Assembly: GCA_018434355.1 (NCBI GenBank)
Contig: JAHDPL010000020.1
Coordinates: 182,255 to 246,254, forward strand
Reading direction: 5' to 3'
DNA from: Sporomusaceae bacterium
GTDB lineage: Bacteria; Bacillota; Negativicutes; UBA1444
DNA length: 64,000 nt
The position numbers were made by a program, and so were the translations under genes. Numbering within the stretch: the stretch's first letter is position 1; every line of letters begins with the position of its first letter. A model generated the notes under the pieces. That model was given only the letters and a program-made list of their open reading frames with translations. It did no database searches and was not told the DNA's origin. This document shows positions 1 through 64,000 of this stretch, piece after piece.

Positions 1-1362
1 CGTCTCAAGGTATTCGCCAGGCCGAACCGCTCCCTCGGTTAGAAACAGCAGCGCCGCATCCGACTGGCACAGGGCGTATTCCAGTTCATACGCCTTATAG
101 TTGGTGTTCAGCATCACCAGCGGCACGCCGACAAGGGCCGCGCCAAACTCCACCGGCAGGTATTCCGGCACATTCGGCGCCCAGATCGCCGCATGTTCAC
201 CGCGACCAACCCCCAGCGCCAGGATGGCCGCCGCCACTTGCCCGGCCTGTGCATTCAGTTCGGCGAAAGTGACCGTCAGATTGCGCAGCGGATACAATAG
301 CGCTGGTTTGTCCGGGAACAGCAAGGCCCGCCGCTGCAAAAACCCTCCCAATGTCCGGTCCGTCACCGAATGACGGTCTTGCCGCACCATATCCATGATT
401 TTTCGGGCCCGCCGCGTGAGCAGACAGATGCTGTCAAAATCCGGTTCCGCCAGTGTCTTTTGCATCAGCAACCCGTCCTCGTCAAACCAGCGCGGCAATG
501 CGCCGCCGAAGAAATAGCCCCGCGCGCGCAGCAAATCGACCGCAGCGCCGACCGCCGGCTCGCTGAGTCGCAAAAACAGCTGTTGCACGACGACGCCTGC
601 TGCCGAAGCTTCGCTTTCCAGCGCCGCCAGCCGAGCTTCAAAGTCAGCGCCGATTCGCTGCACGGTAATCCGACTGACAGCCGCGCCTGCAAAAATCGCG
701 ATTTCGGCCTGGGTTTCGCAGTCGTCGGGCAGTGGCGCCTTCGCCGGTTCAAAGCGGTGTCCGGCATTGATCGCCTCGTAAATGGTTCGCATTTGTTCCG
801 CGTATACCGGCGGCAGGTAAATAGTTTGCGTTTTGGCTTGGAACGAACGGAACACCAGCAGTGTAGAAACCCGCTTTGTCGAAGCCGCTTCCGGTCCAAA
901 CGCCTGTGTGTAGGACTCCGCCGGCATCAGGTCGACTTCCAGCCCGGTTTCGACATAACCGGTTTCCCGGGTCATCATCTGGGTAAACACATGGTTGCAG
1001 ACCGCCTCGCCCCAGATTTGCTCCAAACCATGCCGCTGCGGAATTTCCGCCAGCGCATAGTTCATCAGCGAAACTGCGATGTCCGTCTGCCGGTAATCAT
1101 GACGCACCATCAACTGTCCGTGTTCATACAGTTTGGGATTGGGCGGCGATGACCGATAAAAAGCCACATGGCCGACCACCTCGCCGCAGTCGGTCCGGGC
1201 CACCGCCCGCCAGCAATCGCCCTGCTGCTCCTGGCGGATGATCTCCTGCGGTTCGTAAACCGCTTTCACTGGATAATTGTCACCGTAAATCTCCCGGTAC
1301 AAATCGACGATCCCCGGCGCGTCAGCGGGCCGAAACTGGTCGAGTTTCCAACTCGGTTCCAT
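1..1362 (-). CDS. Partial CDS (5' part; continues past the window edge): N-terminal ~330-aa GNAT-like domain fused to an AMP-dependent synthetase/ligase domain
   Basis: Hand translation of the minus strand from ATG at 1362 stays open to position 1, so it is absent from the complete-ORF track. It gives ...FLQRRALLFPDKPALLY...TFAELNAQAGQVAAAILALGVGRGEHAAIWAPNVPEY..., typical of the N-terminal AMP-binding motif region, preceded by an acetyltransferase-like segment (VVGHVAFY...RHDYRQTDIAVSLMNYAL). Lies 8 nt upstream of the MATE gene. Confidence 0.45.
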   Translation of the reverse strand, partial: MEPSWKLDQFRPADAPGIVDLYREIYGDNYPVKAVYEPQEIIRQEQQGDCWRAVARTDCGEVVGHVAFYRSSPPNPKLYEHGQLMVRHDYRQTDIAVSLMNYALAEIPQRHGLEQIWGEAVCNHVFTQMMTRETGYVETGLEVDLMPAESYTQAFGPEAASTKRVSTLLVFRSFQAKTQTIYLPPVYAEQMRTIYEAINAGHRFEPAKAPLPDDCETQAEIAIFAGAAVSRITVQRIGADFEARLAALESEASAAGVVVQQLFLRLSEPAVGAAVDLLRARGYFFGGALPRWFDEDGLLMQKTLAEPDFDSICLLTRRARKIMDMVRQDRHSVTDRTLGGFLQRRALLFPDKPALLYPLRNLTVTFAELNAQAGQVAAAILALGVGRGEHAAIWAPNVPEYLPVEFGAALVGVPLVMLNTNYKAYELEYALCQSDAALLFLTEGAVRPGEYLET

Positions 1363-1370
1363 AACGATGT

Positions 1371-2750
1371 TCACGCTCCTTTTAGCTCCGACTTGGCCGG
1401 CGCAAGATTGCCTGTCGCCACCTGTTTACAGCAATCCCGCAGCAATCGGCGCAGTAAAACCAGCGCCAAAACAGCGGTTAAAGCGCTGGCAACCGGGTGA
1501 CTCCAGTAAACGCCTTGCTGGCCCCAGCGGTCGGCAAACCAGTCCGCCAGCGGCACTCGCAAACAGACCAGGTATACAAACATTTGCCCCATCATATAGA
1601 CCGGCCGTTTCATCCCCTGCGACATGCCGGCCACCGCCGACAGCAGCGGCATGAACAGGATCGACACCGCCGATGCCTGCATCGCGATGCCGCCGAGCAG
1701 TTTCAGTTCCGGAGTGGGCCGAAACAGGCCGATCGTCTGTTGCGGCAGGAAAAGGAACAGCAAGGACGCCGGAATAATCACGGCCCAGGAGACTTTCAGA
1801 AAAAACACCAACCCCTGCCGCACCCGTTCATAATCAAGCCGGCCCAGATTGAAACCGGTAAACGTCGCCAACGCATTGCCGAGACCCATGATCGGCAACA
1901 TCACCATCATTTCGCTGCGTGACATCAGATTCCAAGCGCCGACCGCCACCGCGCCGAAGCGGACCAAAATTCCGTTCAACAACATCAGCGCGATGGGACT
2001 GATAAGGTACGCCGCCGTAACAAACAACCCCTGTTTGAGGATTTGCCACCAGACCAGCAGATTGCCTGACGTCGGCAGCCATTGCAAACGCAAGCCAAAC
2101 ATCGCCTTGAGCCGATAACCGATATAAACCGCTGAAATGGATTGACCGACCAAGGTGGCCGCCGCTGCGCCGGCCACTCCCCAGTCAAGAACAAAAATGA
2201 ACAGCGGATCAAGTCCGATATTGAGGATATTCCCCAGCAGCATCGCCTTCATCGGCGTCACTGTGTCGCCGCGTGCCGTAAACAAGGCTTCCACCGCCAT
2301 CACATAGCCCATCGGAAAAAAACTTGCCGCCAGCCAGAAGATGAACCCCGTGCCATGAACCGCCGTGCCCGGGTCAGCGCCCAGCACCAGGTAGAAAGCC
2401 TGCCCGAGCGGCGCCAGCATCAACGGCGAAAACAAAGCCATACACAGCAGCATCAGCGGCAAAACAGCCGACGCAGTCTGTTGGGCGCCGTCCTCATCAC
2501 CGGACCCGCGGGAAAAACTCATCAATATCACACTGCCCATCGCCACGCCCTTGGCTAAAGACAGCGCCAGATAGGTCAATGGCAATGCCAGCGAAATCGC
2601 CGCCAACGGCGATTCTCCCAGCCAGGATACGAATACCGTATCAGCATAGGCGTACAAGTTTTGGAAAAACAGCGACACCATCAGCGGCAGCGCCAACCGG
2701 CCCAAAACGTGCGATACTTTGCCTTGCCCCATGTCAACCGCTTGCGGCAA
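1371..2750 (-). CDS. MATE family multidrug/oligosaccharidyl-lipid efflux transporter
   Basis: 459-aa polytopic membrane protein with the MATE-like N-terminus (LGRLALPLMVSLFFQNLYAYADTVFVSWLGESPLAAISLALPL) and a 12-TM hydrophobicity pattern. Confidence 0.8.
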   Translation of the reverse strand: MPQAVDMGQGKVSHVLGRLALPLMVSLFFQNLYAYADTVFVSWLGESPLAAISLALPLTYLALSLAKGVAMGSVILMSFSRGSGDEDGAQQTASAVLPLMLLCMALFSPLMLAPLGQAFYLVLGADPGTAVHGTGFIFWLAASFFPMGYVMAVEALFTARGDTVTPMKAMLLGNILNIGLDPLFIFVLDWGVAGAAAATLVGQSISAVYIGYRLKAMFGLRLQWLPTSGNLLVWWQILKQGLFVTAAYLISPIALMLLNGILVRFGAVAVGAWNLMSRSEMMVMLPIMGLGNALATFTGFNLGRLDYERVRQGLVFFLKVSWAVIIPASLLFLFLPQQTIGLFRPTPELKLLGGIAMQASAVSILFMPLLSAVAGMSQGMKRPVYMMGQMFVYLVCLRVPLADWFADRWGQQGVYWSHPVASALTAVLALVLLRRLLRDCCKQVATGNLAPAKSELKGA

Positions 2751-2888
2751 AACCCATCACTTCCTTACTCAGGTAAGTTTCGCCAGGCTCGCCGATTTAC
2801 CTGCAATCAAATGAAGTTTCGGCAGGATTTCCATAGTGGCTATCGTATTCTTAAATATGAAATGTGATTGTTGTGGAGATGAATTACA

Positions 2889-3989
2889 ATGCGCCGTCCA
2901 TTTCGCTTCGGTGTAATTAAGCGTTTCCTTATCACTATCGTTTGGATCGCTATTTATGCTTTGCTCCCTGCAAACGCAAGTGCCAGTCAGGTTTATGGCC
3001 ACCTGTATTTTGCTGAAATGATGCTGAGAACCGAACCTGGCAGTTATATTAACCGGCATGACAGCAGCCGCGCCGCTTTTCTGCTTGGCTCGCTTTCACC
3101 GGATTCTGCCTGGATTGCTCATATGCTAACCCAGCCTGAAGTTCGCTCTCGCTTGATGCAGCGCTATGAAGTCAAATTTCCGCGCAATCTGCCGGAACAC
3201 ACTTCTCATATCGAAGACATCCACCAGAAACTGCCCCGCCACTTCGCACTGCAACTTATCCGTGCTGCAGTCAGCGATAAAGAACAGGCATTCGCCATCG
3301 GCTGGTTATCGCATTATGCGGCTGACTCATACATGCATGACCTGATTAACCGGCATGGCGGCTTTGTTGAGGATTCAGACCATTTCGATTCGGCAGCGAT
3401 GAAGATGCACGATTATCTGGAAGCGCTGGAAATGCGGCATGTTTTTCAGCTTGATGGGGAGTTGCTGCGGAACGCTGCTGATGCAGCAAGTCACTCAAAA
3501 ATGCCGCTTAAGTTGTTGCAAGATGTTTTTGCCAATATCTATCCTAACAATCCCTATTTCACCGAACACAGTCAAGATTTCAACCGGTACATGACACTCT
3601 CGTCGAAGCTGATGCTCGACTCAACCCGTTGGTATGGTTATCAGTCCCAACACTCACCTATAGAAATTGAGCGGATCAAGCGACTGATCCGCCGGTTTCG
3701 CCCAAACCAGGGTAAATTGCTGGATATTTTGCCAAATCTGCCGACCATGCAACAATATGAAACAGAAAAGGCAAGTGGGCCATTTTTGCGGGCATGGCGA
3801 CAGCGATCACTTCAGCTTAATGAACGTTTTCATGCACTGCTTGTCAATGCAACTGCTTATTATTGGTGGCGGAGCCGCAGAAGTCCCCTGTCCCGGCAGA
3901 TTGCCGACCTCGCTATCGACCGTATTGACGCTGAACTGCAAGGGATGAATCCAGCCGATAACTTAATGCAACCGCGACAGGCGTATTAA
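2889..3989 (+). CDS. Secreted/membrane-anchored zinc-dependent phospholipase C-like protein
   Basis: N-terminal signal/TM segment (FLITIVWIAIYALLPANASA). GHLYFAEMML and SHYAADSYMHD resemble the H14 and HYxxD...MH zinc-ligand motifs of the Bacillus PLC/S1-P1 nuclease fold. Confidence 0.55.
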   Translation: MRRPFRFGVIKRFLITIVWIAIYALLPANASASQVYGHLYFAEMMLRTEPGSYINRHDSSRAAFLLGSLSPDSAWIAHMLTQPEVRSRLMQRYEVKFPRNLPEHTSHIEDIHQKLPRHFALQLIRAAVSDKEQAFAIGWLSHYAADSYMHDLINRHGGFVEDSDHFDSAAMKMHDYLEALEMRHVFQLDGELLRNAADAASHSKMPLKLLQDVFANIYPNNPYFTEHSQDFNRYMTLSSKLMLDSTRWYGYQSQHSPIEIERIKRLIRRFRPNQGKLLDILPNLPTMQQYETEKASGPFLRAWRQRSLQLNERFHALLVNATAYYWWRSRRSPLSRQIADLAIDRIDAELQGMNPADNLMQPRQAY

Positions 3990-4020
3990 TTCTGACGCCA
4001 AAATAGTCAGCGCAATAGAT

Positions 4021-4054
4021 AAAGGACGGAGCCGACAAAACGGCTCCGTCCTTT
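4021..4054. terminator. Bidirectional intrinsic-terminator hairpin between convergent genes
   Basis: Perfect inverted repeat aaaggacggagccg-acaaaa-cggctccgtccttt (14-bp stem, 6-nt loop), flanked by A/T runs on both sides. Confidence 0.6.
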
Positions 4055-4076
4055 ATCTGCAATGTTTTCCGTGCGT

Positions 4077-4832
4077 CTATTTGTCGAACAGCTTGCTCAG
4101 TGCAAACTTGTTCACCTGACGATTGAGTTTGGCGATGGAGGTGGTCAGCGGAATGCTCTTCGGACAGACTTCCACGCAGTTCTGCGCATTGCCGCAGCCG
4201 GCGATGCCGCCTGGGCCCATCAGGCCTTCCAGTCGGCCTTCCTTTTGCATCGCTCCGGTCGGATGCATATTCATCAGGTGCACCTGCGCCACCGGCGCAG
4301 GTCCGATGAACTCGGATTTGTCATTAAAATTAGGGCAGGCTTCCATGCAGCAACCACAGGTCATGCAGCGTGACAATGGATAGACCTCCTCTTGCTGCAC
4401 CCGCGACATACGCGGTCCCGGCCCCAGGTCGGCCGTCGTGTCGACCGCCACCCAGGCCTGGACTTTTTTCAGGTTGTCAAACATCTTCTGACGGTCGACA
4501 ATCAAGTCCCTGACTACCGGAAACTTGCTGAGCGGCGCCAGCGTAATCGGCTGCTCGATCTTATCGACCAGGCAGGAACAGGATTGACGGGGCTTGCCGT
4601 TGATCACCATCGCGCAGGCGCCGCAGACTTCTTCCAGACAGTTGCAGTCCCAGACCACCGGTTTGGTTTTTTTGCCTTCCTTGGTCACCGGGTTCTTCTG
4701 CACTTCCATCAAGGCGGATACCACATTCATCCCCAGCGACCAGGGAACGATGAATTCTTCGGTATACGGGGCGGAGTCCGGCGAATCCTGCCTTTGCACT
4801 ATCAGATGAACGGTTTTTTGTTGTTCGCTCAT
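4077..4832 (-). CDS. sdhB: Succinate dehydrogenase/fumarate reductase iron-sulfur subunit
   Basis: 251 aa with 2Fe-2S, 4Fe-4S and 3Fe-4S cysteine clusters (CNCLEEVCGAC, CMTCGCCMEACP, CGNAQNCVEVCP). Confidence 0.9.
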   Translation of the reverse strand: MSEQQKTVHLIVQRQDSPDSAPYTEEFIVPWSLGMNVVSALMEVQKNPVTKEGKKTKPVVWDCNCLEEVCGACAMVINGKPRQSCSCLVDKIEQPITLAPLSKFPVVRDLIVDRQKMFDNLKKVQAWVAVDTTADLGPGPRMSRVQQEEVYPLSRCMTCGCCMEACPNFNDKSEFIGPAPVAQVHLMNMHPTGAMQKEGRLEGLMGPGGIAGCGNAQNCVEVCPKSIPLTTSIAKLNRQVNKFALSKLFDK

Positions 4833-4833
4833 C

Positions 4834-6609
4834 TTATTTCGCCTCCTTTGCGGCCTGATCAGCGGCAGGTTTCTTGGTGTTGTCCACGTCGTAGCGACGG
4901 GCCCGCGGCTGAATCAGCGATGTGTCGACCGGATCATAACTGAACGACGGTCCGTCCGGAGTCCAGGCAGCCTTGGTCGTTTTCAGCCAGTTCTCGTCAT
5001 CCCGCTCAGGGAAGTCCGGCTTGAAGTGGCCGCCGCGACTCTCATTGCGGCGCAGGGCGCCCTGGGTGATCACGCGGGCCAGTTCCAGCATGTTCCACAG
5101 CTGGCGGGTGAACATCACTTCCTGGTTGGCGTGTTTCGACGAATCGCTGATGCCGATATGCTTCCAGCGCTCCTGCAGTTCCTGCAGTTTGTCGTCGGTT
5201 TCCTGCAACTTGTTGTTGTAGCGCTGAATCGTGACATTTTCGGTCATCCAGTCGCCCAGTTCACGATGAATCTTGAACGGATTCTCTTTGCCATCCATGC
5301 GGAGCAAGCTTTCGTATACGACTTCTTCCCGCTGTTTGGCCGACTGCACCGCACTGGATTCGATCGCCTTGCGTGCACCGCGTTCCTTGGCGAAATTGAC
5401 GGCCGAAGGACCGACCACCATGCCGCTGTAGGTCGCCGAAAGCAGCGAGTTACCACCGAGTCGGTTGGCGCCGTGGTACATGTAATCGCACTCGCCGGCG
5501 GCAAACAGGCCGGGGATGTTGGTCATGTGGCCATAGTCCGTCCACAGGCCGCCCATCGAATAGTGCATCGAGGGGAAGATCTTCATCGGCACTTTACGTG
5601 GATCTTCGCCGACGAAGTTTTCGTAGATTTCGATGATCGCACCCAGTTTGCGGTCGATTTCTTTTGGATCGAGATGCGTCAGGTCCAGGTTGACAAGGTT
5701 TTCCCCGTTCAAGCCGAGACCCATTTCGGTACAGACCTTGAAAATCGCCCGGGCGGCAATGTCGCGCGGCACCAAGTTGCCGTAGGCAGGGTACCATTCT
5801 TCAAGAAAATACCAGGGTTTGCCGTCTTTATAAGTCCAGATGCGGCCGCCTTCGCCGCGAGCCGATTCCGACATCAGGCGGCGTTTGTCTTCGCCTGGCA
5901 ATGCAGTCGGGTGAATCTGGATGAACTCGCCGTTACCAAATATCGATCCTTGCTGATAAGCGATCGAAGCGGCCGAGCCGGTCGAAATGGTGCCGTTGGT
6001 GCTGCGACCGAACACCATGCCCAGACCGCCGGTCGCCAAAATCACCGCGTCGGCGGTAAAGGCTTCCATTCGCATGTCGTACATGTTTTGGGCCACGATG
6101 CCGCGGCACTCGCCGTTATCGTCAAGAATCAGGCGGACAAATTCCCACTGCTCGAACTTTTTGACCTGTTTCTGCTCTTCATAGCGCCGCACTTGCTCAT
6201 CCAGTACATAGAGCAGCTGCTGGCCGGTACTGGCGCCGGAGAACGCGGTCCGGGTATGTTTGGTGCCGCCGAAGGGTCGCAGGTCAAGCAGTCCTTCCGG
6301 CGTACGGGTGAACATCATGCCCATGCGGTCCAGCAGATGAATCAGGCCGGGCGCCGCATCGCACATCGCCTTAACCGGCGGCTGGTTGGCCAGGAAGTCG
6401 CCGCCAAGCACCGTATCTTCAAAATGCTGGCGGGTCGAGTCGTTTTGCCCTTTGGTGTTGAGAGCGCCGTTGATGCCGCCCTGGGCGCAGGCCGTATGCG
6501 AACGCTTGACCGGCACCATCGAGAACAGTTCCACATTTTGTTTCAGTTCCGCGATGCGCACCGCCGCCATCAGGCCGGCTGCACCGCCGCCAACTATGAT
6601 AAATTTCAT
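4834..6609 (-). CDS. sdhA: Succinate dehydrogenase/fumarate reductase flavoprotein subunit
   Basis: 591 aa with the FAD-binding N-terminus MKFIIVGGGAAGLMAA and a covalent-FAD histidine context (RSHTACAQGGINGA). Its start lies 2 nt after the sdhB stop. Confidence 0.9.
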   Translation of the reverse strand: MKFIIVGGGAAGLMAAVRIAELKQNVELFSMVPVKRSHTACAQGGINGALNTKGQNDSTRQHFEDTVLGGDFLANQPPVKAMCDAAPGLIHLLDRMGMMFTRTPEGLLDLRPFGGTKHTRTAFSGASTGQQLLYVLDEQVRRYEEQKQVKKFEQWEFVRLILDDNGECRGIVAQNMYDMRMEAFTADAVILATGGLGMVFGRSTNGTISTGSAASIAYQQGSIFGNGEFIQIHPTALPGEDKRRLMSESARGEGGRIWTYKDGKPWYFLEEWYPAYGNLVPRDIAARAIFKVCTEMGLGLNGENLVNLDLTHLDPKEIDRKLGAIIEIYENFVGEDPRKVPMKIFPSMHYSMGGLWTDYGHMTNIPGLFAAGECDYMYHGANRLGGNSLLSATYSGMVVGPSAVNFAKERGARKAIESSAVQSAKQREEVVYESLLRMDGKENPFKIHRELGDWMTENVTIQRYNNKLQETDDKLQELQERWKHIGISDSSKHANQEVMFTRQLWNMLELARVITQGALRRNESRGGHFKPDFPERDDENWLKTTKAAWTPDGPSFSYDPVDTSLIQPRARRYDVDNTKKPAADQAAKEAK

Positions 6610-6624
6610 CTTCGCACCGTCCTC

Positions 6625-7236
6625 CTATACCCGGAAATAGGTGAGCGCCACGAGTCCGCTGACACTAAGCAGCGCACACAGGCCCCACGCAGCATACTGA
6701 CTGAACCTCTGGGCCCTCGGCCCGACGGTGATTCCCCAGGTGATCAGGAACGTCCACAGTCCGTTGGTCAGGTGGAATATCGCACAGACCAGACCCAGCG
6801 CGTGCAGGCCGAGAACAACCGGGTCGGCGAAGATCTTGGCCACCTTGTCAAAGGTCGTTACCTGTCCCAGCCCGGCGCCGCCGAAACGGAACAGCCAGAC
6901 ATGCCAGGAAACGAAAGCGATCGTGATGTAGGCCGTGATCCGTTGCAGGTAAAAATTCCAGTTACGAGCATAAGAATAGGCCAATACATTGTTTTTCGAC
7001 TCAAACGCAATCACAATTCCATACAAGCCATGAAACAACAGCGGCACGGCGATGAACAGGATTTCCAGCGCATACAACAGCGGCAAGCTTTGCAAAAAAG
7101 CCGTGGCCGCATCGAACGCTTTCGGGCCGACGATGGCCCGGCTGATTGTAAAAACATGCTCCAACAGGAAAAAGGTCAGTGGCACGACTCCCAGCAGGGA
7201 GTGTATCCGTTTCAGATAGAACTCATTGGTATTCAA
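6625..7236 (-). CDS. sdhC: Succinate dehydrogenase/fumarate reductase cytochrome b membrane anchor (Bacillus-type 5-TM SdhC)
   Basis: 203-aa, five-TM protein with conserved His residues, located immediately upstream of sdhA. Confidence 0.75.
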   Translation of the reverse strand: MNTNEFYLKRIHSLLGVVPLTFFLLEHVFTISRAIVGPKAFDAATAFLQSLPLLYALEILFIAVPLLFHGLYGIVIAFESKNNVLAYSYARNWNFYLQRITAYITIAFVSWHVWLFRFGGAGLGQVTTFDKVAKIFADPVVLGLHALGLVCAIFHLTNGLWTFLITWGITVGPRAQRFSQYAAWGLCALLSVSGLVALTYFRV

Positions 7237-7266
7237 CGCTGCATCCCCTCCTTGTTTTTGGGCCGA

Positions 7267-7827
7267 CTATTCCTGAACGTACGGGGCCTGGCCGACCTGA
7301 TAGAAATCCTTGCCGTCCGAGTCCATGACCACGATCGCCGGAAAATCTTCCACCGTCATGCTGGCGACCGCTTCCGGTCCCAGCTCGCCGTAGGCAAGGA
7401 CTTTGTATTCCTTGATCCGTTTGGCGATCAGGGCACCGGCGCCGCCGACCGCGGCAAAGTAAACTACGCCATGCTTTTTCATTGCGTCGATAACGGCCTG
7501 GCTGCGATTGCCTTTGCCAATCATGCCGCGCAGCCCCTGTTCAATCAGTCGCGGCGTGTAACTATCCATCCGACCGGAAGTGGTCGGTCCGGCGGAGCCG
7601 ATCGGCTCGCCCGGTTTGGCCGGCGACGGGCCGACATAATAAACGACCTGGTTTTTCAAGTCGACAGGCAGCGGCTGTCCCGCGTCCAGTGCTTCCACCA
7701 TCAGTTTGTGCGCAGCGTCGCGGGCAGCGATAATCGTGCCCGAAATCAACACGCTATCGCCGGCTTTCAGCGAGCGGGCGACGGATTCATCAAACGGCGC
7801 AGTGATACGAATCGGATGTTTTGCCAT
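7267..7827 (-). CDS. fumB: Class I (Fe-S) fumarate hydratase, beta subunit
   Basis: The track ORF is extended at the N-terminus. The true start is MAKHPIRITAPFDESVARSLKAGD, preceded by an aggagga RBS. Belongs to the Fe-S hydro-lyase tartrate/fumarate beta family. Confidence 0.85.
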   Translation of the reverse strand: MAKHPIRITAPFDESVARSLKAGDSVLISGTIIAARDAAHKLMVEALDAGQPLPVDLKNQVVYYVGPSPAKPGEPIGSAGPTTSGRMDSYTPRLIEQGLRGMIGKGNRSQAVIDAMKKHGVVYFAAVGGAGALIAKRIKEYKVLAYGELGPEAVASMTVEDFPAIVVMDSDGKDFYQVGQAPYVQE

Positions 7828-7841
7828 CTCTCCCACTCCTC

Positions 7842-8687
7842 CTACAACTCTACTTCGGCGTGCCGGGCCGCGTGACAGTTGATGTTGACCGCGACAGGCA
7901 AGCTGGCGATATGTGTGGGGTACCATTCAATATTCACTTTGAGAGCGGTAGTCCGGCCGCCCAAGCCTTGCGGACCGATGCCGGTCTTATTGATCAACTC
8001 GAGCAGTTCTTCTTCCAGCGCCGCATAACGCGGGTCGGCATTGCGACTTTCGATGTCGCGGGCTGCGGCGCGTTTGGCGCAAATCGCCGCCATTTCCATC
8101 GTGCCGCCAAGACCGACGCCGATGACCATCGGCGGGCAAGAGTTCGAACCGGCCGCCTTGACTACATCGACCACAAATTTTTTCACGCCGGCCACGCCAT
8201 CAGCCGGCACCATCATCTTCAGCGCACTCTTGTTTTCCGAGCCAGCCCCTTTGGGAGCCAGTTTGATTTTCACTTTGTCGCCGGGCACGATCCGGGTATG
8301 AATCACCGCCGGTGTGTTGTTCTTGGTGTTTGTGCGGTCAAACAGCGGCTCCGCCACGGCCGATTTACGCAAATAGTATTCGACATAACCCTTGGCGACT
8401 CCTGCATGGATGGCCTCGTCCAGCGCACCGCCGGTCAGGTGCACCTCCTGCCCGACATCGACAAACACGATGGCCAGACCGGTATCCTGGCAGATCGGCA
8501 TGTCCTCGTTTCGGGCAATGTCGGCATTCTCCAACAGTTGGCCCAAAATCTCCTGCCCGCTGGGGGAAGGTTCATTGGCGCGAGCTTTCTGAAACGCCTC
8601 ATAAACATCCTGCGGCAGATAACAGTTGGCCTGTTTGGCCAGTTGGGCAACGGCCTCCGTGATTGTCGACACCTGCAGCTCTCGCAT
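7842..8687 (-). CDS. fumA: Class I (Fe-S) fumarate hydratase, alpha subunit
   Basis: 281 aa containing ICQDTGLAIVFVDVGQEV and a C-terminal Cys ligand region (CHAARHAE), typical of the Fe-S hydro-lyase alpha subunit. Confidence 0.85.
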   Translation of the reverse strand: MRELQVSTITEAVAQLAKQANCYLPQDVYEAFQKARANEPSPSGQEILGQLLENADIARNEDMPICQDTGLAIVFVDVGQEVHLTGGALDEAIHAGVAKGYVEYYLRKSAVAEPLFDRTNTKNNTPAVIHTRIVPGDKVKIKLAPKGAGSENKSALKMMVPADGVAGVKKFVVDVVKAAGSNSCPPMVIGVGLGGTMEMAAICAKRAAARDIESRNADPRYAALEEELLELINKTGIGPQGLGGRTTALKVNIEWYPTHIASLPVAVNINCHAARHAEVEL

Positions 8688-8723
8688 ACGCTTCCCTTCT
8701 TTCCTGCTTATTTAATAATAAAT

Positions 8724-8783
8724 GACTATGCCTTTGACCGGAGGTTACTCACAACAAAAACTTTACCAGCCAAAGGCATAGTC
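8724..8783 (-). terminator. 13-bp perfect inverted repeat (gactatgcctttg ... caaaggcatagtc). Probable terminator of the DASS-transporter transcript and/or an operator in front of fumA.
   Basis: Seen directly in the sequence. In the minus sense it is followed by AUUUAUUAUUAAAU. It lies 36 nt upstream of the fumA start codon. Confidence 0.4.
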
Positions 8784-8792
8784 TATATTATT

Positions 8793-10196
8793 TTACCAGA
8801 GACCGACGATCTTCCACCAGAATGCGCCGAAGCCGATGAACACAACCAGGTTGACCAGCGAAATGATGAAACCGAGTTTCCACCAGGTCCCTTGCGGAAT
8901 ATAGCCCGAGCCGAAATAAATCGGCGCCGGTCCAGTCGCGTAGTGAGTGATGCCGCCGAACAGGGCGGAAATAACGCCCAGGCTCATCGCAGCCAAAAAC
9001 GGCGGCGCGCCGGCGCCCACCGCTACCGCCAGGAACGCGGCGTACATCGCGGTGACATGAGCCGACAGGCTGGCAAACGCATAATGCGAATACATATAGG
9101 CGATCAACAAAATCACCAGAGCGGTCATCCAGGGGATGCCGACGAGTGAACCGGCAATCAGCTTGGCGAACCAAGCGATGACGCCATACTTGGTCAGCGC
9201 ACTGGCTAGGCTGATCAGGCCGCCCATCCAGATTAGGGTATCCCAGGCGCCTTTTTCGGCCAGGATGTCTTTCCAGTCGATCGCCTTGCCGATCAGCATG
9301 ATGCCGACACCCAGCATGGCGACGATGGTTGCGTCGATTTTGGTGATGCTGCCGGTGGCCCAAAGGACCAGCGCCAACACGAACACGCCACTGACGATCT
9401 TTTCGCCGCTTGACATCGGTCCCATCTTTTCCAGTTCCTTGCGGGCGATTTCTTTCGCTTCCGGCGTCTTGTCGATTTCCGGCGGATAGATCTTATAAAG
9501 CAGATACGGCACAATTGCCAGCGAAATCAGGCCTGGCAGCACGGCAGCCAGCGCCCAGGTGCCCCAGCTGATCTGGACTTTGGCGGTTTGCAACGCCAGG
9601 ACCGCAACCAGCGTATTCGGCGCCACCGAAGTTAGAAACATCGCCGAAGTGATGGTGTTGCCCTGAAAAGCAGTCTTCATCAGATAAGCGCCGATTTTGC
9701 GCGACGAATCGCCCGGTTCGGAGCCGAAAGCCGAGCAGAGGCTGCGCACGATCGGATACATGATGCCGCCGGCACGGGCCGTGTTCGACGGGGTAGCCGG
9801 TGCGATGACCAGGTCGCTAAGTACCAGAGCGTAACCGAGTTTCAACGAGCTGTCGCCGATCGCGCCCATGATCTTGTAAGCGATCCGTTTACCGAGACCG
9901 GTTTTGATAAAGCCGAGCGCAAACAAAAACGCCGACACGATCAACCACATGATGCTCTGACCAAAGCCATTCAATGCTTCAGCCGGCGTCAGCGTCTTCG
10001 TCAAGCCGGCGATGCTGAGGGATATAAACGCAATCGCGCCAATGGGCAAAGGTTGAAGGATGAAACCGATGATGGTGGCGACAAAAATCGCCAGCAGATG
10101 CCAAGCCTGGGGCTTTAGCCCGGCCGGCGCAGGCAACAACCATAGGATAAGTCCGATAACAACCGCAATAAGTCCGTTTCTCAGGTCTTTGTTCAT
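8793..10196 (-). CDS. DASS-family (divalent anion:Na+ symporter / 2-oxoglutarate-malate translocator-like) dicarboxylate transporter
   Basis: 467-aa polytopic protein with two DASS-type SNT/ASN-like hairpin signatures (APATPSNTARAGG ... GPAPIYFGSGY). Confidence 0.8.
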   Translation of the reverse strand: MNKDLRNGLIAVVIGLILWLLPAPAGLKPQAWHLLAIFVATIIGFILQPLPIGAIAFISLSIAGLTKTLTPAEALNGFGQSIMWLIVSAFLFALGFIKTGLGKRIAYKIMGAIGDSSLKLGYALVLSDLVIAPATPSNTARAGGIMYPIVRSLCSAFGSEPGDSSRKIGAYLMKTAFQGNTITSAMFLTSVAPNTLVAVLALQTAKVQISWGTWALAAVLPGLISLAIVPYLLYKIYPPEIDKTPEAKEIARKELEKMGPMSSGEKIVSGVFVLALVLWATGSITKIDATIVAMLGVGIMLIGKAIDWKDILAEKGAWDTLIWMGGLISLASALTKYGVIAWFAKLIAGSLVGIPWMTALVILLIAYMYSHYAFASLSAHVTAMYAAFLAVAVGAGAPPFLAAMSLGVISALFGGITHYATGPAPIYFGSGYIPQGTWWKLGFIISLVNLVVFIGFGAFWWKIVGLW

Positions 10197-10371
10197 GAAT
10201 TCTCCCCCTTATATTTTTTCTTGTCCGTTTTGTTTCTTCGTTTGCCATGATATTTTTTTATCATGACAGGAAAAAACTGCAGAAAAAACTGGAATGAACC
10301 CCGAGGTAAAGACACCTGTCTACTGTTACTATAACATTCTGTCAGTTCAAATATCCAATAGATGACGAGAA

Positions 10372-10380
10372 TGATATAAT
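10372..10380 (+). promoter_or_regulatory. Extended -10 promoter element (TGaTATAAT) for the LysR gene, inside an AT-rich divergent intergenic region that is shared with the DASS transporter gene
   Basis: atgatataat lies 43 nt upstream of the ATG at 10423, and an RBS (agggaggga) follows it. Confidence 0.45.
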
Positions 10381-10422
10381 AAATAATTGTAATGATCCCA
10401 TGCTAACTTCAGGGAGGGACGT

Positions 10423-11325
10423 ATGGAAATCCGGCAATTGGAATACTTTGTTTCTGTGGTGGAAACCAATAGCTTTACCAAGGCGGCGGAAAAACAATAT
10501 GTCAGTCAGCCCTGCATCACTCACTCCATCCGCAAGCTGGAAGAAGAACTTGGCTTCGAACTGTTTGACCGCAGCCAGAAAAAGTCACCGTTGACGGATG
10601 AAGGCCGGCGATTCTATCTGCGCGCCTGCAATCTGCTGAATGAACTGCGCGACACGATGACGGAAATGAATGAACTGCGCAATCTGGCCCGTGGCACGAT
10701 CAACCTGGCCATCCCGCCGATGATCGGCAGTTGCCTGTTTCCGTATCTGTTCACCAGCTTTCAGACCCGCTACCCGCATCTGACGCTAAATGTCTGCGAA
10801 GAAGGGTCCTATTCGGCGCACCGGATGATCGAGCAGGAGGAGCTTGATCTCGGCATCATCATCTTGCCGCAGCACAATCCCGGCACGTTGGAAACCTTTT
10901 TCCTCACCCGGCAGGAAATCCTGCTGGCCGTCGCCAAAAACCATCGTCTGGCAAGTGCTTCTGCCGTGCCGTTTGCCGATTTGCGCCAGGAAAAATTCAT
11001 CCTGTTCAAGAGCAACTTTTTTCAACGGCACGCGATTTTGCAGCGCTGCCAGGACGAAGGAATCGAACCGGAAATCGTATTTAACTCCAGTCAGATCGAA
11101 ACGGTAAAATCGCTGGTTTCCCACGGCGTCGGCATCTCTTTCCTTATGCAGATGGCGTTGGAAGGACAGCCCGGCATCGCCGGCGTCTCGCTATATCCGC
11201 CGATCCATGTAAACATCGGCCTGGCCTGGAAAAAAGGCCGCCAGCTTTCTCCCTCGGCCAAGGCCTTTATCAATCTGGTATCGGCGCAGACAGAGGAAGC
11301 CCTGACCTTAAAAAAATGCCGCTGA
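10423..11325 (+). CDS. LysR-family transcriptional regulator
   Basis: The N-terminal HTH MEIRQLEYFVSVVETNSFTKAAEKQYVSQPCITHSIRKLEEELG is canonical for LysR. The gene is divergent from the transporter gene. Confidence 0.9.
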   Translation: MEIRQLEYFVSVVETNSFTKAAEKQYVSQPCITHSIRKLEEELGFELFDRSQKKSPLTDEGRRFYLRACNLLNELRDTMTEMNELRNLARGTINLAIPPMIGSCLFPYLFTSFQTRYPHLTLNVCEEGSYSAHRMIEQEELDLGIIILPQHNPGTLETFFLTRQEILLAVAKNHRLASASAVPFADLRQEKFILFKSNFFQRHAILQRCQDEGIEPEIVFNSSQIETVKSLVSHGVGISFLMQMALEGQPGIAGVSLYPPIHVNIGLAWKKGRQLSPSAKAFINLVSAQTEEALTLKKCR

Positions 11326-11326
11326 C

Positions 11327-11839
11327 TCAGCCCTGGCCGTACTGCTGTTTAATCAACGGCTTGATGCCGCCACTGGCCAGGATATTCATCACATACTCGG
11401 ATAGCGGCTGCGCCTGCATGGTTTCGCCGCTACTCAGGTTCGTGACCGTCCCTGTCGTCATGTCCAGGCTCAGGCTATCGCCCCGTTTGACTTTTTGACC
11501 GATACCGGGGCAGACAAGCAGCGGCACGCCTAGATTGATCGCATTGCGGTAAAAAATCCGTCCATAGGAATCGGCCAGGATCGCGCCGACGCCGGCGGCC
11601 TTCAGCGTCACCGCGGCGTGTTCACGGCTGGAGCCGCAGCCAAAGTTGGTGGAGGCAACGATCAAATCGCCTGGCTGAACTTCTTTGACAAAGTTTGGGT
11701 CAGCGCCTTCCATCGCATGTTTACCGACTTGGTCCGGGTCAGTGAGGTCGAGAAACCGGCCGGGATAAATTTGATCGGTATCGATGTTCGCTCCGTAAAC
11801 AAAGGCTTTGCCTTTCAATATCTGTTGCACGCTTTTCAC
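11327..11839 (-). CDS. Aconitase-family dehydratase small subunit (LeuD-like), paralog 1
   Basis: 170 aa containing DTDQIYPGRFL and [12 protein letters not shown]. Its start overlaps the large-subunit stop by 4 nt (ATGA). Confidence 0.85.
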   Translation of the reverse strand: MKSVQQILKGKAFVYGANIDTDQIYPGRFLDLTDPDQVGKHAMEGADPNFVKEVQPGDLIVASTNFGCGSSREHAAVTLKAAGVGAILADSYGRIFYRNAINLGVPLLVCPGIGQKVKRGDSLSLDMTTGTVTNLSSGETMQAQPLSEYVMNILASGGIKPLIKQQYGQG

Positions 11840-13095
11840 CCCTGCTTCAAGTATTCTGTCGGGTCAACGATTTTACCGGTCAGCGCAGCGGCAGCGACCG
11901 CCGCCGGCGAACCCAGGTAGATTTCGGCTTTGGGCGAACCCATGCGGCCGGGGAAATTGCGGCTTGATGCGGTGATACAGGTCTCGCCTGCCGCCAGCAT
12001 CCCTTCGTGCGTCCCCAGACAGGCGGCGCAGCCTGGCGTGACAAAGGTCGCCCCCGCTTCCACCAGCGTCTTCATCGTGCCGTTCGCCATTGCTTCCAGC
12101 AGCACTGCTTTGGACGCCGGCACCACGATGAACCGGGTGCGCGGGTTTATTTTTTTTCCCTGCAGGATTTTGGCCGCAATCGCCAGATCTTCGGCGCGGC
12201 CGCCGGTGCAGGTGCCAAGGAAGGCCTGGTTGACGGGAATCCCTGCGTATCTGGCCACCGGCGCTACGTTGTCGACGCTGTGCGGCGCGGCGATTTGCGG
12301 CGTCATGCCGGTTACGTCAAACGTGTGCTCCGCCGCATATTGATAGCCTGGGTCCGTCGTGAAAATTTCATATTCATGCTGCACTTTTCCCTGCAAAAAC
12401 TGCAGCGTGATCTCGTCTGGCTGGATATAGGCGGTTTTGGCGCCCAGTTCGGTGGTCATGTTGCAGAGGGCCATCCGCTCGGAAACGCTGAGTTGTTTCA
12501 GCACCGGCCCGGTAAATTCGACCCCGCGATACACGCCGTAGTCCGCGCCCAACGCGCCGATGACCTTAAGGATGATGTCTTTGGCGTAAACGCCCTGCGG
12601 CAACGTTCCTTCGAGATGAATCCGGATAATCTCGGGAATCCGGAACCATAGCTGTCCTGTCACCATGATGATCGCCAGGTCGGTGGCGCCGACGCCGGTG
12701 CCGAACGCACCGAACGCACCGTGAATCGTGGTGTGCGAATCGGTGATGACCAGTACCTGGCCGGGATAGACCAACCCTTTGTCGACCATGACCTGGTGGC
12801 AGACGCCCTGATCGACGTCCATCAGCAAGTCGATTCCCTGCTCCCAGCAAAATTCGCGGAACTGCTTCTGGTTGTCGGCCTGCATGATCGTGGACGCCGG
12901 CGCGTAGTGGTCGAGAAAAACCACGATCTTGTTCGGGTCATGGACTTTCTTGCCGCCCATCTCAAAAAACGAGCGCAGCGTCTGCAGATACAAATCGTTG
13001 ATTCCGGCCATATCGACCTTGCAATTGACAATCTCACCGGTTGTCACCGCCGCTTTGCCGGCGGCTTTGGCTAAGATTTTCTCTATCGCGTGCAT
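11836..13095 (-). CDS. Aconitase-family dehydratase large subunit (LeuC-like, short ~420-aa type), paralog 1
   Basis: The true start is MHAIEKILAKAAG, preceded by an AGGAGGG RBS; the track's N-terminal extension is rejected. Contains the DSHT, CNM and GCAACLG Fe-S motifs. Confidence 0.85.
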   Translation of the reverse strand: MHAIEKILAKAAGKAAVTTGEIVNCKVDMAGINDLYLQTLRSFFEMGGKKVHDPNKIVVFLDHYAPASTIMQADNQKQFREFCWEQGIDLLMDVDQGVCHQVMVDKGLVYPGQVLVITDSHTTIHGAFGAFGTGVGATDLAIIMVTGQLWFRIPEIIRIHLEGTLPQGVYAKDIILKVIGALGADYGVYRGVEFTGPVLKQLSVSERMALCNMTTELGAKTAYIQPDEITLQFLQGKVQHEYEIFTTDPGYQYAAEHTFDVTGMTPQIAAPHSVDNVAPVARYAGIPVNQAFLGTCTGGRAEDLAIAAKILQGKKINPRTRFIVVPASKAVLLEAMANGTMKTLVEAGATFVTPGCAACLGTHEGMLAAGETCITASSRNFPGRMGSPKAEIYLGSPAAVAAAALTGKIVDPTEYLKQG

Positions 13096-13195
13096 AACAA
13101 GCATCCCTCCTGACTTTTTTCCTGATTGGGGCGGGCAGTTCCGTTTCCTTTCCTGTCTACTCACACCTCCCCGCTTAATGTTCAACCACTATCTA

Positions 13196-13211
13196 TGCAA
13201 AAACAATGCCA
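13196..13211 (-). promoter_or_regulatory. Sigma-54 (-24/-12) promoter for the LeuCD-like operon
   Basis: Minus strand reads TGGCAT-tgttt-TTGCA, against the consensus TGGCAC-N5-TTGCA. It lies about 100 nt upstream of the start codon at 13095, and a sigma-54 activator gene is divergent from it. Confidence 0.7.
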
Positions 13212-13242
13212 ATCGTCAAAATCGGCTATTTTCGCAATACTC

Positions 13243-13278
13243 CGCAAAATTTTTGTTGCATTGAAACAATTTTTGCGG
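13243..13278. promoter_or_regulatory. Inverted repeat ccgcaaaa-N20-ttttgcgg; candidate enhancer (UAS) for the adjacent sigma-54 activator
   Basis: 8-bp arms seen directly, about 30-70 bp upstream of the -24 element. Confidence 0.35.
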
Positions 13279-13322
13279 TATTTTTGTTTTATAATGTTTT
13301 ATTTTGTTTCAGGAGGTAGCCG

Positions 13323-15203
13323 ATGATTAGCTTTCTTGCCCCTGACGGAAAAATATTCGCCACTGCCAAAACTACCCTTGCCGCCTCGCACCCTGACATT
13401 CGGATCGAACAGGGACTGCTCAGCGCCGGGGTCGAAAAAGCTGGAGAGCTGATTGACGCCGGAACAGAAATCATCATCAGTCGCGGCGGCACCGCCAAGG
13501 CGATCAAAGACGCCTTTCCGGCGATTATCGTGGTCGAACTGCCGATTACCGGCTTTGACATTCTGCGCACCGTCGACCAGGCTCGCAGGCTTGGCGGACG
13601 GATTGGCGTTGTCGCCTTTGCTTCGATGGTTGCCGGCATCGACTGCCTGCCGTCAATTCTCGGCGTTGAGCTATGTCAGTATCCGATTGAAAACGAATTC
13701 GAAGCCGAAGCCAAAGTACTGCAGGCCCGCCGCGATGGCGCCGAAGTCATTATCGGCGGTGTCATCACCGGCCAAACCGCCCGCAAACACAATCTGCCGC
13801 ACGTATTGATCGAGAGCGGCGGCGAAGGAATCCTGCAGGCAGCGCTGGAATCGAAGCGGATTTATGCAGCCCGCCTGGCCGAGAAAGTAAAAAGCAGCCT
13901 GTTCCGCACCGTGCTCGACTATTCCTACGAAGGCGTCATATCGATCAATCAGGACCGCCAGGTCGTCATCTGCAATCCGGCGGCAAGCAACCTCAGCGGT
14001 CGCAAGCAGGCGGAAACGCTCGGTCAGCCGATTGACAAGGTGTTGCCGCGGTTAAAATTGGAGCGAGTTCTGGCAACCGGCCAGCAAGAGTTGGGCCAGA
14101 TCATCGAGCTCGGCGGCAGCCAAATCCTCTGCAACAAAATTCCGATTCTGGTCGGCGGTCGCATCGCCGGCGCGGTGGCCACCTTTCAAGAAACTGGTAA
14201 GATCCAGCAATGGGAGGCCGCCATCCGCAAAAAAATCTATGCCGGTGGTCACATCGCTTCGTTTCAGTTCAGCGACATCATCGGCGCCAGCCCGGCAATC
14301 CAGGAAGCGATCAGCATGGCCCGCGAATTTGCCATCACCGACGCATCGGTGCTGATTACCGGTGAAACCGGCGTTGGCAAGGAAGTTTTCGCGCAAAGCA
14401 TCCACAACGCTAGTCCGCGCGCGCCAAAACCGTTTGTGGCAATCAACTGTGCAGCCTTGCCTGCTCAGATCCTTGAAAGCGAGTTGTTTGGTTACATGGG
14501 CGGCGCCTTCACCGGCGCCAACCCTAAAGGGAAATCCGGTTTGCTTGAAATCGCCCATGGCGGCAGTTTGTTTCTAGACGAAATCGCTGAAATGGATTAT
14601 GGCATCCAAAGCAAACTGCTGCGGGTGATCCAGGAAAAACGGGTGATGCGGCTTGGCAGCGACCGGGTCCTGCCGGTAGATGTCCGAATTATCGCCGCCA
14701 CCAACAAGAATCTCAAAACCCTAATTCTCGAGCAGAAATTTCGCGCCGACCTGTATTATCGGCTAAACGTACTTCGGCTCAACCTGCCGCCGCTACGGGA
14801 ACGCCGGCAGGATATCCCGCTGTTCGCCCGCCACCTGCTGAGTCGCAATGAAAAAGCAGCTCACCGCAAACTGCACTGGGGACCGGACGCCCTGGAACGA
14901 CTTGTCCGGAACGAATGGCCAGGCAATGTACGGGAGCTGCAAAATATCGTGGAACGGATCGTGGCGGTCTGCAAGCAGGATTACATCTCTGCCGAATTGA
15001 TCAGTCGCGTGATGCGGGATGACGACGATAAACCGGAAACCTCTGCCGCTGCCTGGTCGCCTTTCGACGAACACGAAACGATCCGGCAGGCGCTGGACCA
15101 AACCCATGGCCGATTGGCGGCCGCAGCCGAGTTGCTTGGCGTCAGTCGTTCGACGTTGTGGCGAAAAATGAAAACCCTGGGACTCAGTCCGCGCCGCCGC
15201 TGA
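13323..15203 (+). CDS. Sigma-54-dependent transcriptional activator with a PrpR-type N-terminal sensor domain, a PAS domain, an AAA+ domain and a C-terminal HTH
   Basis: 626 aa. The N-terminal 200 aa resemble the propionate-regulator sensor domain. AAA+ sigma-54 interaction motifs are present (GETGVGKE, GAFTGA, ESELFGY), and the C-terminus carries an HTH (LLGVSRSTLWRKMK). Confidence 0.85.
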   Translation: MISFLAPDGKIFATAKTTLAASHPDIRIEQGLLSAGVEKAGELIDAGTEIIISRGGTAKAIKDAFPAIIVVELPITGFDILRTVDQARRLGGRIGVVAFASMVAGIDCLPSILGVELCQYPIENEFEAEAKVLQARRDGAEVIIGGVITGQTARKHNLPHVLIESGGEGILQAALESKRIYAARLAEKVKSSLFRTVLDYSYEGVISINQDRQVVICNPAASNLSGRKQAETLGQPIDKVLPRLKLERVLATGQQELGQIIELGGSQILCNKIPILVGGRIAGAVATFQETGKIQQWEAAIRKKIYAGGHIASFQFSDIIGASPAIQEAISMAREFAITDASVLITGETGVGKEVFAQSIHNASPRAPKPFVAINCAALPAQILESELFGYMGGAFTGANPKGKSGLLEIAHGGSLFLDEIAEMDYGIQSKLLRVIQEKRVMRLGSDRVLPVDVRIIAATNKNLKTLILEQKFRADLYYRLNVLRLNLPPLRERRQDIPLFARHLLSRNEKAAHRKLHWGPDALERLVRNEWPGNVRELQNIVERIVAVCKQDYISAELISRVMRDDDDKPETSAAAWSPFDEHETIRQALDQTHGRLAAAAELLGVSRSTLWRKMKTLGLSPRRR

Positions 15204-16458
15204 CCAGCCGCGGCACAGTGAGGCTACCCATCGGCATCAGTGTGATCGACGGCGCCGGTCCGAGTTTGGCATACGCCAGCGCCAGCGCTTCCTGCATGTC
15301 TTTGGCCGGCGTAAACAGCAACATCCTGGCAAAATCGGGGTCCATACCGGAGACCAGAATGAATTCAGCCTTTTTCATCAAGCGGGTCACCGCATACGCC
15401 TTGTGAGCGCCGATCTGGAAGTCTTGCCGCACCGTAGCTTCCACTGCTTCCGGCGTGCCGCACTGCAGCATCATTTTTTCATACTGCGCCGAACCGGATC
15501 CTTCCTCACATTCGCCGAGGATGATCACTACGCCGCCTTCTCGGACAGCGCACCAAGCGTTGTCCATTGTTTTTTGCAGCTGATAGATGTTGATGTCTTT
15601 CGGATAGCCGCCGCAGGAAGCGATGACCAAGTCGGTTTCCTGCCGGATCGGCGCGCCGTAAACCTCATCGACGAAGGCGCAGGCTTCGCGGTGGGCGTTG
15701 ATGTAATGTCCGGCAAACACCTTCAGGAACTGTTTTTCTTCATTCAATACGACATTCAGCAAGAACGAAGGGCGACACATCTCGGCCCCCTCGATCTGGT
15801 CGTGATAGATCGGGTTGCCGTCAAGTTTGCCGATCACCGCGTTCGGATCAAACATCATGCTGTGATTCTTGCGGATGGTTTCGTAAGCCGCCACGCCGGG
15901 AAACAACGCCTTGCGTCCGCCGCCAAAGCCGGAAAAGAAATGGTGCACTACGCTGCCGGTCAGGATGATGTGGTCGGCTTCCGCCACTTTCTTATGGAAA
16001 TAGACCGGCGTCCCGCGCGAGGTCTCGCCAAAATACTGGAACTGCGACGGATCTTTGCAGTCGCTGTTGAACATTTTGATTTTCGCCGCGACATCGGCGC
16101 CGACTTCTTCGATCATCTCGGCTTCCGTCATCAAGCGGTGGCTGCCGAGCGCAAACACGATGCACATATCATCGTACGGCACGCCGACCGCATGGATTTC
16201 GTCAATCAAGACAGGCAGAAAGACATGGGTGTTTGCCACCCGGGTCGGGTCATTGACAATAAACGCGACGGTTTGCCCTGGACTCACGATCTCCCATAGC
16301 GGCGCCGCGCCGATCGGTTCGCGGATCGCCGCCTCCACCGCCGCGACCGGGTCCGCCAGCACCGGATAATCCTTGATTGCCAGTTCCGCCTTGACGAGTG
16401 CCGGGTCGAGCGAAAACTCCATCTGCCCATGACCATACTTGTAATGATACTGTTTCAT
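15184..16458 (-). CDS. LarA-family (nickel-pincer-nucleotide-dependent) 2-hydroxyacid racemase/epimerase homolog
   Basis: About 424 aa with a LarA-like N-terminal domain (DUF2088-type). The start was moved to MKQYHY. Its 3' end overlaps the convergent activator gene by 20 bp. Confidence 0.7.
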   Translation of the reverse strand: MKQYHYKYGHGQMEFSLDPALVKAELAIKDYPVLADPVAAVEAAIREPIGAAPLWEIVSPGQTVAFIVNDPTRVANTHVFLPVLIDEIHAVGVPYDDMCIVFALGSHRLMTEAEMIEEVGADVAAKIKMFNSDCKDPSQFQYFGETSRGTPVYFHKKVAEADHIILTGSVVHHFFSGFGGGRKALFPGVAAYETIRKNHSMMFDPNAVIGKLDGNPIYHDQIEGAEMCRPSFLLNVVLNEEKQFLKVFAGHYINAHREACAFVDEVYGAPIRQETDLVIASCGGYPKDINIYQLQKTMDNAWCAVREGGVVIILGECEEGSGSAQYEKMMLQCGTPEAVEATVRQDFQIGAHKAYAVTRLMKKAEFILVSGMDPDFARMLLFTPAKDMQEALALAYAKLGPAPSITLMPMGSLTVPRLVSGGAD

Positions 16459-16535
16459 GCGCACCGCCCCTTTTCGTTTTCATCAAGGGGTTACAATTAG
16501 TAACCCACCTAAACGCTTCTTCTGATTCCTGGTTA

Positions 16536-17273
16536 TTACGCCTCGTTCCGCCAGCCAATCAAGTCCTTGATCACTTCACCAGCCAAAATCAAGCCCGCCA
16601 CCGACGGCACAAATGAAATGCTGCCAGGAATCTGCCTACGTGAACTGCCGGCAGGAAATTGCTCCGTCGTTGCCAGCGGTTCCAGCGGCTTTTCCCGCGA
16701 ATATACCACTTTCAACGACTGTACGCCGCGGGCTCGCAGCTCATAACGCATCACTTTCGCCAGCGGACACATGCTGGTTTTATAAATATCCGCCACCTCG
16801 AACCGAGTCGGGTCCAGCTTATTGCCGGCGCCCATACAGCTAATTACAGGAATGCCTTTTGCCTGGCTTCGCACGATCAGGTCGATCTTGGCGCTGACCG
16901 TGTCAATCGCGTCCACGATGTAGTCATATTTTTCGCCGAAGAATTCCGCGGAATTCTCCGGCAAGTAGAACTTTTGAATGGTGGTGACCGCAGCCCGCGG
17001 ATTGATTTCCAGCACCCGCTCCCGCATCACCTCGACCTTCACTCGCCCCACCGTGCGCGTCGTAGCATGCAGTTGCCGGTTGAGATTGGTCAGGCAGATG
17101 CAGTCGTCATCAACCAGGGTCAATCCGCCTACGCCGGCGCGGGCCAGCGCTTCCACCGTAAAACTGCCGACGCCGCCGATGCCGAACACCGCCACCCGGC
17201 TGCCGACGAGTTTTTCCATCGCCGCCGCGCCAAGCAATAATTCGGTCCGTGAAAAAGCGTGCAATTCAGCCAT
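16536..17273 (-). CDS. tcdA: tRNA threonylcarbamoyladenosine dehydratase (ThiF/MoeB E1-like fold)
   Basis: Contains VAVFGIGGVGSFTVEALARAGVGGLTLVDDDCICLTNLNRQ. Confidence 0.75.
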   Translation of the reverse strand: MAELHAFSRTELLLGAAAMEKLVGSRVAVFGIGGVGSFTVEALARAGVGGLTLVDDDCICLTNLNRQLHATTRTVGRVKVEVMRERVLEINPRAAVTTIQKFYLPENSAEFFGEKYDYIVDAIDTVSAKIDLIVRSQAKGIPVISCMGAGNKLDPTRFEVADIYKTSMCPLAKVMRYELRARGVQSLKVVYSREKPLEPLATTEQFPAGSSRRQIPGSISFVPSVAGLILAGEVIKDLIGWRNEA

Positions 17274-17720
17274 TTACTCTTGCGCCCCGTTTGCCTTCTT
17301 ACGGGCATCGCCGGTAACATAAAACGTCGTTTTTCCTGCCGCGACCAGCGCCCCTTCACGGTTGCGGACTTCAACCGATCCGTTCGCAATCCGCTTCCCC
17401 TGAAAAACCACTCGCGCCGTGGCTGTCAGTTCGGTATCCAGCGCCACCTTGTCAAAATAATTCGTCGAAGTCTCGATTGTCACCAAATAAATCTGCAGCG
17501 TCCTCAGCGCCACCCCGGTCGCCATATCGACCAGCGCCGCCACCACGCCGCCATGGCCGATGCCATAGGTGTTGGCGTATTCCGGTCGCATCCTCAGCTT
17601 GACTTCGGCTTCGCCCCGCGCCAGCCGGACCACCCGCGCACCGAGAAACTGAAAAAACGGCACAGCGGCGTAATGCGCTTGCAAATCAGCCAAAAATTCC
17701 TTGTCATCCATTTGTTGCAC
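17274..17720 (-). CDS. PaaI/hotdog-fold acyl-CoA thioesterase
   Basis: 148 aa containing the YGIGHGGVVAALVDMATG motif. Directly abuts tcdA. Confidence 0.75.
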   Translation of the reverse strand: MQQMDDKEFLADLQAHYAAVPFFQFLGARVVRLARGEAEVKLRMRPEYANTYGIGHGGVVAALVDMATGVALRTLQIYLVTIETSTNYFDKVALDTELTATARVVFQGKRIANGSVEVRNREGALVAAGKTTFYVTGDARKKANGAQE

Positions 17721-17721
17721 C

Positions 17722-18624
17722 TTATTTCCCTCCTGTTGCAGCCGCGCGTGTTGTCAGCAGTACGCCCGACATAACGCATAGCATCCCTACGCCGTGAACC
17801 AGCGTCACCGGTTCGCCGTAAAACAAAACCGCAATCAGCACCGCACTGACCGGCATCAGGTTGATGTAGGCGCTGGCCTTGCTGGCGCCGATTTCACGAA
17901 CGCCGATATTGAAAATCAAGAAAGCGATGAATGTTGCCCCGACTGCCAGATACATCAGTTCCAGCATCACTTGCAGCGACACTCCCGGCAAGCGGTTCCA
18001 GCCCTGCTCCGGCAACGATGCCGCCGCCAGCAGCAAAGCGCCGAGCAGCATCGAAACCGCTGTAGATAAAAGCGGCGATACCTTGCGCATCACTAGCTTG
18101 CTCAGAATCGCATAGGTCGTCCAGAGCAATACCGCGCCAAGCAACAGCAAATCGCCGCGGTTTAGCGACAACCCCCGAAGCACGTCCATGTCGCCGCGAG
18201 TAATCACGACCAGCACGCCGCTCATTGACAGCGCCGCACCGATGCCCTGCCGCCAACTCCAACGTTCGCCAAAAAACAGCACCGCGACAAGCGAGGTCGT
18301 CACCGGGTTGATTACGATCACCAGTGCGCCATTGATTGCCGAAGTGTATTGCATACCGATGTTGAACAACGCATTATAGCCGAAGATGCCAAAGACGGCC
18401 AGCATCAGCAAAGCAAACCATGACTCGCGAATCGTCCGCCACTGCCACTCGCCGCGCCAGCAGGCCCAACCGCTCATCAGCAACCCGGCCAATAAAAAAC
18501 GCACCGCCGCCACAGTCAGCGGCGGCAACTCGGTCAACACATGCTTGGTCGAACCAAATGCGCCGCCCCAAAATAGCGGCGCCAATAACATCAACAGATA
18601 AATCCCCGCACGATTTTTCGCCAA
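17722..18624 (-). CDS. EamA/DMT-family transporter
   Basis: 300 aa with a ten-TM pattern and two EamA repeats. Confidence 0.8.
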   Translation of the reverse strand: MAKNRAGIYLLMLLAPLFWGGAFGSTKHVLTELPPLTVAAVRFLLAGLLMSGWACWRGEWQWRTIRESWFALLMLAVFGIFGYNALFNIGMQYTSAINGALVIVINPVTTSLVAVLFFGERWSWRQGIGAALSMSGVLVVITRGDMDVLRGLSLNRGDLLLLGAVLLWTTYAILSKLVMRKVSPLLSTAVSMLLGALLLAAASLPEQGWNRLPGVSLQVMLELMYLAVGATFIAFLIFNIGVREIGASKASAYINLMPVSAVLIAVLFYGEPVTLVHGVGMLCVMSGVLLTTRAAATGGK

Positions 18625-18658
18625 CCAAAACCTCTCTTTCCGCCGACTCCTCAGACAA

Positions 18659-19501
18659 TCACCGATTCCAGTCCAGCATCAAATATGACCCAAGATTCTT
18701 AAACCAAAGACTGCGCTGCTCGACAGCCTGCAGGACCGCTTGAATCCTCGCCTCGCCTAAGCCGCCTTCCATGTCCAAAAAGAACAGATAGGCGCCAAGT
18801 CCGGTTCGGGCCGGTCGAGACTCGATCTTGGTCAGGTTGACTTCCCGTTCGGCAAATTCGGCCAATATGTGGTAAAGGCTGCCGGGGCGAGAGCCGTCAA
18901 TCTGACAGACAATCGATGTTTTCCAGCGACCGGGCAGCCGGGAGTCCAGCGGCTGGATTTGCAGCGTGACAAACCGCGTACAGTTGCTACTGGTGTCCTG
19001 AATATCGGCGGCAACCATTTCCAGGCTATAGAGTGCAGCCGCACTGCGACTGCCGATCGCCGCCATGCCCGCTTCGCCCTCGGCGACCCGTCGGGCAGCT
19101 TCTGCGGTACTATCGACCGGCCTCAGTTCGGCGGCTGGATACAGCCGCGACAAAGTGCGCCGGCACTGCGCCAACGCTTGCGGATGCGACAACACCAACC
19201 GAATGTCCCTGCCAACCTCCCGGGCCAGCAAATTGTGCCGAATCGGCATAACTATTTCCCGTGAAATAAACAGTTCCACTTCATGCGCCAAGGTATCCAG
19301 CGTAACATTGACCGACCCTTCGACCGAGTTTTCGATCGGCACGACGCATTGCGAGATTTCTCCGCCGGCCACCGCCCGAATGGCCAGATCGATCGAACCA
19401 AACGGCGTCAAGCATGCTGATTCGCCAAACAGATTCTTTGCCACTTCTTCGCTATAGGTGCCCGGTGGCCCCAAAAAGCCGACTCGTTTCCCGTTAGCGG
19501 C
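18659..19501 (-). CDS. pheA: Prephenate dehydratase
   Basis: PDT domain (VGFLGPPGTYSEEVA ... TRF, ESRP) followed by a C-terminal ACT domain. Start taken at MAANGKRVGFLG. Confidence 0.8.
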   Translation of the reverse strand, partial: AANGKRVGFLGPPGTYSEEVAKNLFGESACLTPFGSIDLAIRAVAGGEISQCVVPIENSVEGSVNVTLDTLAHEVELFISREIVMPIRHNLLAREVGRDIRLVLSHPQALAQCRRTLSRLYPAAELRPVDSTAEAARRVAEGEAGMAAIGSRSAAALYSLEMVAADIQDTSSNCTRFVTLQIQPLDSRLPGRWKTSIVCQIDGSRPGSLYHILAEFAEREVNLTKIESRPARTGLGAYLFFLDMEGGLGEARIQAVLQAVEQRSLWFKNLGSYLMLDWNR

Positions 19502-19556
19502 CATTTCACTATTGTTCAAAGGCCCGTCGCCCCTTTCGTTTGCGGTATACAGGCCT

Positions 19557-20894
19557 CTATTTCGCCTCTTGCAGCCAAACGCCGCTCTCCCGTCCCATCA
19601 ACCGGGCATTGTTGATCAATGCCACCAGCGGCGTCAACTCCTTTGTGCTACTGCCATAAATGCCGACGTTCAGCACCTTGCCGTCCGCCACCCGGTATAC
19701 GGTCTGGTTCAGTGAGATATACCAGGTATTCTCATCGCGAACCCTGGTTGCCTGAATTTCCGGCACTACCAGCAGTTCGCAGCCGGCAGCGACTGCTTTG
19801 GCGATATCCGATTGCACCGACCCATCGCCCGGATCGCGGACAATCCCGGGAAACAGACTTTCATACTCATCCCAGAGCGCCTCTTGCATAAACGGCAACT
19901 CCGTTCGAAGCACCGGCGGCAAATTATTTTTGATCGACGCTACATAGAGCCGCGATTTTCCGGCTATTGGTTGCACCGGCGCAAGAAACCCCTCATTGAT
20001 TGCCTGGCGTCGCTTCGCATAGTAATTGCGCAGTGCCAAATCCAAATAAACCGGCACATTATGGGTAAAATAGTTCTTTAGCACGTCCGGCAATGGCCAG
20101 CGTTGTTCAACGCCAAGATGCCGATAGCCGCCAAACACTTTGCGCAAGGCATTTGGCACCGGATCATCCGGAGCCACGATCCGGGTTACCCGGATTTTTC
20201 CGTCGTACAGTTTTTCAAAGGTTTCGTTGCCTACAGCCGGTGCACCAAATGTGATCACTTCGATCTGCGCAGGATTGACTCCCATATCCAGCAACCGAGC
20301 GGCTACCAGCGTCACCACGGCCCCTCCCAGGCTATGACCGACCAGATACAGCTTATCCTGCTTGTCCTCTTGCAGGATGCTGCTGAGGAAGCGGGCGCCC
20401 ACCGGGTGATGGTCGTTGGACTGGGCCGTTTGCGCAGTTAGCAGAACCATCGACGCCTGGTTGAACCCCTCATGCACGCGAGGCACATCGGCCGGCAGAT
20501 CCTTTCGTGCGGCGTTCGCAGCGAATTGTTCCAGTGTGTTGCCGGCAAAATAGACTTTATTGGCACGCAGGTCAACTTTGATATCACGCACATTCTCTGT
20601 CCCCGCAACCGCCATGATATAGACATCCTGATCGATAATCGAATTGGCGTCCCAGGCCAGCAGATAGCGTGAATCGGCATTTTCGCCGGAAACCCGGAAT
20701 GGTTCTACCCGCCAGCCTTCCTGCTCAAACGCAGCAATAGCCAAACTGCCGGCCCGGTTGCTGTAGGCCGCCATGCAAGCGCCGGCTGCCATATATAATT
20801 TGCGGGCTGTCAGATATTCCTGCATCACCGCAGACGCCGAAGCCTGCCCGGTCAGCAGGCAAAGCAGGACAACCAGCTGAATCAACAGTTTCAT
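19557..20894 (-). CDS. Secreted class-3 (Rhizomucor-type) lipase-family protein
   Basis: Signal peptide MKLLIQLVVLLCLLTGQASA, the nucleophile elbow GHSLGGA, and a C-terminal extension. Confidence 0.75.
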   Translation of the reverse strand: MKLLIQLVVLLCLLTGQASASAVMQEYLTARKLYMAAGACMAAYSNRAGSLAIAAFEQEGWRVEPFRVSGENADSRYLLAWDANSIIDQDVYIMAVAGTENVRDIKVDLRANKVYFAGNTLEQFAANAARKDLPADVPRVHEGFNQASMVLLTAQTAQSNDHHPVGARFLSSILQEDKQDKLYLVGHSLGGAVVTLVAARLLDMGVNPAQIEVITFGAPAVGNETFEKLYDGKIRVTRIVAPDDPVPNALRKVFGGYRHLGVEQRWPLPDVLKNYFTHNVPVYLDLALRNYYAKRRQAINEGFLAPVQPIAGKSRLYVASIKNNLPPVLRTELPFMQEALWDEYESLFPGIVRDPGDGSVQSDIAKAVAAGCELLVVPEIQATRVRDENTWYISLNQTVYRVADGKVLNVGIYGSSTKELTPLVALINNARLMGRESGVWLQEAK

Positions 20895-20919
20895 GTTCTC
20901 ACGGTCCTTTATGATGGTC

Positions 20920-22443
20920 TCAGATTTCGCCCTCTGTCAACAATCCCTGCTGCTGCAGCACCTCACAGAAAATTTCCAGCAAATCGGGGTCAAATTGAAT
21001 CCCGCCAAACTTACGCAGTTCTTGCACCGCCTGAGCGGTTGGCATTGCTTTGCGATAAGGCCGGTCACTGGTCATTGCATCGAACGCATCGACAATCGAC
21101 AATATCCGGCATTCGACCGGAATCGCCTCGCCGACCAGGCCGATCGGATAGCCGCTACCGTCCCACCATTCATGATGCCGCAATATCCATTCGGCTATGT
21201 AAACCAAGTCAGAAGAAGCCAGGGCAATCCGGTAGCCAATTTCACTGTGGCGGCGCATCTCCGTCCGTTCTTCTTCGTTTAAAGGACCGGGTTTGAACAG
21301 GATCGCATCGCTGATGCCGACTTTGCCGATATCATGAAACTTGGCGAACAAACGCATCGCATCCAGCTGATTCGATGGAAAATCAAGGCGCTCGGCCAGA
21401 CTGCCGACCAGCATTTCCAGTCTCTCGGCATGACCTTCGGTGATGAAATCACGTGCTTCCAAGAGCGTCATCATCGTATTGACCAAGCCGCTGCGGGTGC
21501 TCTGCGAACGGAGCAGCTTCTCCCGCCGCACCATATTATCGGCGTCGCGCATCAGCCCACTCAGTTCGACCGGCTGTTTATCGGCTATCGCATAACCGAC
21601 TGACAAACTGAGAAACAGGTCGCGGTTTTCTTGATTAAACTGCTCGACACTGGTGCGCAGTTCACGGCACAATCGCTCGGCCTGCGCCTGATCGGCGCCG
21701 GGTCGGACCAACACAAACTCATCGCCACCGACCCGCGCCAAGATGTCGCCGCTCTTCACCCGTTCACTCAGCAACACGCCGGTCATGATCAATCGTTGGT
21801 CGCCGGCAGTATGTCCCAGCGTTTCATTGGTCATTTGCAAGCCATCAATATCGCAGGCGATCAATACGCAGGGCAGCGGCATCGAGTCGCGCCGTCGCTG
21901 GAACTCGTACTCCAGATACGTCCGGTTGTAAAGCCCTGTCAAGGAATCATGCGTGCTGGCGTGCTGCAACATCGCATTTGTCCTTTTCCGCTCCGAAATA
22001 TCACGCAAAATCGCGACAGCAAATATCTTTTCGCCTAACGCCGCAATATCAATTGCCACGTCAAGCGGCACCCGCGAGCCATCCACGCGGCGAAACTCGG
22101 TTGAAAAATCCTGCCGCCGTCCAGCTGCCTCGGCAGTCCGCCCCAGTTGCTGTAGTGCAGCTTCGACCGGTGGAAACAATTGCGGCAAATTCGCCGAAAA
22201 CAGCAATTCGCGTGACAGCCCCAGCATTCGGCAGGCCGCTTCATTCGCATCGACAATCCGCGAATTCGGCAGCTGAATCATCAGGATGCCGTCGGTGACT
22301 TTGTCCAGCAAATTGCGGAATGTTTCCAGCTCGCCGATCCTTTTTTGCAATTCGGGGTAGTAATTTTTGCGAATCGAATTTTCGCCCAGGCCAATCAGTT
22401 TGTCCCGGACAAATCCCGCTCCTCGCTCAGATGATTGCTGCAT
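20920..22443 (-). CDS. PAS-GGDEF-HD-GYP c-di-GMP signalling protein
   Basis: Contains RVGGDEF (a GGDEF domain with an intact GGDEF motif) together with HHEWWDGSGYP and HDIGK (HD-GYP). Confidence 0.8.
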   Translation of the reverse strand: MQQSSERGAGFVRDKLIGLGENSIRKNYYPELQKRIGELETFRNLLDKVTDGILMIQLPNSRIVDANEAACRMLGLSRELLFSANLPQLFPPVEAALQQLGRTAEAAGRRQDFSTEFRRVDGSRVPLDVAIDIAALGEKIFAVAILRDISERKRTNAMLQHASTHDSLTGLYNRTYLEYEFQRRRDSMPLPCVLIACDIDGLQMTNETLGHTAGDQRLIMTGVLLSERVKSGDILARVGGDEFVLVRPGADQAQAERLCRELRTSVEQFNQENRDLFLSLSVGYAIADKQPVELSGLMRDADNMVRREKLLRSQSTRSGLVNTMMTLLEARDFITEGHAERLEMLVGSLAERLDFPSNQLDAMRLFAKFHDIGKVGISDAILFKPGPLNEEERTEMRRHSEIGYRIALASSDLVYIAEWILRHHEWWDGSGYPIGLVGEAIPVECRILSIVDAFDAMTSDRPYRKAMPTAQAVQELRKFGGIQFDPDLLEIFCEVLQQQGLLTEGEI

Positions 22444-23587
22444 AAATCGCCTCAACATCACTGCGCTGCATCAATTTCGGATTCGTTGCCATACACGCGT
22501 CTTGCAGGGCAAATCCCGCCAAGCGGGCAACATCGGATTTTTCCACGCCGAACCGGCGCACATTGTCGCCAATTCCCACACTACTGCGCAGAGTAGCAAT
22601 CCTTCCCACAAGTTTTGCGGTCCGTTCTGCTGCAGGAACCTGTTCGACTGCGATTCCCATCGCCGCGGCCACCTGGTCGAAGCGCTGCGGGCAGGCGGAA
22701 TAATTGAACTCGACTACCCCCGGCAACAATATTGCGTTGCATTCGCCGTGCGGCAAATCAAAATAACCGCCCAGGCTATGCGCCATTGCGTGCACCGCGC
22801 CAAGAATCGCATTGGAAAACGCCAGACCCGCTTCGAGGCTGGCCAGCATCATCGGCCCTTGATGATCAATGGACTGCGGATTGGCCACCGCCCCCGGCAA
22901 ATGTGCGGCAATAAGGCGAATTGCCTCCAGCGCGTGCAAATCGGTAATCGGTGAATTGGCTGTCGACACATACGCCTCAATCGCATGCGTCAGTGCATCC
23001 ATGCCGGTGCAGGCAACCTGATGCGGCGAAAGCGTGGTCAGGGTTTGCGGATCGATCAGCGCCGCGTCCGGCACCACCGCTTTACTGACAATCGCCATTT
23101 TTGTCTTGCGCTCGGTATCGGCAATAATCGCGAACTGCGACACGTCGGCCGAACTGCCTGCGGTAGTAGGAACACACACCAGCGGCGGTATCGGATATTC
23201 GACCAGATCAACCCCTTCGAACTCCTCTATGCCGCGTTGATGGCTCACTTCAATTCCGATGCCTTTAGCGCAGTCCATCGGACTGCCGCCGCCTACTGCG
23301 ATAATCATATTACACCCGGCTGTCGCATAAAGCCTAGCTCCGGCCCGCACTTCCTGCATCTTGGGATTTTCGGTGACTCCGGTGAAAATCACATAGGGAA
23401 TCGACAGCCGGTTCAGACTGTCTGTCACTTGCCGCACCCAGCCGGCGGCTTCCACCCCGGGATCCGTCACCAGCAATACCTTTTGCGCACCCAAGTTTTT
23501 CGCATATTGCCCGCTCATATCGATGGCGCCGACCCCGAACAGAAATTCCGGCGCAACGAATTTTCGCAGTTCCCAGCGGTTCTGCAT
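22427..23587 (-). CDS. Iron-containing (group III) alcohol dehydrogenase
   Basis: The true start is MQNRWELRKFVAPEFLFGVGA after a gaggagggg RBS. Contains the GGGSPMDCAKGI motif and His metal ligands. Confidence 0.85.
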   Translation of the reverse strand: MQNRWELRKFVAPEFLFGVGAIDMSGQYAKNLGAQKVLLVTDPGVEAAGWVRQVTDSLNRLSIPYVIFTGVTENPKMQEVRAGARLYATAGCNMIIAVGGGSPMDCAKGIGIEVSHQRGIEEFEGVDLVEYPIPPLVCVPTTAGSSADVSQFAIIADTERKTKMAIVSKAVVPDAALIDPQTLTTLSPHQVACTGMDALTHAIEAYVSTANSPITDLHALEAIRLIAAHLPGAVANPQSIDHQGPMMLASLEAGLAFSNAILGAVHAMAHSLGGYFDLPHGECNAILLPGVVEFNYSACPQRFDQVAAAMGIAVEQVPAAERTAKLVGRIATLRSSVGIGDNVRRFGVEKSDVARLAGFALQDACMATNPKLMQRSDVEAIYAAII

Positions 23588-23732
23588 GAAAGCCCCTCCT
23601 CTTGCCTGAAATGAAGCATTTCTCTGCCGCGGACTACCGGTATTAACAAAATCACGCAAATTCAATGTAACTTATTGCTTGATTCGACAATAGCCTGACC
23701 AGCTCCTGCCGACTTTGCCATTGATGCCGGCC

Positions 23733-23765
23733 AAAAAAGAAAAGCCGGCTAAAATTTTAGCCGGC
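23733..23765 (-). terminator. Intrinsic terminator downstream of the MCP gene
   Basis: Perfect 11-bp stem gccggctaaaa/ttttagccggc, followed in the minus sense by UUUUCUUUUUU. Confidence 0.65.
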
Positions 23766-23777
23766 AAATGAGTTTTG

Positions 23778-24659
23778 CTATACTTTTTCTTCCGAAGCCT
23801 TCAACATTTCTTCGGAAACAACCGACAATGTGCTGGCCATCTCGGCAAGTTCCTGGCTGGCTTCAGCAATTTCCTGAATCGATTTGGCCTGATTCTCCAC
23901 ATTCACGTCAATCGACTGAATCTTGGTTGAAACCAGCGCCACTGATTCCTGTATTTTTTGCAGCAACTTGGTAATCCGGTTCACCGAATCGGCACTGGCA
24001 ACCGCCAACTTTCTAACTTCATCCGCCACCACGCCGAAGCCTCGGCCCATTTCACCGACCCGCGCCGCCTCGATCGCCGCATTCAGTCCGAGCAAGTTGG
24101 TCTGGTTGGCGACGTTGCGGATAAACGAAACGATTTCATCGGTTTGCTTGGTCGTCTGGTCAAGCTCCTTGCTCAGCCGGTCAATATCCCGACTGCTGCT
24201 GGCAAGCGTCGATGCGCTGGAACTCAATTCCTCCATGCCGGCCGTCATTTCCTCCGAAGAAGCAGCCAAACTGTGGGCAATCTTGTTCACCTTTTCCTGA
24301 TTTGAAATCATCTGGGTCGTCAGTATGCAACCGATGACCTGGCCGTTTTCCTTAACCGGAACACCGCAGACCAAATATGGAATGCCACCGAGCGCCATAT
24401 CACTGCCTACCGGTCGAATGATCCTCACCCCGTCGGCAATGCAGGTCTGGGCAGTTTTTCCGGTCACCGGGTCGCCGACTTTGAGCGGCAAGCTGTAGTG
24501 TTCGGGCTGCTCGCAGGCAACATAGCGATCCCCTTTAATCACCGAAATGCTCATGTCCTGTGGAACAACTGAGTTCAGGTAAGGCGCCACTTCACAAAAC
24601 AAGTCCAGGATTTCTTCTGCCGAGTGTTTTTTTGCCAACTTTTCCACCTGCCTGTTCAT
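23778..24659 (-). CDS. Soluble methyl-accepting chemotaxis protein. It has a roughly 130-aa N-terminal sensory domain and an MCP signalling domain, with no TM segments
   Basis: Highly conserved MCP hairpin region ([32 protein letters not shown]). The N-terminal domain is cysteine-rich and of unknown ligand. Confidence 0.8.
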
Positions 24660-24671
24660 TATTTCGTATCA

Positions 24672-24740
24672 GCAAAAATACCCGGCGACAAAACCAGCCC
24701 TGCTTTTCGCAGTGGCCTTGGCTTCGTTGCCGGGGTATTC
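24672..24740 (-). terminator. Imperfect compound hairpin plus U-tract after the nic operon; putative terminator/attenuator
   Basis: Arms aatacccggcgac and gttgccggggtatt contain a bulge, with an inner CTGC/GCAG stem. The minus sense ends in UUUUUG. Only about 20 bp separate it from the MCP start. Confidence 0.4.
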
Positions 24741-24753
24741 TCAATACCAGAAT

Positions 24754-25629
24754 CTAATTCCCTTTTACATAAATGTTCTCAATTTCCCGGATTTTTGTCA
24801 AGCCGATCAGGTCATTGAATTGTTCGAACGTGATCATTTCCGGAATCAGGCTTGCCGTCGTACCGGTTTCCTTCAGCACGGTCATCAAGCGGGTCAGCGC
24901 CTTGGTCACCAGGTACGTCGACGCTGTCGGGAAAATCACCAAATCGTAACCGAGGTCTTGGAGTTCTTTCACCGGCAGGAACGGCGTCCGGCCACCCTCC
25001 ACCATGTTGGCCAAAACCGGAACCTTGAACGAAGTGGTGATCTGTTTCATTTCTTCAACAGATTCCGGCGATTCAATGAACAGGATATCCGCGCCGGCTT
25101 CCTCATAAGCTTTGGCCCGTTCCAGCGCCTCACCGATTCCATGTACGGTCCGCGCGTCAGTCCGGGCAATGATCATTAGGTCGGGGTCTGTACGCACATC
25201 GGCTGCGGCCTTGATTTTGCCGACCATTTCTTCTTTGGAGACGACCTGGCGACCGGTCATGTGACCGCACTTCTTCGGCGCTACCTGGTCTTCCAGCTGT
25301 ATCGCCGCCACACCGGCCTTTTCATATTCGCGCAGCGTCCGCATCACATTGACGGCGTTGCCGAACCCGGTGTCCGCGTCGGCAATTACCGGCACATTCA
25401 CGGCTTCAACGATATTCGACGCCCGGGCCACCATCTCCGTCAGCGTCAGCAGACCAACGTCCGGTTTCCCCAGATGGCTGGCCGCCTGGCCGTAACCGGT
25501 CATATATACCGCCGAAAAGCCAACCTGCTCGATAATTTTCGCTGTCAGGGCGTCGTGCGCGCCTGGCGCGACGACGATCCGGTTTCCTGTCATCATTTGT
25601 CTCAGCATTGTAGTTTTTCTCATAGTCAT
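24754..25629 (-). CDS. dml: Isocitrate-lyase/PEP-mutase-superfamily C-C lyase; candidate (2R,3S)-2,3-dimethylmalate lyase
   Basis: 291 aa with the catalytic loop KKCGH, the lyase type with Cys (not the mutase type). It is the last gene of the nicotinate-fermentation operon. Confidence 0.7.
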   Translation of the reverse strand: MTMRKTTMLRQMMTGNRIVVAPGAHDALTAKIIEQVGFSAVYMTGYGQAASHLGKPDVGLLTLTEMVARASNIVEAVNVPVIADADTGFGNAVNVMRTLREYEKAGVAAIQLEDQVAPKKCGHMTGRQVVSKEEMVGKIKAAADVRTDPDLMIIARTDARTVHGIGEALERAKAYEEAGADILFIESPESVEEMKQITTSFKVPVLANMVEGGRTPFLPVKELQDLGYDLVIFPTASTYLVTKALTRLMTVLKETGTTASLIPEMITFEQFNDLIGLTKIREIENIYVKGN

Positions 25630-27071
25630 TTTTCGCCCCCAGCTAATAATCCAAATTGTTGTTTGGCAAACCGTAGCGCTGCATCGGGATATTGTTGCGA
25701 CAACGCCCCCACGGCAAACATCAGGTAATCTTTGTCCATGATAAACCGTGGCTCTTGCGGCAGCAGAGAAATTCCCGGATTTTTGAACGCCTGTTCCAGA
25801 ATAAACTGCCGATCCGCCGCCGAGCTATGAGTAAATATGCCGCCGACTGCAATCACATGGGTAACTCGACGCAAATCGCGACCAATCGGGGTTCCCGGCA
25901 CAATCCCCATCACAGGGTTGAATTCCTGCGAAATATAACCTGCGTGGCGTTTCAGCGCCACTTCGATCGCGCTGGCTGCCAGCGCCAGGTCGAACGACTT
26001 GTCCCGGTCACTGGTGCTAATATGTTCCGGATTCTTTTCCAGCCAGGCAACGTATTCGGTCAGTTCCGTCGCTTCCTCTTCGCTTTTTCGGCCAAGTTTG
26101 GCCAGCACTCCCGCCGGTCCTACTGTTTCAACAATGCCGGTGGCGCTGATTCGCAGTCCCAGATTGCCTTCCACCGTGCGATAGGAAGGTTGTTTTTCGT
26201 TGGTCACAACCAGTCCTTTTTCCTCGATTGTCAGGTTTTCCAGTTCCGGCAACACCGAATGAATGTCGGTAGTCGCGCCGCCGATATCGACGACCAGGAC
26301 ATCGCCCACTCCATCTTGAACATAAGTGCCTTTGGCAAGCAATTCCGCCCCCATCAGCACAGCGCCCGGCGTCGGCGTCACTTTTCGGTTGGAAACGATG
26401 TCAATCAGCTTGTGCAACCCTTTAGCCCGCGTGATTTGCCGGATGAACTGCTCATGAATCGCTTCACGGGCCGGCTTGACTTTCAGTTCGTGAATCGTCG
26501 GCATCACATTGGGGACCCGGATATGACCGATTCCTGCCTCAGCAAGGATTTCGGCCGCTTCAGCCTGGGCCTCCTTGTTGCCGGCCAGGATCACTACCGC
26601 TTTGCCCCGCGCCTGCACGATAATCCGGGCATTGCTGATGACCGAGTCCCGGTCGCCGCCATCGGTGCCGCCAGCCAGCAAGATAATGTCAGGCTGAATT
26701 TCCATCAACACCTGCAACCGGTACTCCGGCAGATCTTCGGAGCTGATGATTTCCAGCACCCTGGCGCCGGCGCTCATCGCCACTTCTTTGGCAGCTTTGG
26801 CCGTCACGCGCGGCATGTAGCCGAGCGCTACCATCCGCAGGCCGCCGGCGGCGCTGCTGGTGGAAAATATTTGCGGTTCGTCTGCGATTGCCACGCCGGT
26901 TGTGGCCAAATTTTGCTTCGCCGCGGCAATGCCGCGCTCGATATCGTCGACGGTCGTAGATGCTTGCGCCCTGCCGGCCAGGCAAAGTTGGTTCCCTGCC
27001 ATGTGAAAACCGGCTACTTTCGTGTAGGTGCTGCCGACATCGAATACAAGCAGATTTGTCTCCATCGTCAT
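25626..27071 (-). CDS. GlmL/MutL-family protein (B12-mutase-associated ASKHA-fold reactivase/chaperone); candidate MgmL
   Basis: ASKHA N-terminus LLVFDVGSTYTKV and a second phosphate motif VVDIGGATTDI, about 480 aa in length. Lies directly downstream of the B12 mutase and isomerase genes. Confidence 0.65.
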   Translation of the reverse strand: MTMETNLLVFDVGSTYTKVAGFHMAGNQLCLAGRAQASTTVDDIERGIAAAKQNLATTGVAIADEPQIFSTSSAAGGLRMVALGYMPRVTAKAAKEVAMSAGARVLEIISSEDLPEYRLQVLMEIQPDIILLAGGTDGGDRDSVISNARIIVQARGKAVVILAGNKEAQAEAAEILAEAGIGHIRVPNVMPTIHELKVKPAREAIHEQFIRQITRAKGLHKLIDIVSNRKVTPTPGAVLMGAELLAKGTYVQDGVGDVLVVDIGGATTDIHSVLPELENLTIEEKGLVVTNEKQPSYRTVEGNLGLRISATGIVETVGPAGVLAKLGRKSEEEATELTEYVAWLEKNPEHISTSDRDKSFDLALAASAIEVALKRHAGYISQEFNPVMGIVPGTPIGRDLRRVTHVIAVGGIFTHSSAADRQFILEQAFKNPGISLLPQEPRFIMDKDYLMFAVGALSQQYPDAALRFAKQQFGLLAGGEK

Positions 27072-27081
27072 TGCCCTCCGG

Positions 27082-28215
27082 TTAGCTGTTGCGAACGAAC
27101 GCATATCCTTCCATCAATCTGCGGGCAGTCCGTGAAAACGCCACCCTGGTCAGCTGGCCATCGGCAAACTTCGCTTCGACGTCGATTACGCCGGCTGGAT
27201 GGCCGATCCGAATCAAATCGATCGAGTCAATGTGCGGGATCGCCTCATGCACAATCGTGCCGGGAATCTTGGCGGCTGCGCCGGTGCAGGCGGTGCCGGT
27301 CCCCGGATATGTCTTGTGCAGCACCTGCATGAACATCATCCGCGACAGAAAATCAACCTGGTCCTGTTCGATGGTCTTGCCGGAAGTAAAGTCGGTATAG
27401 CTGGCGCGCGGCGCAACAAAAGCAATCATCGGAAACGCCGGATTCTTTTGTGAAGCTTCCGCAGGATCTTTGGCCATGCCAAACAGCACCCCCGCTTTGG
27501 CCCGAATCTCCTCCAGCAGTTTCAGCAACGCAGCGTTGGCATTGACTTCCTGCGGCGTTTCGCGTCCAGTCATGCCGACGTCTTTGGCCCGGATGAACAC
27601 GCAAGGATTGGACACGTCGACCAAGGAAGCCTGAATCGGGCCGGCGCTGGTTTCAATCGTATCAATCGGGTTGCCTGTCGGCAGCAGTTTGCCGCTGACC
27701 GCGCCGACCGTGCCGGAAAAATCCATCATGATCTTGGCGCCGGTTCCCGGTACGCCATCGATGCTGCAATCGCCGCAGACTTTCGCCATTCCGTCTTCAG
27801 TCGGAACGTCGGCAATCAGCAGTTTTCCGGTGTTGACATTGTGAATACGCACCCGGGTCATCGCGCCGGTTGCAGTCACCAGTCCCTCGTCGATCGCATA
27901 GGGTCCGACCGCAGAAGAAATGTTGCCGCAGTTGCCGGAGTAATCAATGTAAGGCTGATTGATGCTTACTTGACCGAAAGTATAGTCGACGTCGGCGTCC
28001 GGATGGGTCGAGCGGGCGATGATTGCCAGTTTGCTTGTCAGCGGGTCGGCGCCGCCGAGTCCGTCGATTTGCCGCACGTCCGGGCTACCGAAAATTTCCA
28101 AAATCATTTTGTCGCGCTCTGCAATATCCTGCGGCAAGTGGTTCGGTTTCAAAAAAACCGCTTTGCTGGTGCCGCCCCGCATCAGAGTGCAAGGAATCCG
28201 TCTTGAATCTCTCAT
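27082..28215 (-). CDS. mii: PrpF/AcnD-accessory-family isomerase; candidate 3-methylitaconate delta-isomerase
   Basis: 377 aa containing [17 protein letters not shown] and the second Cys motif [15 protein letters not shown] of the PrpF/Mii fold. Confidence 0.7.
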
Positions 28216-30062
28216 TGAAGTCCTCTCCTTTCCAGTTCGGCTTCCGCCCAGTTCACGCAGGCTTTGGGATCGCTGCCGGGGCCGAAGAAAGCATCGACGC
28301 CCAAGAAATCGGTCCCTTCCTGCTTCATCTTGGTTTCATAGAACGCATGCTCTTCTTCTTTTTCCGCCACGCGACCGCCAGCCATCAAAATCACGTCGTC
28401 GCGCAGGCCAAGTTCTTTAAGTCGTTGATCCACCCGCGGGAATAACACCATACCCATGCCGAGCAAGTTGCTGATCCCGATCATGTCGGCTTTTGCTTCA
28501 GCGGCGACTTCAGCCACCGTTTCCGGCAAATTCATCCCGCGCAGGTAAATGACTTCAAAGCCGGACTTTTCAAATGCTTCTTTAATGATATTGACTCCCA
28601 TCACATGAGCGTCTGCGCCGACTGTTGCCAAGACCAGCTTGTTTTTCTTGGTCGGTTTCTCGACTTTCGGCACTTCGACAGCCTCTTGGGTAACGGCGAC
28701 TTTGGTTTCATCGACGCCGAGCGGCGTGAATCCCGGCACATAGCGCTTGATTCCGTCCTTGTCGCGATGTGTCAGCACATGCCGCTTCAGGTCCCAACCG
28801 CCGGCCCGCGGGCAGTCGAGCACTCCCGCCTTGCCTGCCGTCACAACCTTATTCACCAAATCGTCCACACCATATTGCCGCCAGAACTTCTCGTTTATTT
28901 CATCCGGGGCCAGACTGCGCTCGAACTGCAACGTGCTTTTCAACACCGCCATCGCTTCGTCGAGGATTTCGTTTTTGCGCACTTCGATATATGGGTCTTG
29001 GATGTCGATCTGTACCGTGTTTTCAAACACATTGTGCGTCGCCCAGATTGCTTTGGCCATCGAGCCGCCGGTCGGGATCCCCACCGATTCGGCCGCTTTC
29101 GGTCGATAGAAATTGGCTTTGCCGAGTTTGGCGCTAATCGCCATCCTGGCAAAATGACCGGCTTCGGCAATCAGGTCAGGCGGCGGATTCTGGAAGGTTT
29201 CCGGCACGACAATCAGGCTCTTGCTCCACATCGTTTCGCGGAATGCTTTCATCACCGCCAGGTCGGCCAGTAAATTGTAGCCGGCCACATTCATCTGCAG
29301 CGCACTCAATTCCTTTGGCAGTCCGGACAGCACGCCCAGTCCTTCAGCCAATAAGCACATCGCCAGACCCATGCCGTCGGTGCCGCCGATATTATTCAAG
29401 TGCTTGTGCGATTCGATCTGGACAAACATTTTGTTTTCGGCGCAGATTTCCAACGCCTTGAATCCATTGACCACTTTGGTCTTGTAATCATGGATGCCGC
29501 GACCACCAAAGTGCACATGGATGACCGGACCGATATCCGTACCATCAAAACCGGCGATCAAAGCGTTAATAATCGACAGGTGCGGCGTGTCGCCGGTTGC
29601 GTTGATCCGCATCGGATGTACTGAACCGCCGCCTAGTTCAACTAATTTGCGCTCGCCCATCGGAGTGATGCCGCCCTTGCCTCGCGACTGCTCAATCAGC
29701 TCCCGGCCGGCCAGCGGGTCGATATGGCGGGTTGCTTCGGAGTGGACAAAATGAAAGATCTTGGTGCCGAGTTTTTCGGCCATCTCATACATTTCGCAAG
29801 ACTCTTTGTAGGTTTCTTCGGCAGTCAACCGACCAAGAATCGGGTTCTGGATCGGTATGCCCGTCTCTACCGCCTGCTGGCCCAGTTCGTAAATCCGGTA
29901 GCCGCTGCGGGTAACGCCGCAAACTTCGCGCGGATACGGCGCCGGCAATCCGTCAATCGAACCGTCTTTGCCCACTTTCGGCATCGGTGCGCTGAACGCT
30001 TCTTCATAGGCCGCTACCCGGTCATAATCCTCAACAATAATCTGCTTTGTTCTTTCTTGCAT
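28212..30062 (-). CDS. mgm: Coenzyme-B12-dependent 2-methyleneglutarate mutase (GlmE-like TIM-barrel domain fused to a C-terminal B12-binding domain)
   Basis: 616 aa. The N-terminal ~480 aa are like the glutamate-mutase E subunit. The C-terminal ~130 aa form a Rossmann-like B12-binding domain with DxHxxG ([10 protein letters not shown]). Confidence 0.75.
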
Positions 30063-30568
30063 TATGATTTCCTCCCGCTGCTAATGTTCAGTTCCTGACG
30101 AACCCGATTAATCAGACCGCCCGCTCGAATCGTCGCCAGAACGTTTTCCGACAACGGCTGTCCGTTTAACACACCGGTCGCAGTATGAATCTCGCCTGTT
30201 TCCAGGTCTACGCTCACGACTTCGCCATTCTGCAGTTTTGCGCCGACATCCGCCAACATCACCGGCAAACCGATATTGATCGAATTGCGCCGGAAAATCC
30301 GCGCGAACGAGTTGGCGATAATCATGCCGACCCCGGCGCTTTTCAGCGCAACCGGCGCTTGCTCGCGACTAGATCCGCAACCGAAGTTCTTGCCGGCCAC
30401 GATGATGTCCCCCGCTTGAACCTGTTTGGCAAAATCGGCAACCTTGCTGCCGGCCATGGCAAATGCAGCCAGTTTGGAAGCATCTTCGGCCATGGCATAT
30501 CCCGGCAGGATCTGATCGGTATCGACATTGTCGTCAAAAATCCATACCCTTCCCTGTAGCTTGTCCAT
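30062..30568 (-). CDS. dmdB: Aconitase-family dehydratase small subunit (LeuD-like), paralog 2; candidate dimethylmalate dehydratase small subunit
   Basis: The true start is [23 protein letters not shown] (the track's N-terminal extension is arginine-rich junk). Contains [12 protein letters not shown]. Confidence 0.8.
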
Positions 30569-30569
30569 T

Positions 30570-31772
30570 TCAGCCCACCTCCCGCTGCAAAGTGCCCGGC
30601 GTCGTAATTTTGCCGACCACAGCCGATTCCGCCGCCGTCGCAGGCGAGGCAAGATAAAGTTTCGCTGCGCGATGACCCATGCGACCAGGGAAGTTGCGGT
30701 TCGTCGTGGTAACTATCGTGTCGCGTTCTGTGCCCAGTCCCTGATGCGCGCCAAAACAGGGGCCGCAACCGGGATTGGCGACTACGGCGCCGGCGTCGCG
30801 CAAAATCTTGGTCCAGCCGCGTTCTTCCATCGCATCCAGCACCTGCTTTGACGCCGGGATGATCAGGCAGTTAACGTCCGGGTGAACTTTGTGACTACGC
30901 AGGACATTGACGACCTTTTCCATGTCGTTCAAACGACCATTGGTGCAACTGCCCACCACGACCTGGGTAACGGCAATGTCGCCAAGTTCGGCCACCGGTC
31001 GGACATTGGCCGGCGAAAATGGACAGGCAGCCATCGGTTCAATTTGAGTCAGATCGAGCGGGATTGAAGCTGCCACTCCTTCTTCCTTGGCTTCGCCGCC
31101 GAAGCAGGCAATCATCGCGCCCATTTCAATTCCCATGTTACAGACCGTCATCCGTTCTTCCACCGGCAACTGGGCAATACCAGGTCCGGTGAACAGCACC
31201 GCCTTGTCGGTCAGGCCATCGACGCCGAACTGCCGCATCAACGACAGCACGATATCCTTACCGCTGACATAAGGCCGCAATTCGCCAGTCATAAAGACTT
31301 CAATCGTCTCCGGAACTTCCAGGTCGATCGTACCGGTGGCCATCGCCGCCGCCAGTTCGGTTGATCCGACCGGAATCGCAATCACGCCATAGCCTCCAGC
31401 CGTACAGGTGTGCGAGTCGGCTCCGACCAAAATCTGTCCCGGTTGCAGCCGATGCCGCTCCGAAATCAGCTGATGACAGACGCCTTCACTTTTACTGTAC
31501 AGCGTGACGCCGTACTTGGCAGCAAAATCCTTCATGATCCAGTGCGAAGTCCGGGCCTGCACCGTCGCCGCCGGGAAAATATGGTCAATCACCAGCACCA
31601 CCTTGGCCGGGTCAAATACCCGATCGACGCCGATTTGTTCAAATTGTTGGATGGCAATCGGCGCCGTGACGTCGTGGCTTAATGCCAAGTCGACTCGGCA
31701 GCGCACATCCTGCCCTACGGTTACGGTTAGCAGTCCGGCTGCCTCAGCCAAAGACCGTTCAACAAAATTCAT
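30570..31772 (-). CDS. dmdA: Aconitase-family dehydratase large subunit (LeuC-like, 400 aa), paralog 2; candidate dimethylmalate dehydratase large subunit
   Basis: Contains GADSHTCTAGGYG, CNMGIEMGA and GCGPCFGAHQG Fe-S ligand motifs. Its stop lies 1 nt before the small-subunit start. Confidence 0.8.
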   Translation of the reverse strand: MNFVERSLAEAAGLLTVTVGQDVRCRVDLALSHDVTAPIAIQQFEQIGVDRVFDPAKVVLVIDHIFPAATVQARTSHWIMKDFAAKYGVTLYSKSEGVCHQLISERHRLQPGQILVGADSHTCTAGGYGVIAIPVGSTELAAAMATGTIDLEVPETIEVFMTGELRPYVSGKDIVLSLMRQFGVDGLTDKAVLFTGPGIAQLPVEERMTVCNMGIEMGAMIACFGGEAKEEGVAASIPLDLTQIEPMAACPFSPANVRPVAELGDIAVTQVVVGSCTNGRLNDMEKVVNVLRSHKVHPDVNCLIIPASKQVLDAMEERGWTKILRDAGAVVANPGCGPCFGAHQGLGTERDTIVTTTNRNFPGRMGHRAAKLYLASPATAAESAVVGKITTPGTLQREVG

Positions 31773-31790
31773 CTTCCCACCCCTGCCCGA

Positions 31791-33221
31791 CTAATCTACG
31801 ACTTCGATCTGCAACCGTTTGGCAACTGCCAGTGCTTCTTCCCGGCTGGGAATCGCGCTCTTCAGTGCCAACCTGCCGCCGCCGCGATTGTGCGCCGCCA
31901 CCTGGACCACACCGCCGGCGGCTTCAATCGTCACCCGTTGCATCTGCGGCTCATCCACCTGCAGGATTTCGACTTCAATTCCGGCCGCTTCGGCCATCTG
32001 CATCACATCGCGGTAAAGTTTGCTGTTATCCGTGCCGGCGCCGTACAAAGCCGCCATCAGGATTCCCGGCACGTTGATGCCCCGACGGGCGAACAGTTCC
32101 GGGTATAGCTCAATTTTCACCTTTTTGATTTCGCCCTGCGTCAGGAAGTGGGCGATACGGCCGGTATTGGTAGGCGAACCGACCGCCTGGCTGCTACCGC
32201 CGACTACCGCTTCGCCAAACGGTTTGATAATCGAATTGGCACGACGAGCCAGGTCCTTTGCCTCGCCGATCGCCTGCGACACGATTGTCTCGATCCGGGC
32301 CTTTTCTTCATGTTTGATTGCATCGCCGATATAGGATTCGACCGCCTGGTTCGTTTTAAAGAAAGGCTCCATGTATTGTATGACTGTCGGCACGATCGCT
32401 TTGGCAGAAACCGGATGCACCGCCGCCGCCATCGCCACCATTACATCGACCGGCACCGTCACCGGGATTGAAGTATGCATTGCCAGCTGAGCCGCTAGTT
32501 TGCCGATCATCACGCCGCCACCGATATGTGTGGCGCAAAGTCCAGCCACCATCACCCGCGGTGTACAGGGGTTGCCGATTGTCGGCGACAGGGCCAGCAC
32601 AATTGCTTTGCGCATCGCCTCCGGCGTACCGCCGGCCAGTTCGGTAAATGCCGCCGCCGAGGCCGCCGCTCCAGCTCCAAAACCTTCCATGTTGCAGCCG
32701 GTGGTCGTCTTGCCCACCCGGAATATCGTGCCAATCTTCAACATGACCGCCGCCACGCGGGCCACCAGTTCTCGGTCATCGCCAAACTCGTCCTGCATCG
32801 CCCGGACAAATCCGGTATAGGTGCAGGAATCGCCAGTGCCTGCGCATGGCTCCAGACCGACCGAATGGTTGCCGACCTGCGCGCTCAGCGTATAAGCCAA
32901 TACCTTGTTTAGAAAGGAATCTTCAACAATCCTGGCAGATTGATCGCCTACCAATTCTTTGCCGGCAGTTCCCATCAGAAAACTGGAGCCGCTGGTATGG
33001 CCGATTTCCACCGCACACAGGTTATGGGCAAAAGACGCCAGAACAGCGGACATGACCTCTTCGCGAGTCATCTGGTTCACTGCCATCGCTTCCGCCACGA
33101 CAATATCGCTGACTTTCAAGTCCGCCGCCTGCGCCAATCCGATACAGTCGCCGATTGTCAGCTGACCAGGCTTCAGGCCCTGTTTTTCCATGAGTTCCAG
33201 GACGTCTTTCAAATTCTCCAC
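31791..33221 (-). CDS. hmd: Fe-S L-serine-dehydratase-family protein (fused beta+alpha); candidate 2-(hydroxymethyl)glutarate dehydratase
   Basis: 476 aa. The C-terminal half has Cys-containing Gly-rich loops (TTGCNMEGFGAGAAA, AGLCATHIGGG) like the serine-dehydratase alpha domain. Sits between hgd and dmdA in the nicotinate-fermentation operon. Confidence 0.6.
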   Translation of the reverse strand: MENLKDVLELMEKQGLKPGQLTIGDCIGLAQAADLKVSDIVVAEAMAVNQMTREEVMSAVLASFAHNLCAVEIGHTSGSSFLMGTAGKELVGDQSARIVEDSFLNKVLAYTLSAQVGNHSVGLEPCAGTGDSCTYTGFVRAMQDEFGDDRELVARVAAVMLKIGTIFRVGKTTTGCNMEGFGAGAAASAAAFTELAGGTPEAMRKAIVLALSPTIGNPCTPRVMVAGLCATHIGGGVMIGKLAAQLAMHTSIPVTVPVDVMVAMAAAVHPVSAKAIVPTVIQYMEPFFKTNQAVESYIGDAIKHEEKARIETIVSQAIGEAKDLARRANSIIKPFGEAVVGGSSQAVGSPTNTGRIAHFLTQGEIKKVKIELYPELFARRGINVPGILMAALYGAGTDNSKLYRDVMQMAEAAGIEVEILQVDEPQMQRVTIEAAGGVVQVAAHNRGGGRLALKSAIPSREEALAVAKRLQIEVVD

Positions 33222-33222
33222 C

Positions 33223-34122
33223 TCATTTATTCTCTTCGGCCCGCACTTCCACGCCGGCCATTTCTTCCCACAGTTTGATCACGGCCGAAATATCTTCTCT
33301 ACCATACCCTTTGGCCCGGGCCATTTCAAAAATCTGCTGGGCCAAGGTCGCCATCGGTAATGGAATTGACAGGCTCTTCGCCGTCTCTGTCGCCAGTTCG
33401 AGGTCTTTATACTGTAAGTCAATCGCAAAACCAGCCGCGAACTGATTCTTCAGAATAAAATTGGCCGTTTTGGCTTCCAGCGCATAACTGTTGCCGGAAC
33501 TGCCCTTGATGATTTCCAGCATCATTTGCGGGTCGAGTCCCGATTTTACTCCCAGCACCAGTGCTTCCGCCACTGCCGCCATATTCGCGCCAAGCAGCAG
33601 ATTGTTGACCGCCTTCATTGCGTCGCCGGCGCCGACTCCGCCGACATGGTGGATTTTTTTGCCCATACATTGCAGTATCGGTTCAACCCGTTTAACATTT
33701 TCCAGTTCGCCGCCAACCATGATCGTCAAGGTTCCTGCCGCTGCGCCAACCACGCCGCCGCTGACCGGCGCATCAACATAGCCGATGCCTTTGGCCGCAG
33801 CCAGTTTAGCCATTTGCCGGGTACTGCCGGCTGCAACGCTGCTCATATCGATGATAACCTGTCCGGCGTTCCCGCCCGCCAGCAGTCCTGTCTCGCCGGT
33901 CAGCGTCGCTTCTACGATTTTGGAGTTGGGCAGCATGGTGATGATGGCTTCCGCCGCTTGCGCCAATTCTTTCGGCGACTGACATGCTTTCGCCCCTTGC
34001 GCCACCATATCGGCTACCGCTGCGGCGACAACGTCAAACACATATAAATCATGTCCGGCTTTTAACAGGTTGAGCGCCATCGGTTTTCCCATCGCGCCGA
34101 TTCCGATAAATCCTATTCGCAC
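33223..34122 (-). CDS. hgd: 3-hydroxyisobutyrate-dehydrogenase-family NAD(P) oxidoreductase; candidate 2-(hydroxymethyl)glutarate dehydrogenase
   Basis: GTG start after a ggggaggga RBS. The Rossmann N-terminus is IGFIGIGAMGKPMALNL, with beta-hydroxyacid dehydrogenase catalytic Lys context. Confidence 0.75.
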   Translation of the reverse strand: MRIGFIGIGAMGKPMALNLLKAGHDLYVFDVVAAAVADMVAQGAKACQSPKELAQAAEAIITMLPNSKIVEATLTGETGLLAGGNAGQVIIDMSSVAAGSTRQMAKLAAAKGIGYVDAPVSGGVVGAAAGTLTIMVGGELENVKRVEPILQCMGKKIHHVGGVGAGDAMKAVNNLLLGANMAAVAEALVLGVKSGLDPQMMLEIIKGSSGNSYALEAKTANFILKNQFAAGFAIDLQYKDLELATETAKSLSIPLPMATLAQQIFEMARAKGYGREDISAVIKLWEEMAGVEVRAEENK

Positions 34123-34261
34123 CCGATTCCCTCCCCAAAATTGATGTGAACAAGGAGGCGCCTATCGCGGTCGCCTCCGAGCGGACTGCCATAGTCCGAC
34201 TTGTTCTCCATCATTATTCTTATTACAAACTGTTGATGAATCGTCTACTCAGAAAACTGGG

Positions 34262-34840
34262 TCAGCGTTGTCCGTCTTCGCCTTTGATTTCGTGTTTTTG
34301 CAAACCGCCAATTCGGGGATGCGGGCGTCCGCCGGAAGTCACGACCACCGAAACCACAATCTCGTCGGCTTTCGGGGCATCATGCATCCGCACTTCCATC
34401 GCATCATAGTGCGAACGGACAAATGCAGCGTCTTTAAAATGAACCGGTACATCAAGCGGAGTTCCTGGTCCGCCAAGCTTCTTCGCCGAAGGAATGATCG
34501 CCTTGCCGCCATTCACTGCATCGCGCATCGGTTTGCCAAGTTTGGGATGCAGAATGGCTGCGCCGTGTTCCAGCTCGCCGTCAACACCAATAATTGCTCC
34601 CTTGCCGTAGCTTTCCGCTTCCGCCGGAGCGATTCCCATTGCTTCCACCGCTTTCTGCGCCAGGAAGCCGCCCAGATACTCTCCGACATCGGTTAGTTCG
34701 CTCAAGTCTTCCACATAGCGCCCGGCAAACGGGTTCTTTATCACGGCGGATGCCGAGCATTTCTTGATTGGTTTTTCCAGAGATTTCTGTCCGTCGGCCC
34801 GAACCTCTTCGACAACAACCACTACTTTTCTGATTTCCAT
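34262..34840 (-). CDS. Conserved hypothetical protein (about 190 aa; resembles the DUF1185 'amino-acid synthesis' family) embedded in the nicotinate-fermentation operon
   Basis: Good aagggggaag RBS, non-repetitive globular composition, and co-directional with hgd (downstream) and the ApbE-like gene (upstream). Confidence 0.5.
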   Translation of the reverse strand: MEIRKVVVVVEEVRADGQKSLEKPIKKCSASAVIKNPFAGRYVEDLSELTDVGEYLGGFLAQKAVEAMGIAPAEAESYGKGAIIGVDGELEHGAAILHPKLGKPMRDAVNGGKAIIPSAKKLGGPGTPLDVPVHFKDAAFVRSHYDAMEVRMHDAPKADEIVVSVVVTSGGRPHPRIGGLQKHEIKGEDGQR

Positions 34841-34883
34841 TTTACTTCCCCCTTATTTGTTGACATTGCACTTGCACATCCAT

Positions 34884-35723
34884 TTAACTAAACAACGTTT
34901 CCGGATACGACCGGTTCGCCCCTTGCAGATGCAGTGTTGCGCCCTTGATGATCCGCTTGTCCACGTTGTCGCGCAATCTGGTCATCACCTGCTGCATGCT
35001 TTGCTGCACTTCCTGCGGCGTCAGTCTGCCGACTGACTCGGTCACCATCAGCTCGGGGATGTCCGTTTCCGGATCAATCAAACGGGCTAAACCACGAACA
35101 ACCGCCGAACTATCGATATAACTGGCGTTTGCCAGTGAAGTGGCGAACGCGTCGGCAATAGCGCATGATTTTGCCAACACCGTCACCGATTCCATGACGC
35201 CGCAGGTAAAACTGCGACCGCCCAAGCCGCTGGTGGCGATTCCGCCGATTCCGTCACCGGACGAAAGCTGAACCAGTTTGCTGAATCCTTCACCGCCAAT
35301 TTCCGGCATTACCCCGACTTTTGTCGTTTCTTCCGCCAGCAGGCGGATGGCGACATCGCCGCCATTATTCACCAGCACTTTGGTTGCCCCTTGTTGTTGC
35401 AACCAATCGGCGACCTTGTCGGCAAACGCGCCGGCCACTGCCGCCATCGGCGTCAATTCCTTGTCTGTGGTGGCTTGCACCGCCTGCCACATCGTAACGG
35501 CGACCCCGGATAGTTCTCCCGGTTCGCATTGGGTCCAGCTCCGTTTCAGAAACTTCAGCTGCGGCCCCAGTTCAGTCAGGCAATCAACCGCTATCTGACT
35601 CGCATCGCGACACAACTCAGTCAGCGGCTCACCATCCCGTGATGCGGCAATCACCATCGATATCGGTCCGTAGTCCAAAAACAGCTTGCCTGGACCCACT
35701 TCGGTCAACCACTGCGAATCCAC
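34884..35723 (-). CDS. ApbE-superfamily (UPF0280-like) protein; candidate flavin transferase/maturase
   Basis: The track ORF overlaps hnr by 123 nt and was trimmed to the GTG 8 nt after the hnr stop, preceded by a GGGAGA RBS. An alternative ATG lies at 35657. Contains GIATSGLGG and AIADAFATSLAN, which resemble the ApbE ATSG and ADAxATA signatures. Confidence 0.5.
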   Translation of the reverse strand: MDSQWLTEVGPGKLFLDYGPISMVIAASRDGEPLTELCRDASQIAVDCLTELGPQLKFLKRSWTQCEPGELSGVAVTMWQAVQATTDKELTPMAAVAGAFADKVADWLQQQGATKVLVNNGGDVAIRLLAEETTKVGVMPEIGGEGFSKLVQLSSGDGIGGIATSGLGGRSFTCGVMESVTVLAKSCAIADAFATSLANASYIDSSAVVRGLARLIDPETDIPELMVTESVGRLTPQEVQQSMQQVMTRLRDNVDKRIIKGATLHLQGANRSYPETLFS

Positions 35724-35728
35724 CGGGA

Positions 35729-37222
35729 TTATGCTTTCTCCCTTATTTGATCCACGGTTCTGATCTGACTCATATGGCCACCGATTGCCTCGTAATCGGA
35801 TTTTCGCAGCGTGTATTCCACCGGCGCCACCGTTGCCGGGGTCGGCACCCAAGTAAACGCTTTGGAAACGACTTTTTCCGCATCAACCATGAAATTGATG
35901 CCGCCGCCTGGCAGCACATAGGTCGGTGCGCCGCCAATCGTCAGGTTTACTATGCCGGCGTGAACCGCCCGCGTCAACGCCAACGGCTGGGTCGTAACCC
36001 CTGCCCGTGCGCTACCGCCGGTCCCGCCGGTGTAAATCACCGAAACCCTTGACTCTTCACAGTTGTCGGCAATCCGGTTCACCAGACGTTTTACCGGATC
36101 GCTCATTTCCAGCGAAGCCACAGTTCCGTCCGGCTGCACTTCAAACAATGCCGCTTTTTGTCCGGTAGTTTCCGTGACCAGTATTTTCATCCCCGCTTTG
36201 GCAATTGTCATATCGACCGATTTAATTGCTTCGATCGGGTGCTCGATATGAGTGCCGCCCCAGCCATGACCGTGTTCGCCAAAGTAGCGACTGCGGGTGC
36301 TCTTGCGGGCGTTTGGCACAACCCCGCTCCAGCTCATGCCGACTTCCGCGCCGGCCAAATGCTCCGAAAACAATCCGACAACATGGTGATCCAGTATAAT
36401 CGCTTCATCCACCACACCGACGAAATCCTTGGCAAACAGGCCGATTGTCGCACTGCCGCAGCCGACCCGCATCTTGGTGTCGGCAACGCCATTGATCACC
36501 GGCCGTTCTCCAGCCTGCAGTTCCAGTGTCGCGCCGTCCACCACCGTCAACTTGACTTTTTCGCCGTTGGCAAAGTCGACGATGGTACGGGCCACGATAA
36601 ATCCATCAGCGCCGGTCAACAAATTGGCTCCGCCGATGGAAAGCATCTTCGAGCCATATTCCTCGGTATCGACCATGCCGACAACCTTGCCGTCTCGCTT
36701 GATTTTTGCCCCTTCGGCGCCGATATGGTAATTGGTGTCGATTTTGACCTTAACGCCGCTATAGCTGAGCGGCGCTTCAGTCACAACAGTCACGACCTCA
36801 ACCCCGTCGACGACGCCGGAGACAATGTGCGGCGCCGGTTTGCAGCAAGGATAGGCTGTTCCGGCCCCTGCCGCCGTAATCAAAGGTTGGGCAATCGTGC
36901 CGTCAGATTTTTGACCAACGTAGTCGATCACCAACGCGCGATTACGAACAAGTTTTCCCTGACGGTTTTCATAACGGCGGCATGCGCCGGTAAATCCGTC
37001 CTGGATTTCACACTGCACCGGACAGGAACTGCATTTGATCGTGCCGGTTGCCTGTTCGGAGCGGGAAATCGCCTGAAATTTACAAACGCGGATGCAGATA
37101 TTACATTGGACGCAACGATCGCTGGCGACAGCCTTGCGCTCAATGAGGCTCAGCGCGCCGACCGGGCACTCCCGGACGCACATGCCGCAACCGACGCAGG
37201 TCGCGAGATTTATTTTCACCAT
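35729..37222 (-). CDS. hnr: Ferredoxin-domain oxidoreductase; candidate 6-hydroxynicotinate reductase
   Basis: 497 aa. The N-terminus has 2x[4Fe-4S] ferredoxin motifs (CVGCGMCVRECP, CVQCNICIRVC) plus a third Cys cluster (CSSCPVQCE). Sits between enamidase and the ndh genes, as in E. barkeri. Confidence 0.6.
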   Translation of the reverse strand: MVKINLATCVGCGMCVRECPVGALSLIERKAVASDRCVQCNICIRVCKFQAISRSEQATGTIKCSSCPVQCEIQDGFTGACRRYENRQGKLVRNRALVIDYVGQKSDGTIAQPLITAAGAGTAYPCCKPAPHIVSGVVDGVEVVTVVTEAPLSYSGVKVKIDTNYHIGAEGAKIKRDGKVVGMVDTEEYGSKMLSIGGANLLTGADGFIVARTIVDFANGEKVKLTVVDGATLELQAGERPVINGVADTKMRVGCGSATIGLFAKDFVGVVDEAIILDHHVVGLFSEHLAGAEVGMSWSGVVPNARKSTRSRYFGEHGHGWGGTHIEHPIEAIKSVDMTIAKAGMKILVTETTGQKAALFEVQPDGTVASLEMSDPVKRLVNRIADNCEESRVSVIYTGGTGGSARAGVTTQPLALTRAVHAGIVNLTIGGAPTYVLPGGGINFMVDAEKVVSKAFTWVPTPATVAPVEYTLRKSDYEAIGGHMSQIRTVDQIREKA

Positions 37223-37249
37223 AACGGTTCACCTCATTCTTCCGCTCGC

Positions 37250-38407
37250 TTACATTTTGGGGTTGCGCACGGCCGGCGGCGTATTGCGGCTGACCTTCAC
37301 CTTGATTTCTCCGTCGATAATGACCATCGCGACGCCAGGAACATCGCCGGCTTCGATCGCAGTCAACGCATCAGTGCCAATCGAACCCATCGGCGCATCC
37401 ATAATAACAAAATCCGCCTCTTTGCCGACTTCAATCATCGCGGTATTTAGTCCATAAGCTTTTGCTGTATTGCCGGTAGCCATCGCAATGCATTCGGCGG
37501 CGGCAATGCCGGAAACGCTGGAAATTTGGCAGATGTTGCGCAAGATGCCCAGCGGAATAATGCCGGTACCAGAAGGTGAGTCATTGCCAAAAACCAGACG
37601 ACCCAACTGATTCTTCACTTTCAATTGCCGCGCCACATAATCAGCCACTTTAGGATTGCCGCACTGGACAATCTCCAGCATGAAGTCGGTCTCATTAATC
37701 AGTCGGTCCACTTCGGACGGAGCAATCGCCGTAGGTCCGCCATTGATATGCGAAACGACCGTCGGTTTGGTTTTCATTACATCGTCGGCGGTAACGGTAG
37801 AGCTGCCGGGAATCGAGGTCCCGCCGCAGTGCATCTGGACCTTGAAGCCATGCTTTTTGGCCCATTCGACCATCGGCGCAGCATCAGCCGGTTTCTTCAC
37901 GCCGCCCAGACCCACTTCGCCAACCAGCCAAACGCCATTGGCCGCCATTTCAGCAAAATCGGCTTCGGTCAGCCCCGGTTCCAAAATTACTGCTCCAGCA
38001 TGCATCTTGACACCGGACGGGCGCGCATTATAGTACGATTTACTGGCTACAACCGCCAACGCCTTGACGCCTGCGGGATCTTTCGGACGACCGGGAAAAT
38101 GGGCTTCCCCTGCGGAAATCATCGTCGTGACGCCGCCATGTAGAGAACTGTCAATATAATCAAGCGTCTTTTGCCGGGGTGTAAAATCGCCAATCACCGG
38201 ATGCACATGCGAATCAATCAAGCCGGGCGTAACTGTGGCGCCATTGGCGTCAATCACTTTCAGCTCGGGATTTTGCGCAACCAGTTCCGCACCGCCGATA
38301 GCGGCGATTTTTTTGTCAACAACAACGATTGTGTTGCCTGCCAGCACCGGACACTCTATTTTTCCACTTACAATTGTCCCAATATTGGTGATAACCATCG
38401 AGCTCAT
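37250..38407 (-). CDS. ena: Amidohydrolase-superfamily enamidase (1,4,5,6-tetrahydro-6-oxonicotinate hydrolase)
   Basis: The true start is MSSMVITNIGTIVSG after an aagggggaag RBS. Contains TPGLIDSHVHP, MHCGG and VSHINGG metal-ligand motifs of the bimetal amidohydrolase fold. Confidence 0.75.
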   Translation of the reverse strand: MSSMVITNIGTIVSGKIECPVLAGNTIVVVDKKIAAIGGAELVAQNPELKVIDANGATVTPGLIDSHVHPVIGDFTPRQKTLDYIDSSLHGGVTTMISAGEAHFPGRPKDPAGVKALAVVASKSYYNARPSGVKMHAGAVILEPGLTEADFAEMAANGVWLVGEVGLGGVKKPADAAPMVEWAKKHGFKVQMHCGGTSIPGSSTVTADDVMKTKPTVVSHINGGPTAIAPSEVDRLINETDFMLEIVQCGNPKVADYVARQLKVKNQLGRLVFGNDSPSGTGIIPLGILRNICQISSVSGIAAAECIAMATGNTAKAYGLNTAMIEVGKEADFVIMDAPMGSIGTDALTAIEAGDVPGVAMVIIDGEIKVKVSRNTPPAVRNPKM

Positions 38408-38475
38408 CATTTCTTCCCCCTTCGAAGTGTGGGCGGGTCTGTCCCCACAGACCCGCACCATCGCATTGAATTTAA

Positions 38476-39510
38476 TTAGTTGTCTAGTTTCATGTCACCG
38501 TATTTGATCATGCCTTTTTTCCGCATGAATTCAGAAATCAACAGAGTCAGGATTGCCGGTAAAACAAAGTGCAACATGACAACCTTAAATATCACGTCTC
38601 CACCCATACCCATGGCTTCAAAAGTGCCGAACTGACCTACAAGACCGCTGGTCCCCATACCGGCGCCTGCCGGCACGTTTTTCATCGGCCAGATCGTTGT
38701 GGCAATCGGGCCCAGTATCGCCCCAGCCAAAGTGGGAGGCACCAGAATCATCGGACTACGCACTATATTGGGCACCTGCAGCATCGAAGTTCCCAGTCCT
38801 TGAGAAATCAGTCCGCCCCAGCCATTCTCACGATAACTGGCCACAGCAAAACCAACCATTTGCGCCGCACAACCGACGGTCGCAGCACCGGCCGCCAGCC
38901 CGCCCAATTTCAGCATCATCGCCAACGCGGCGCTGGAGATCGGCGCGGTGAGGATCAGGCCCATCATAACCGAGACAAGGATTCCCATCGGAATCGGATG
39001 CAGTTCGGTCGCTTTCATGATCAACGCACCCAAGGCAACCATCAAGGTGTTAATGGTCGGACCGATGAATACGCCGGTTGCGACGCCGGTGATAATCGTG
39101 ACCATTGGGGTAACGATGATGTCAACTTTGGTTTCTTTGGATACCAGCTTGCCGAACTCAGCGCCGATAACAGCGGCTACGAAACAACCAGCAGGTCCGC
39201 CGAGCTTGGCGCCGGCCATACCGGTGATGGTCGAGGCAAACAGGACCAGCGGAGGCGCTTTTAGGCCAAACGCAACCGACACGCCGATAGCGGGTCCCAT
39301 CATCGCCATGGCTTGCAGACCGTAATCCGTCAGAAGTTTGATGCCAGTCTTATCGCCAATGACTTTGAGAATAAGGCCGACGATAAGGGACGAAAAGAGT
39401 CCGAGCGCCATTGCGCCAAGTGCTTCGATACCATACCGATGCAAAGAGAACACGATGTTCTTCCGCTGAAGGAAACTTTGCTTTTCAGCTGCCGCAGGTG
39501 TAGTTGACAT
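38476..39510 (-). CDS. Polytopic membrane protein, PTS-EIIC-like/PfoR-type permease; candidate nicotinate (or intermediate) transporter
   Basis: 344 aa with about 10 TM segments rich in Gly/Ala. Lies inside the nicotinate-fermentation operon between ena and ndhM. Confidence 0.45.
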   Translation of the reverse strand: MSTTPAAAEKQSFLQRKNIVFSLHRYGIEALGAMALGLFSSLIVGLILKVIGDKTGIKLLTDYGLQAMAMMGPAIGVSVAFGLKAPPLVLFASTITGMAGAKLGGPAGCFVAAVIGAEFGKLVSKETKVDIIVTPMVTIITGVATGVFIGPTINTLMVALGALIMKATELHPIPMGILVSVMMGLILTAPISSAALAMMLKLGGLAAGAATVGCAAQMVGFAVASYRENGWGGLISQGLGTSMLQVPNIVRSPMILVPPTLAGAILGPIATTIWPMKNVPAGAGMGTSGLVGQFGTFEAMGMGGDVIFKVVMLHFVLPAILTLLISEFMRKKGMIKYGDMKLDN

Positions 39511-39549
39511 GGATTCATCCTCCTCTTTTTGTGTGGCTGTTGGCTCTGG

Positions 39550-40605
39550 TTATCCCTGGAGTTGTAGTTTAGCCAATACTTTGTCCGCGGTAATGGGGAG
39601 GTCGGTAATTCTGACACCGACTGCATTGTAAACGGCATTGGCAATAGCAGCAGCCGTTGGAATCAGAGCCGGTTCACCGACGCCCTTTGCTCCGAAAGGC
39701 CCGGTCACGGCAGGGTCTTCCACAATGATCGACTGAATCGGCGGCACGTCGAGCGATGTGGGCAGAACATACGTGGTAAAGTTTGCTGTCGCCACGTTCC
39801 CCTGCTTGACCTGGACTTCTTCCATCAATGCATAACCTAATCCGATTGCACACCCCCCTTCAATTTGGCCTTCCACGTTTTGCGGGTGAATGGCCTTGCC
39901 CACATCGTGGGCCGCAACGATTTGTATCACATCAACAACTCCGGTCTCCGTATCGACTTCCACTTCCACCACCTGTGTAGCATAAGCATAGGTCGCATAC
40001 GGCCTGCCTTGACCTGTTTCCATGTCAAGACCGGTAGTGTCGGGGTTGAACCAGCCATGCCCGAGCGATAGTTTTCCTTTGGCCCGGCATTTGGCGATGC
40101 AATCTACAATACTGATCGATTTGGCGTCGGTCCCCGGCGTCAGACCCAGCGCGATTTGGCACTCGGCCTGGCAATCGACCAGATCTTTGGATTTGTCGGA
40201 CTGGGTTCGCACGGTCAACATCCGATCCGCTGCAACAATATCGGCTACACCAACGCCGAGCGCCTCGGCTGCAGCTTCCACTATGACGGATTTGGCCTGT
40301 TGCGCTGCCATCCGCACCGCATTGCCGGAGATATAGGTCTGGCGGCTGGCCGACGATGCCCCCGCATCCGGCGTTACACCCGTATCGGCAGAAACGACCC
40401 GGACATCGCCGATTTTGACGCCTAGCTCTTCGGCGGCAATCTGGGCCAGCGCGGTAGTCGAACCTTGTCCGATATCGGCGCACCCTGTCAGCACCAGCAC
40501 AGTGCCGTCATCCAGTAAATCCACATAAGCGCCTGCCGGATTTGGCAAGCCGGTGTTTCCGATTCCATACCACATGGAGGCCATGCCGATTCCTCGTTTT
40601 TTCAT
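39550..40605 (-). CDS. ndhM: Molybdenum-hydroxylase Mo-binding subunit, C-terminal half (split large subunit); candidate nicotinate dehydrogenase medium subunit
   Basis: 351 aa of the XDH/CODH family C-terminal region (GQGSTTALAQIAAEELG ... GEPALIPTAAAIANAV). Confidence 0.8.
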   Translation of the reverse strand: MKKRGIGMASMWYGIGNTGLPNPAGAYVDLLDDGTVLVLTGCADIGQGSTTALAQIAAEELGVKIGDVRVVSADTGVTPDAGASSASRQTYISGNAVRMAAQQAKSVIVEAAAEALGVGVADIVAADRMLTVRTQSDKSKDLVDCQAECQIALGLTPGTDAKSISIVDCIAKCRAKGKLSLGHGWFNPDTTGLDMETGQGRPYATYAYATQVVEVEVDTETGVVDVIQIVAAHDVGKAIHPQNVEGQIEGGCAIGLGYALMEEVQVKQGNVATANFTTYVLPTSLDVPPIQSIIVEDPAVTGPFGAKGVGEPALIPTAAAIANAVYNAVGVRITDLPITADKVLAKLQLQG

Positions 40606-40615
40606 GTTCTCCCTC

Positions 40616-41887
40616 CTACCAGTTCAGTTCCATAGTCTTCTTCGCACCTGCGGTTGCGGCTTCCAGGGTTTCTACGATGCCCACACTGTCTTTCAGCTCA
40701 GTTCCCGTTCCAGTGAACGAGCCTGGGCGCAGGGCATTGATCAAACGAATTTTCAGCGGCGAAACGCCGAGTTTTTCAGCCAGGATATCCATCTGGCTTT
40801 CATGGGCGAATGCGACCTGCGGCACGCCAAAGCCGCGCATCGCGCCAGCCTGGGGATTGTTGGTATAGACGGTATAGGCGTCGACTTTCACGTTGGGGAC
40901 TTCATACGGCCCCATCACGTGAACTGCCGAGCGGGTCAAAGTACCTGGACCGTAGGAGGCGTAAGCGCCGGTGTCGCCGATGATGCTTGCTTCGAACGCC
41001 AGCAGTTTTCCATTGGCATCGCTGCCGCTCTTCAGTTTCATAATGAAGGGATGACGCTTTACACTGTTGGCAATCGACTCGTGCCGACTGTAAATCATTT
41101 TGACCGGACGCCGCGTCGCCACCGCCAACAAGCCTAGATGCACCTGAACCGAAACATCCAATTTGCCGCCGAAGCCGCCGCCGGTCGTCGCTTGGATCAC
41201 CCGGACCCGGTTAAGGCCGATGTTGAGATTGCGGGCGATTTCTTTCGCGTCATAATGGGGGTTTTGCGTACAGACCCAAACTGTGACAATATCGCCATCC
41301 AGCTTTGCCACGCCCGCTTCCGGCTCGATATAGGCATGTTCGGCCATTTGTGTCTGGTAGTCTTGTTCGACGATGACCGCACACTCGGCAAAGGCTTTTT
41401 CCACGTCGCCGCGGCGAATTTTTCGGACGGCCAGCACATTGCCTTTTTCATAGATTTTCGGCGCATCATCCTTCATCGCTGCGACCGGATCAAACACCGC
41501 CGGCAATTCATCCACCTTGACTTCGATCAAACGCAGAGCTTGTTCAGCAATTTCTTCGGTTTCCGCAGCGACCAGTGCAATCGGGTCACCGATTTTACGG
41601 ATTTTCTGACCATTTTTCACCAAGACCGGCTCATCTTTAATGATGATGCCGCTGCTGTTCGAACCGGGGATATCGTCGCCCGTCAATACGGAGACAACTC
41701 CAGGCAGCGCTTTTGCCTTGCCCGTGTCGACCGACAGCAGAACGCCGTGGGCAACCTTGCTGCGCAGTGTCTTGCCGTAAATCATGCCGGGGAACTGAAT
41801 GTCGGCAGCGTATTTTGCCACGCCGAGAACTTTTTCGACGGCATCCAGTTTTTGGACGGAATGGCCGATGACTTTGTAATCACTCAC
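40616..41887 (-). CDS. ndhL: Molybdenum-hydroxylase Mo-binding subunit, N-terminal half; candidate nicotinate dehydrogenase large subunit
   Basis: The start was re-placed at a GTG that overlaps the ndhS stop (GTGAGTGA), after a GGAGG RBS. The protein begins VSDYKVIGHSVQKLDAVEKVLG. Confidence 0.8.
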   Translation of the reverse strand: MSDYKVIGHSVQKLDAVEKVLGVAKYAADIQFPGMIYGKTLRSKVAHGVLLSVDTGKAKALPGVVSVLTGDDIPGSNSSGIIIKDEPVLVKNGQKIRKIGDPIALVAAETEEIAEQALRLIEVKVDELPAVFDPVAAMKDDAPKIYEKGNVLAVRKIRRGDVEKAFAECAVIVEQDYQTQMAEHAYIEPEAGVAKLDGDIVTVWVCTQNPHYDAKEIARNLNIGLNRVRVIQATTGGGFGGKLDVSVQVHLGLLAVATRRPVKMIYSRHESIANSVKRHPFIMKLKSGSDANGKLLAFEASIIGDTGAYASYGPGTLTRSAVHVMGPYEVPNVKVDAYTVYTNNPQAGAMRGFGVPQVAFAHESQMDILAEKLGVSPLKIRLINALRPGSFTGTGTELKDSVGIVETLEAATAGAKKTMELNW

Positions 41888-42353
41888 GGTCTTCACCTCC
41901 ACCTTGGCAGGCCACTTTTTCAATGGCGTTGACGATTTTGGTATAACCGGTGCAACGGCAGAGATTGCCGGAAATATGCCGGGAAATTTCTTCGCGTTTT
42001 GGATGCGGATTGACATCCAGCAACGATTTGGCGCTGAGCAACATTCCTGGCGTACAAAAGCCGCACTGTACCGCTCCCTCGGCGATAAACGCCTCTTGCA
42101 GCGGATGCAGTTTGTCATAGTCGCCAAGTCCTTCAACGGTTACGATATCATGCCCGTCGGCTTTTACCGCCAACATCAGGCAGGAATTCACATTTTTCCC
42201 GTCGACCAAAACGGTGCAGGCGCCACAGTCTCCTTCGCCGCAACCGACTTTGGTTCCTGTCAGTCCCAGCCGTTCCCGCAGCAAATCGACAAATAGCAAC
42301 TCCGGCTCGACTTCCAGTTCAATCGGTTTACCATTCAAAACAAATTTAATCAT
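41880..42353 (-). CDS. ndhS: [2Fe-2S] small subunit of the molybdenum hydroxylase
   Basis: The true start is MIKFVLNGKPIELEV. Contains CGEGDCGACTV and CGFCTPG ... CRCTGY motifs. Confidence 0.85.
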   Translation of the reverse strand: MIKFVLNGKPIELEVEPELLFVDLLRERLGLTGTKVGCGEGDCGACTVLVDGKNVNSCLMLAVKADGHDIVTVEGLGDYDKLHPLQEAFIAEGAVQCGFCTPGMLLSAKSLLDVNPHPKREEISRHISGNLCRCTGYTKIVNAIEKVACQGGGEDRE

Positions 42354-42357
42354 TCGT

Positions 42358-43230
42358 TTACTCACAAACGCACACCTCCATAGCCTGCTTCGTCGCCGCT
42401 TCCAAACACCGCTGCACAGTAACTCGCGCCAATTTTCCCCGGTGCGTTGCAGTACAACGGACGTCATCAATCGGTCGGACGCTTTGTTCGGCTTGCAACC
42501 CGGCTTCGGCAAACACTGCCGGTTCCGGTTTGCGACCGACCAACCACTTTTCTGTCTCGTACAGACGAACCGGCGTCGGACCGACCGATCCCAAAGCAAT
42601 GCGCGCTGCAGTAATTACGCCGCCCTGCACGCGTACCCAGGCCGCTCCATTGACAATCGAGCAGGCCAGCGCCTTGCGTTTGCCAAATTTGGCGAATGCC
42701 GCGCCTTCCCCTGCAGCAACCGGCGAAACATGGATTCCGGCGATATATTGGCCCGATTTTAGGCAAGTCCTGCCAGGTCCGACAAAAACTTTATCCAAAG
42801 GCAGATTTTCTGAGCCATTCGCGCTATTTAGCTGTACTTTTGCGTCAAGCGCCAACAATGCCGGTACAGTATCGGCCGCCGGCGAAGCATTGCCGATATT
42901 GCCGCCTACGGTTCCTGCATTGCGGATTTGCGGCGATCCCACTTCCGAAGCCGCCAGGCAGAGCGCGGCTGTTTTTTTGTTCATCACAGGCGAATCCATC
43001 AATTCCCTGTGCGTGACCAGCGGCCCGATCCAAAGAGAGCCGGCTGTTTCGCGAATCCCCTTGAGACTTTCAATCCCGCTGACGTCGACCAAATTGCGCG
43101 GAGAAATCAACTTCTCCTTCATCTTGACCATGACGTCGGTCCCGCCCGCCAAAAGGCAGTAGTCTTCCATCCCGTTCAAAAGAGCCGCCAATTCAGTTTC
43201 GCTTTTGGGACTGTGGTAATTGAACTGCAT
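42358..43230 (-). CDS. ndhF: FAD-binding subunit (CoxM/XdhB-like) of the molybdenum hydroxylase
   Basis: The true start is MQFNYHSPKS. Contains the FAD motif LLAGGTDVMV and AGTVGGNIGNASP. Confidence 0.85.
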   Translation of the reverse strand: MQFNYHSPKSETELAALLNGMEDYCLLAGGTDVMVKMKEKLISPRNLVDVSGIESLKGIRETAGSLWIGPLVTHRELMDSPVMNKKTAALCLAASEVGSPQIRNAGTVGGNIGNASPAADTVPALLALDAKVQLNSANGSENLPLDKVFVGPGRTCLKSGQYIAGIHVSPVAAGEGAAFAKFGKRKALACSIVNGAAWVRVQGGVITAARIALGSVGPTPVRLYETEKWLVGRKPEPAVFAEAGLQAEQSVRPIDDVRCTATHRGKLARVTVQRCLEAATKQAMEVCVCE

Positions 43231-43297
43231 TTTGTCACCCCACAACTACTTTTTTTGTTTTTACTGTTTTGTCCATTTTGACTCGTTCTGTTAATAT

Positions 43298-43313
43298 TGC
43301 AAATAGCGTGCCA
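43298..43313 (-). promoter_or_regulatory. Sigma-54 promoter (perfect -24/-12 consensus) for the nicotinate-fermentation operon
   Basis: Minus strand reads TGGCAC-gctat-TTGCA, about 70 nt upstream of the ndhF start. Confidence 0.8.
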
Positions 43314-43330
43314 ATCGGGTCATCACATCA

Positions 43331-43359
43331 ATGTCCGAAAAAAAATAACGCCCGGACAT
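43331..43359. promoter_or_regulatory. Inverted repeat atgtccg-N15-cggacat about 20-60 bp upstream of the -24 element; candidate activator or IHF-region site
   Basis: Seen directly. The spacer is A-rich. Confidence 0.3.
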
Positions 43360-43555
43360 GTTTCAAACATAGCCCAGACGCCTTTGTCTTTAAGCGTTTC
43401 TTCAATTTCCGCCCCGATGTAATTTTGTGGTTGTTGTCATTATAAAACAGTTTTTCGCAAAGCTCAAGAGGGACGGCTTTAAAAGCAACAAGGCCATTCC
43501 ATTTCATTTTTGCAATGTTTTACCACTACATCGACTGGCATGCAGTAAAATCAAG

Positions 43556-43613
43556 TCCGACCGAACATTTCAATTTTGCAACAGCAATTTCAAAATTGAA
43601 ATGCTCGGTCGGA
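43556..43613 (-). terminator. Long 22-bp-arm inverted repeat (one mismatch) immediately downstream of the sigma-54 activator gene. Either a terminator hairpin or a large palindromic operator
   Basis: Sequence tccgaccgaacatttcaatttt-N14-aaaattgaaatgctcggtcgga. The minus sense continues CUUGAUUUUACUG. Each arm contains TTGCAA-like cores. Confidence 0.45.
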
Positions 43614-43633
43614 TGCGGAAAAATATTTTTGTT

Positions 43634-45214
43634 CTAGGACGATTCCAGGCCCATTTCCACCATTTTTCGCCACAAAGTCGTTGTACTGATTCCCAACAGG
43701 CGAGCTGTTTCCTGCCGCGATCCGCCGCTAGCTTTGAGCGCCCGCAAAACACAGTCGCGCTCAGTTGCCCGCACCGCCTCAGCCAGTGACAAAATCGTTT
43801 GTTTCGCTCCGGCCCCGCCATGACCGGCTTGCAAGTACTGCGGCAAATGCTCGATTTCGATGCAATTTTCATTGATACTGATCACATTCATCGCATACTC
43901 AATGCAGTTTTGCAGTTCCCGCACATTGCCTGGCCAGTTATGCAACTGAAAGCGTTTTCGGCACTCGCCCGAGACGCCCATGACAAACTTGCCCAGCAGC
44001 TTATTGTAACGATTGACAAACACGCGGATAAAATCCGGGATATCATCGAGTCGGTCGCGCAGCGGCGGCACTTTGATCTGCACAACATTGAGCCGGTAGT
44101 AAAGGTCTTCACGAAACTTGCCATTGCGGACCATATCCAGCAAATCACGATTGGTCGAGGCAATCACCCGGACATCGACCTGAATCGGCTTCGACCCACC
44201 GATACGGGTCACTTCGCGTTCCTGCAACACCCGCAGCAATTTGCTTTGCAATGTGAAATCCGTTTCTCCTAGTTCATCGAGAAAGATCGTTCCGCCATCG
44301 GCTTGTTCAAACGCGCCGGGATTGCCGCTTTTTTTCGCGCCGGTGAACGCGCCCTCATCATAACCGAATAGATAGCTCTCGATAATAGTTGCGGGAATCG
44401 CACCGCAATTAATCGCAACAAACGGCTTGCTGGCCCGGTCACTGGCGTTGTGGATGCTTTGGGCGAAAAGCTCCTTGCCGGTTCCAGTCTCGCCGGTGAT
44501 CAGTACGGACGAAACGCCCTTGGAAACATAGGAAGCCATATTGCTGACTTTTTTTATCGCCTCGCTGCTACCGACAATATCAGAAAAGCTGTAACGGGCG
44601 TACTGGAACTTTTTGAACTCCTCAATCAGTTTCTGCTGGCGCTGGACGCCGTGAAGGTTGTTGAAGCCAAAACCAAAGCGCTTGGTGATTGGAATCCTAA
44701 CCGCCACTGCGCCGATATCGGACATTGACTGGCCGATAACCGGTCGTTGCGTTTGCATCGCTTCCCTCGCCGCCACGCTGACTTTGCCAATGAATTTGTT
44801 TTCTTCGCCGGTCGGGTCATAGCTAGCTAAACGCTGGCCTTCCGCATCAAAAATGACCGCTTCGCCGCCGGCCACCCTGGCAATGAACGGCAATGCCTGT
44901 TTCAAAGATTCCTGTAGCTGATCGTCCCGCAACACCCGTTCCAAATTGCTGGCCGACAATACATAGTCGCCAATCGGTAAACTCCACGCTTCGGCGCTTT
45001 CAACAATTTGCGAAGGACCCGCCGTCAAAGTCCCGCTCTCAGAAGCCTGCCGGGCCAAGTCAAATACCAGCCCCTTCAATTCGGCGATCTCTTCCCCTTC
45101 GGAATCAACTGTTTTGATCCTTACACCGCAGCGGTCGGTTAGCGTCGCGTAGCCGCCGGTGATGCGGGCAATAATTGGCAATGCCTCCAGCAGCATCCGG
45201 GTCGAATTGTCCAT
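43634..45214 (-). CDS. Sigma-54-dependent transcriptional activator with a novel ~200-aa N-terminal sensor domain; candidate nic-cluster regulator
   Basis: 526 aa with AAA+ motifs [14 protein letters not shown] and ESYLFGY, and a C-terminal [16 protein letters not shown]. Immediately upstream of the sigma-54 promoter of ndhF. Confidence 0.85.
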
Positions 45215-45295
45215 CCGGCGCTCCCCCTTTGCGTATCCTACCTCCTCATTTTGCCCGGGTTTGCCGGTGTTGTCAACACACTGTCGCCGTGACTG

Positions 45296-45829
45296 TTATT
45301 TGCGACTCTCCACCAAAGATAACACACCAACATGCTTGCGCAACTTGCCGACGACGGGCAGCACAACTGCCGACGCCACGCCGATCTGAACCAGATTGCC
45401 GGGAATCGACGTCAGCGGAGCCAGCCAGTTGCCGTAAATAAGCCCTTCGGCAGCATAATAGCCGACCACTTTGATCAGGCACGCTACTGTTAAAGCCACG
45501 GCATACGCCGTCAGGCTGCGGCGGTTCTCACAAATCGTGCCGACGCTATAGCCCATCAGGCCGACGATGACCAGCGTAAACGGCGCCCACAACAGCCAGC
45601 CGCCTACCACGTCAAACAAAGCCATGCCCAGGCCGCCAGCCAGAGCACCCAGCCGGCGCCCGTAAAGAATCGCGATAATAAACAGCGGCACATTGCCCAG
45701 ATGAATCAATCCGCCATTAGCGGCAATCGGCAGCCGCACATTGACAAAGGACGTAAAGGCAAAGACGAGCGCAATCCCCAAGGCTGCAGTAACAATTTGC
45801 CGGGTTGGACTAAAATTGTGCTGATCCAT
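45296..45829 (-). CDS. ECF-transporter substrate-specific (S) component; likely pyridoxine/vitamin-type
   Basis: About 177 aa with five or six TM segments. Start taken at MDQHNFSPTRQIV, 5 nt after the pdxK stop. The track's N-terminal extension is rejected. Confidence 0.55.
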   Translation of the reverse strand: MDQHNFSPTRQIVTAALGIALVFAFTSFVNVRLPIAANGGLIHLGNVPLFIIAILYGRRLGALAGGLGMALFDVVGGWLLWAPFTLVIVGLMGYSVGTICENRRSLTAYAVALTVACLIKVVGYYAAEGLIYGNWLAPLTSIPGNLVQIGVASAVVLPVVGKLRKHVGVLSLVESRK

Positions 45830-45834
45830 CGCCG

Positions 45835-46644
45835 TCACGCTTTCGCCAAGCGGTGGGCAGCATGGTATGTCGGACCCACGTAGGAATTGATTGGGAATCC
45901 ATGCTGAATGGCTTGAGTTACAAACTTTTTCGCTTTGGCGACAGCATCCGGCACGCCGAGGCCCTGGGCCAATCCGGCCGAAATCGCCGCGGCATAGGTG
46001 CAACCGGCGCCATGCGTATACTCGGTATTGATTTTCGGTGATTCAAACATAGTAAATTCCTTTCCGTCATACAGCAGGTCAACCGCACTCTCCGTCCCCA
46101 GTTTGGCGCCGCCCTTGATCAGCACATACTTGGGTCCGAGCGCGAAAATCTTGATCGCCGCCTGCTTCATCGTCTCGACCGACTGAATACGAATCCCGCT
46201 CAATTGGCTGGCCTCAAACACATTCGGCGTAATCACGGTCGCCAACGGAGCAAGCTGCTCACTGATCGCCACCGCCGATTCCGGATGCAGCACTTCATCG
46301 GTGCCTTTGCAGATCATAACCGGGTCAATCACGATGTTTTTTACTTGATACTGTTTCAGTTTTCTGGCAACCAGCGCAATGATCTCCACCGTACCGAGCA
46401 TGCCGGTCTTCATCGCATCTACACCAATACCGCCCAGCACGGTATCAATCTGTGCTTCCAGCGCATTCAGCGGCAACGGATAAACATCATGGGCCCAGTT
46501 GTTGGTTGGATTCTGCGCAACCAGCACAGTAATGGCCGTCATGCCGTATACGCCATATTCCTGAAAGGTTTTGATATCCGCCTGCAAGCCGGCGCCGCCG
46601 CTGGTGTCCGACCCCGCTATCGTGAGAGCCTTTGGTACATTCAT
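45835..46644 (-). CDS. pdxK: Pyridoxal/pyridoxine/pyridoxamine kinase of the ThiD/HMPP-kinase family (Bacillus PdxK type)
   Basis: Start at MNVPKALTIAGSDTSGGAGLQADIKTF. Contains YTHGAGCT and a ribokinase-fold anion hole. Confidence 0.8.
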   Translation of the reverse strand: MNVPKALTIAGSDTSGGAGLQADIKTFQEYGVYGMTAITVLVAQNPTNNWAHDVYPLPLNALEAQIDTVLGGIGVDAMKTGMLGTVEIIALVARKLKQYQVKNIVIDPVMICKGTDEVLHPESAVAISEQLAPLATVITPNVFEASQLSGIRIQSVETMKQAAIKIFALGPKYVLIKGGAKLGTESAVDLLYDGKEFTMFESPKINTEYTHGAGCTYAAAISAGLAQGLGVPDAVAKAKKFVTQAIQHGFPINSYVGPTYHAAHRLAKA

Positions 46645-46792
46645 TTCTAAAAATCCTCCTGTCAACCGAATAATATTTTTTGCATCGCTACTCGGCGAAA
46701 CATGGTTGTATTATAAAATAAATCTGGTACTATTGAAATGTACAGAATTTAATTTTTAAACAATGACAGTTGTAAAAGGTGGACAGATTTAC

Positions 46793-48193
46793 ATGAGCAT
46801 GCCGAACCTGATTCTGCTTGATCCGGCCAGCAAGCAGCCGCTATATTTGCAGCTGTACCAGCACTTTCGTCGCGAAATAGAACAAAACCAGCTGAAGGAA
46901 GGGCAAAAACTGCCCTCGATCCGCTGGCTTGCCCGCAGCTTATCCATCAGTAAGATCACCGTCGAAAAAGCCTACCAGCAACTCTTGTGCGAAGGCTATT
47001 TGAATAATGGAAACCGAACGCGGTACGAGGTCAACCGCTTCAGCGAAAACGCCTGGCCCGCTCCTGCTTCGCCTGCCACAACATTGCCGCAGCCTAGTCC
47101 GCTGCCGCCGATCCGCTATGACCTGGCCAGCGGCGAAATGGACATGGACGGTTTCGATTTTCCCCTGTGGAAACGATACATCAACAAGGCGTTTAGCGAT
47201 CAAGACCGCCTGATGCGCTATGGCGACTTGCAAGGCGAACTGGAATTGCGCCGACAGATCGCCGGTTATGTCCGCTCGCGCGGCGTCAATTGCCGTCACG
47301 AACAGGTCATCGTCGGACCCGGCGTGCAAAGCTTGCTCAACGTGCTGGTCAGCATGTTGAAACCATCCCATAACGGCATCGCCTTCGAAGAGCCGGGATT
47401 TAAAATCGGCAGGCGCATCTGGGAAGATCGCGATTACAGGATCATTCCCGTTCGGCTTCGACAGGGCGGCATCGATACCGACGAGCTGGCCGCCAGTGGC
47501 GCGCGGCTGGTTTATGTCACCCCGTCCCATCAGTTTCCCACCGGTTACATCATGCCGATCGGCGAGAGGATCCGGCTGCTGAAATGGGCCCGCGAAACCG
47601 GCGCCACAATCATCGAAGACGATTATGACAGCGAGTTCCGCTACTTCGGCCGACCGCTTCCCGCATTAAAAGCGCTGGATAGCGAGGGAACCGTCATTTA
47701 TATGGGCTCCTTTTCCAAAGTGATTCCGCCCTCGATTCGGATCAGTTATATGGTATTGCCGGACCGGTTGCTGGAAACTTACCAGCAACGAGTGCGACTA
47801 TATAATCAGGCAGCATCGACCATCGAACAACTGGCGCTGGCCCGCTACATGGCCGACGGTCATCTGGAGCGGCAAATCCGCCGACTGAGAAAACTATACA
47901 ATGAGAAGCACGCGTTATTTTTGGACAGCATTCGCAGCATCCTCGGCCAACAGGTGGAAATCAACGAAACAGAGTCGGGCCTGCACATGGTGCTGACCGT
48001 GAAATCAGACCTGACACCTAAGGAACTGTACGATAGGGCGCTGGCCAAAGGCTGCCGGATTGCGCTTTTGCAGGACTATTACCTGGGTGAAGCGCCGGCG
48101 GCGCCGTCTCAAATCATCCTGTATTTTTCCCGGATTCCTACTGCAGAGATGATCCCTGCGATTCAGTTGCTGAAAGAAGCCTGGTTTTCATGA
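46793..48193 (+). CDS. MocR/GabR-family regulator (GntR-type HTH plus a fold-I aminotransferase-like domain); PdxR-like
   Basis: Start at MSMPNLILLD after an AAGGTGGA RBS. Has a winged HTH (LPSIRWLARSLSISKITVEKAYQQL) and a PLP-lysine region (GSFSKVIPPSIRISY). Divergent from pdxK. Confidence 0.85.
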   Translation: MSMPNLILLDPASKQPLYLQLYQHFRREIEQNQLKEGQKLPSIRWLARSLSISKITVEKAYQQLLCEGYLNNGNRTRYEVNRFSENAWPAPASPATTLPQPSPLPPIRYDLASGEMDMDGFDFPLWKRYINKAFSDQDRLMRYGDLQGELELRRQIAGYVRSRGVNCRHEQVIVGPGVQSLLNVLVSMLKPSHNGIAFEEPGFKIGRRIWEDRDYRIIPVRLRQGGIDTDELAASGARLVYVTPSHQFPTGYIMPIGERIRLLKWARETGATIIEDDYDSEFRYFGRPLPALKALDSEGTVIYMGSFSKVIPPSIRISYMVLPDRLLETYQQRVRLYNQAASTIEQLALARYMADGHLERQIRRLRKLYNEKHALFLDSIRSILGQQVEINETESGLHMVLTVKSDLTPKELYDRALAKGCRIALLQDYYLGEAPAAPSQIILYFSRIPTAEMIPAIQLLKEAWFS

Positions 48194-48238
48194 AAAAACC
48201 GGTCAGTCCGATCGATACAATCGGCTGGCCGGTTTTGC
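48194..48238. terminator. Bidirectional intrinsic terminator between convergent genes
   Basis: Stem aaccggtcag/ctggccggtt, flanked by A6 on the left and T4 on the right. Confidence 0.6.
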
Positions 48239-48249
48239 ACTTCTTGAAG

Positions 48250-49017
48250 TTACAGTCCGTATAGCTTCTTTAGATCAGCGACCACAGCGGGAATGCGGGT
48301 AGACAGCTGAGGAATCGCATAGCCAACAAAAATTGGCGATGTGACGAACCGCGGCATAACCTTGGCGGTAATTTGACCGTTTATATTGTAGAAGAAGATA
48401 TTGTAACTGTTGCAATATCGATTGAAGTGGTTGAGCAAATAGTGGGAGCAAATCTGCAAATAATCAGCCATGTAGTCGATTTGCGAAAGATCGTTTAGCC
48501 TGACGTTGAGTTCCACGAAGCCGATCAGCGGTTTGTCGGCAATGGAGAGCGTGACGCCACCATTAGAACTGATCACGCTGCCGGCCAGACTGTCCGGCGG
48601 TATGTTGGCGGTGTAGTCGATATGTCGCAGACCGACGATCTGCATGTGCGGGTGACATATGGTGCCGCCCGAATTGGGGCCGTGATTTTTGAAGAACAAC
48701 ACCGAGGTGAATTCCCCGCCGGCGATCATATCCAGCCAATTCCTGATACCAAAGCGAACCAGGCGATACAAGTGGTCCTTCGGATACAACGACAGCTCGC
48801 CGGCACAGTCCTCGGTTTCGATAAGGACCGTCTGATATGTTTCCTGCAACACCGGATATTTGTTGGCAATGAGCAAGAGCGGTCCGTCTGCGGCGATAAT
48901 GCCGGTCAGTTCGTCGCGATTGCAAAAGGGGCATTTATGTCCAACATCTACAACCGTCACCGGTTTGGTCCCGCCGATTTTACTGTCAAAAACGAGGTGG
49001 GTATGCCTTGCGGTCAT
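48250..49017 (-). CDS. HIT/GalT-like nucleotidyltransferase-fold protein (DUF4931-like)
   Basis: 255 aa with a CPFC zinc-knuckle and a histidine triad-like motif (HPHMQ). RBS aaggagac. Confidence 0.5.
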   Translation of the reverse strand: MTARHTHLVFDSKIGGTKPVTVVDVGHKCPFCNRDELTGIIAADGPLLLIANKYPVLQETYQTVLIETEDCAGELSLYPKDHLYRLVRFGIRNWLDMIAGGEFTSVLFFKNHGPNSGGTICHPHMQIVGLRHIDYTANIPPDSLAGSVISSNGGVTLSIADKPLIGFVELNVRLNDLSQIDYMADYLQICSHYLLNHFNRYCNSYNIFFYNINGQITAKVMPRFVTSPIFVGYAIPQLSTRIPAVVADLKKLYGL

Positions 49018-49102
49018 GTAACAGTCTCCTTGCGGTCTAAGAGTATCTTGCTATCATTATAATATAGCGTGATCTATCAATCTACTGATTTTAATCAACC
49101 AT

Positions 49103-52100
49103 CTACTCCCCGAACAGCCCTCGTATCTCAGCTTCCGTCATCTTGCCGATGAAGCTTTCGCCCGGCTGAATCAGCGAGTCAACCAGTTCGCGCTTGCGTT
49201 CCTGCAGCGCCAAGATTTTTTCTTCGATCGTGCCTTTGGCTACCAGTTTAAACACCTGCACCACATTTTTCTGGCCGATGCGATACGCCCGATCCGTCGC
49301 CTGATCCTCGACCGCCGGATTCCACCACGGGTCGCAGTGGATCACCATATCGGCACCGGTCAGATTCAGCCCTGCCCCGCCCGCCTTCAACGAAATCAGA
49401 AAGGCGTCCCGCTCGCCGCGGTTAAATGCGTTGACCCGCTGAATCCGGTCCTGGGCCGAGGTCCCGCCGTCCAGATAATGCCAGGATACCTCCAGTTCAT
49501 CCAGCACCGGTTTGATCAAATCAAGCATGCCGGTGAACTGCGAAAAGATCAGCAGACGGTGCCCCGCCGCCACCGCATCGCGGACCACATCGGCGATCAG
49601 TTCCATTTTGCCGCTGCCACCGCTGTAGTTTTCGACAAACAGCGCCGGGTGACAGCAGAGTTGCCGCAGGCGGGTCAAGATCGCCAAAATCTCGATTCGG
49701 CTCTGGTCAAATCCTTTGGTTTCGATTTCCTGTTCAAATTCCTGCCGCGCACTCATCAACCACGCCGTATAGAGCCGGGTCTGTTCTGCCGTCATCGGCG
49801 CGCTCAGCTGGCTCTCGATTTTTTCCGGCAGCTCCTGCAGCACGGTATGCTTCATCCGGCGCAGCAGGAACGGATGGATATGCCGCGACAGTTCGCGCAG
49901 CACCGGCGAGTTGGGGTCTTTGGCGACCGGCGCTTCAAACCGCTTGACAAACGAGGCGTGATGCCGCAGATAACCGGGCATGACATAATCAAAGATCGAC
50001 CACAGCTCGGTCAGCGAGTTTTCAATCGGCGTGCCGGTCAGCGCAAAGCAGCAACCGGCCCGAATCCGTTTCACGGCTTGGGCGTTCAGCGTCTGCGGAT
50101 TTTTTATATTTTGCGCTTCGTCGAGGAAGCAGGTTTTCCACTCCAGTTGTTCATACAGTTCGATATCGCGTTTCAGCAGCCCATAAGAAGTAATGACCAG
50201 ATCGACTGCCTCCAGGTCTGCAAGCGCGGCCTGCCGTTCCCCTTGTTGCCCGGTAACTACCAACGTGCGTAGCTCCGGTGTAAATTTGGCGGCTTCCTCC
50301 TGCCAGTTGTAGACGAGCGAAGTCGGCGCCACCACCAGCGACGGTCTCCCTTCTTGCCGCACCGACATCAGGTAGGCCAGCACCTGCAGCGTTTTTCCCA
50401 GGCCCATATCATCAGCCAAGATCCCGCCCATTCCATGACGGGCCAAGGCTTTCAACCATTTAAAGCCGGTCTTTTGATAGTCGCGCAGCGTGGCCTGAAT
50501 GCCGGCCGGTAGTTCATCTTCGCTATCCTGCGGTTCGCGCAGCTCCTGCAGCATGCGCCGGACGGCGCCGCTGCGCTCCACCACCAACGTTTCATTCATC
50601 CGGGCCAGGTTGTCCAGCGTCAGCGCCCGGTATTTGGGCAGACGGATCACCGCCTGTTTCATATCGGCCGCCGCCAGTCCCAGCTGTTCGACCAGTTGGG
50701 CCGCAGCCGCGAACTCCGGTTGGTCCAGTCCCAAAAATCTGCCGTCACCCAGGCGATGATAGCGTTTTTTCAGCCGATAGGCTGCCAGCAGTTCCTGTAG
50801 TTCCTCCGGCTGCAGGCCGCCGCAGTCCAGTGTCAGTTCCAGCCAGTCAAAGTCATCACTCAACCGAACCGCCGCCCTCACCCGCAGTTTGCGGTTCGAG
50901 TGCAACGCGGCGAATTCATCCGACAGGTACACTTCAAACTGGTCGAGCAGCTCCGGTAATCCTTCCTGAATAAAATCATAGGTAGCCTCTTCGTCCGGTT
51001 GCAGCAACGTTTCCCCCTGCGGCATAAACCGATGGTCAAGAAAAATTTGCAACAGACGCACCTCGGCCTGCGAGTCGCGCACCAGATAGCGGCCCGATTC
51101 ATCTACGGTCTTACTGCTGGTCGACAGGGCCGGGTTGATCACGATGTCGCCATAGCGAAACTCTACCCGTGCACTGACGCCCATTTCGTAGCGATCCAAA
51201 AATACCACAGCCGCCAGCGGTTCGCGATACAGTTTGTCGCGCACCGTTTCCGCCAACACGACTTCGCCGACAGTCTCCAGCGCCGGTAGCACGTCCGAAG
51301 CAAAATCGGACACCGAGGCTGGCGGCAGCAAAATCTCGCCTTGCCTGCCGTCACGGAAAGCCTGGCTCATCGGCGCAACTGCCTGGGAAAATTCCGCATC
51401 GACCTGATAAATCACGCCTTGATGATAAACATGACGCCAGTCCGCCTCAAGGCCGCACAGCTGCTCCGCCGGATCGGCGTAACGCAGCCGAAACCCGCCG
51501 GGATCACCATCAATCGCAAACCGTACCGACGGACGCCCCAATCGAACTGGTGTCGGTTCGGTCGGTCGGTACTGAATCGACGCCAGAACGGACTGATTCT
51601 GATACAACTGCAGAAACTCCGCCAATGAAGCCCGAGTCAGCCGAAACCGTCGTCCTGTCTCAAACACCGAAGCGCCGACGCCGGAGTAGGACCAACCGGC
51701 CCGTTCCTGTTCCTCGTCATAGGCCAGTTGCAACATGTGGAGCAGGTGCAGCGAAACCGTGTCAAGCTCCGACTGCGAACGCCGCAACGAACACTGTTTG
51801 CCCAGCACGATTTCCGCATCGGCCTGCCAGTCGCGCAAAAACTCGGGGATATTTTTCACCACATACAGTCGGTCGTTGCCCAGCGAAAACTCTAGCCAGT
51901 TCGCCCCTGCACCACGATGGCTGTCGTGCACATGGAACAGGGTCGGTTCCAGCCGCACCGCTTGTTTTTCCTTTTGCCGCAGACTTGGCGCCGGACGCAC
52001 CCGAAAATGCGCCAGCAATTGCTGCACCGAGGCGTTGGATCGATCTTCCGCGGGAACCCGTGGCGCTGGTGGCAAATATCTGGGCATTGCGCTGTCGCGG

Positions 52101-52402
52101 CTTACTTGCGGCGGGTAATAATTCCACCAGTCTCGTTGAATCGTTTTTAGCACAGCCACGATATGTTTGCAGGCCCCGTCAAATTTGGCAAAAGCCGGAC
52201 AATCGCAAAAATTGTGCAACACCTGTCCCGCTGTATCGAGTTTCAATTCTACGTAATACAGTTCGCCGCCGCGCACTTCCGCTTCAAAGGTGCCGGAGTC
52301 GCGCTGATGCAGTGTTTTTACGTTGCCGGCAAGATAATAGCTGCAACCTTTGCTGTATGCCGGTCCCGCCGCCAATTGCCGAATCGTGTTTTCCGTCAAC
52401 AT
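49103..52402 (-). CDS. SWIM-zinc-finger SNF2-family DNA-dependent ATPase/helicase (YwqA/RapA-like)
   Basis: Start taken at MLTENTIRQLAAG. The N-terminus has a SWIM motif (CDCPAFAKFDGACKHIVAV). The C-terminal SNF2 core carries a DEAQ box (FLDEAQNIKN), and helicase-C motifs. Confidence 0.85.
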   Translation of the reverse strand: MLTENTIRQLAAGPAYSKGCSYYLAGNVKTLHQRDSGTFEAEVRGGELYYVELKLDTAGQVLHNFCDCPAFAKFDGACKHIVAVLKTIQRDWWNYYPPQVSRDSAMPRYLPPAPRVPAEDRSNASVQQLLAHFRVRPAPSLRQKEKQAVRLEPTLFHVHDSHRGAGANWLEFSLGNDRLYVVKNIPEFLRDWQADAEIVLGKQCSLRRSQSELDTVSLHLLHMLQLAYDEEQERAGWSYSGVGASVFETGRRFRLTRASLAEFLQLYQNQSVLASIQYRPTEPTPVRLGRPSVRFAIDGDPGGFRLRYADPAEQLCGLEADWRHVYHQGVIYQVDAEFSQAVAPMSQAFRDGRQGEILLPPASVSDFASDVLPALETVGEVVLAETVRDKLYREPLAAVVFLDRYEMGVSARVEFRYGDIVINPALSTSSKTVDESGRYLVRDSQAEVRLLQIFLDHRFMPQGETLLQPDEEATYDFIQEGLPELLDQFEVYLSDEFAALHSNRKLRVRAAVRLSDDFDWLELTLDCGGLQPEELQELLAAYRLKKRYHRLGDGRFLGLDQPEFAAAAQLVEQLGLAAADMKQAVIRLPKYRALTLDNLARMNETLVVERSGAVRRMLQELREPQDSEDELPAGIQATLRDYQKTGFKWLKALARHGMGGILADDMGLGKTLQVLAYLMSVRQEGRPSLVVAPTSLVYNWQEEAAKFTPELRTLVVTGQQGERQAALADLEAVDLVITSYGLLKRDIELYEQLEWKTCFLDEAQNIKNPQTLNAQAVKRIRAGCCFALTGTPIENSLTELWSIFDYVMPGYLRHHASFVKRFEAPVAKDPNSPVLRELSRHIHPFLLRRMKHTVLQELPEKIESQLSAPMTAEQTRLYTAWLMSARQEFEQEIETKGFDQSRIEILAILTRLRQLCCHPALFVENYSGGSGKMELIADVVRDAVAAGHRLLIFSQFTGMLDLIKPVLDELEVSWHYLDGGTSAQDRIQRVNAFNRGERDAFLISLKAGGAGLNLTGADMVIHCDPWWNPAVEDQATDRAYRIGQKNVVQVFKLVAKGTIEEKILALQERKRELVDSLIQPGESFIGKMTEAEIRGLFGE

Positions 52403-52449
52403 TGAATAGTATCCCTCGTATTTCCATCTCAAAATAAAGCTTTCCCAAG

Positions 52450-52492
52450 TTATGCCCATGTTATGCGCAAGTTATCCACAGATTAATCCACA
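52450..52492 (+). promoter_or_regulatory. Array of four head-to-tail DnaA-box-like 9-mers at an 11-bp period
   Basis: The four boxes are ttatgccca, ttatgcgca, TTATCCACA (perfect consensus) and taatccaca. The array lies 50-90 bp upstream of the SNF2 helicase start. Confidence 0.5.
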
Positions 52493-52645
52493 GACCAGGA
52501 CTTCAACCCAATCGTTTCCACCAGTTCGCCAAAGTCCTCCAAACGTCGCTATTTCGACGTTAAATCGACTACGCTTCACCACGAACGTTCATCGGTCGCG
52601 GACCATCACCTTATTATTTCAGTGGATGCCTGTGCATAACTTTAT

Positions 52646-52693
52646 AAAAGGGGTTGCGGGCAAACTTATGAAAAGTTTTCCCCAACCCCTTCT
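52646..52693 (-). terminator. Putative terminator of the amino-acid-catabolic operon
   Basis: Stem aaggggttg/caacccctt with a long loop; the minus sense is followed by UUUUAU. Confidence 0.45.
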
Positions 52694-52740
52694 ATTATAC
52701 AGATATTATGACTGTCTACCTAGTTCGACTTTGGCAACAG

Positions 52741-54099
52741 CTATTCCCCTCGCTGTGCCAGGATTTTATGGTTGTACGGCGCCACTTTCGCGTACTCTGC
52801 TTCCCAGAACGCCTGGTCCTGCATGCTGTCCAGATAGGCCTGCGTGTAACCGAACTTCAGCCAGTCCGATTCTTTTTGGCGGAACAACCGCTGTTTTGCG
52901 GCGGGACGACGCACATCGTAGATGTGCTGTTCATCGGCCTGGATGAAAATATCCTGGGTCCAGCGGCTCAGCACATTCTCGGTCAGTTCCAGATACCGCG
53001 CGTTTAATTCTTCCAGCACCGAGTCGTAGCGGTCAAATCCGTCGGTGGCAATCGTCACCACATTGTCGCCAGGACCGAACCGCATGTGTTTGGCCAGTTT
53101 GATCGCGCCAATAATGTTGCAGATGCCCGAAGGTCCGACAGCATAAGTCAGGATTTTGGCCAGTGCGGGATCGATACCCATTTTCAGCAGCAAATCGGTC
53201 CCGTCATGAAACACTTTGACGCCCTGGACGGTTTCTTCGTCTTTGATCAGGATAATGAAATCGGTGGTCAGCACGTTGTGGATCAGCGTGCACATCTTGT
53301 CGCCGATCCCCTCGATCCGGTGCTGTCCCAGTCCGCCATTGGCGAGGGTAGAACACTCATACGGCTCCAGTGCGGCCACTTTTGCTTCAGGGAAAGCAAC
53401 TTTGATTTGGTCGCCAGCCGCCAAGGTCCCCGCCGAACCGGGAGCGGAGGTAAATCCGGCGATGCGGCCGTTGCCAACACCTTTTACCGCTTCGATGGCA
53501 CTGCCGCCGGTGACATGGCGATGGAAACGATAGTTGGCCATCAGTTCAAACTGGGCCAACGCTTTATTTTTCGGGTTCTTCATCATTTCATGGGTCCGTT
53601 CCAGCGTCAGGATGACATCAGACTCGGAACCCGGCGTCAACTCCAATTCGCCGCCGTATCTGCGAATCCGCTCGTAACGTTCCTTGCTCATGTTGTCCGG
53701 CATGATCACGACCGCCTTCAGGCCGAGCAGCTTGGAGATATAGGCAGTGCCAATACCGAAGTTGCCTGTCGAGGGGCCGAGAATCGTATGCTCCGCTGAG
53801 ATCTCGCCATCGACCAGGCCTTCGATCAACGTGCTGTATGCCGGCCCCACCTTGTGCGAGCCGGACGGGAATCCACACCCCAGCATAACCACGATATTGG
53901 CATCCACGCCGGTCAGCTCCGGTGGCAGCACAATCTTGCGCACTTTATTGTCGGCATCTTTCCAGTTGATATTGAAAAGATTGATTGGATCCATTTCATT
54001 GTCATGCAGTTGTTTCAGCGCCGTCGCACGCACATCCGGCGAGATTGTTTCAGGATGCAGCATTTCATCGTAAGTCGGTCCGAACGGAACCTTATTCAT
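52741..54099 (-). CDS. Fold-type-II PLP-dependent enzyme (cysteine-synthase/diaminopropionate-ammonia-lyase-like) with a ~100-aa C-terminal extension
   Basis: Start at MNKVPFGPTYDEM. Contains a PALP Lys motif region (GSHKVGPAYS) and a Gly-rich loop (GPSTGNFGIG). Confidence 0.7.
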   Translation of the reverse strand: MNKVPFGPTYDEMLHPETISPDVRATALKQLHDNEMDPINLFNINWKDADNKVRKIVLPPELTGVDANIVVMLGCGFPSGSHKVGPAYSTLIEGLVDGEISAEHTILGPSTGNFGIGTAYISKLLGLKAVVIMPDNMSKERYERIRRYGGELELTPGSESDVILTLERTHEMMKNPKNKALAQFELMANYRFHRHVTGGSAIEAVKGVGNGRIAGFTSAPGSAGTLAAGDQIKVAFPEAKVAALEPYECSTLANGGLGQHRIEGIGDKMCTLIHNVLTTDFIILIKDEETVQGVKVFHDGTDLLLKMGIDPALAKILTYAVGPSGICNIIGAIKLAKHMRFGPGDNVVTIATDGFDRYDSVLEELNARYLELTENVLSRWTQDIFIQADEQHIYDVRRPAAKQRLFRQKESDWLKFGYTQAYLDSMQDQAFWEAEYAKVAPYNHKILAQRGE

Positions 54100-54117
54100 C
54101 AAATTTCCCTCCAAGGT

Positions 54118-55326
54118 TTATTTGGTCAAAAACTGGGCGGCAATTGCCTGATAGCCGAGCGCAGCCTGCGTGACCTGGCTGATTTCGATGCTCTCATTCA
54201 CGACATGCGCTCCATCTTCGGCGCCCGGGCCGAAACCGATCGTCGGAATGCCAGCAATACCAGCGGAATAGCTGCCGTTGGTGCAAAAACTGTATTTTGT
54301 CACTTCCGGCGCCAGTCCGGCCCGCCGCGTGGCGGCCAGAGCTCCGGCGACAAGTGGATGGGACTCTGCCAGCACCCAGGCCGGAAAGAACCGTTTGCCG
54401 GCCATGACAGCCCCGGTATGACAAACCTGGCTTGCTTCCGCAATTTCAATCTCCGCTTCAAACTGCGGATCACGGCGTTTTAAGTCCTGAACGCACTGTT
54501 TCAATGGGGCCAGAACTGATTCCTCGGTCTCGCCGACCAACAATCGGCGGTCAAACGTCACCCGGCACTTGTGCGGCACGACTGACGCACCTGGATACGG
54601 CGCGGAAACAATGTCGGTCAGTTCCAGAATCCCCTCGCCCAAGAACGCTTCCTGCAAAACTGGCAGGGCGCGAATTGCGCTCACCAGTTCCAGCATCATG
54701 TACACGGCATTTTTGCCGACTGCGGGATTGGAAGAATGCGCCGCCTTGCCGCTGGTGGTCACCACGATTTCGGCCCGACCGCGTTGGCCGCGTTTCAAAT
54801 TCAGCGCCGAAGCTTCGCCAATCACGACAAAATCGGGCTTGATCGCATCCACGACCTTGGACAGGCCCAGCCCTTCGAACGTTTCTTCGCATACGGTACC
54901 GGACACAAACACCGAACCGGCCAGTTGGTCACGACAGGCTGCAAGTGAGGCAACGCCGCAAATCATCGCCGCCAGGGCGCATTTCATGTCACTGGCGCCG
55001 CGTCCATAAATCCGGCCATCTTTGATTATCCCCGCAAACGGCGGCACTGTCCAGTCCTCGGCATCACTGACATCCACCGTGTCCATGTGTCCGTCGAATA
55101 AAATCGCCGGCCCAACCGACACGCCCCTGATTTCGCCGATCACGTTGCCAAAGTCGTCGATCCAGGCCCGATCATAACCGAGCGCCAGCATTGTCTTTTG
55201 CAGTTCTTGAGCCAGGTCGCCTTCCGCCCCCGTATAGCTCTGCAACTGGATCATCCGCTGACACAGCGCGAGTAACCCCGCTTCATCCGGCGTCGCCAGC
55301 GCTATTTTTGCCTCTGATTGTCCCAT
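54118..55326 (-). CDS. M20-family metallohydrolase of the YgeY type
   Basis: 402 aa. Contains FDGHMDTV, GRGASDMK and the EETxEG motif (CEETFEGLG) typical of M20/DapE/YgeY. Confidence 0.8.
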   Translation of the reverse strand: MGQSEAKIALATPDEAGLLALCQRMIQLQSYTGAEGDLAQELQKTMLALGYDRAWIDDFGNVIGEIRGVSVGPAILFDGHMDTVDVSDAEDWTVPPFAGIIKDGRIYGRGASDMKCALAAMICGVASLAACRDQLAGSVFVSGTVCEETFEGLGLSKVVDAIKPDFVVIGEASALNLKRGQRGRAEIVVTTSGKAAHSSNPAVGKNAVYMMLELVSAIRALPVLQEAFLGEGILELTDIVSAPYPGASVVPHKCRVTFDRRLLVGETEESVLAPLKQCVQDLKRRDPQFEAEIEIAEASQVCHTGAVMAGKRFFPAWVLAESHPLVAGALAATRRAGLAPEVTKYSFCTNGSYSAGIAGIPTIGFGPGAEDGAHVVNESIEISQVTQAALGYQAIAAQFLTK

Positions 55327-55358
55327 ACTATCCCTCCCCCGGTAATCATCGCTTGCTG

Positions 55359-56951
55359 TTATCTTTTACGCAACACCCGTCCGGCTAGTGCGCCGGTTTC
55401 CCGGCCCTGGCTAACTGCCGCCACGCCATTCACAAACACGTACTCAATGCCTGAAGGATGCCTACACGGATCAATAAACGAATTGCCTTCCTGAATATTG
55501 GCGGCGTCAAACAATACCAAATCCGCTTTCGCACCGAGCGCAATCCGGCCGCGATCCCTCAGACCAAGCCTACGGACTGGACGACCGGTCATCCGTTCAA
55601 CAGCTTGCTCTAGTGTCAGCAATTTTTCTTCACGCACATAGCGAGACAAAATCCGCGCCGTCGAGGCATAGGCCCGTGGGTGCGGTTTGCCAATCAGGAG
55701 TCCATCGGTGCCGAGCATGCCGCGTGAATGCTTGATGATTTCGGCAACATCCGCCTCAGACATGCTGAAGTTCACCATCGAAACCTGCAGATTCTCTTGC
55801 AGCAGTAAATCGAACACGACTTCCTGCGGCGAAATTTTCCACTCATCAGCGATTGCGGTCAGTGACTTGCCTTCGCAGGCCTTGTTCGGGCCGCCGGGGA
55901 TGCCGGTTACGATCACGCCGTCCCAGCCGGCGGCGGTCGCGATATTTTCCCAGCCAGGCAGACCCTGCCTCATTTCTGCCGCCAGACGCTCGCGCATCGC
56001 CGGGTCGCGCAGGCGCTCCAGCAATTTTTCCGATCCACCGGCATGTGCATGTGGCGGCACCAGAATACTCAACATCGTACTGCCGGCAGGATAAGGATAT
56101 TGGTCGAAGGAAGCGTCCAGCCCCTCGTCAATTGCCATATCAAACAACTTCAACATCCGGCCCGCCGTACCCCAGTTTTCCTTGCCAATTACTTTCAGGT
56201 GGGAAATATGCGGGATCACGCCGGTTTTTCGCGCCAGATCAAAAATTTCACCGATCGATTCGACGACCAGACCGCGTTCGTTGCGCACATGCACGACAAA
56301 AAGTCCTTGGTTGCGGGCGCTGACCGAGGTCAACGCGACCAGTTCGTCAGACGCGGCAAAAATACAGGGAGGGTAAATCAATCCTGTAGAAAGGCCGAAC
56401 GCCCCCTGATCGTAACTCTGCTGCAATAAATCGCACATCCGGGCCAACTCCGCTGATGTCAGAGCACGTTCTTCCATTCCAGCTACGGCAATCCGCAGCG
56501 GTCCATGGCTGACCAACGCCGCCAGATTCGTCGCCGTACCGTCGCGCTGCAAACGGTCCAGATACTCACTAAAACTGCGCCAGGTCCAAGCCAGGTCGGG
56601 ATCGCCCAACAGACCCGACACATGCCGTCGGTAAGAGTCGATATGCCCATCGGTCAGCGGCGCTAACCCCAGACCGTCCTGTCCCAGCAATTCGGTCGTG
56701 ATACCTTGGCAAATCTTTGCGGCGGCCTGCGGTTTGACCATCTGCAACAAATCGGAATGACTGTGCATATCGATAAAACCCGGCGTCAACGTCAAACCCC
56801 GGGCATCGATCACCCGGGAAAAACTGCCGGTTTCCGCTGGAATCCGGCCAATTTCGCTGATCAGACAATCATTAACCGCCACATCGGCAACAAACGCTTT
56901 TTTACCTGTTCCATCAACAATCGAAGCCCCCTGGATCAGTAGACCGCTCAT
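55359..56951 (-). CDS. N-acyl-D-amino-acid deacylase (D-aminoacylase) family amidohydrolase
   Basis: 530 aa. Contains the HxH motif region PGFIDMHSHSD and has the Amidohydro_3 architecture. Confidence 0.8.
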   Translation of the reverse strand: MSGLLIQGASIVDGTGKKAFVADVAVNDCLISEIGRIPAETGSFSRVIDARGLTLTPGFIDMHSHSDLLQMVKPQAAAKICQGITTELLGQDGLGLAPLTDGHIDSYRRHVSGLLGDPDLAWTWRSFSEYLDRLQRDGTATNLAALVSHGPLRIAVAGMEERALTSAELARMCDLLQQSYDQGAFGLSTGLIYPPCIFAASDELVALTSVSARNQGLFVVHVRNERGLVVESIGEIFDLARKTGVIPHISHLKVIGKENWGTAGRMLKLFDMAIDEGLDASFDQYPYPAGSTMLSILVPPHAHAGGSEKLLERLRDPAMRERLAAEMRQGLPGWENIATAAGWDGVIVTGIPGGPNKACEGKSLTAIADEWKISPQEVVFDLLLQENLQVSMVNFSMSEADVAEIIKHSRGMLGTDGLLIGKPHPRAYASTARILSRYVREEKLLTLEQAVERMTGRPVRRLGLRDRGRIALGAKADLVLFDAANIQEGNSFIDPCRHPSGIEYVFVNGVAAVSQGRETGALAGRVLRKR

Positions 56952-58201
56952 CGCAAACCTCCCAGCGCCGCTTTCACCGCAGCTAGGGTCGGTTCGACAA
57001 AGTTGGGCGAGCCGGCGGCCTTCACCGCGGACTGAATATCTTTCAGGCCATTTCCGGTAACTAGTAGCGCCACTGTTTCATTGCCGCCAAGTATCCCCTG
57101 TGCCACCGCTTTGCGGATGCCAGCCACACCGGCCACACCGGCCGGTTCGCCAAATACGGCCGCTTTGCGGGCCAGCGTCGTGATTGAAACAAGAATTTCC
57201 GCATCCGGCACGCTGATAAACGCCCCGCCGGACTCGACAATTGCCTTCATGCCTTTTTGGAAATTTCGCGGATGACCGACGGCAATCGAATCGGCGATCG
57301 TGTTATCCTCGGTCGGCTCTAGCGGCGCACCGGTTTTCCAGGCAGTCAAAAAAGGCTGGCATCCCTCGGCCTGCACGCCGAGAATTTTCGGCAACCGCGG
57401 CAGGAAGCCGAGCTTGTGCATCTCGACCAACCCTTTCCAGACGCCGCCCACTGTGCAACCGTCGCCGACCGACACCACGACCCAGTCGGGACAGACTCCG
57501 CCGTATTGGCCGCGCAGTTGGTCAACCAACTCCAGCGAGACCGTTTTCTTCCCTTCGATCAAATAGGGATTGATTGCACAATTCCGGTTGTACCAGCCAA
57601 ATTCCGCTGCCGCTTCCATACACAGCTCCCATGCCTGATCATAAGTCCCCTTCACGGCAAAAACCCGGGCGCCAAATACCAGTAGTTGGGCTACCTTGGC
57701 CTGCGGGGCTCGTTCCGGCACAAAAATCGTCGCCGGCAATCCAGCCGCGGCCGAAAATCCAGCCAAAGACGAAGCTGCGTTACCGGTAGACGCGCAGGTG
57801 ATGCTGTTGGCGCCTTTTTCCAGCGCTTTGATTACTCCGAGCGAACTGGCCCGATCTTTAAATGAAGCCGTCGGGTTACGGCCTTCATCTTTGACAAACA
57901 AGCGAGCCACACCTAATTCGTCCGCAAGTCGCGCCGCATCGTACAGCGGCGTCCAGCCGACCTGCAGATGCTGTATTTTTGTTGTATCCTCGATCGGCAA
58001 TAACGGGAGATAGCGCCACATCGAAAAGGTGCGGCTGCCGGACAGCGCAGCCGGGTTGAACACTGTGGCCAAGGCTGCATAGTCGTATTCGACATCCAAA
58101 ATCCCGTCTTCGTAGCCGCAGGCAGGACAATAATAATCCACTTCCGTCACCGCATACTGCCGGTCGCAATGAATGCAGCGCAAGCCTGTCACATAACTCA
58201 A
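56948..58201 (-). CDS. Threonine-synthase-like fold-II PLP enzyme with an N-terminal zinc ribbon
   Basis: Zinc ribbon CIHC-x17-CPAC, followed by a ThrC-like core with the PLP-Lys motif (ASFKDRASS). Overlaps the downstream gene by 4 nt. Confidence 0.7.
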   Translation of the reverse strand: MSYVTGLRCIHCDRQYAVTEVDYYCPACGYEDGILDVEYDYAALATVFNPAALSGSRTFSMWRYLPLLPIEDTTKIQHLQVGWTPLYDAARLADELGVARLFVKDEGRNPTASFKDRASSLGVIKALEKGANSITCASTGNAASSLAGFSAAAGLPATIFVPERAPQAKVAQLLVFGARVFAVKGTYDQAWELCMEAAAEFGWYNRNCAINPYLIEGKKTVSLELVDQLRGQYGGVCPDWVVVSVGDGCTVGGVWKGLVEMHKLGFLPRLPKILGVQAEGCQPFLTAWKTGAPLEPTEDNTIADSIAVGHPRNFQKGMKAIVESGGAFISVPDAEILVSITTLARKAAVFGEPAGVAGVAGIRKAVAQGILGGNETVALLVTGNGLKDIQSAVKAAGSPNFVEPTLAAVKAALGGLR

Positions 58202-58217
58202 CCTGCCACCCCTTTTC

Positions 58218-58949
58218 TTAGTGCCGAATTCGTTTCAGAAATTGTTGGGTCCGTTCCTGCGACGGAGTTTCAAAAATATCCGCCGGGGTACCCTCTTCCA
58301 CAATTACGCCGCCATCCATGAAAATGACGCGGTCGGCCACATCTTTGGCAAACGCCATTTCATGGGTTACGACGACCATCGTCATGCCTTCGGTCGCCAA
58401 ATCTTTCATCACGACCAGTACTTCCCCCACCAACTCCGGGTCCAGAGCCGAGGTTGGTTCGTCAAACAGCAAAATCTTCGGATTCATCGCTAGCGCCCGG
58501 GCGATTGCCACCCGTTGCTGTTGCCCACCGGACAGTTCGCGCGGATAACTGTCTCTTTTATCCGCCAGCCCGACCCGGGTCAATAATTCTTCTCCTATTG
58601 TTTCGGCATCCGCCCTTGACATTCCTTTTACCACCAGCGGCGCTTCGACAATGTTTTCCAACGCCGTTTTGTGGGGAAACAGATTGAACCGCTGAAACAC
58701 CATGCCGATATGAGTTCGCAAGTCGCATAGATCGGTCTGTTCATCGACTTTCTTGCCTTCAAAAAAAATCTCGCCGGACTGGATCGGCTCCAGTTTGTTG
58801 ATACAACGCAGCACAGTGCTTTTACCCGAGCCACTTGGGCCGATGATGACGACTTTCTCACCTTCCAGCAACTGTATGTTGAAATCTTTCAGCACTTCCA
58901 CCGGACCGAATGATTTATAGACGTTCTTCATTTCTACAATATAGTTCAT
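58218..58949 (-). CDS. Polar-amino-acid ABC transporter ATP-binding protein
   Basis: Walker [10 protein letters not shown], the signature [15 protein letters not shown], and Walker [13 protein letters not shown]. Confidence 0.9.
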
Positions 58950-59599
58950 TGTCGCGCCATCTTCCTTTCCAGTCTGTCTGCGATGACCATAAACACCGAG
59001 TTCATGATCAGGTACAGCACCGCTACTGCCGTGTAGACTTCAAAACTGCGGAATGTCGTATAGATGATCTGCTCACCGGTACGGAACAATTCGGTAATCG
59101 TCACCAGCGAAGCGATCGAAGAATTTTTCAACGTCATGATAAATTGATTTACCAGCGGCGGAATACAGATTTTTGTCGCCTGCGGACCGATAATCCGCAC
59201 CATTGCCTGTCGAAAACTCATTCCCACCGACAACGCCGCTTCCATCTGTCCTTTGTCAACTGCCTGGATTCCGGCCCGGATGATTTCGGTAACATAAGCG
59301 CCGGTATTGATTGCCAAGCCCAGTACGCCGGCCACCATGCTCGGCAATTTGATGCCCAGCTGCGGCAGGCCAAAGTAGAGAATAAATAGTTGCACCATCA
59401 CCGGTGTTCCCCGGATGACCCACACATACATAAAAGCGATTGAATTCAGCGCCCGGTTGGAAGAAATTCGGCACAGCGCACCCGCTATGCCGAAGATCAT
59501 TCCCAACAACAGGGCGAAGAAGGAGATTTGAAGGGTGACCACGCACCCTTCAAGCAATATCGGAATCTTCGTCAATACAACTGAAAAGTCGAGATTCAT
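58946..59599 (-). CDS. Polar-amino-acid ABC transporter permease (HisM/GlnP type)
   Basis: 217 aa, five TM segments and an EAA-like loop. Overlaps the ATPase gene by 4 nt. Confidence 0.85.
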
Positions 59600-59623
59600 C
59601 AGCGTTCCCTCTTCCCCAAAACC

Positions 59624-60454
59624 TTATTTCGTTCCGATCAACCATTTCTTATACATTTTCTCCGCTTCGCCGGATTGTTTCAATTCTTTCAGCACAGCAT
59701 TCGTCAGGTCGAGCAGTTCCTTGTCGCCTTTTTTCACGGCGATTCCCAGTTGGGCTTTAGTGAACGGTTCGCCGACAATTTTCACATTCGGGTTGGCTTT
59801 GTTGTATTCCAACTGATTGAGCAAGTCATTGATCGCGGCGTCCAGACGACCATTTTGCAAGTCGAGCAAATAATCAACGGTTTCTTTATAGCTCTTGATT
59901 TCGATCTTGGCGCCTTTTTCTTTCATTTCCTGGGCTACTTTTTCGCTGGTGGCGCCGGTTTTTACACCGACCACTTTTCCGTCGAGGTCCTTGGTGCTTT
60001 TGATCGTGGTGTTATCTTTGCGGACCGCCAACACCATACCGGTATCCATATAGGGGTCGGCAAAGTCTACAACCTCTTTACGAGCCGGGGTGATATACAT
60101 CGCAGCGATCACCAGGTCGGCTTGGCCGTTTTGCAGCGTCGGAATCAGCCCAGTGAACTGCATTTCCTTAATTTCCAGCGGCACGCCGATTTTTTTTGCG
60201 ATGGCTTCGGCGACATCAATATCATAGCCGATGATTTTGTTGGTTTTTTCGTCGTGATATTCAAACGGGCGATAGTTGCCGGTCGCAAGAATTAGTTTGC
60301 CATTTTTCTTGATCTGGTCGATTCGGCTAACCGCCGCCGGTTTGGTCTCGGGTTTTGCTTCCGGTTTGGCCGGAGCGCTGCCGCAACCGGCGGCAACTAG
60401 GGCGAGCATTAACAGGGCGAGCAGCAGAGTCAGGTTTTTTTTCAGCATTTTCAT
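59624..60454 (-). CDS. Amino-acid ABC transporter substrate-binding lipoprotein
   Basis: Start at MKMLKKNLTLLLALLMLALVAAGCGS (lipobox). SBP_bac_3-like. RBS aaagaggga. Confidence 0.8.
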   Translation of the reverse strand: MKMLKKNLTLLLALLMLALVAAGCGSAPAKPEAKPETKPAAVSRIDQIKKNGKLILATGNYRPFEYHDEKTNKIIGYDIDVAEAIAKKIGVPLEIKEMQFTGLIPTLQNGQADLVIAAMYITPARKEVVDFADPYMDTGMVLAVRKDNTTIKSTKDLDGKVVGVKTGATSEKVAQEMKEKGAKIEIKSYKETVDYLLDLQNGRLDAAINDLLNQLEYNKANPNVKIVGEPFTKAQLGIAVKKGDKELLDLTNAVLKELKQSGEAEKMYKKWLIGTK

Positions 60455-60480
60455 TACAATCCCTCTTTCATTTATTTTTA

Positions 60481-60522
60481 TATAACAAAAAAGAGCCCAC
60501 GCATCGTGTGATGCATAGGCTC
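60481..60522 (-). terminator. Intrinsic terminator after the CdsB-like gene
   Basis: Two-tier GC stem gagcc-GCATC-gtgt-GATGC-ggctc, followed in the minus sense by UUUUUUGUU. Confidence 0.65.
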
Positions 60523-60650
60523 CATTGCCATCCGAAGACTGTTCGGGCAAAATCGCTGATATTATATTGCTGTTCTAGACCAAATTGTCTTGTATGGATG
60601 AAAATTTACCACATTCAACAGCAAAAAGCAAGCCGCTTTCCAAAAACTGT

Positions 60651-61952
60651 TCATGATACGGCTGGCGTTTTACTCTTTTCCAACATGATTTCCAGAATCA
60701 CTTTGTCGGTTTCAAGCATGCCCGGGCTGCTTACCATTCCCAAATTACGGATTGAATCATCCGTTGACTGAAAGATAATCCCGTTGCTGTCCGGTACCAG
60801 GACATTTTTCAGCGTCAACAGGGCCGTTTCAACCGCCACGCCGGCCGCTGTAGACAATTTCAGCGCACAGCCAACTTTGCCGCCATCGCAGATCATGCCG
60901 GTCAGATTGGCAATCATGTTTTTAATCGTTCCATCAATCTGTTCGCGACTGCCGCCCAGCATCCAGACAATGGCCGCACTCGCCCCGGTTGCCGCCGCCA
61001 CTGCGCAACCGCATAAGGCGGACAGGCTGCCGGTATAAGTTTTGATGTAAAGCGTCGTCAACGCGCTGATTGCCAGCGCCCGGTGCAACTTTTCCTGCGG
61101 CACGTTCAGTCGTTCCGCCACCGCCACTACCGGCAATATCGCAGTCAGACCATGGTTGCCGCTGCCGGCTACGCTCATCACCGGAACATTTTCGCCTGAC
61201 ATTCTCGCATCCGCCGCTGCTGCGGTGAGGATTTTCGCATACAACACCAGGTCGTCGGTGAGGATCTTTTCATTGATCATATCCTGAAAGTTTGCGCCGA
61301 TCGCCATGCCCAGACGCCCGTTCAACCCCGCCTGCGCTGCCGCCCGATTCATCCGGATGCTCTCGGCAAAAAAGGAAAACTCCTCGTCTGGCATTTCTTC
61401 CACCGCCGCAATTATTCCCGCTAGCGTAACTTCGGCGTTATTCATGATTGCCACGCTTTTTGCCGCGGCAGCAGCCGCTTTGCAGGAAAGGGTCTTTCCA
61501 TCACGCTCCAGCAGGATCAGATTGGTATGGCTACCATCAATTACTGCGCGGGCCGAGCTTGTGACACCGCTGACCTTGACCTCGATATGCAGTCCCTGAT
61601 GATCGTTCAATCGAATGTCGACCTTATCCCCGGCCAGCATCGTATCGGCCATCGTCAGCAATTCCGGCGTAATCCTGCTGAGCACCGACAATTCCAGCGC
61701 CGGTTCCTTGATCAGTGATCCCAAAGCAGCCGCAATCGCCAACCCGACCTTGCCGGTACCGGGAATGCCCACGGCAACTCCATTTTTATAAACGTTAGAA
61801 TCCACAGAGACTTCGACTTTTGTCGGAATCTCAGTCCCTAACGCCTGTCCGGCATAAGCAGCCGCCAGCGCTACAGCTCCTGGTTCAGTGCAACCAAGCG
61901 CCGGCTTGACCCCGGCCTGAATCAACGTAATCACTTCATCACGAAATTTCAT
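60651..61952 (-). CDS. YhaM/CdsB-family (UPF0597) Fe-S L-cysteine-desulfidase-like protein
   Basis: Start at MKFRDEVITLIQAGVKPALGCTEPGAVAL after an AGGAGG RBS. Contains the conserved SVAGSGNHGLTAILP motif. Confidence 0.8.
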   Translation of the reverse strand: MKFRDEVITLIQAGVKPALGCTEPGAVALAAAYAGQALGTEIPTKVEVSVDSNVYKNGVAVGIPGTGKVGLAIAAALGSLIKEPALELSVLSRITPELLTMADTMLAGDKVDIRLNDHQGLHIEVKVSGVTSSARAVIDGSHTNLILLERDGKTLSCKAAAAAAKSVAIMNNAEVTLAGIIAAVEEMPDEEFSFFAESIRMNRAAAQAGLNGRLGMAIGANFQDMINEKILTDDLVLYAKILTAAAADARMSGENVPVMSVAGSGNHGLTAILPVVAVAERLNVPQEKLHRALAISALTTLYIKTYTGSLSALCGCAVAAATGASAAIVWMLGGSREQIDGTIKNMIANLTGMICDGGKVGCALKLSTAAGVAVETALLTLKNVLVPDSNGIIFQSTDDSIRNLGMVSSPGMLETDKVILEIMLEKSKTPAVS

Positions 61953-61991
61953 GTTTTTTCCTCCTGACATGCATACTACATTCTATGCTTT

Positions 61992-62007
61992 TGCAAGATG
62001 CATGCCA
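61992..62007 (-). promoter_or_regulatory. Sigma-54 promoter for the CdsB-like gene
   Basis: Minus strand reads TGGCAT-gcatc-TTGCA, about 40 nt upstream of the start codon. Confidence 0.7.
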
Positions 62008-62056
62008 AAAAAAAGCGGTTGATTCGCTACAAATCAATCGCTTTTTCGTCACAATT

Positions 62057-62130
62057 TCTCATTTTGATTCAGTTGCTTTCTTGTAGTATCGCCAACAGGC
62101 CTAAAAATTAACTATTCTCATTTTGATTCA
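62057..62130. repeat. Two identical 15-mers tctcattttgattca 59 bp apart, plus a third partial copy at 62134-62144. Candidate enhancer sites
   Basis: Direct repeats about 60 and 120 bp upstream of the sigma-54 promoter. The distal copies overlap the last codons of the activator gene. Confidence 0.45.
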
Positions 62131-63950
62131 TCATTCTCATTTTGAGACGAATCAATTGAAATTTTATACTGCTTCAATTTCCGGTACAAAGTTGCCTTGC
62201 TGATTCCCAGCGCCTTAGTCAGTTGGGCTTTGCCGCGCATGCTCAGGCCAAATGTTTCGATTGCGTTCAAGATTGCGTTCTTTTCCAGTTCGGCGATCGT
62301 GAGCAGGCGATTCGGTTGCGCCTCAACCGCCGAACCCGGTCGCGCGGGTTTGCCGGCTATCATTATCCGCGGCGGGATGTGCCGCTGCTCAATAATTTTA
62401 CTGTCCGCAATACTGACCAGATATTCAATTGTATTCTCCAATTCGCGAATATTGCCGGGCCAGTCGTACTCCAGCAGACAAGCGTAAGCTCCGGAATCGA
62501 TGCTCTCGACGTTCTTCGCCATTTTTTCGCGATAACGTGCCAAAAAACGGTCGATCAACAAAGGCAGATCCTGCCGACGATCACGCAGGGCAGGAATCTG
62601 CAATGGAAAAACATTGATCCGATAGTACAGGTCCTGGCGAAACTCACCCTGGCGAACCATCGCCTCGATATCCTTGTGCGTAGCCGCGATAATCCGCACA
62701 TCAATTTCCGTGGTTTGCGTACTACCAACTCTTTCGATCCGTCTTTCCTGCAACACGCGCAAAAGTTTAGCCTGCAATGTCAGCGACATGTCGCCAATTT
62801 CATCAAGAAAGACCGTTCCGCCATCAGCCAGTTCAAATTTTCCGGGTTTGCCGCCGCGTCTGGCGCCGGTAAACGCCCCTTCTTCATAGCCAAACAATTC
62901 GCTTTCCAGCAAGGCTTCGGGAATCGCCGCGCAATTGATTGCAATGATCGGTTTTTCCCGCCTGGCGCTGGCATTGTGAATCGCACGGGCGAACAGCTCC
63001 TTGCCTGTTCCGCTTTCACCCAGTATCAGCACTGTCACGCTGCCGGTCGCCGCCTGCGTAGCTTCCTGTTTCGCCCTGGCCAAAGCAGGGCTTTCGCCAA
63101 GAATCATCTCAAAACTGAAGCAGTGTTCCTGGGTAGACAGATTGGAAACTATTTTTTTTACTTCGGCCATTTCCCGCAAAGTTACGACAGCACCCAAAAC
63201 TTCCGTCCCGCCCAACCAGGTTTTAACGGTTGCTACATAATAAACGCGCTGCCCCCGGATCAAGCGGAACGCTTCCCGATTAAAAACATCATGGCCGGTT
63301 GACAGACTGTCCGCCAACGGCAAGCCGGAAAGCAGAGCAGCCAATTCCTTGCCCATCACCGACTTCTGCGCAACTTGCAACATTTTCGCTGCCGCTGCGT
63401 TGATATTGACGATTCGTCCGTTACGATCTACTGCGACAATTCCTTCCTGCACCGTATCAAACAAGGTCGTCAGTTGCTGCTGGATGGCATGCAGTTGTTC
63501 CAGCCGTTCTCGCCCGGCGATCTTGCCGGCCAACAAATCCGCCATTCGCTGCAAAAAATCAAATAATCCCTCAGGGTTCGCCAAGAGAATCCGATATTGC
63601 GTCTCATCGCAGGCAATCAGAGCAATCACGCCGATCACCTGGCCGTCCAGCATGATCGGGCAACAGACCTCGGCCCGCTCCTCACAGCTTTGTTTGCCTT
63701 CGCAGGTATTGCAGACCTGATGTTCGCGCGGATTCGCAATGATAAATCCGCGGCCTTCCCGCAACACTGCAGCAAAAGCCGAGTCCTTCACCAGGCGGTC
63801 ACCAATTTTTCCCGCATAACGCCCGGTTCCGGCAATGCGATGCAAGCGTTCATCGGCAATCGTCACTTCCACCGTCAGAACACTGGCAATCGCTTCTGCC
63901 ACTTGCTGCACATCGAGTTGGTTCTTGTTCAGAAAGGTATCCTGCAACAT
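62118..63950 (-). CDS. Sigma-54-dependent activator with N-terminal GAF and PAS sensor domains (Fis-family HTH)
   Basis: 610 aa. The sensor has a Cys cluster ([19 protein letters not shown]). AAA+ motifs [14 protein letters not shown] and ESELFGY are present, and the C-terminus carries an HTH ([13 protein letters not shown]). Confidence 0.85.
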
Positions 63951-64000
63951 GGTTTCCCTTATGCTCCCTTGTTAAAAAATCACGAGTCAGGCTTTTTCCA

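Follow-up and report, generated by a model that had tools for sequence, protein, structure and literature searches.

The short intergenic region ahead of a cdsB-like gene in the window (the whole 64-kb stretch of DNA analysed here), together with the end of the activator gene that precedes it, very probably forms the enhancer-promoter of a CdsR/cdsB module, in which three dyads would serve as sites for a CdsR-like sigma-54 activator. That the repeated elements behave as the predicted enhancer of the adjacent GAF-PAS activator is supported because they form conserved islands whose distances from the promoter are fixed and because they equal the published UAS of C. difficile CdsR. All window genes at the locus lie on the minus strand, and the features are as follows.

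62118..63950, minus strand: cdsR-like sigma-54 activator gene, 610 aa, assigned from Pfam and an alignment with C. difficile CdsR
62135..62147, minus strand: predicted UAS site A, TCTCAAAATGAGA, a perfect 5+5 dyad centred at about -160, read as activator codons S-Q-N-E
62116..62128, minus strand: predicted UAS site B, AATCAAAATGAGA, centred at about -141, covering the last activator codons and the TGA stop
62057..62069, minus strand: predicted UAS site C, AATCAAAATGAGA, centred at about -82, intergenic
62007..62046, minus strand: probable intrinsic terminator of the activator gene, with 15-nt arms, a 7-nt loop and U8
61992..62007, minus strand: predicted sigma-54 promoter, TGGCATGCATCTTGCA, with -24 GG, -12 GC and a predicted start near 61981
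60651..61952, minus strand: cdsB-like gene, 433 aa, SDH_alpha family, L-cysteine desulfidase homolog
60482..60523, minus strand: terminator-like hairpin after cdsB, 14 pairs followed by TTTTTGTT

The activator, its target gene and the promoter

The activator translation, which ends in ...SQNENDESK, matches Sigma54_activat (PF00158, 1.4e-73), AAA_lid_14, PAS, GAF_2 and HTH_50/HTH_8 in Pfam. Its sensor is built of a GAF/SpoVT_C-like and a PAS domain and carries an invariant Cys cluster, and a Fis-type HTH (HTH_50, HTH_8) occupies residues 552-598 at the C-terminus; the GAFTGA loop is found in the translation as well, so that the protein has the AAA+ domain and the C-terminal HTH that define a bEBP. 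Over residues 13-597 it aligns with CdsR of C. difficile (P0172) at 43% identity (E 2e-165), and the recognition stretch ATLYRK is common to the two proteins. As judged from this alignment, the window activator is a homolog of CdsR and can be named CdsR-like.

The product of the downstream gene matches SDH_alpha (PF03313, 2.3e-57) and, across its full 433 aa, shares 45% identity with CdsB of C. difficile. The ATG at 61952 is its most likely start codon: AGGAGG lies ahead of it at 61965..61960, and gene calls on relatives likewise give a cdsB-like protein of 433 aa. In nine orthologous loci cdsB is the same-strand 3' neighbour of the activator, and the genes 3' of cdsB differ among L087, L088 and L090. 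Because a terminator-like hairpin follows cdsB, the sigma-54 unit probably holds this gene alone.

The promoter had been placed about 40 nt before the cdsB-like start by the first-pass annotation, and this agrees with what we find: TGGCATGCATCTTGCA matches the TGGCAC-N5-TTGCW-type consensus exactly, with GG and GC 10 nt apart, and its -12 element lies about 41 nt 5' of the ATG. Exact matches to TGGCAY-N5-TTGCW number three in the window, this one included, against 0.26 expected, and TGGC and TGCA are invariant in eight orthologous loci. Rfam returned zero matches on 56000-64000 at E values up to 1, and thus no known riboswitch or leader.

The three dyads and their conservation

Two exact copies of TTCTCATTTTGATTCA are found on the plus strand, one at 62056-62071 and the other at 62115-62130, with the 59 bp between them that had been described. 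A third, TTCTCATTTTGA(GACG), is at 62134-62149; the partial copy announced earlier is thus present, at 19 bp from the second (start to start) and not 18. No further copy of the 15-mer at two or fewer mismatches was found elsewhere in the 64 kb. The degenerate core WMTCAWWWTGAKA occurs at three places in the 64 kb, all of them at these sites, against 0.07 expected, and none of 100 shuffles reached the observed count. A match to the 15-mer with three mismatches at 13297-13311, near another sigma-54 promoter, lacks the TCA...TGAGA core and was set aside as chance.

What recurs is an imperfect dyad of 13 bp, TCTCA-W3-TGAGA, and the consensus of the three dyads is T[CA]TCA-W3-TGA[GT]A; a dyad is the usual type of site for a dimeric Fis-type HTH. 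Earlier positions of about -60 and -120 hold when counted from the upstream edge of the promoter, whereas the sites are centred at -82, -141 and -160 when counted from the predicted transcription start at about 61981, which is itself placed by the -12 element only. Neither the A-B spacing of 19 bp nor the B-C spacing of 59 bp corresponds to whole helical turns. Site C, at -82, is nearer to its promoter than most UAS.

Positions were compared in eight orthologous loci with 63-100% activator identity, and in a ninth, L116, with 62%. All three sites and their spacings (19-20 and 58-59 bp) recur in these nine loci across 62-100% activator identity. In the eight, dyads within two mismatches stand at -159..-163 (A), -140..-143 (B) and -82..-85 (C, seven of the eight loci); site C of L090, AATCATTTTGATA, has three mismatches and occupies the same alignment position. 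L116 keeps the 19/59 spacing with the whole set 8 bp nearer the promoter. Invariant columns in the eight orthologs amount to 10/13 in site A, 8/13 in site B and 8/13 in site C (26/39 in total), and the mean identity of the site columns is 87-97%, against 64% for the rest of the region from A to the promoter, where 11 of 99 columns are invariant. Within the sites, relatives differ in the left half and in the central triplet (TTT, ATT, AAT) and have TCA...TGAGA in common; in L085, sites A and C change only in the central spacer. An apparent flip of site C in distant relatives was rejected, as only the central A/T triplet changes. The comparison with orthologous regions that the first-pass annotation had proposed therefore finds the dyads and their spacing conserved in nine loci, and the full identity of the two 15-mer copies specific to the clade of the window.

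Beyond these loci, a scan of genome contigs with the whole activator was dominated by matches to the generic AAA+ peptide FLDEIGDM; it gave no close relative, and its sole cdsR-cdsB locus was that of Peptostreptococcus russellii (L002), in which three such dyads lie at -162, -141 and -120. The candidate locus L050 of C. difficile proved to hold a different EBP. A scan of metagenome contigs with the sensor-domain alignment returned mostly paralogous activators of about 42% identity without a downstream cdsB; cdsB was present only in L092, L103 and L111, and no usable promoter or sites were seen in L111. P0107/L086 (74%) was left out of the comparison as a probable chimera, having an unrelated C-terminus and no downstream cdsB.

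The hairpin, the coding overlap and other readings

The palindrome TTGATT-N7-AATCAA, reported previously between promoter and repeats, is present at 62019-62037, and it is only the inner stem of longer 15-nt arms (62010-62024 and 62032-62046) that are 93% complementary. The RNA fold has an energy of -19.3 kcal/mol (z -3.8; none of 200 shuffles was as good). Hairpin and U8 begin 72 nt past the activator stop, on the same strand, and the hairpin abuts the -24 element; it is AT-rich with an internal mismatch, and a simple consensus terminator scan did not flag it. We regard it as probably the intrinsic terminator of the activator gene. In L083 and L090 a hairpin of different sequence, with a T run, lies beside the -24 element (-12.0 in L083; -16.1 and an unrelated sequence in L090), and in L087-L089 the corresponding hairpin is weak or missing.

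It is rather unlikely that the palindrome is instead bound by a protein, such as one that bends the DNA, a repressor or another dimer of the activator. Its position at about -45 is like that of IHF-like sites in proteobacterial sigma-54 promoters, and sites B and C of the UAS contain GAATCAA too. The sequence of the palindrome, however, is retained only in relatives of 90-92% identity, degraded at 86% (L085) and absent in L087-L090, whereas what L083 and L090 have in the same place are modified or unrelated stems with a U run. The long arms followed by T8 and the stable fold also argue for a terminator, as do L116 and C. difficile, in which a hairpin with a T run downstream of the activator gene is built from a UAS site.

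As previously annotated, the second and third copies of the repeat overlap the final codons of the activator. The TGA stop (62120..62118) falls inside the second copy, in site B. The codons at site A spell S-Q-N-E in the clade of the window and (V)-S-K-stop in L087-L090, the stop codon thus being in site B in the former and in site A in the latter. Because the peptide read from site A and the site of the stop differ by lineage, and because the site A change in L085 alters an amino acid (N to I), the constraint, as the alignments indicate, is on the DNA over the C-terminal peptide. Most simply, the coding overlap is incidental, a by-product of the TGA in the motif, which gives the first in-frame stop to whatever frame enters it.

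The stop falls on the TGA of an enhancer dyad in 9 of the 12 cdsR-cdsB loci examined, at two different sites and in two different reading frames, one of these nine loci having a motif variant with a 4-bp spacer. One might take this placement to be other than accidental, with a CdsR oligomer on the 3' end of cdsR and the terminator that lies between enhancer and promoter feeding back on transcription or termination of cdsR; if true, cdsR autoregulation would be coupled to cdsB activation. We consider this distinctly improbable; the more ordinary alternative is that a motif with a TGA in it supplies the earliest stop in frame and that common ancestry links the eight closest loci.

A sigma-70-like sequence, TTGGCA-17-TAGAAT (62008..61980), overlaps the sigma-54 promoter and matches the sigma-70 consensus at 10 of 12 positions, so that cdsB could in principle be driven from it, with the repeats as repressor operators. 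This seems very unlikely, since the -10-like hexamer varies among the loci (TAGCAG in L083, CATAGG in L085, unrelated in L087-L090) and the GG and GC of the sigma-54 promoter are invariant; moreover, a bEBP gene is adjacent in every locus, and the homologous promoter of C. difficile is SigL-dependent (PMC5767170).

Equally improbable is the proposal, made in the first-pass annotation, that the repeats are true head-to-tail direct repeats and hence an unusual, non-dyad enhancer for a bEBP. Copies B and C are indeed identical over 16 nt and in the same orientation, and all three copies share the central AAA. Each unit, however, contains an internal dyad, which in site A is a perfect palindrome (TCTCA-AAA-TGAGA), and the motif has been published for CdsR; this part of the annotation is not supported. 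The flanking identity is lost in relatives while the TCA...TGAGA cores stay, and the two sites of C. difficile, whose central A/T tracts are oriented differently, are described by Gu et al. (PMC5767170) as inverted repeats. Spacings of 19 and 59 bp are also unlike those of tandem half-sites and, together with the dyad inside each unit, set the array apart from a tandem direct-repeat operator of the OmpR/PhoB type. That the repeats arose when the 3' end of the activator gene was duplicated locally, as a historical accident with no regulatory role, is scarcely credible: there are two exact 16-nt copies 59 bp apart, one of them at the gene end, but their flanks are not similar, the same sites stand at the same distances beside activators of 62-68% identity with the spacers diverged, and the Peptostreptococcaceae motif does not touch the gene.

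Relation to known systems and significance

In C. difficile, cdsR and sigL are needed for cysteine induction of cdsB, and deletions have shown that the region from -153 to -223, with both inverted repeats, is necessary for induction (Gu et al. 2018, PMC5767170). The UAS of C. difficile CdsR, listed as CdsR2, is given as CGTCTCAAAATGATATAGAATCTCATTTTGAGACT in Table S3 of Nie et al. 2019 (PMC6615313), and we find it at 4427-4461 of locus L115, from C. difficile. Strain 630 (CD630_32330 / CD630_32320) has the same order as the window, activator, sigma-54 promoter and cdsB, and its CdsR has the GAF-PAS architecture and Cys cluster of the window activator; the core TCTCA-W3-TGA[GT]A in closely spaced copies is likewise common to both. 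The arrangement of the sites differs. C. difficile has two of them, 21 bp apart with centres at about -184 and -205, whereas the window has three, at -160, -141 and -82; those of C. difficile lie 150 bp past the cdsR stop and themselves form the hairpin followed by T8, whereas in the window two sites are inside the last codons of the activator and a separate hairpin lies beside the -24 element. The window host is Negativicutes-like, with a Negativicutes MAG as its closest named relative, and stands outside the Clostridiales survey that covered C. difficile CdsR, in which the CdsR motif was published for Clostridium and Clostridioides only (Nie et al. 2019, PMC6615313, Table 1).

The CdsR1 group of the same survey (C. 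scatologenes, C. botulinum and C. sporogenes; PMC6615313, Table S3) also has a sigma-54 activator beside cdsB, as in the window. The C. scatologenes sites, ATTGTCATTTTGAGAAA and ATTCCTATTTTGAGAAA, have a TCA-TTT-TGAGAA core in common with the window sites, whereas those of C. botulinum and C. sporogenes are TTTGCA-N-TGCAAA-like. The sites of this group, which was compared with the window at the level of DNA sites, lie farther from the start codon (-161 to -304) than those of the window.

Classical bEBP enhancers, such as those of NtrC at glnAp2 and of NifA (TGT-N10-ACA), consist of multiple dyads about 80-160 bp upstream of the -24/-12 promoter; the dimers that occupy these dyads come together as an AAA+ hexamer. 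The window differs from these in its half-site sequence and 3-bp spacer, and in its looping region, where no IHF site is evident and a terminator-like hairpin is found between an A5 and a T8 tract. In Escherichia coli and Salmonella, CyuR (DecR/YbaO) exerts cysteine-responsive control over cyuPA and thereby over the anaerobic desulfidase CyuA/YhaM, a homolog of CdsB. CyuR is an Lrp/AsnC-type regulator at a sigma-70 promoter, and its mechanism is unrelated to that of the window. CyuA is mentioned in the C. difficile study (PMC5767170).

Because the motif is identical to that of C. difficile and is conserved, dimers of the window activator most likely use their C-terminal Fis-type HTH to bind the three 13-bp dyads. 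With all three dyads occupied, the six subunits needed for an active AAA+ ring would be at hand, a three-dimers-one-hexamer picture that, with spacings of 19 and 59 bp that are not integral, we infer only from general knowledge of bEBPs. By analogy with the genetics of C. difficile, the one species for which induction of cdsB by cysteine by way of CdsR and sigma-54 is known, the GAF-PAS sensor may detect cysteine or a derivative of it. The ring would then contact sigma-54 RNA polymerase at TGGCAT-N5-TTGCA through DNA looping, and ATP hydrolysis would open the promoter, so that cdsB, encoding the cysteine desulfidase, is transcribed. Transcription of cdsR itself would cross all three sites, A, B and C, before it most likely ends at the hairpin and U8.

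By its sequence, the module is one already known, the CdsR/cdsB system, and current ideas are unchallenged by it; the value of the result is mainly one of annotation, in that the enhancer can now be marked to the base. The overlap between enhancer and coding sequence is a small curiosity, in which selection on the DNA would override the C-terminal peptide. With its spacings of 19-20 and 58-59 bp, the fixed arrangement of three sites offers a mutagenesis design for a Gram-positive sigma-54 enhancer, and the locus would extend the range of the CdsR motif to a Negativicutes-like lineage.

Promoter, genes and enhancer sites

The relevant genes of the cdsB module all lie on the minus strand.

Features of the cdsB module in the window
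62118..63950, minus strand: activator ORF, 610 aa (translation and domain search)
62147..62135, minus strand: site A, TCTCAAAATGAGA, a perfect palindrome (5+5, with a 3-bp A/T spacer)
62128..62116, minus strand: site B, AATCAAAATGAGA, left half weaker
62069..62057, minus strand: site C, AATCAAAATGAGA, left half weaker
62007..61992, minus strand: sigma-54 promoter TGGCATGCATCTTGCA, 110 nt past the activator ORF
ATG at 61952, minus strand: cdsB-like gene, 433 aa, SDH_alpha family, preceded by AGGAGG
60482-60523 (hairpin at 60523..60492): strong terminator-like hairpin, 14 pairs followed by TTTTTGTT, after cdsB

Domain searches gave the activator a GAF/SpoVT_C-like domain, PAS, AAA+ (Sigma54_activat, 1.4e-73), AAA lid and Fis-type HTH, and assigned the downstream product to SDH_alpha, the family of CdsB-type cysteine desulfidases. 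The activator ends in ...SQNENDESK*, its stop being the TGA at 62120..62118. The transcription start of cdsB is placed by prediction at about 61981, 12 nt past the GC element; from it, sites A, B and C are centered at -160, -141 and -82. A sigma-70-like TTGGCA-17-TAGAAT element (10/12 matches, 61980-62008) overlaps the sigma-54 promoter; the alignment of orthologous loci shows no conservation of its -10 among relatives.

The first-pass annotation had described a sigma-54 promoter preceded by an unusual direct-repeat enhancer overlapping the 3' end of the activator gene. The promoter matches the consensus exactly, and the repeat TTCTCATTTTGATTCA occurs twice on the plus strand (62056-62071 and 62115-62130) with a third, partial copy at 62134-62149; two copies lie in the last codons of the activator, so that the reading of an enhancer overlapping coding sequence holds. 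The direct repeat, however, is not the unit: what is kept is a dyad with the core TCA...TGAGA, and the identity of the 15-mer is specific to the clade of the window. The degenerate core WMTCAWWWTGAKA is confined to the three sites in the 64 kb, against 0.07 occurrences expected.

Conservation of the sites and overlap with the activator gene

Activator relatives in the protein database formed a graded series from 92% down to 62% identity, and their loci were compared. A cdsB homolog directly follows the activator in all of them except L086, a probable chimera. Orthologs bear out the sites: in eight loci (activator identity 63-100%), they recur at -159..-163, -140..-143 and -82..-85 from a conserved promoter, counting dyad matches with at most two mismatches; with three mismatches, site C of L090 is visible in the alignment only. 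The 39 site columns of the alignment have a mean identity of 87-97%, with 26/39 invariant; in the other 99 columns from site A to the promoter, mean identity is 64% and 11 are invariant. In a ninth locus, L116 (62%), the 19/59-bp spacing is retained and the sites lie 8 bp nearer the promoter. Lineages differ in the left half and in the central triplet (AAA, AAT, ATT, TTT, TTC) and agree in the TCA...TGAGA core, so that, as read from this alignment, the 15-mer "direct repeat" belongs to the window's clade and overlies a dyad operator.

In L116 (3779-3870), the right halves of all three sites read TGCGA rather than TGAGA, a concerted change of the sites, and the HTH stretch ATLYRK of the activator is unchanged. 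The 601-aa activator of L086 (P0107) is nearly identical to that of the window over its first 275 residues and unrelated in its C-terminal region, and cdsB is absent downstream; the locus sits on a 3-kb contig of low coverage and is a product either of recombination or of chimeric assembly.

In the window's clade, site A encodes S-Q-N-E and site B supplies the TGA stop codon of the gene; L087-L090 use the TGA of site A instead, in a different frame (S-K-stop). The only change that L085 shows in sites A and C is a spacer substitution, which in site A alters an amino acid. To judge from these shifts of stop and frame and the spacer change, the constraint is on DNA rather than on the peptide, the C-terminal tail being whatever the enhancer encodes. 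The 41% relative L103 carries the motif with a 4-bp spacer, and there too a dyad supplies the TGA stop; in L116, Peptostreptococcus russellii (L002) and Clostridioides difficile (L115), the sites lie beyond the activator stop. We regard the overlap as incidental, because a motif that contains TGA readily provides the first in-frame stop.

The hairpin before the promoter and the extent of the unit

The TTGATT-N7-AATCAA palindrome, noted in the first-pass annotation between promoter and repeats, exists, and is the inner part of 15-nt arms (62010-62024 and 62032-62046). Beyond the 90-92% relatives its letters are not conserved, and this speaks against a protein site. As RNA, 62052..62000 forms a hairpin of 17 pairs interrupted by a single mismatch (-19.3 kcal/mol, z -3.8; 0/200 shuffles as good), starting 72 nt past the activator stop and followed by U8 running into the -24 element. 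A stem with a U run after it also occupies this position in L083, where it is a modified version (-12.0 kcal/mol), and in L090, where it is unrelated (-16.1 kcal/mol); in L116, site C forms part of a hairpin with a T run. The equivalent hairpin is weak or absent in L087-L089, and a simple terminator scan of the window did not flag this one. On balance, we favor a terminator with fair confidence, and do not read the palindrome as an additional operator. In C. difficile (4427-4469 of L115), the two UAS repeats are mutually complementary and form a 12-bp hairpin followed by T8 (-14.8 kcal/mol, z -3.4); the experimentally defined UAS could thus double as the cdsR terminator.

The hairpin at 60482-60523 separates cdsB from SBP_bac_3/ABC transporter genes, and in more distant loci cdsB has unrelated genes after it; cdsB is therefore probably the sole gene of the sigma-54 unit, matching the published regulon. 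Given that hairpin, the ABC transporter and a ThrC-like PLP enzyme gene (56948..58201) probably lie outside the sigma-54 unit, as units of their own. On the other side of the activator, just beyond its gene start (L081, the source contig, 1-2945, mostly past position 64000 of the window), adenine-deaminase-like amidohydrolase, rhodanese and cupin genes are conserved in the close relatives (L082-L085); the rhodanese suggests a wider sulfur-related neighborhood. L081 and L085 also have a 252-aa protein without family beside the activator.

Two further sigma-54 modules are present.

Other sigma-54 modules in the window (second, 11327-15203; third, 40616-45214)
13211..13196, minus strand: exact sigma-54 promoter TGGCATTGTTTTTGCA, second module
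11836..13185 and 11327..11839: aconitase-family large and small subunit genes, driven by that promoter
13323..15203, plus strand: divergent PrpR_N-PAS-AAA+-HTH_8 activator, second module
43634..45214, minus strand: activator with AAA+ and HTH_8 domains, third module
43313..43298, minus strand: exact sigma-54 promoter TGGCACGCTATTTGCA, after the activator, third module
42358..43245 and 40616..42136: molybdenum-hydroxylase FAD-binding and MoCo-binding subunit genes, third module

A candidate enhancer of the third module is the set of TTTCAATTTTGAAA-like inverted repeats near 43560-43610.

Relation to the CdsR/cdsB module

In C. difficile, the cdsR gene precedes cdsB, and cysteine induction of cdsB requires cdsR and sigL; two inverted repeats were reported at -179..-190 and -200..-211, and reporter fusions showed the -153 to -223 stretch to be necessary (Gu et al. 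2018, PMC5767170). The UAS has been given as CGTCTCAAAATGATATAGAATCTCATTTTGAGACT, with related C. scatologenes CdsR1 sites (…TCATTTTGAGAAA) (Nie et al. 2019, PMC6615313, Table S3). We located the published UAS at 4427-4461 of L115, and the window sites have the same core as both sets. Residues 13-597 of the activator share 43% identity with C. difficile CdsR, a match that takes in the sensor Cys cluster and the HTH ATLYRK, and identity between the CdsB proteins is 45%. In P. russellii, three dyads lie at -162, -141 and -120. On these likenesses, the locus is one more example of the known CdsR/cdsB module.

The motif, its number, spacing and conservation, the promoter and the homology to the C. 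difficile pair were observed directly here, and the need for CdsR, SigL and the UAS-containing stretch in cysteine induction comes from the C. difficile literature (PMC5767170). In the proposed mechanism, activator dimers would bind each dyad, three dimers would assemble a hexamer, and the DNA would loop across 80-160 bp; the Cys-rich GAF-PAS domain would sense cysteine or a product of cysteine, and the activator transcript would terminate at the hairpin. The sensor cluster, C-x2-C-x5-C-x6-CC (C80, C83, C89, C96 and C97; window 63662-63713), is invariant in 9/9 aligned relatives and found in C. difficile CdsR too; it may serve cysteine/sulfide sensing as a metal, Fe-S or thiol-sensing site.

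Paralogous activators (~42% identity) with the same Cys-rich sensor occur in L095, L100, L102 and L097/L098, and cdsB is absent after them. In L095, L100 and L102, a single dyad, TCTCA-N4-TGAGA, lies just past the activator stop, and a CGGCAT-N5-TTGTA promoter-like element precedes an ORF starting MLR(N/D)ALPK; L097/L098 have TATCA-N3-TGATA dyads ahead of a different ORF. Judged by motif, this type of dyad seems common to the wider activator family.
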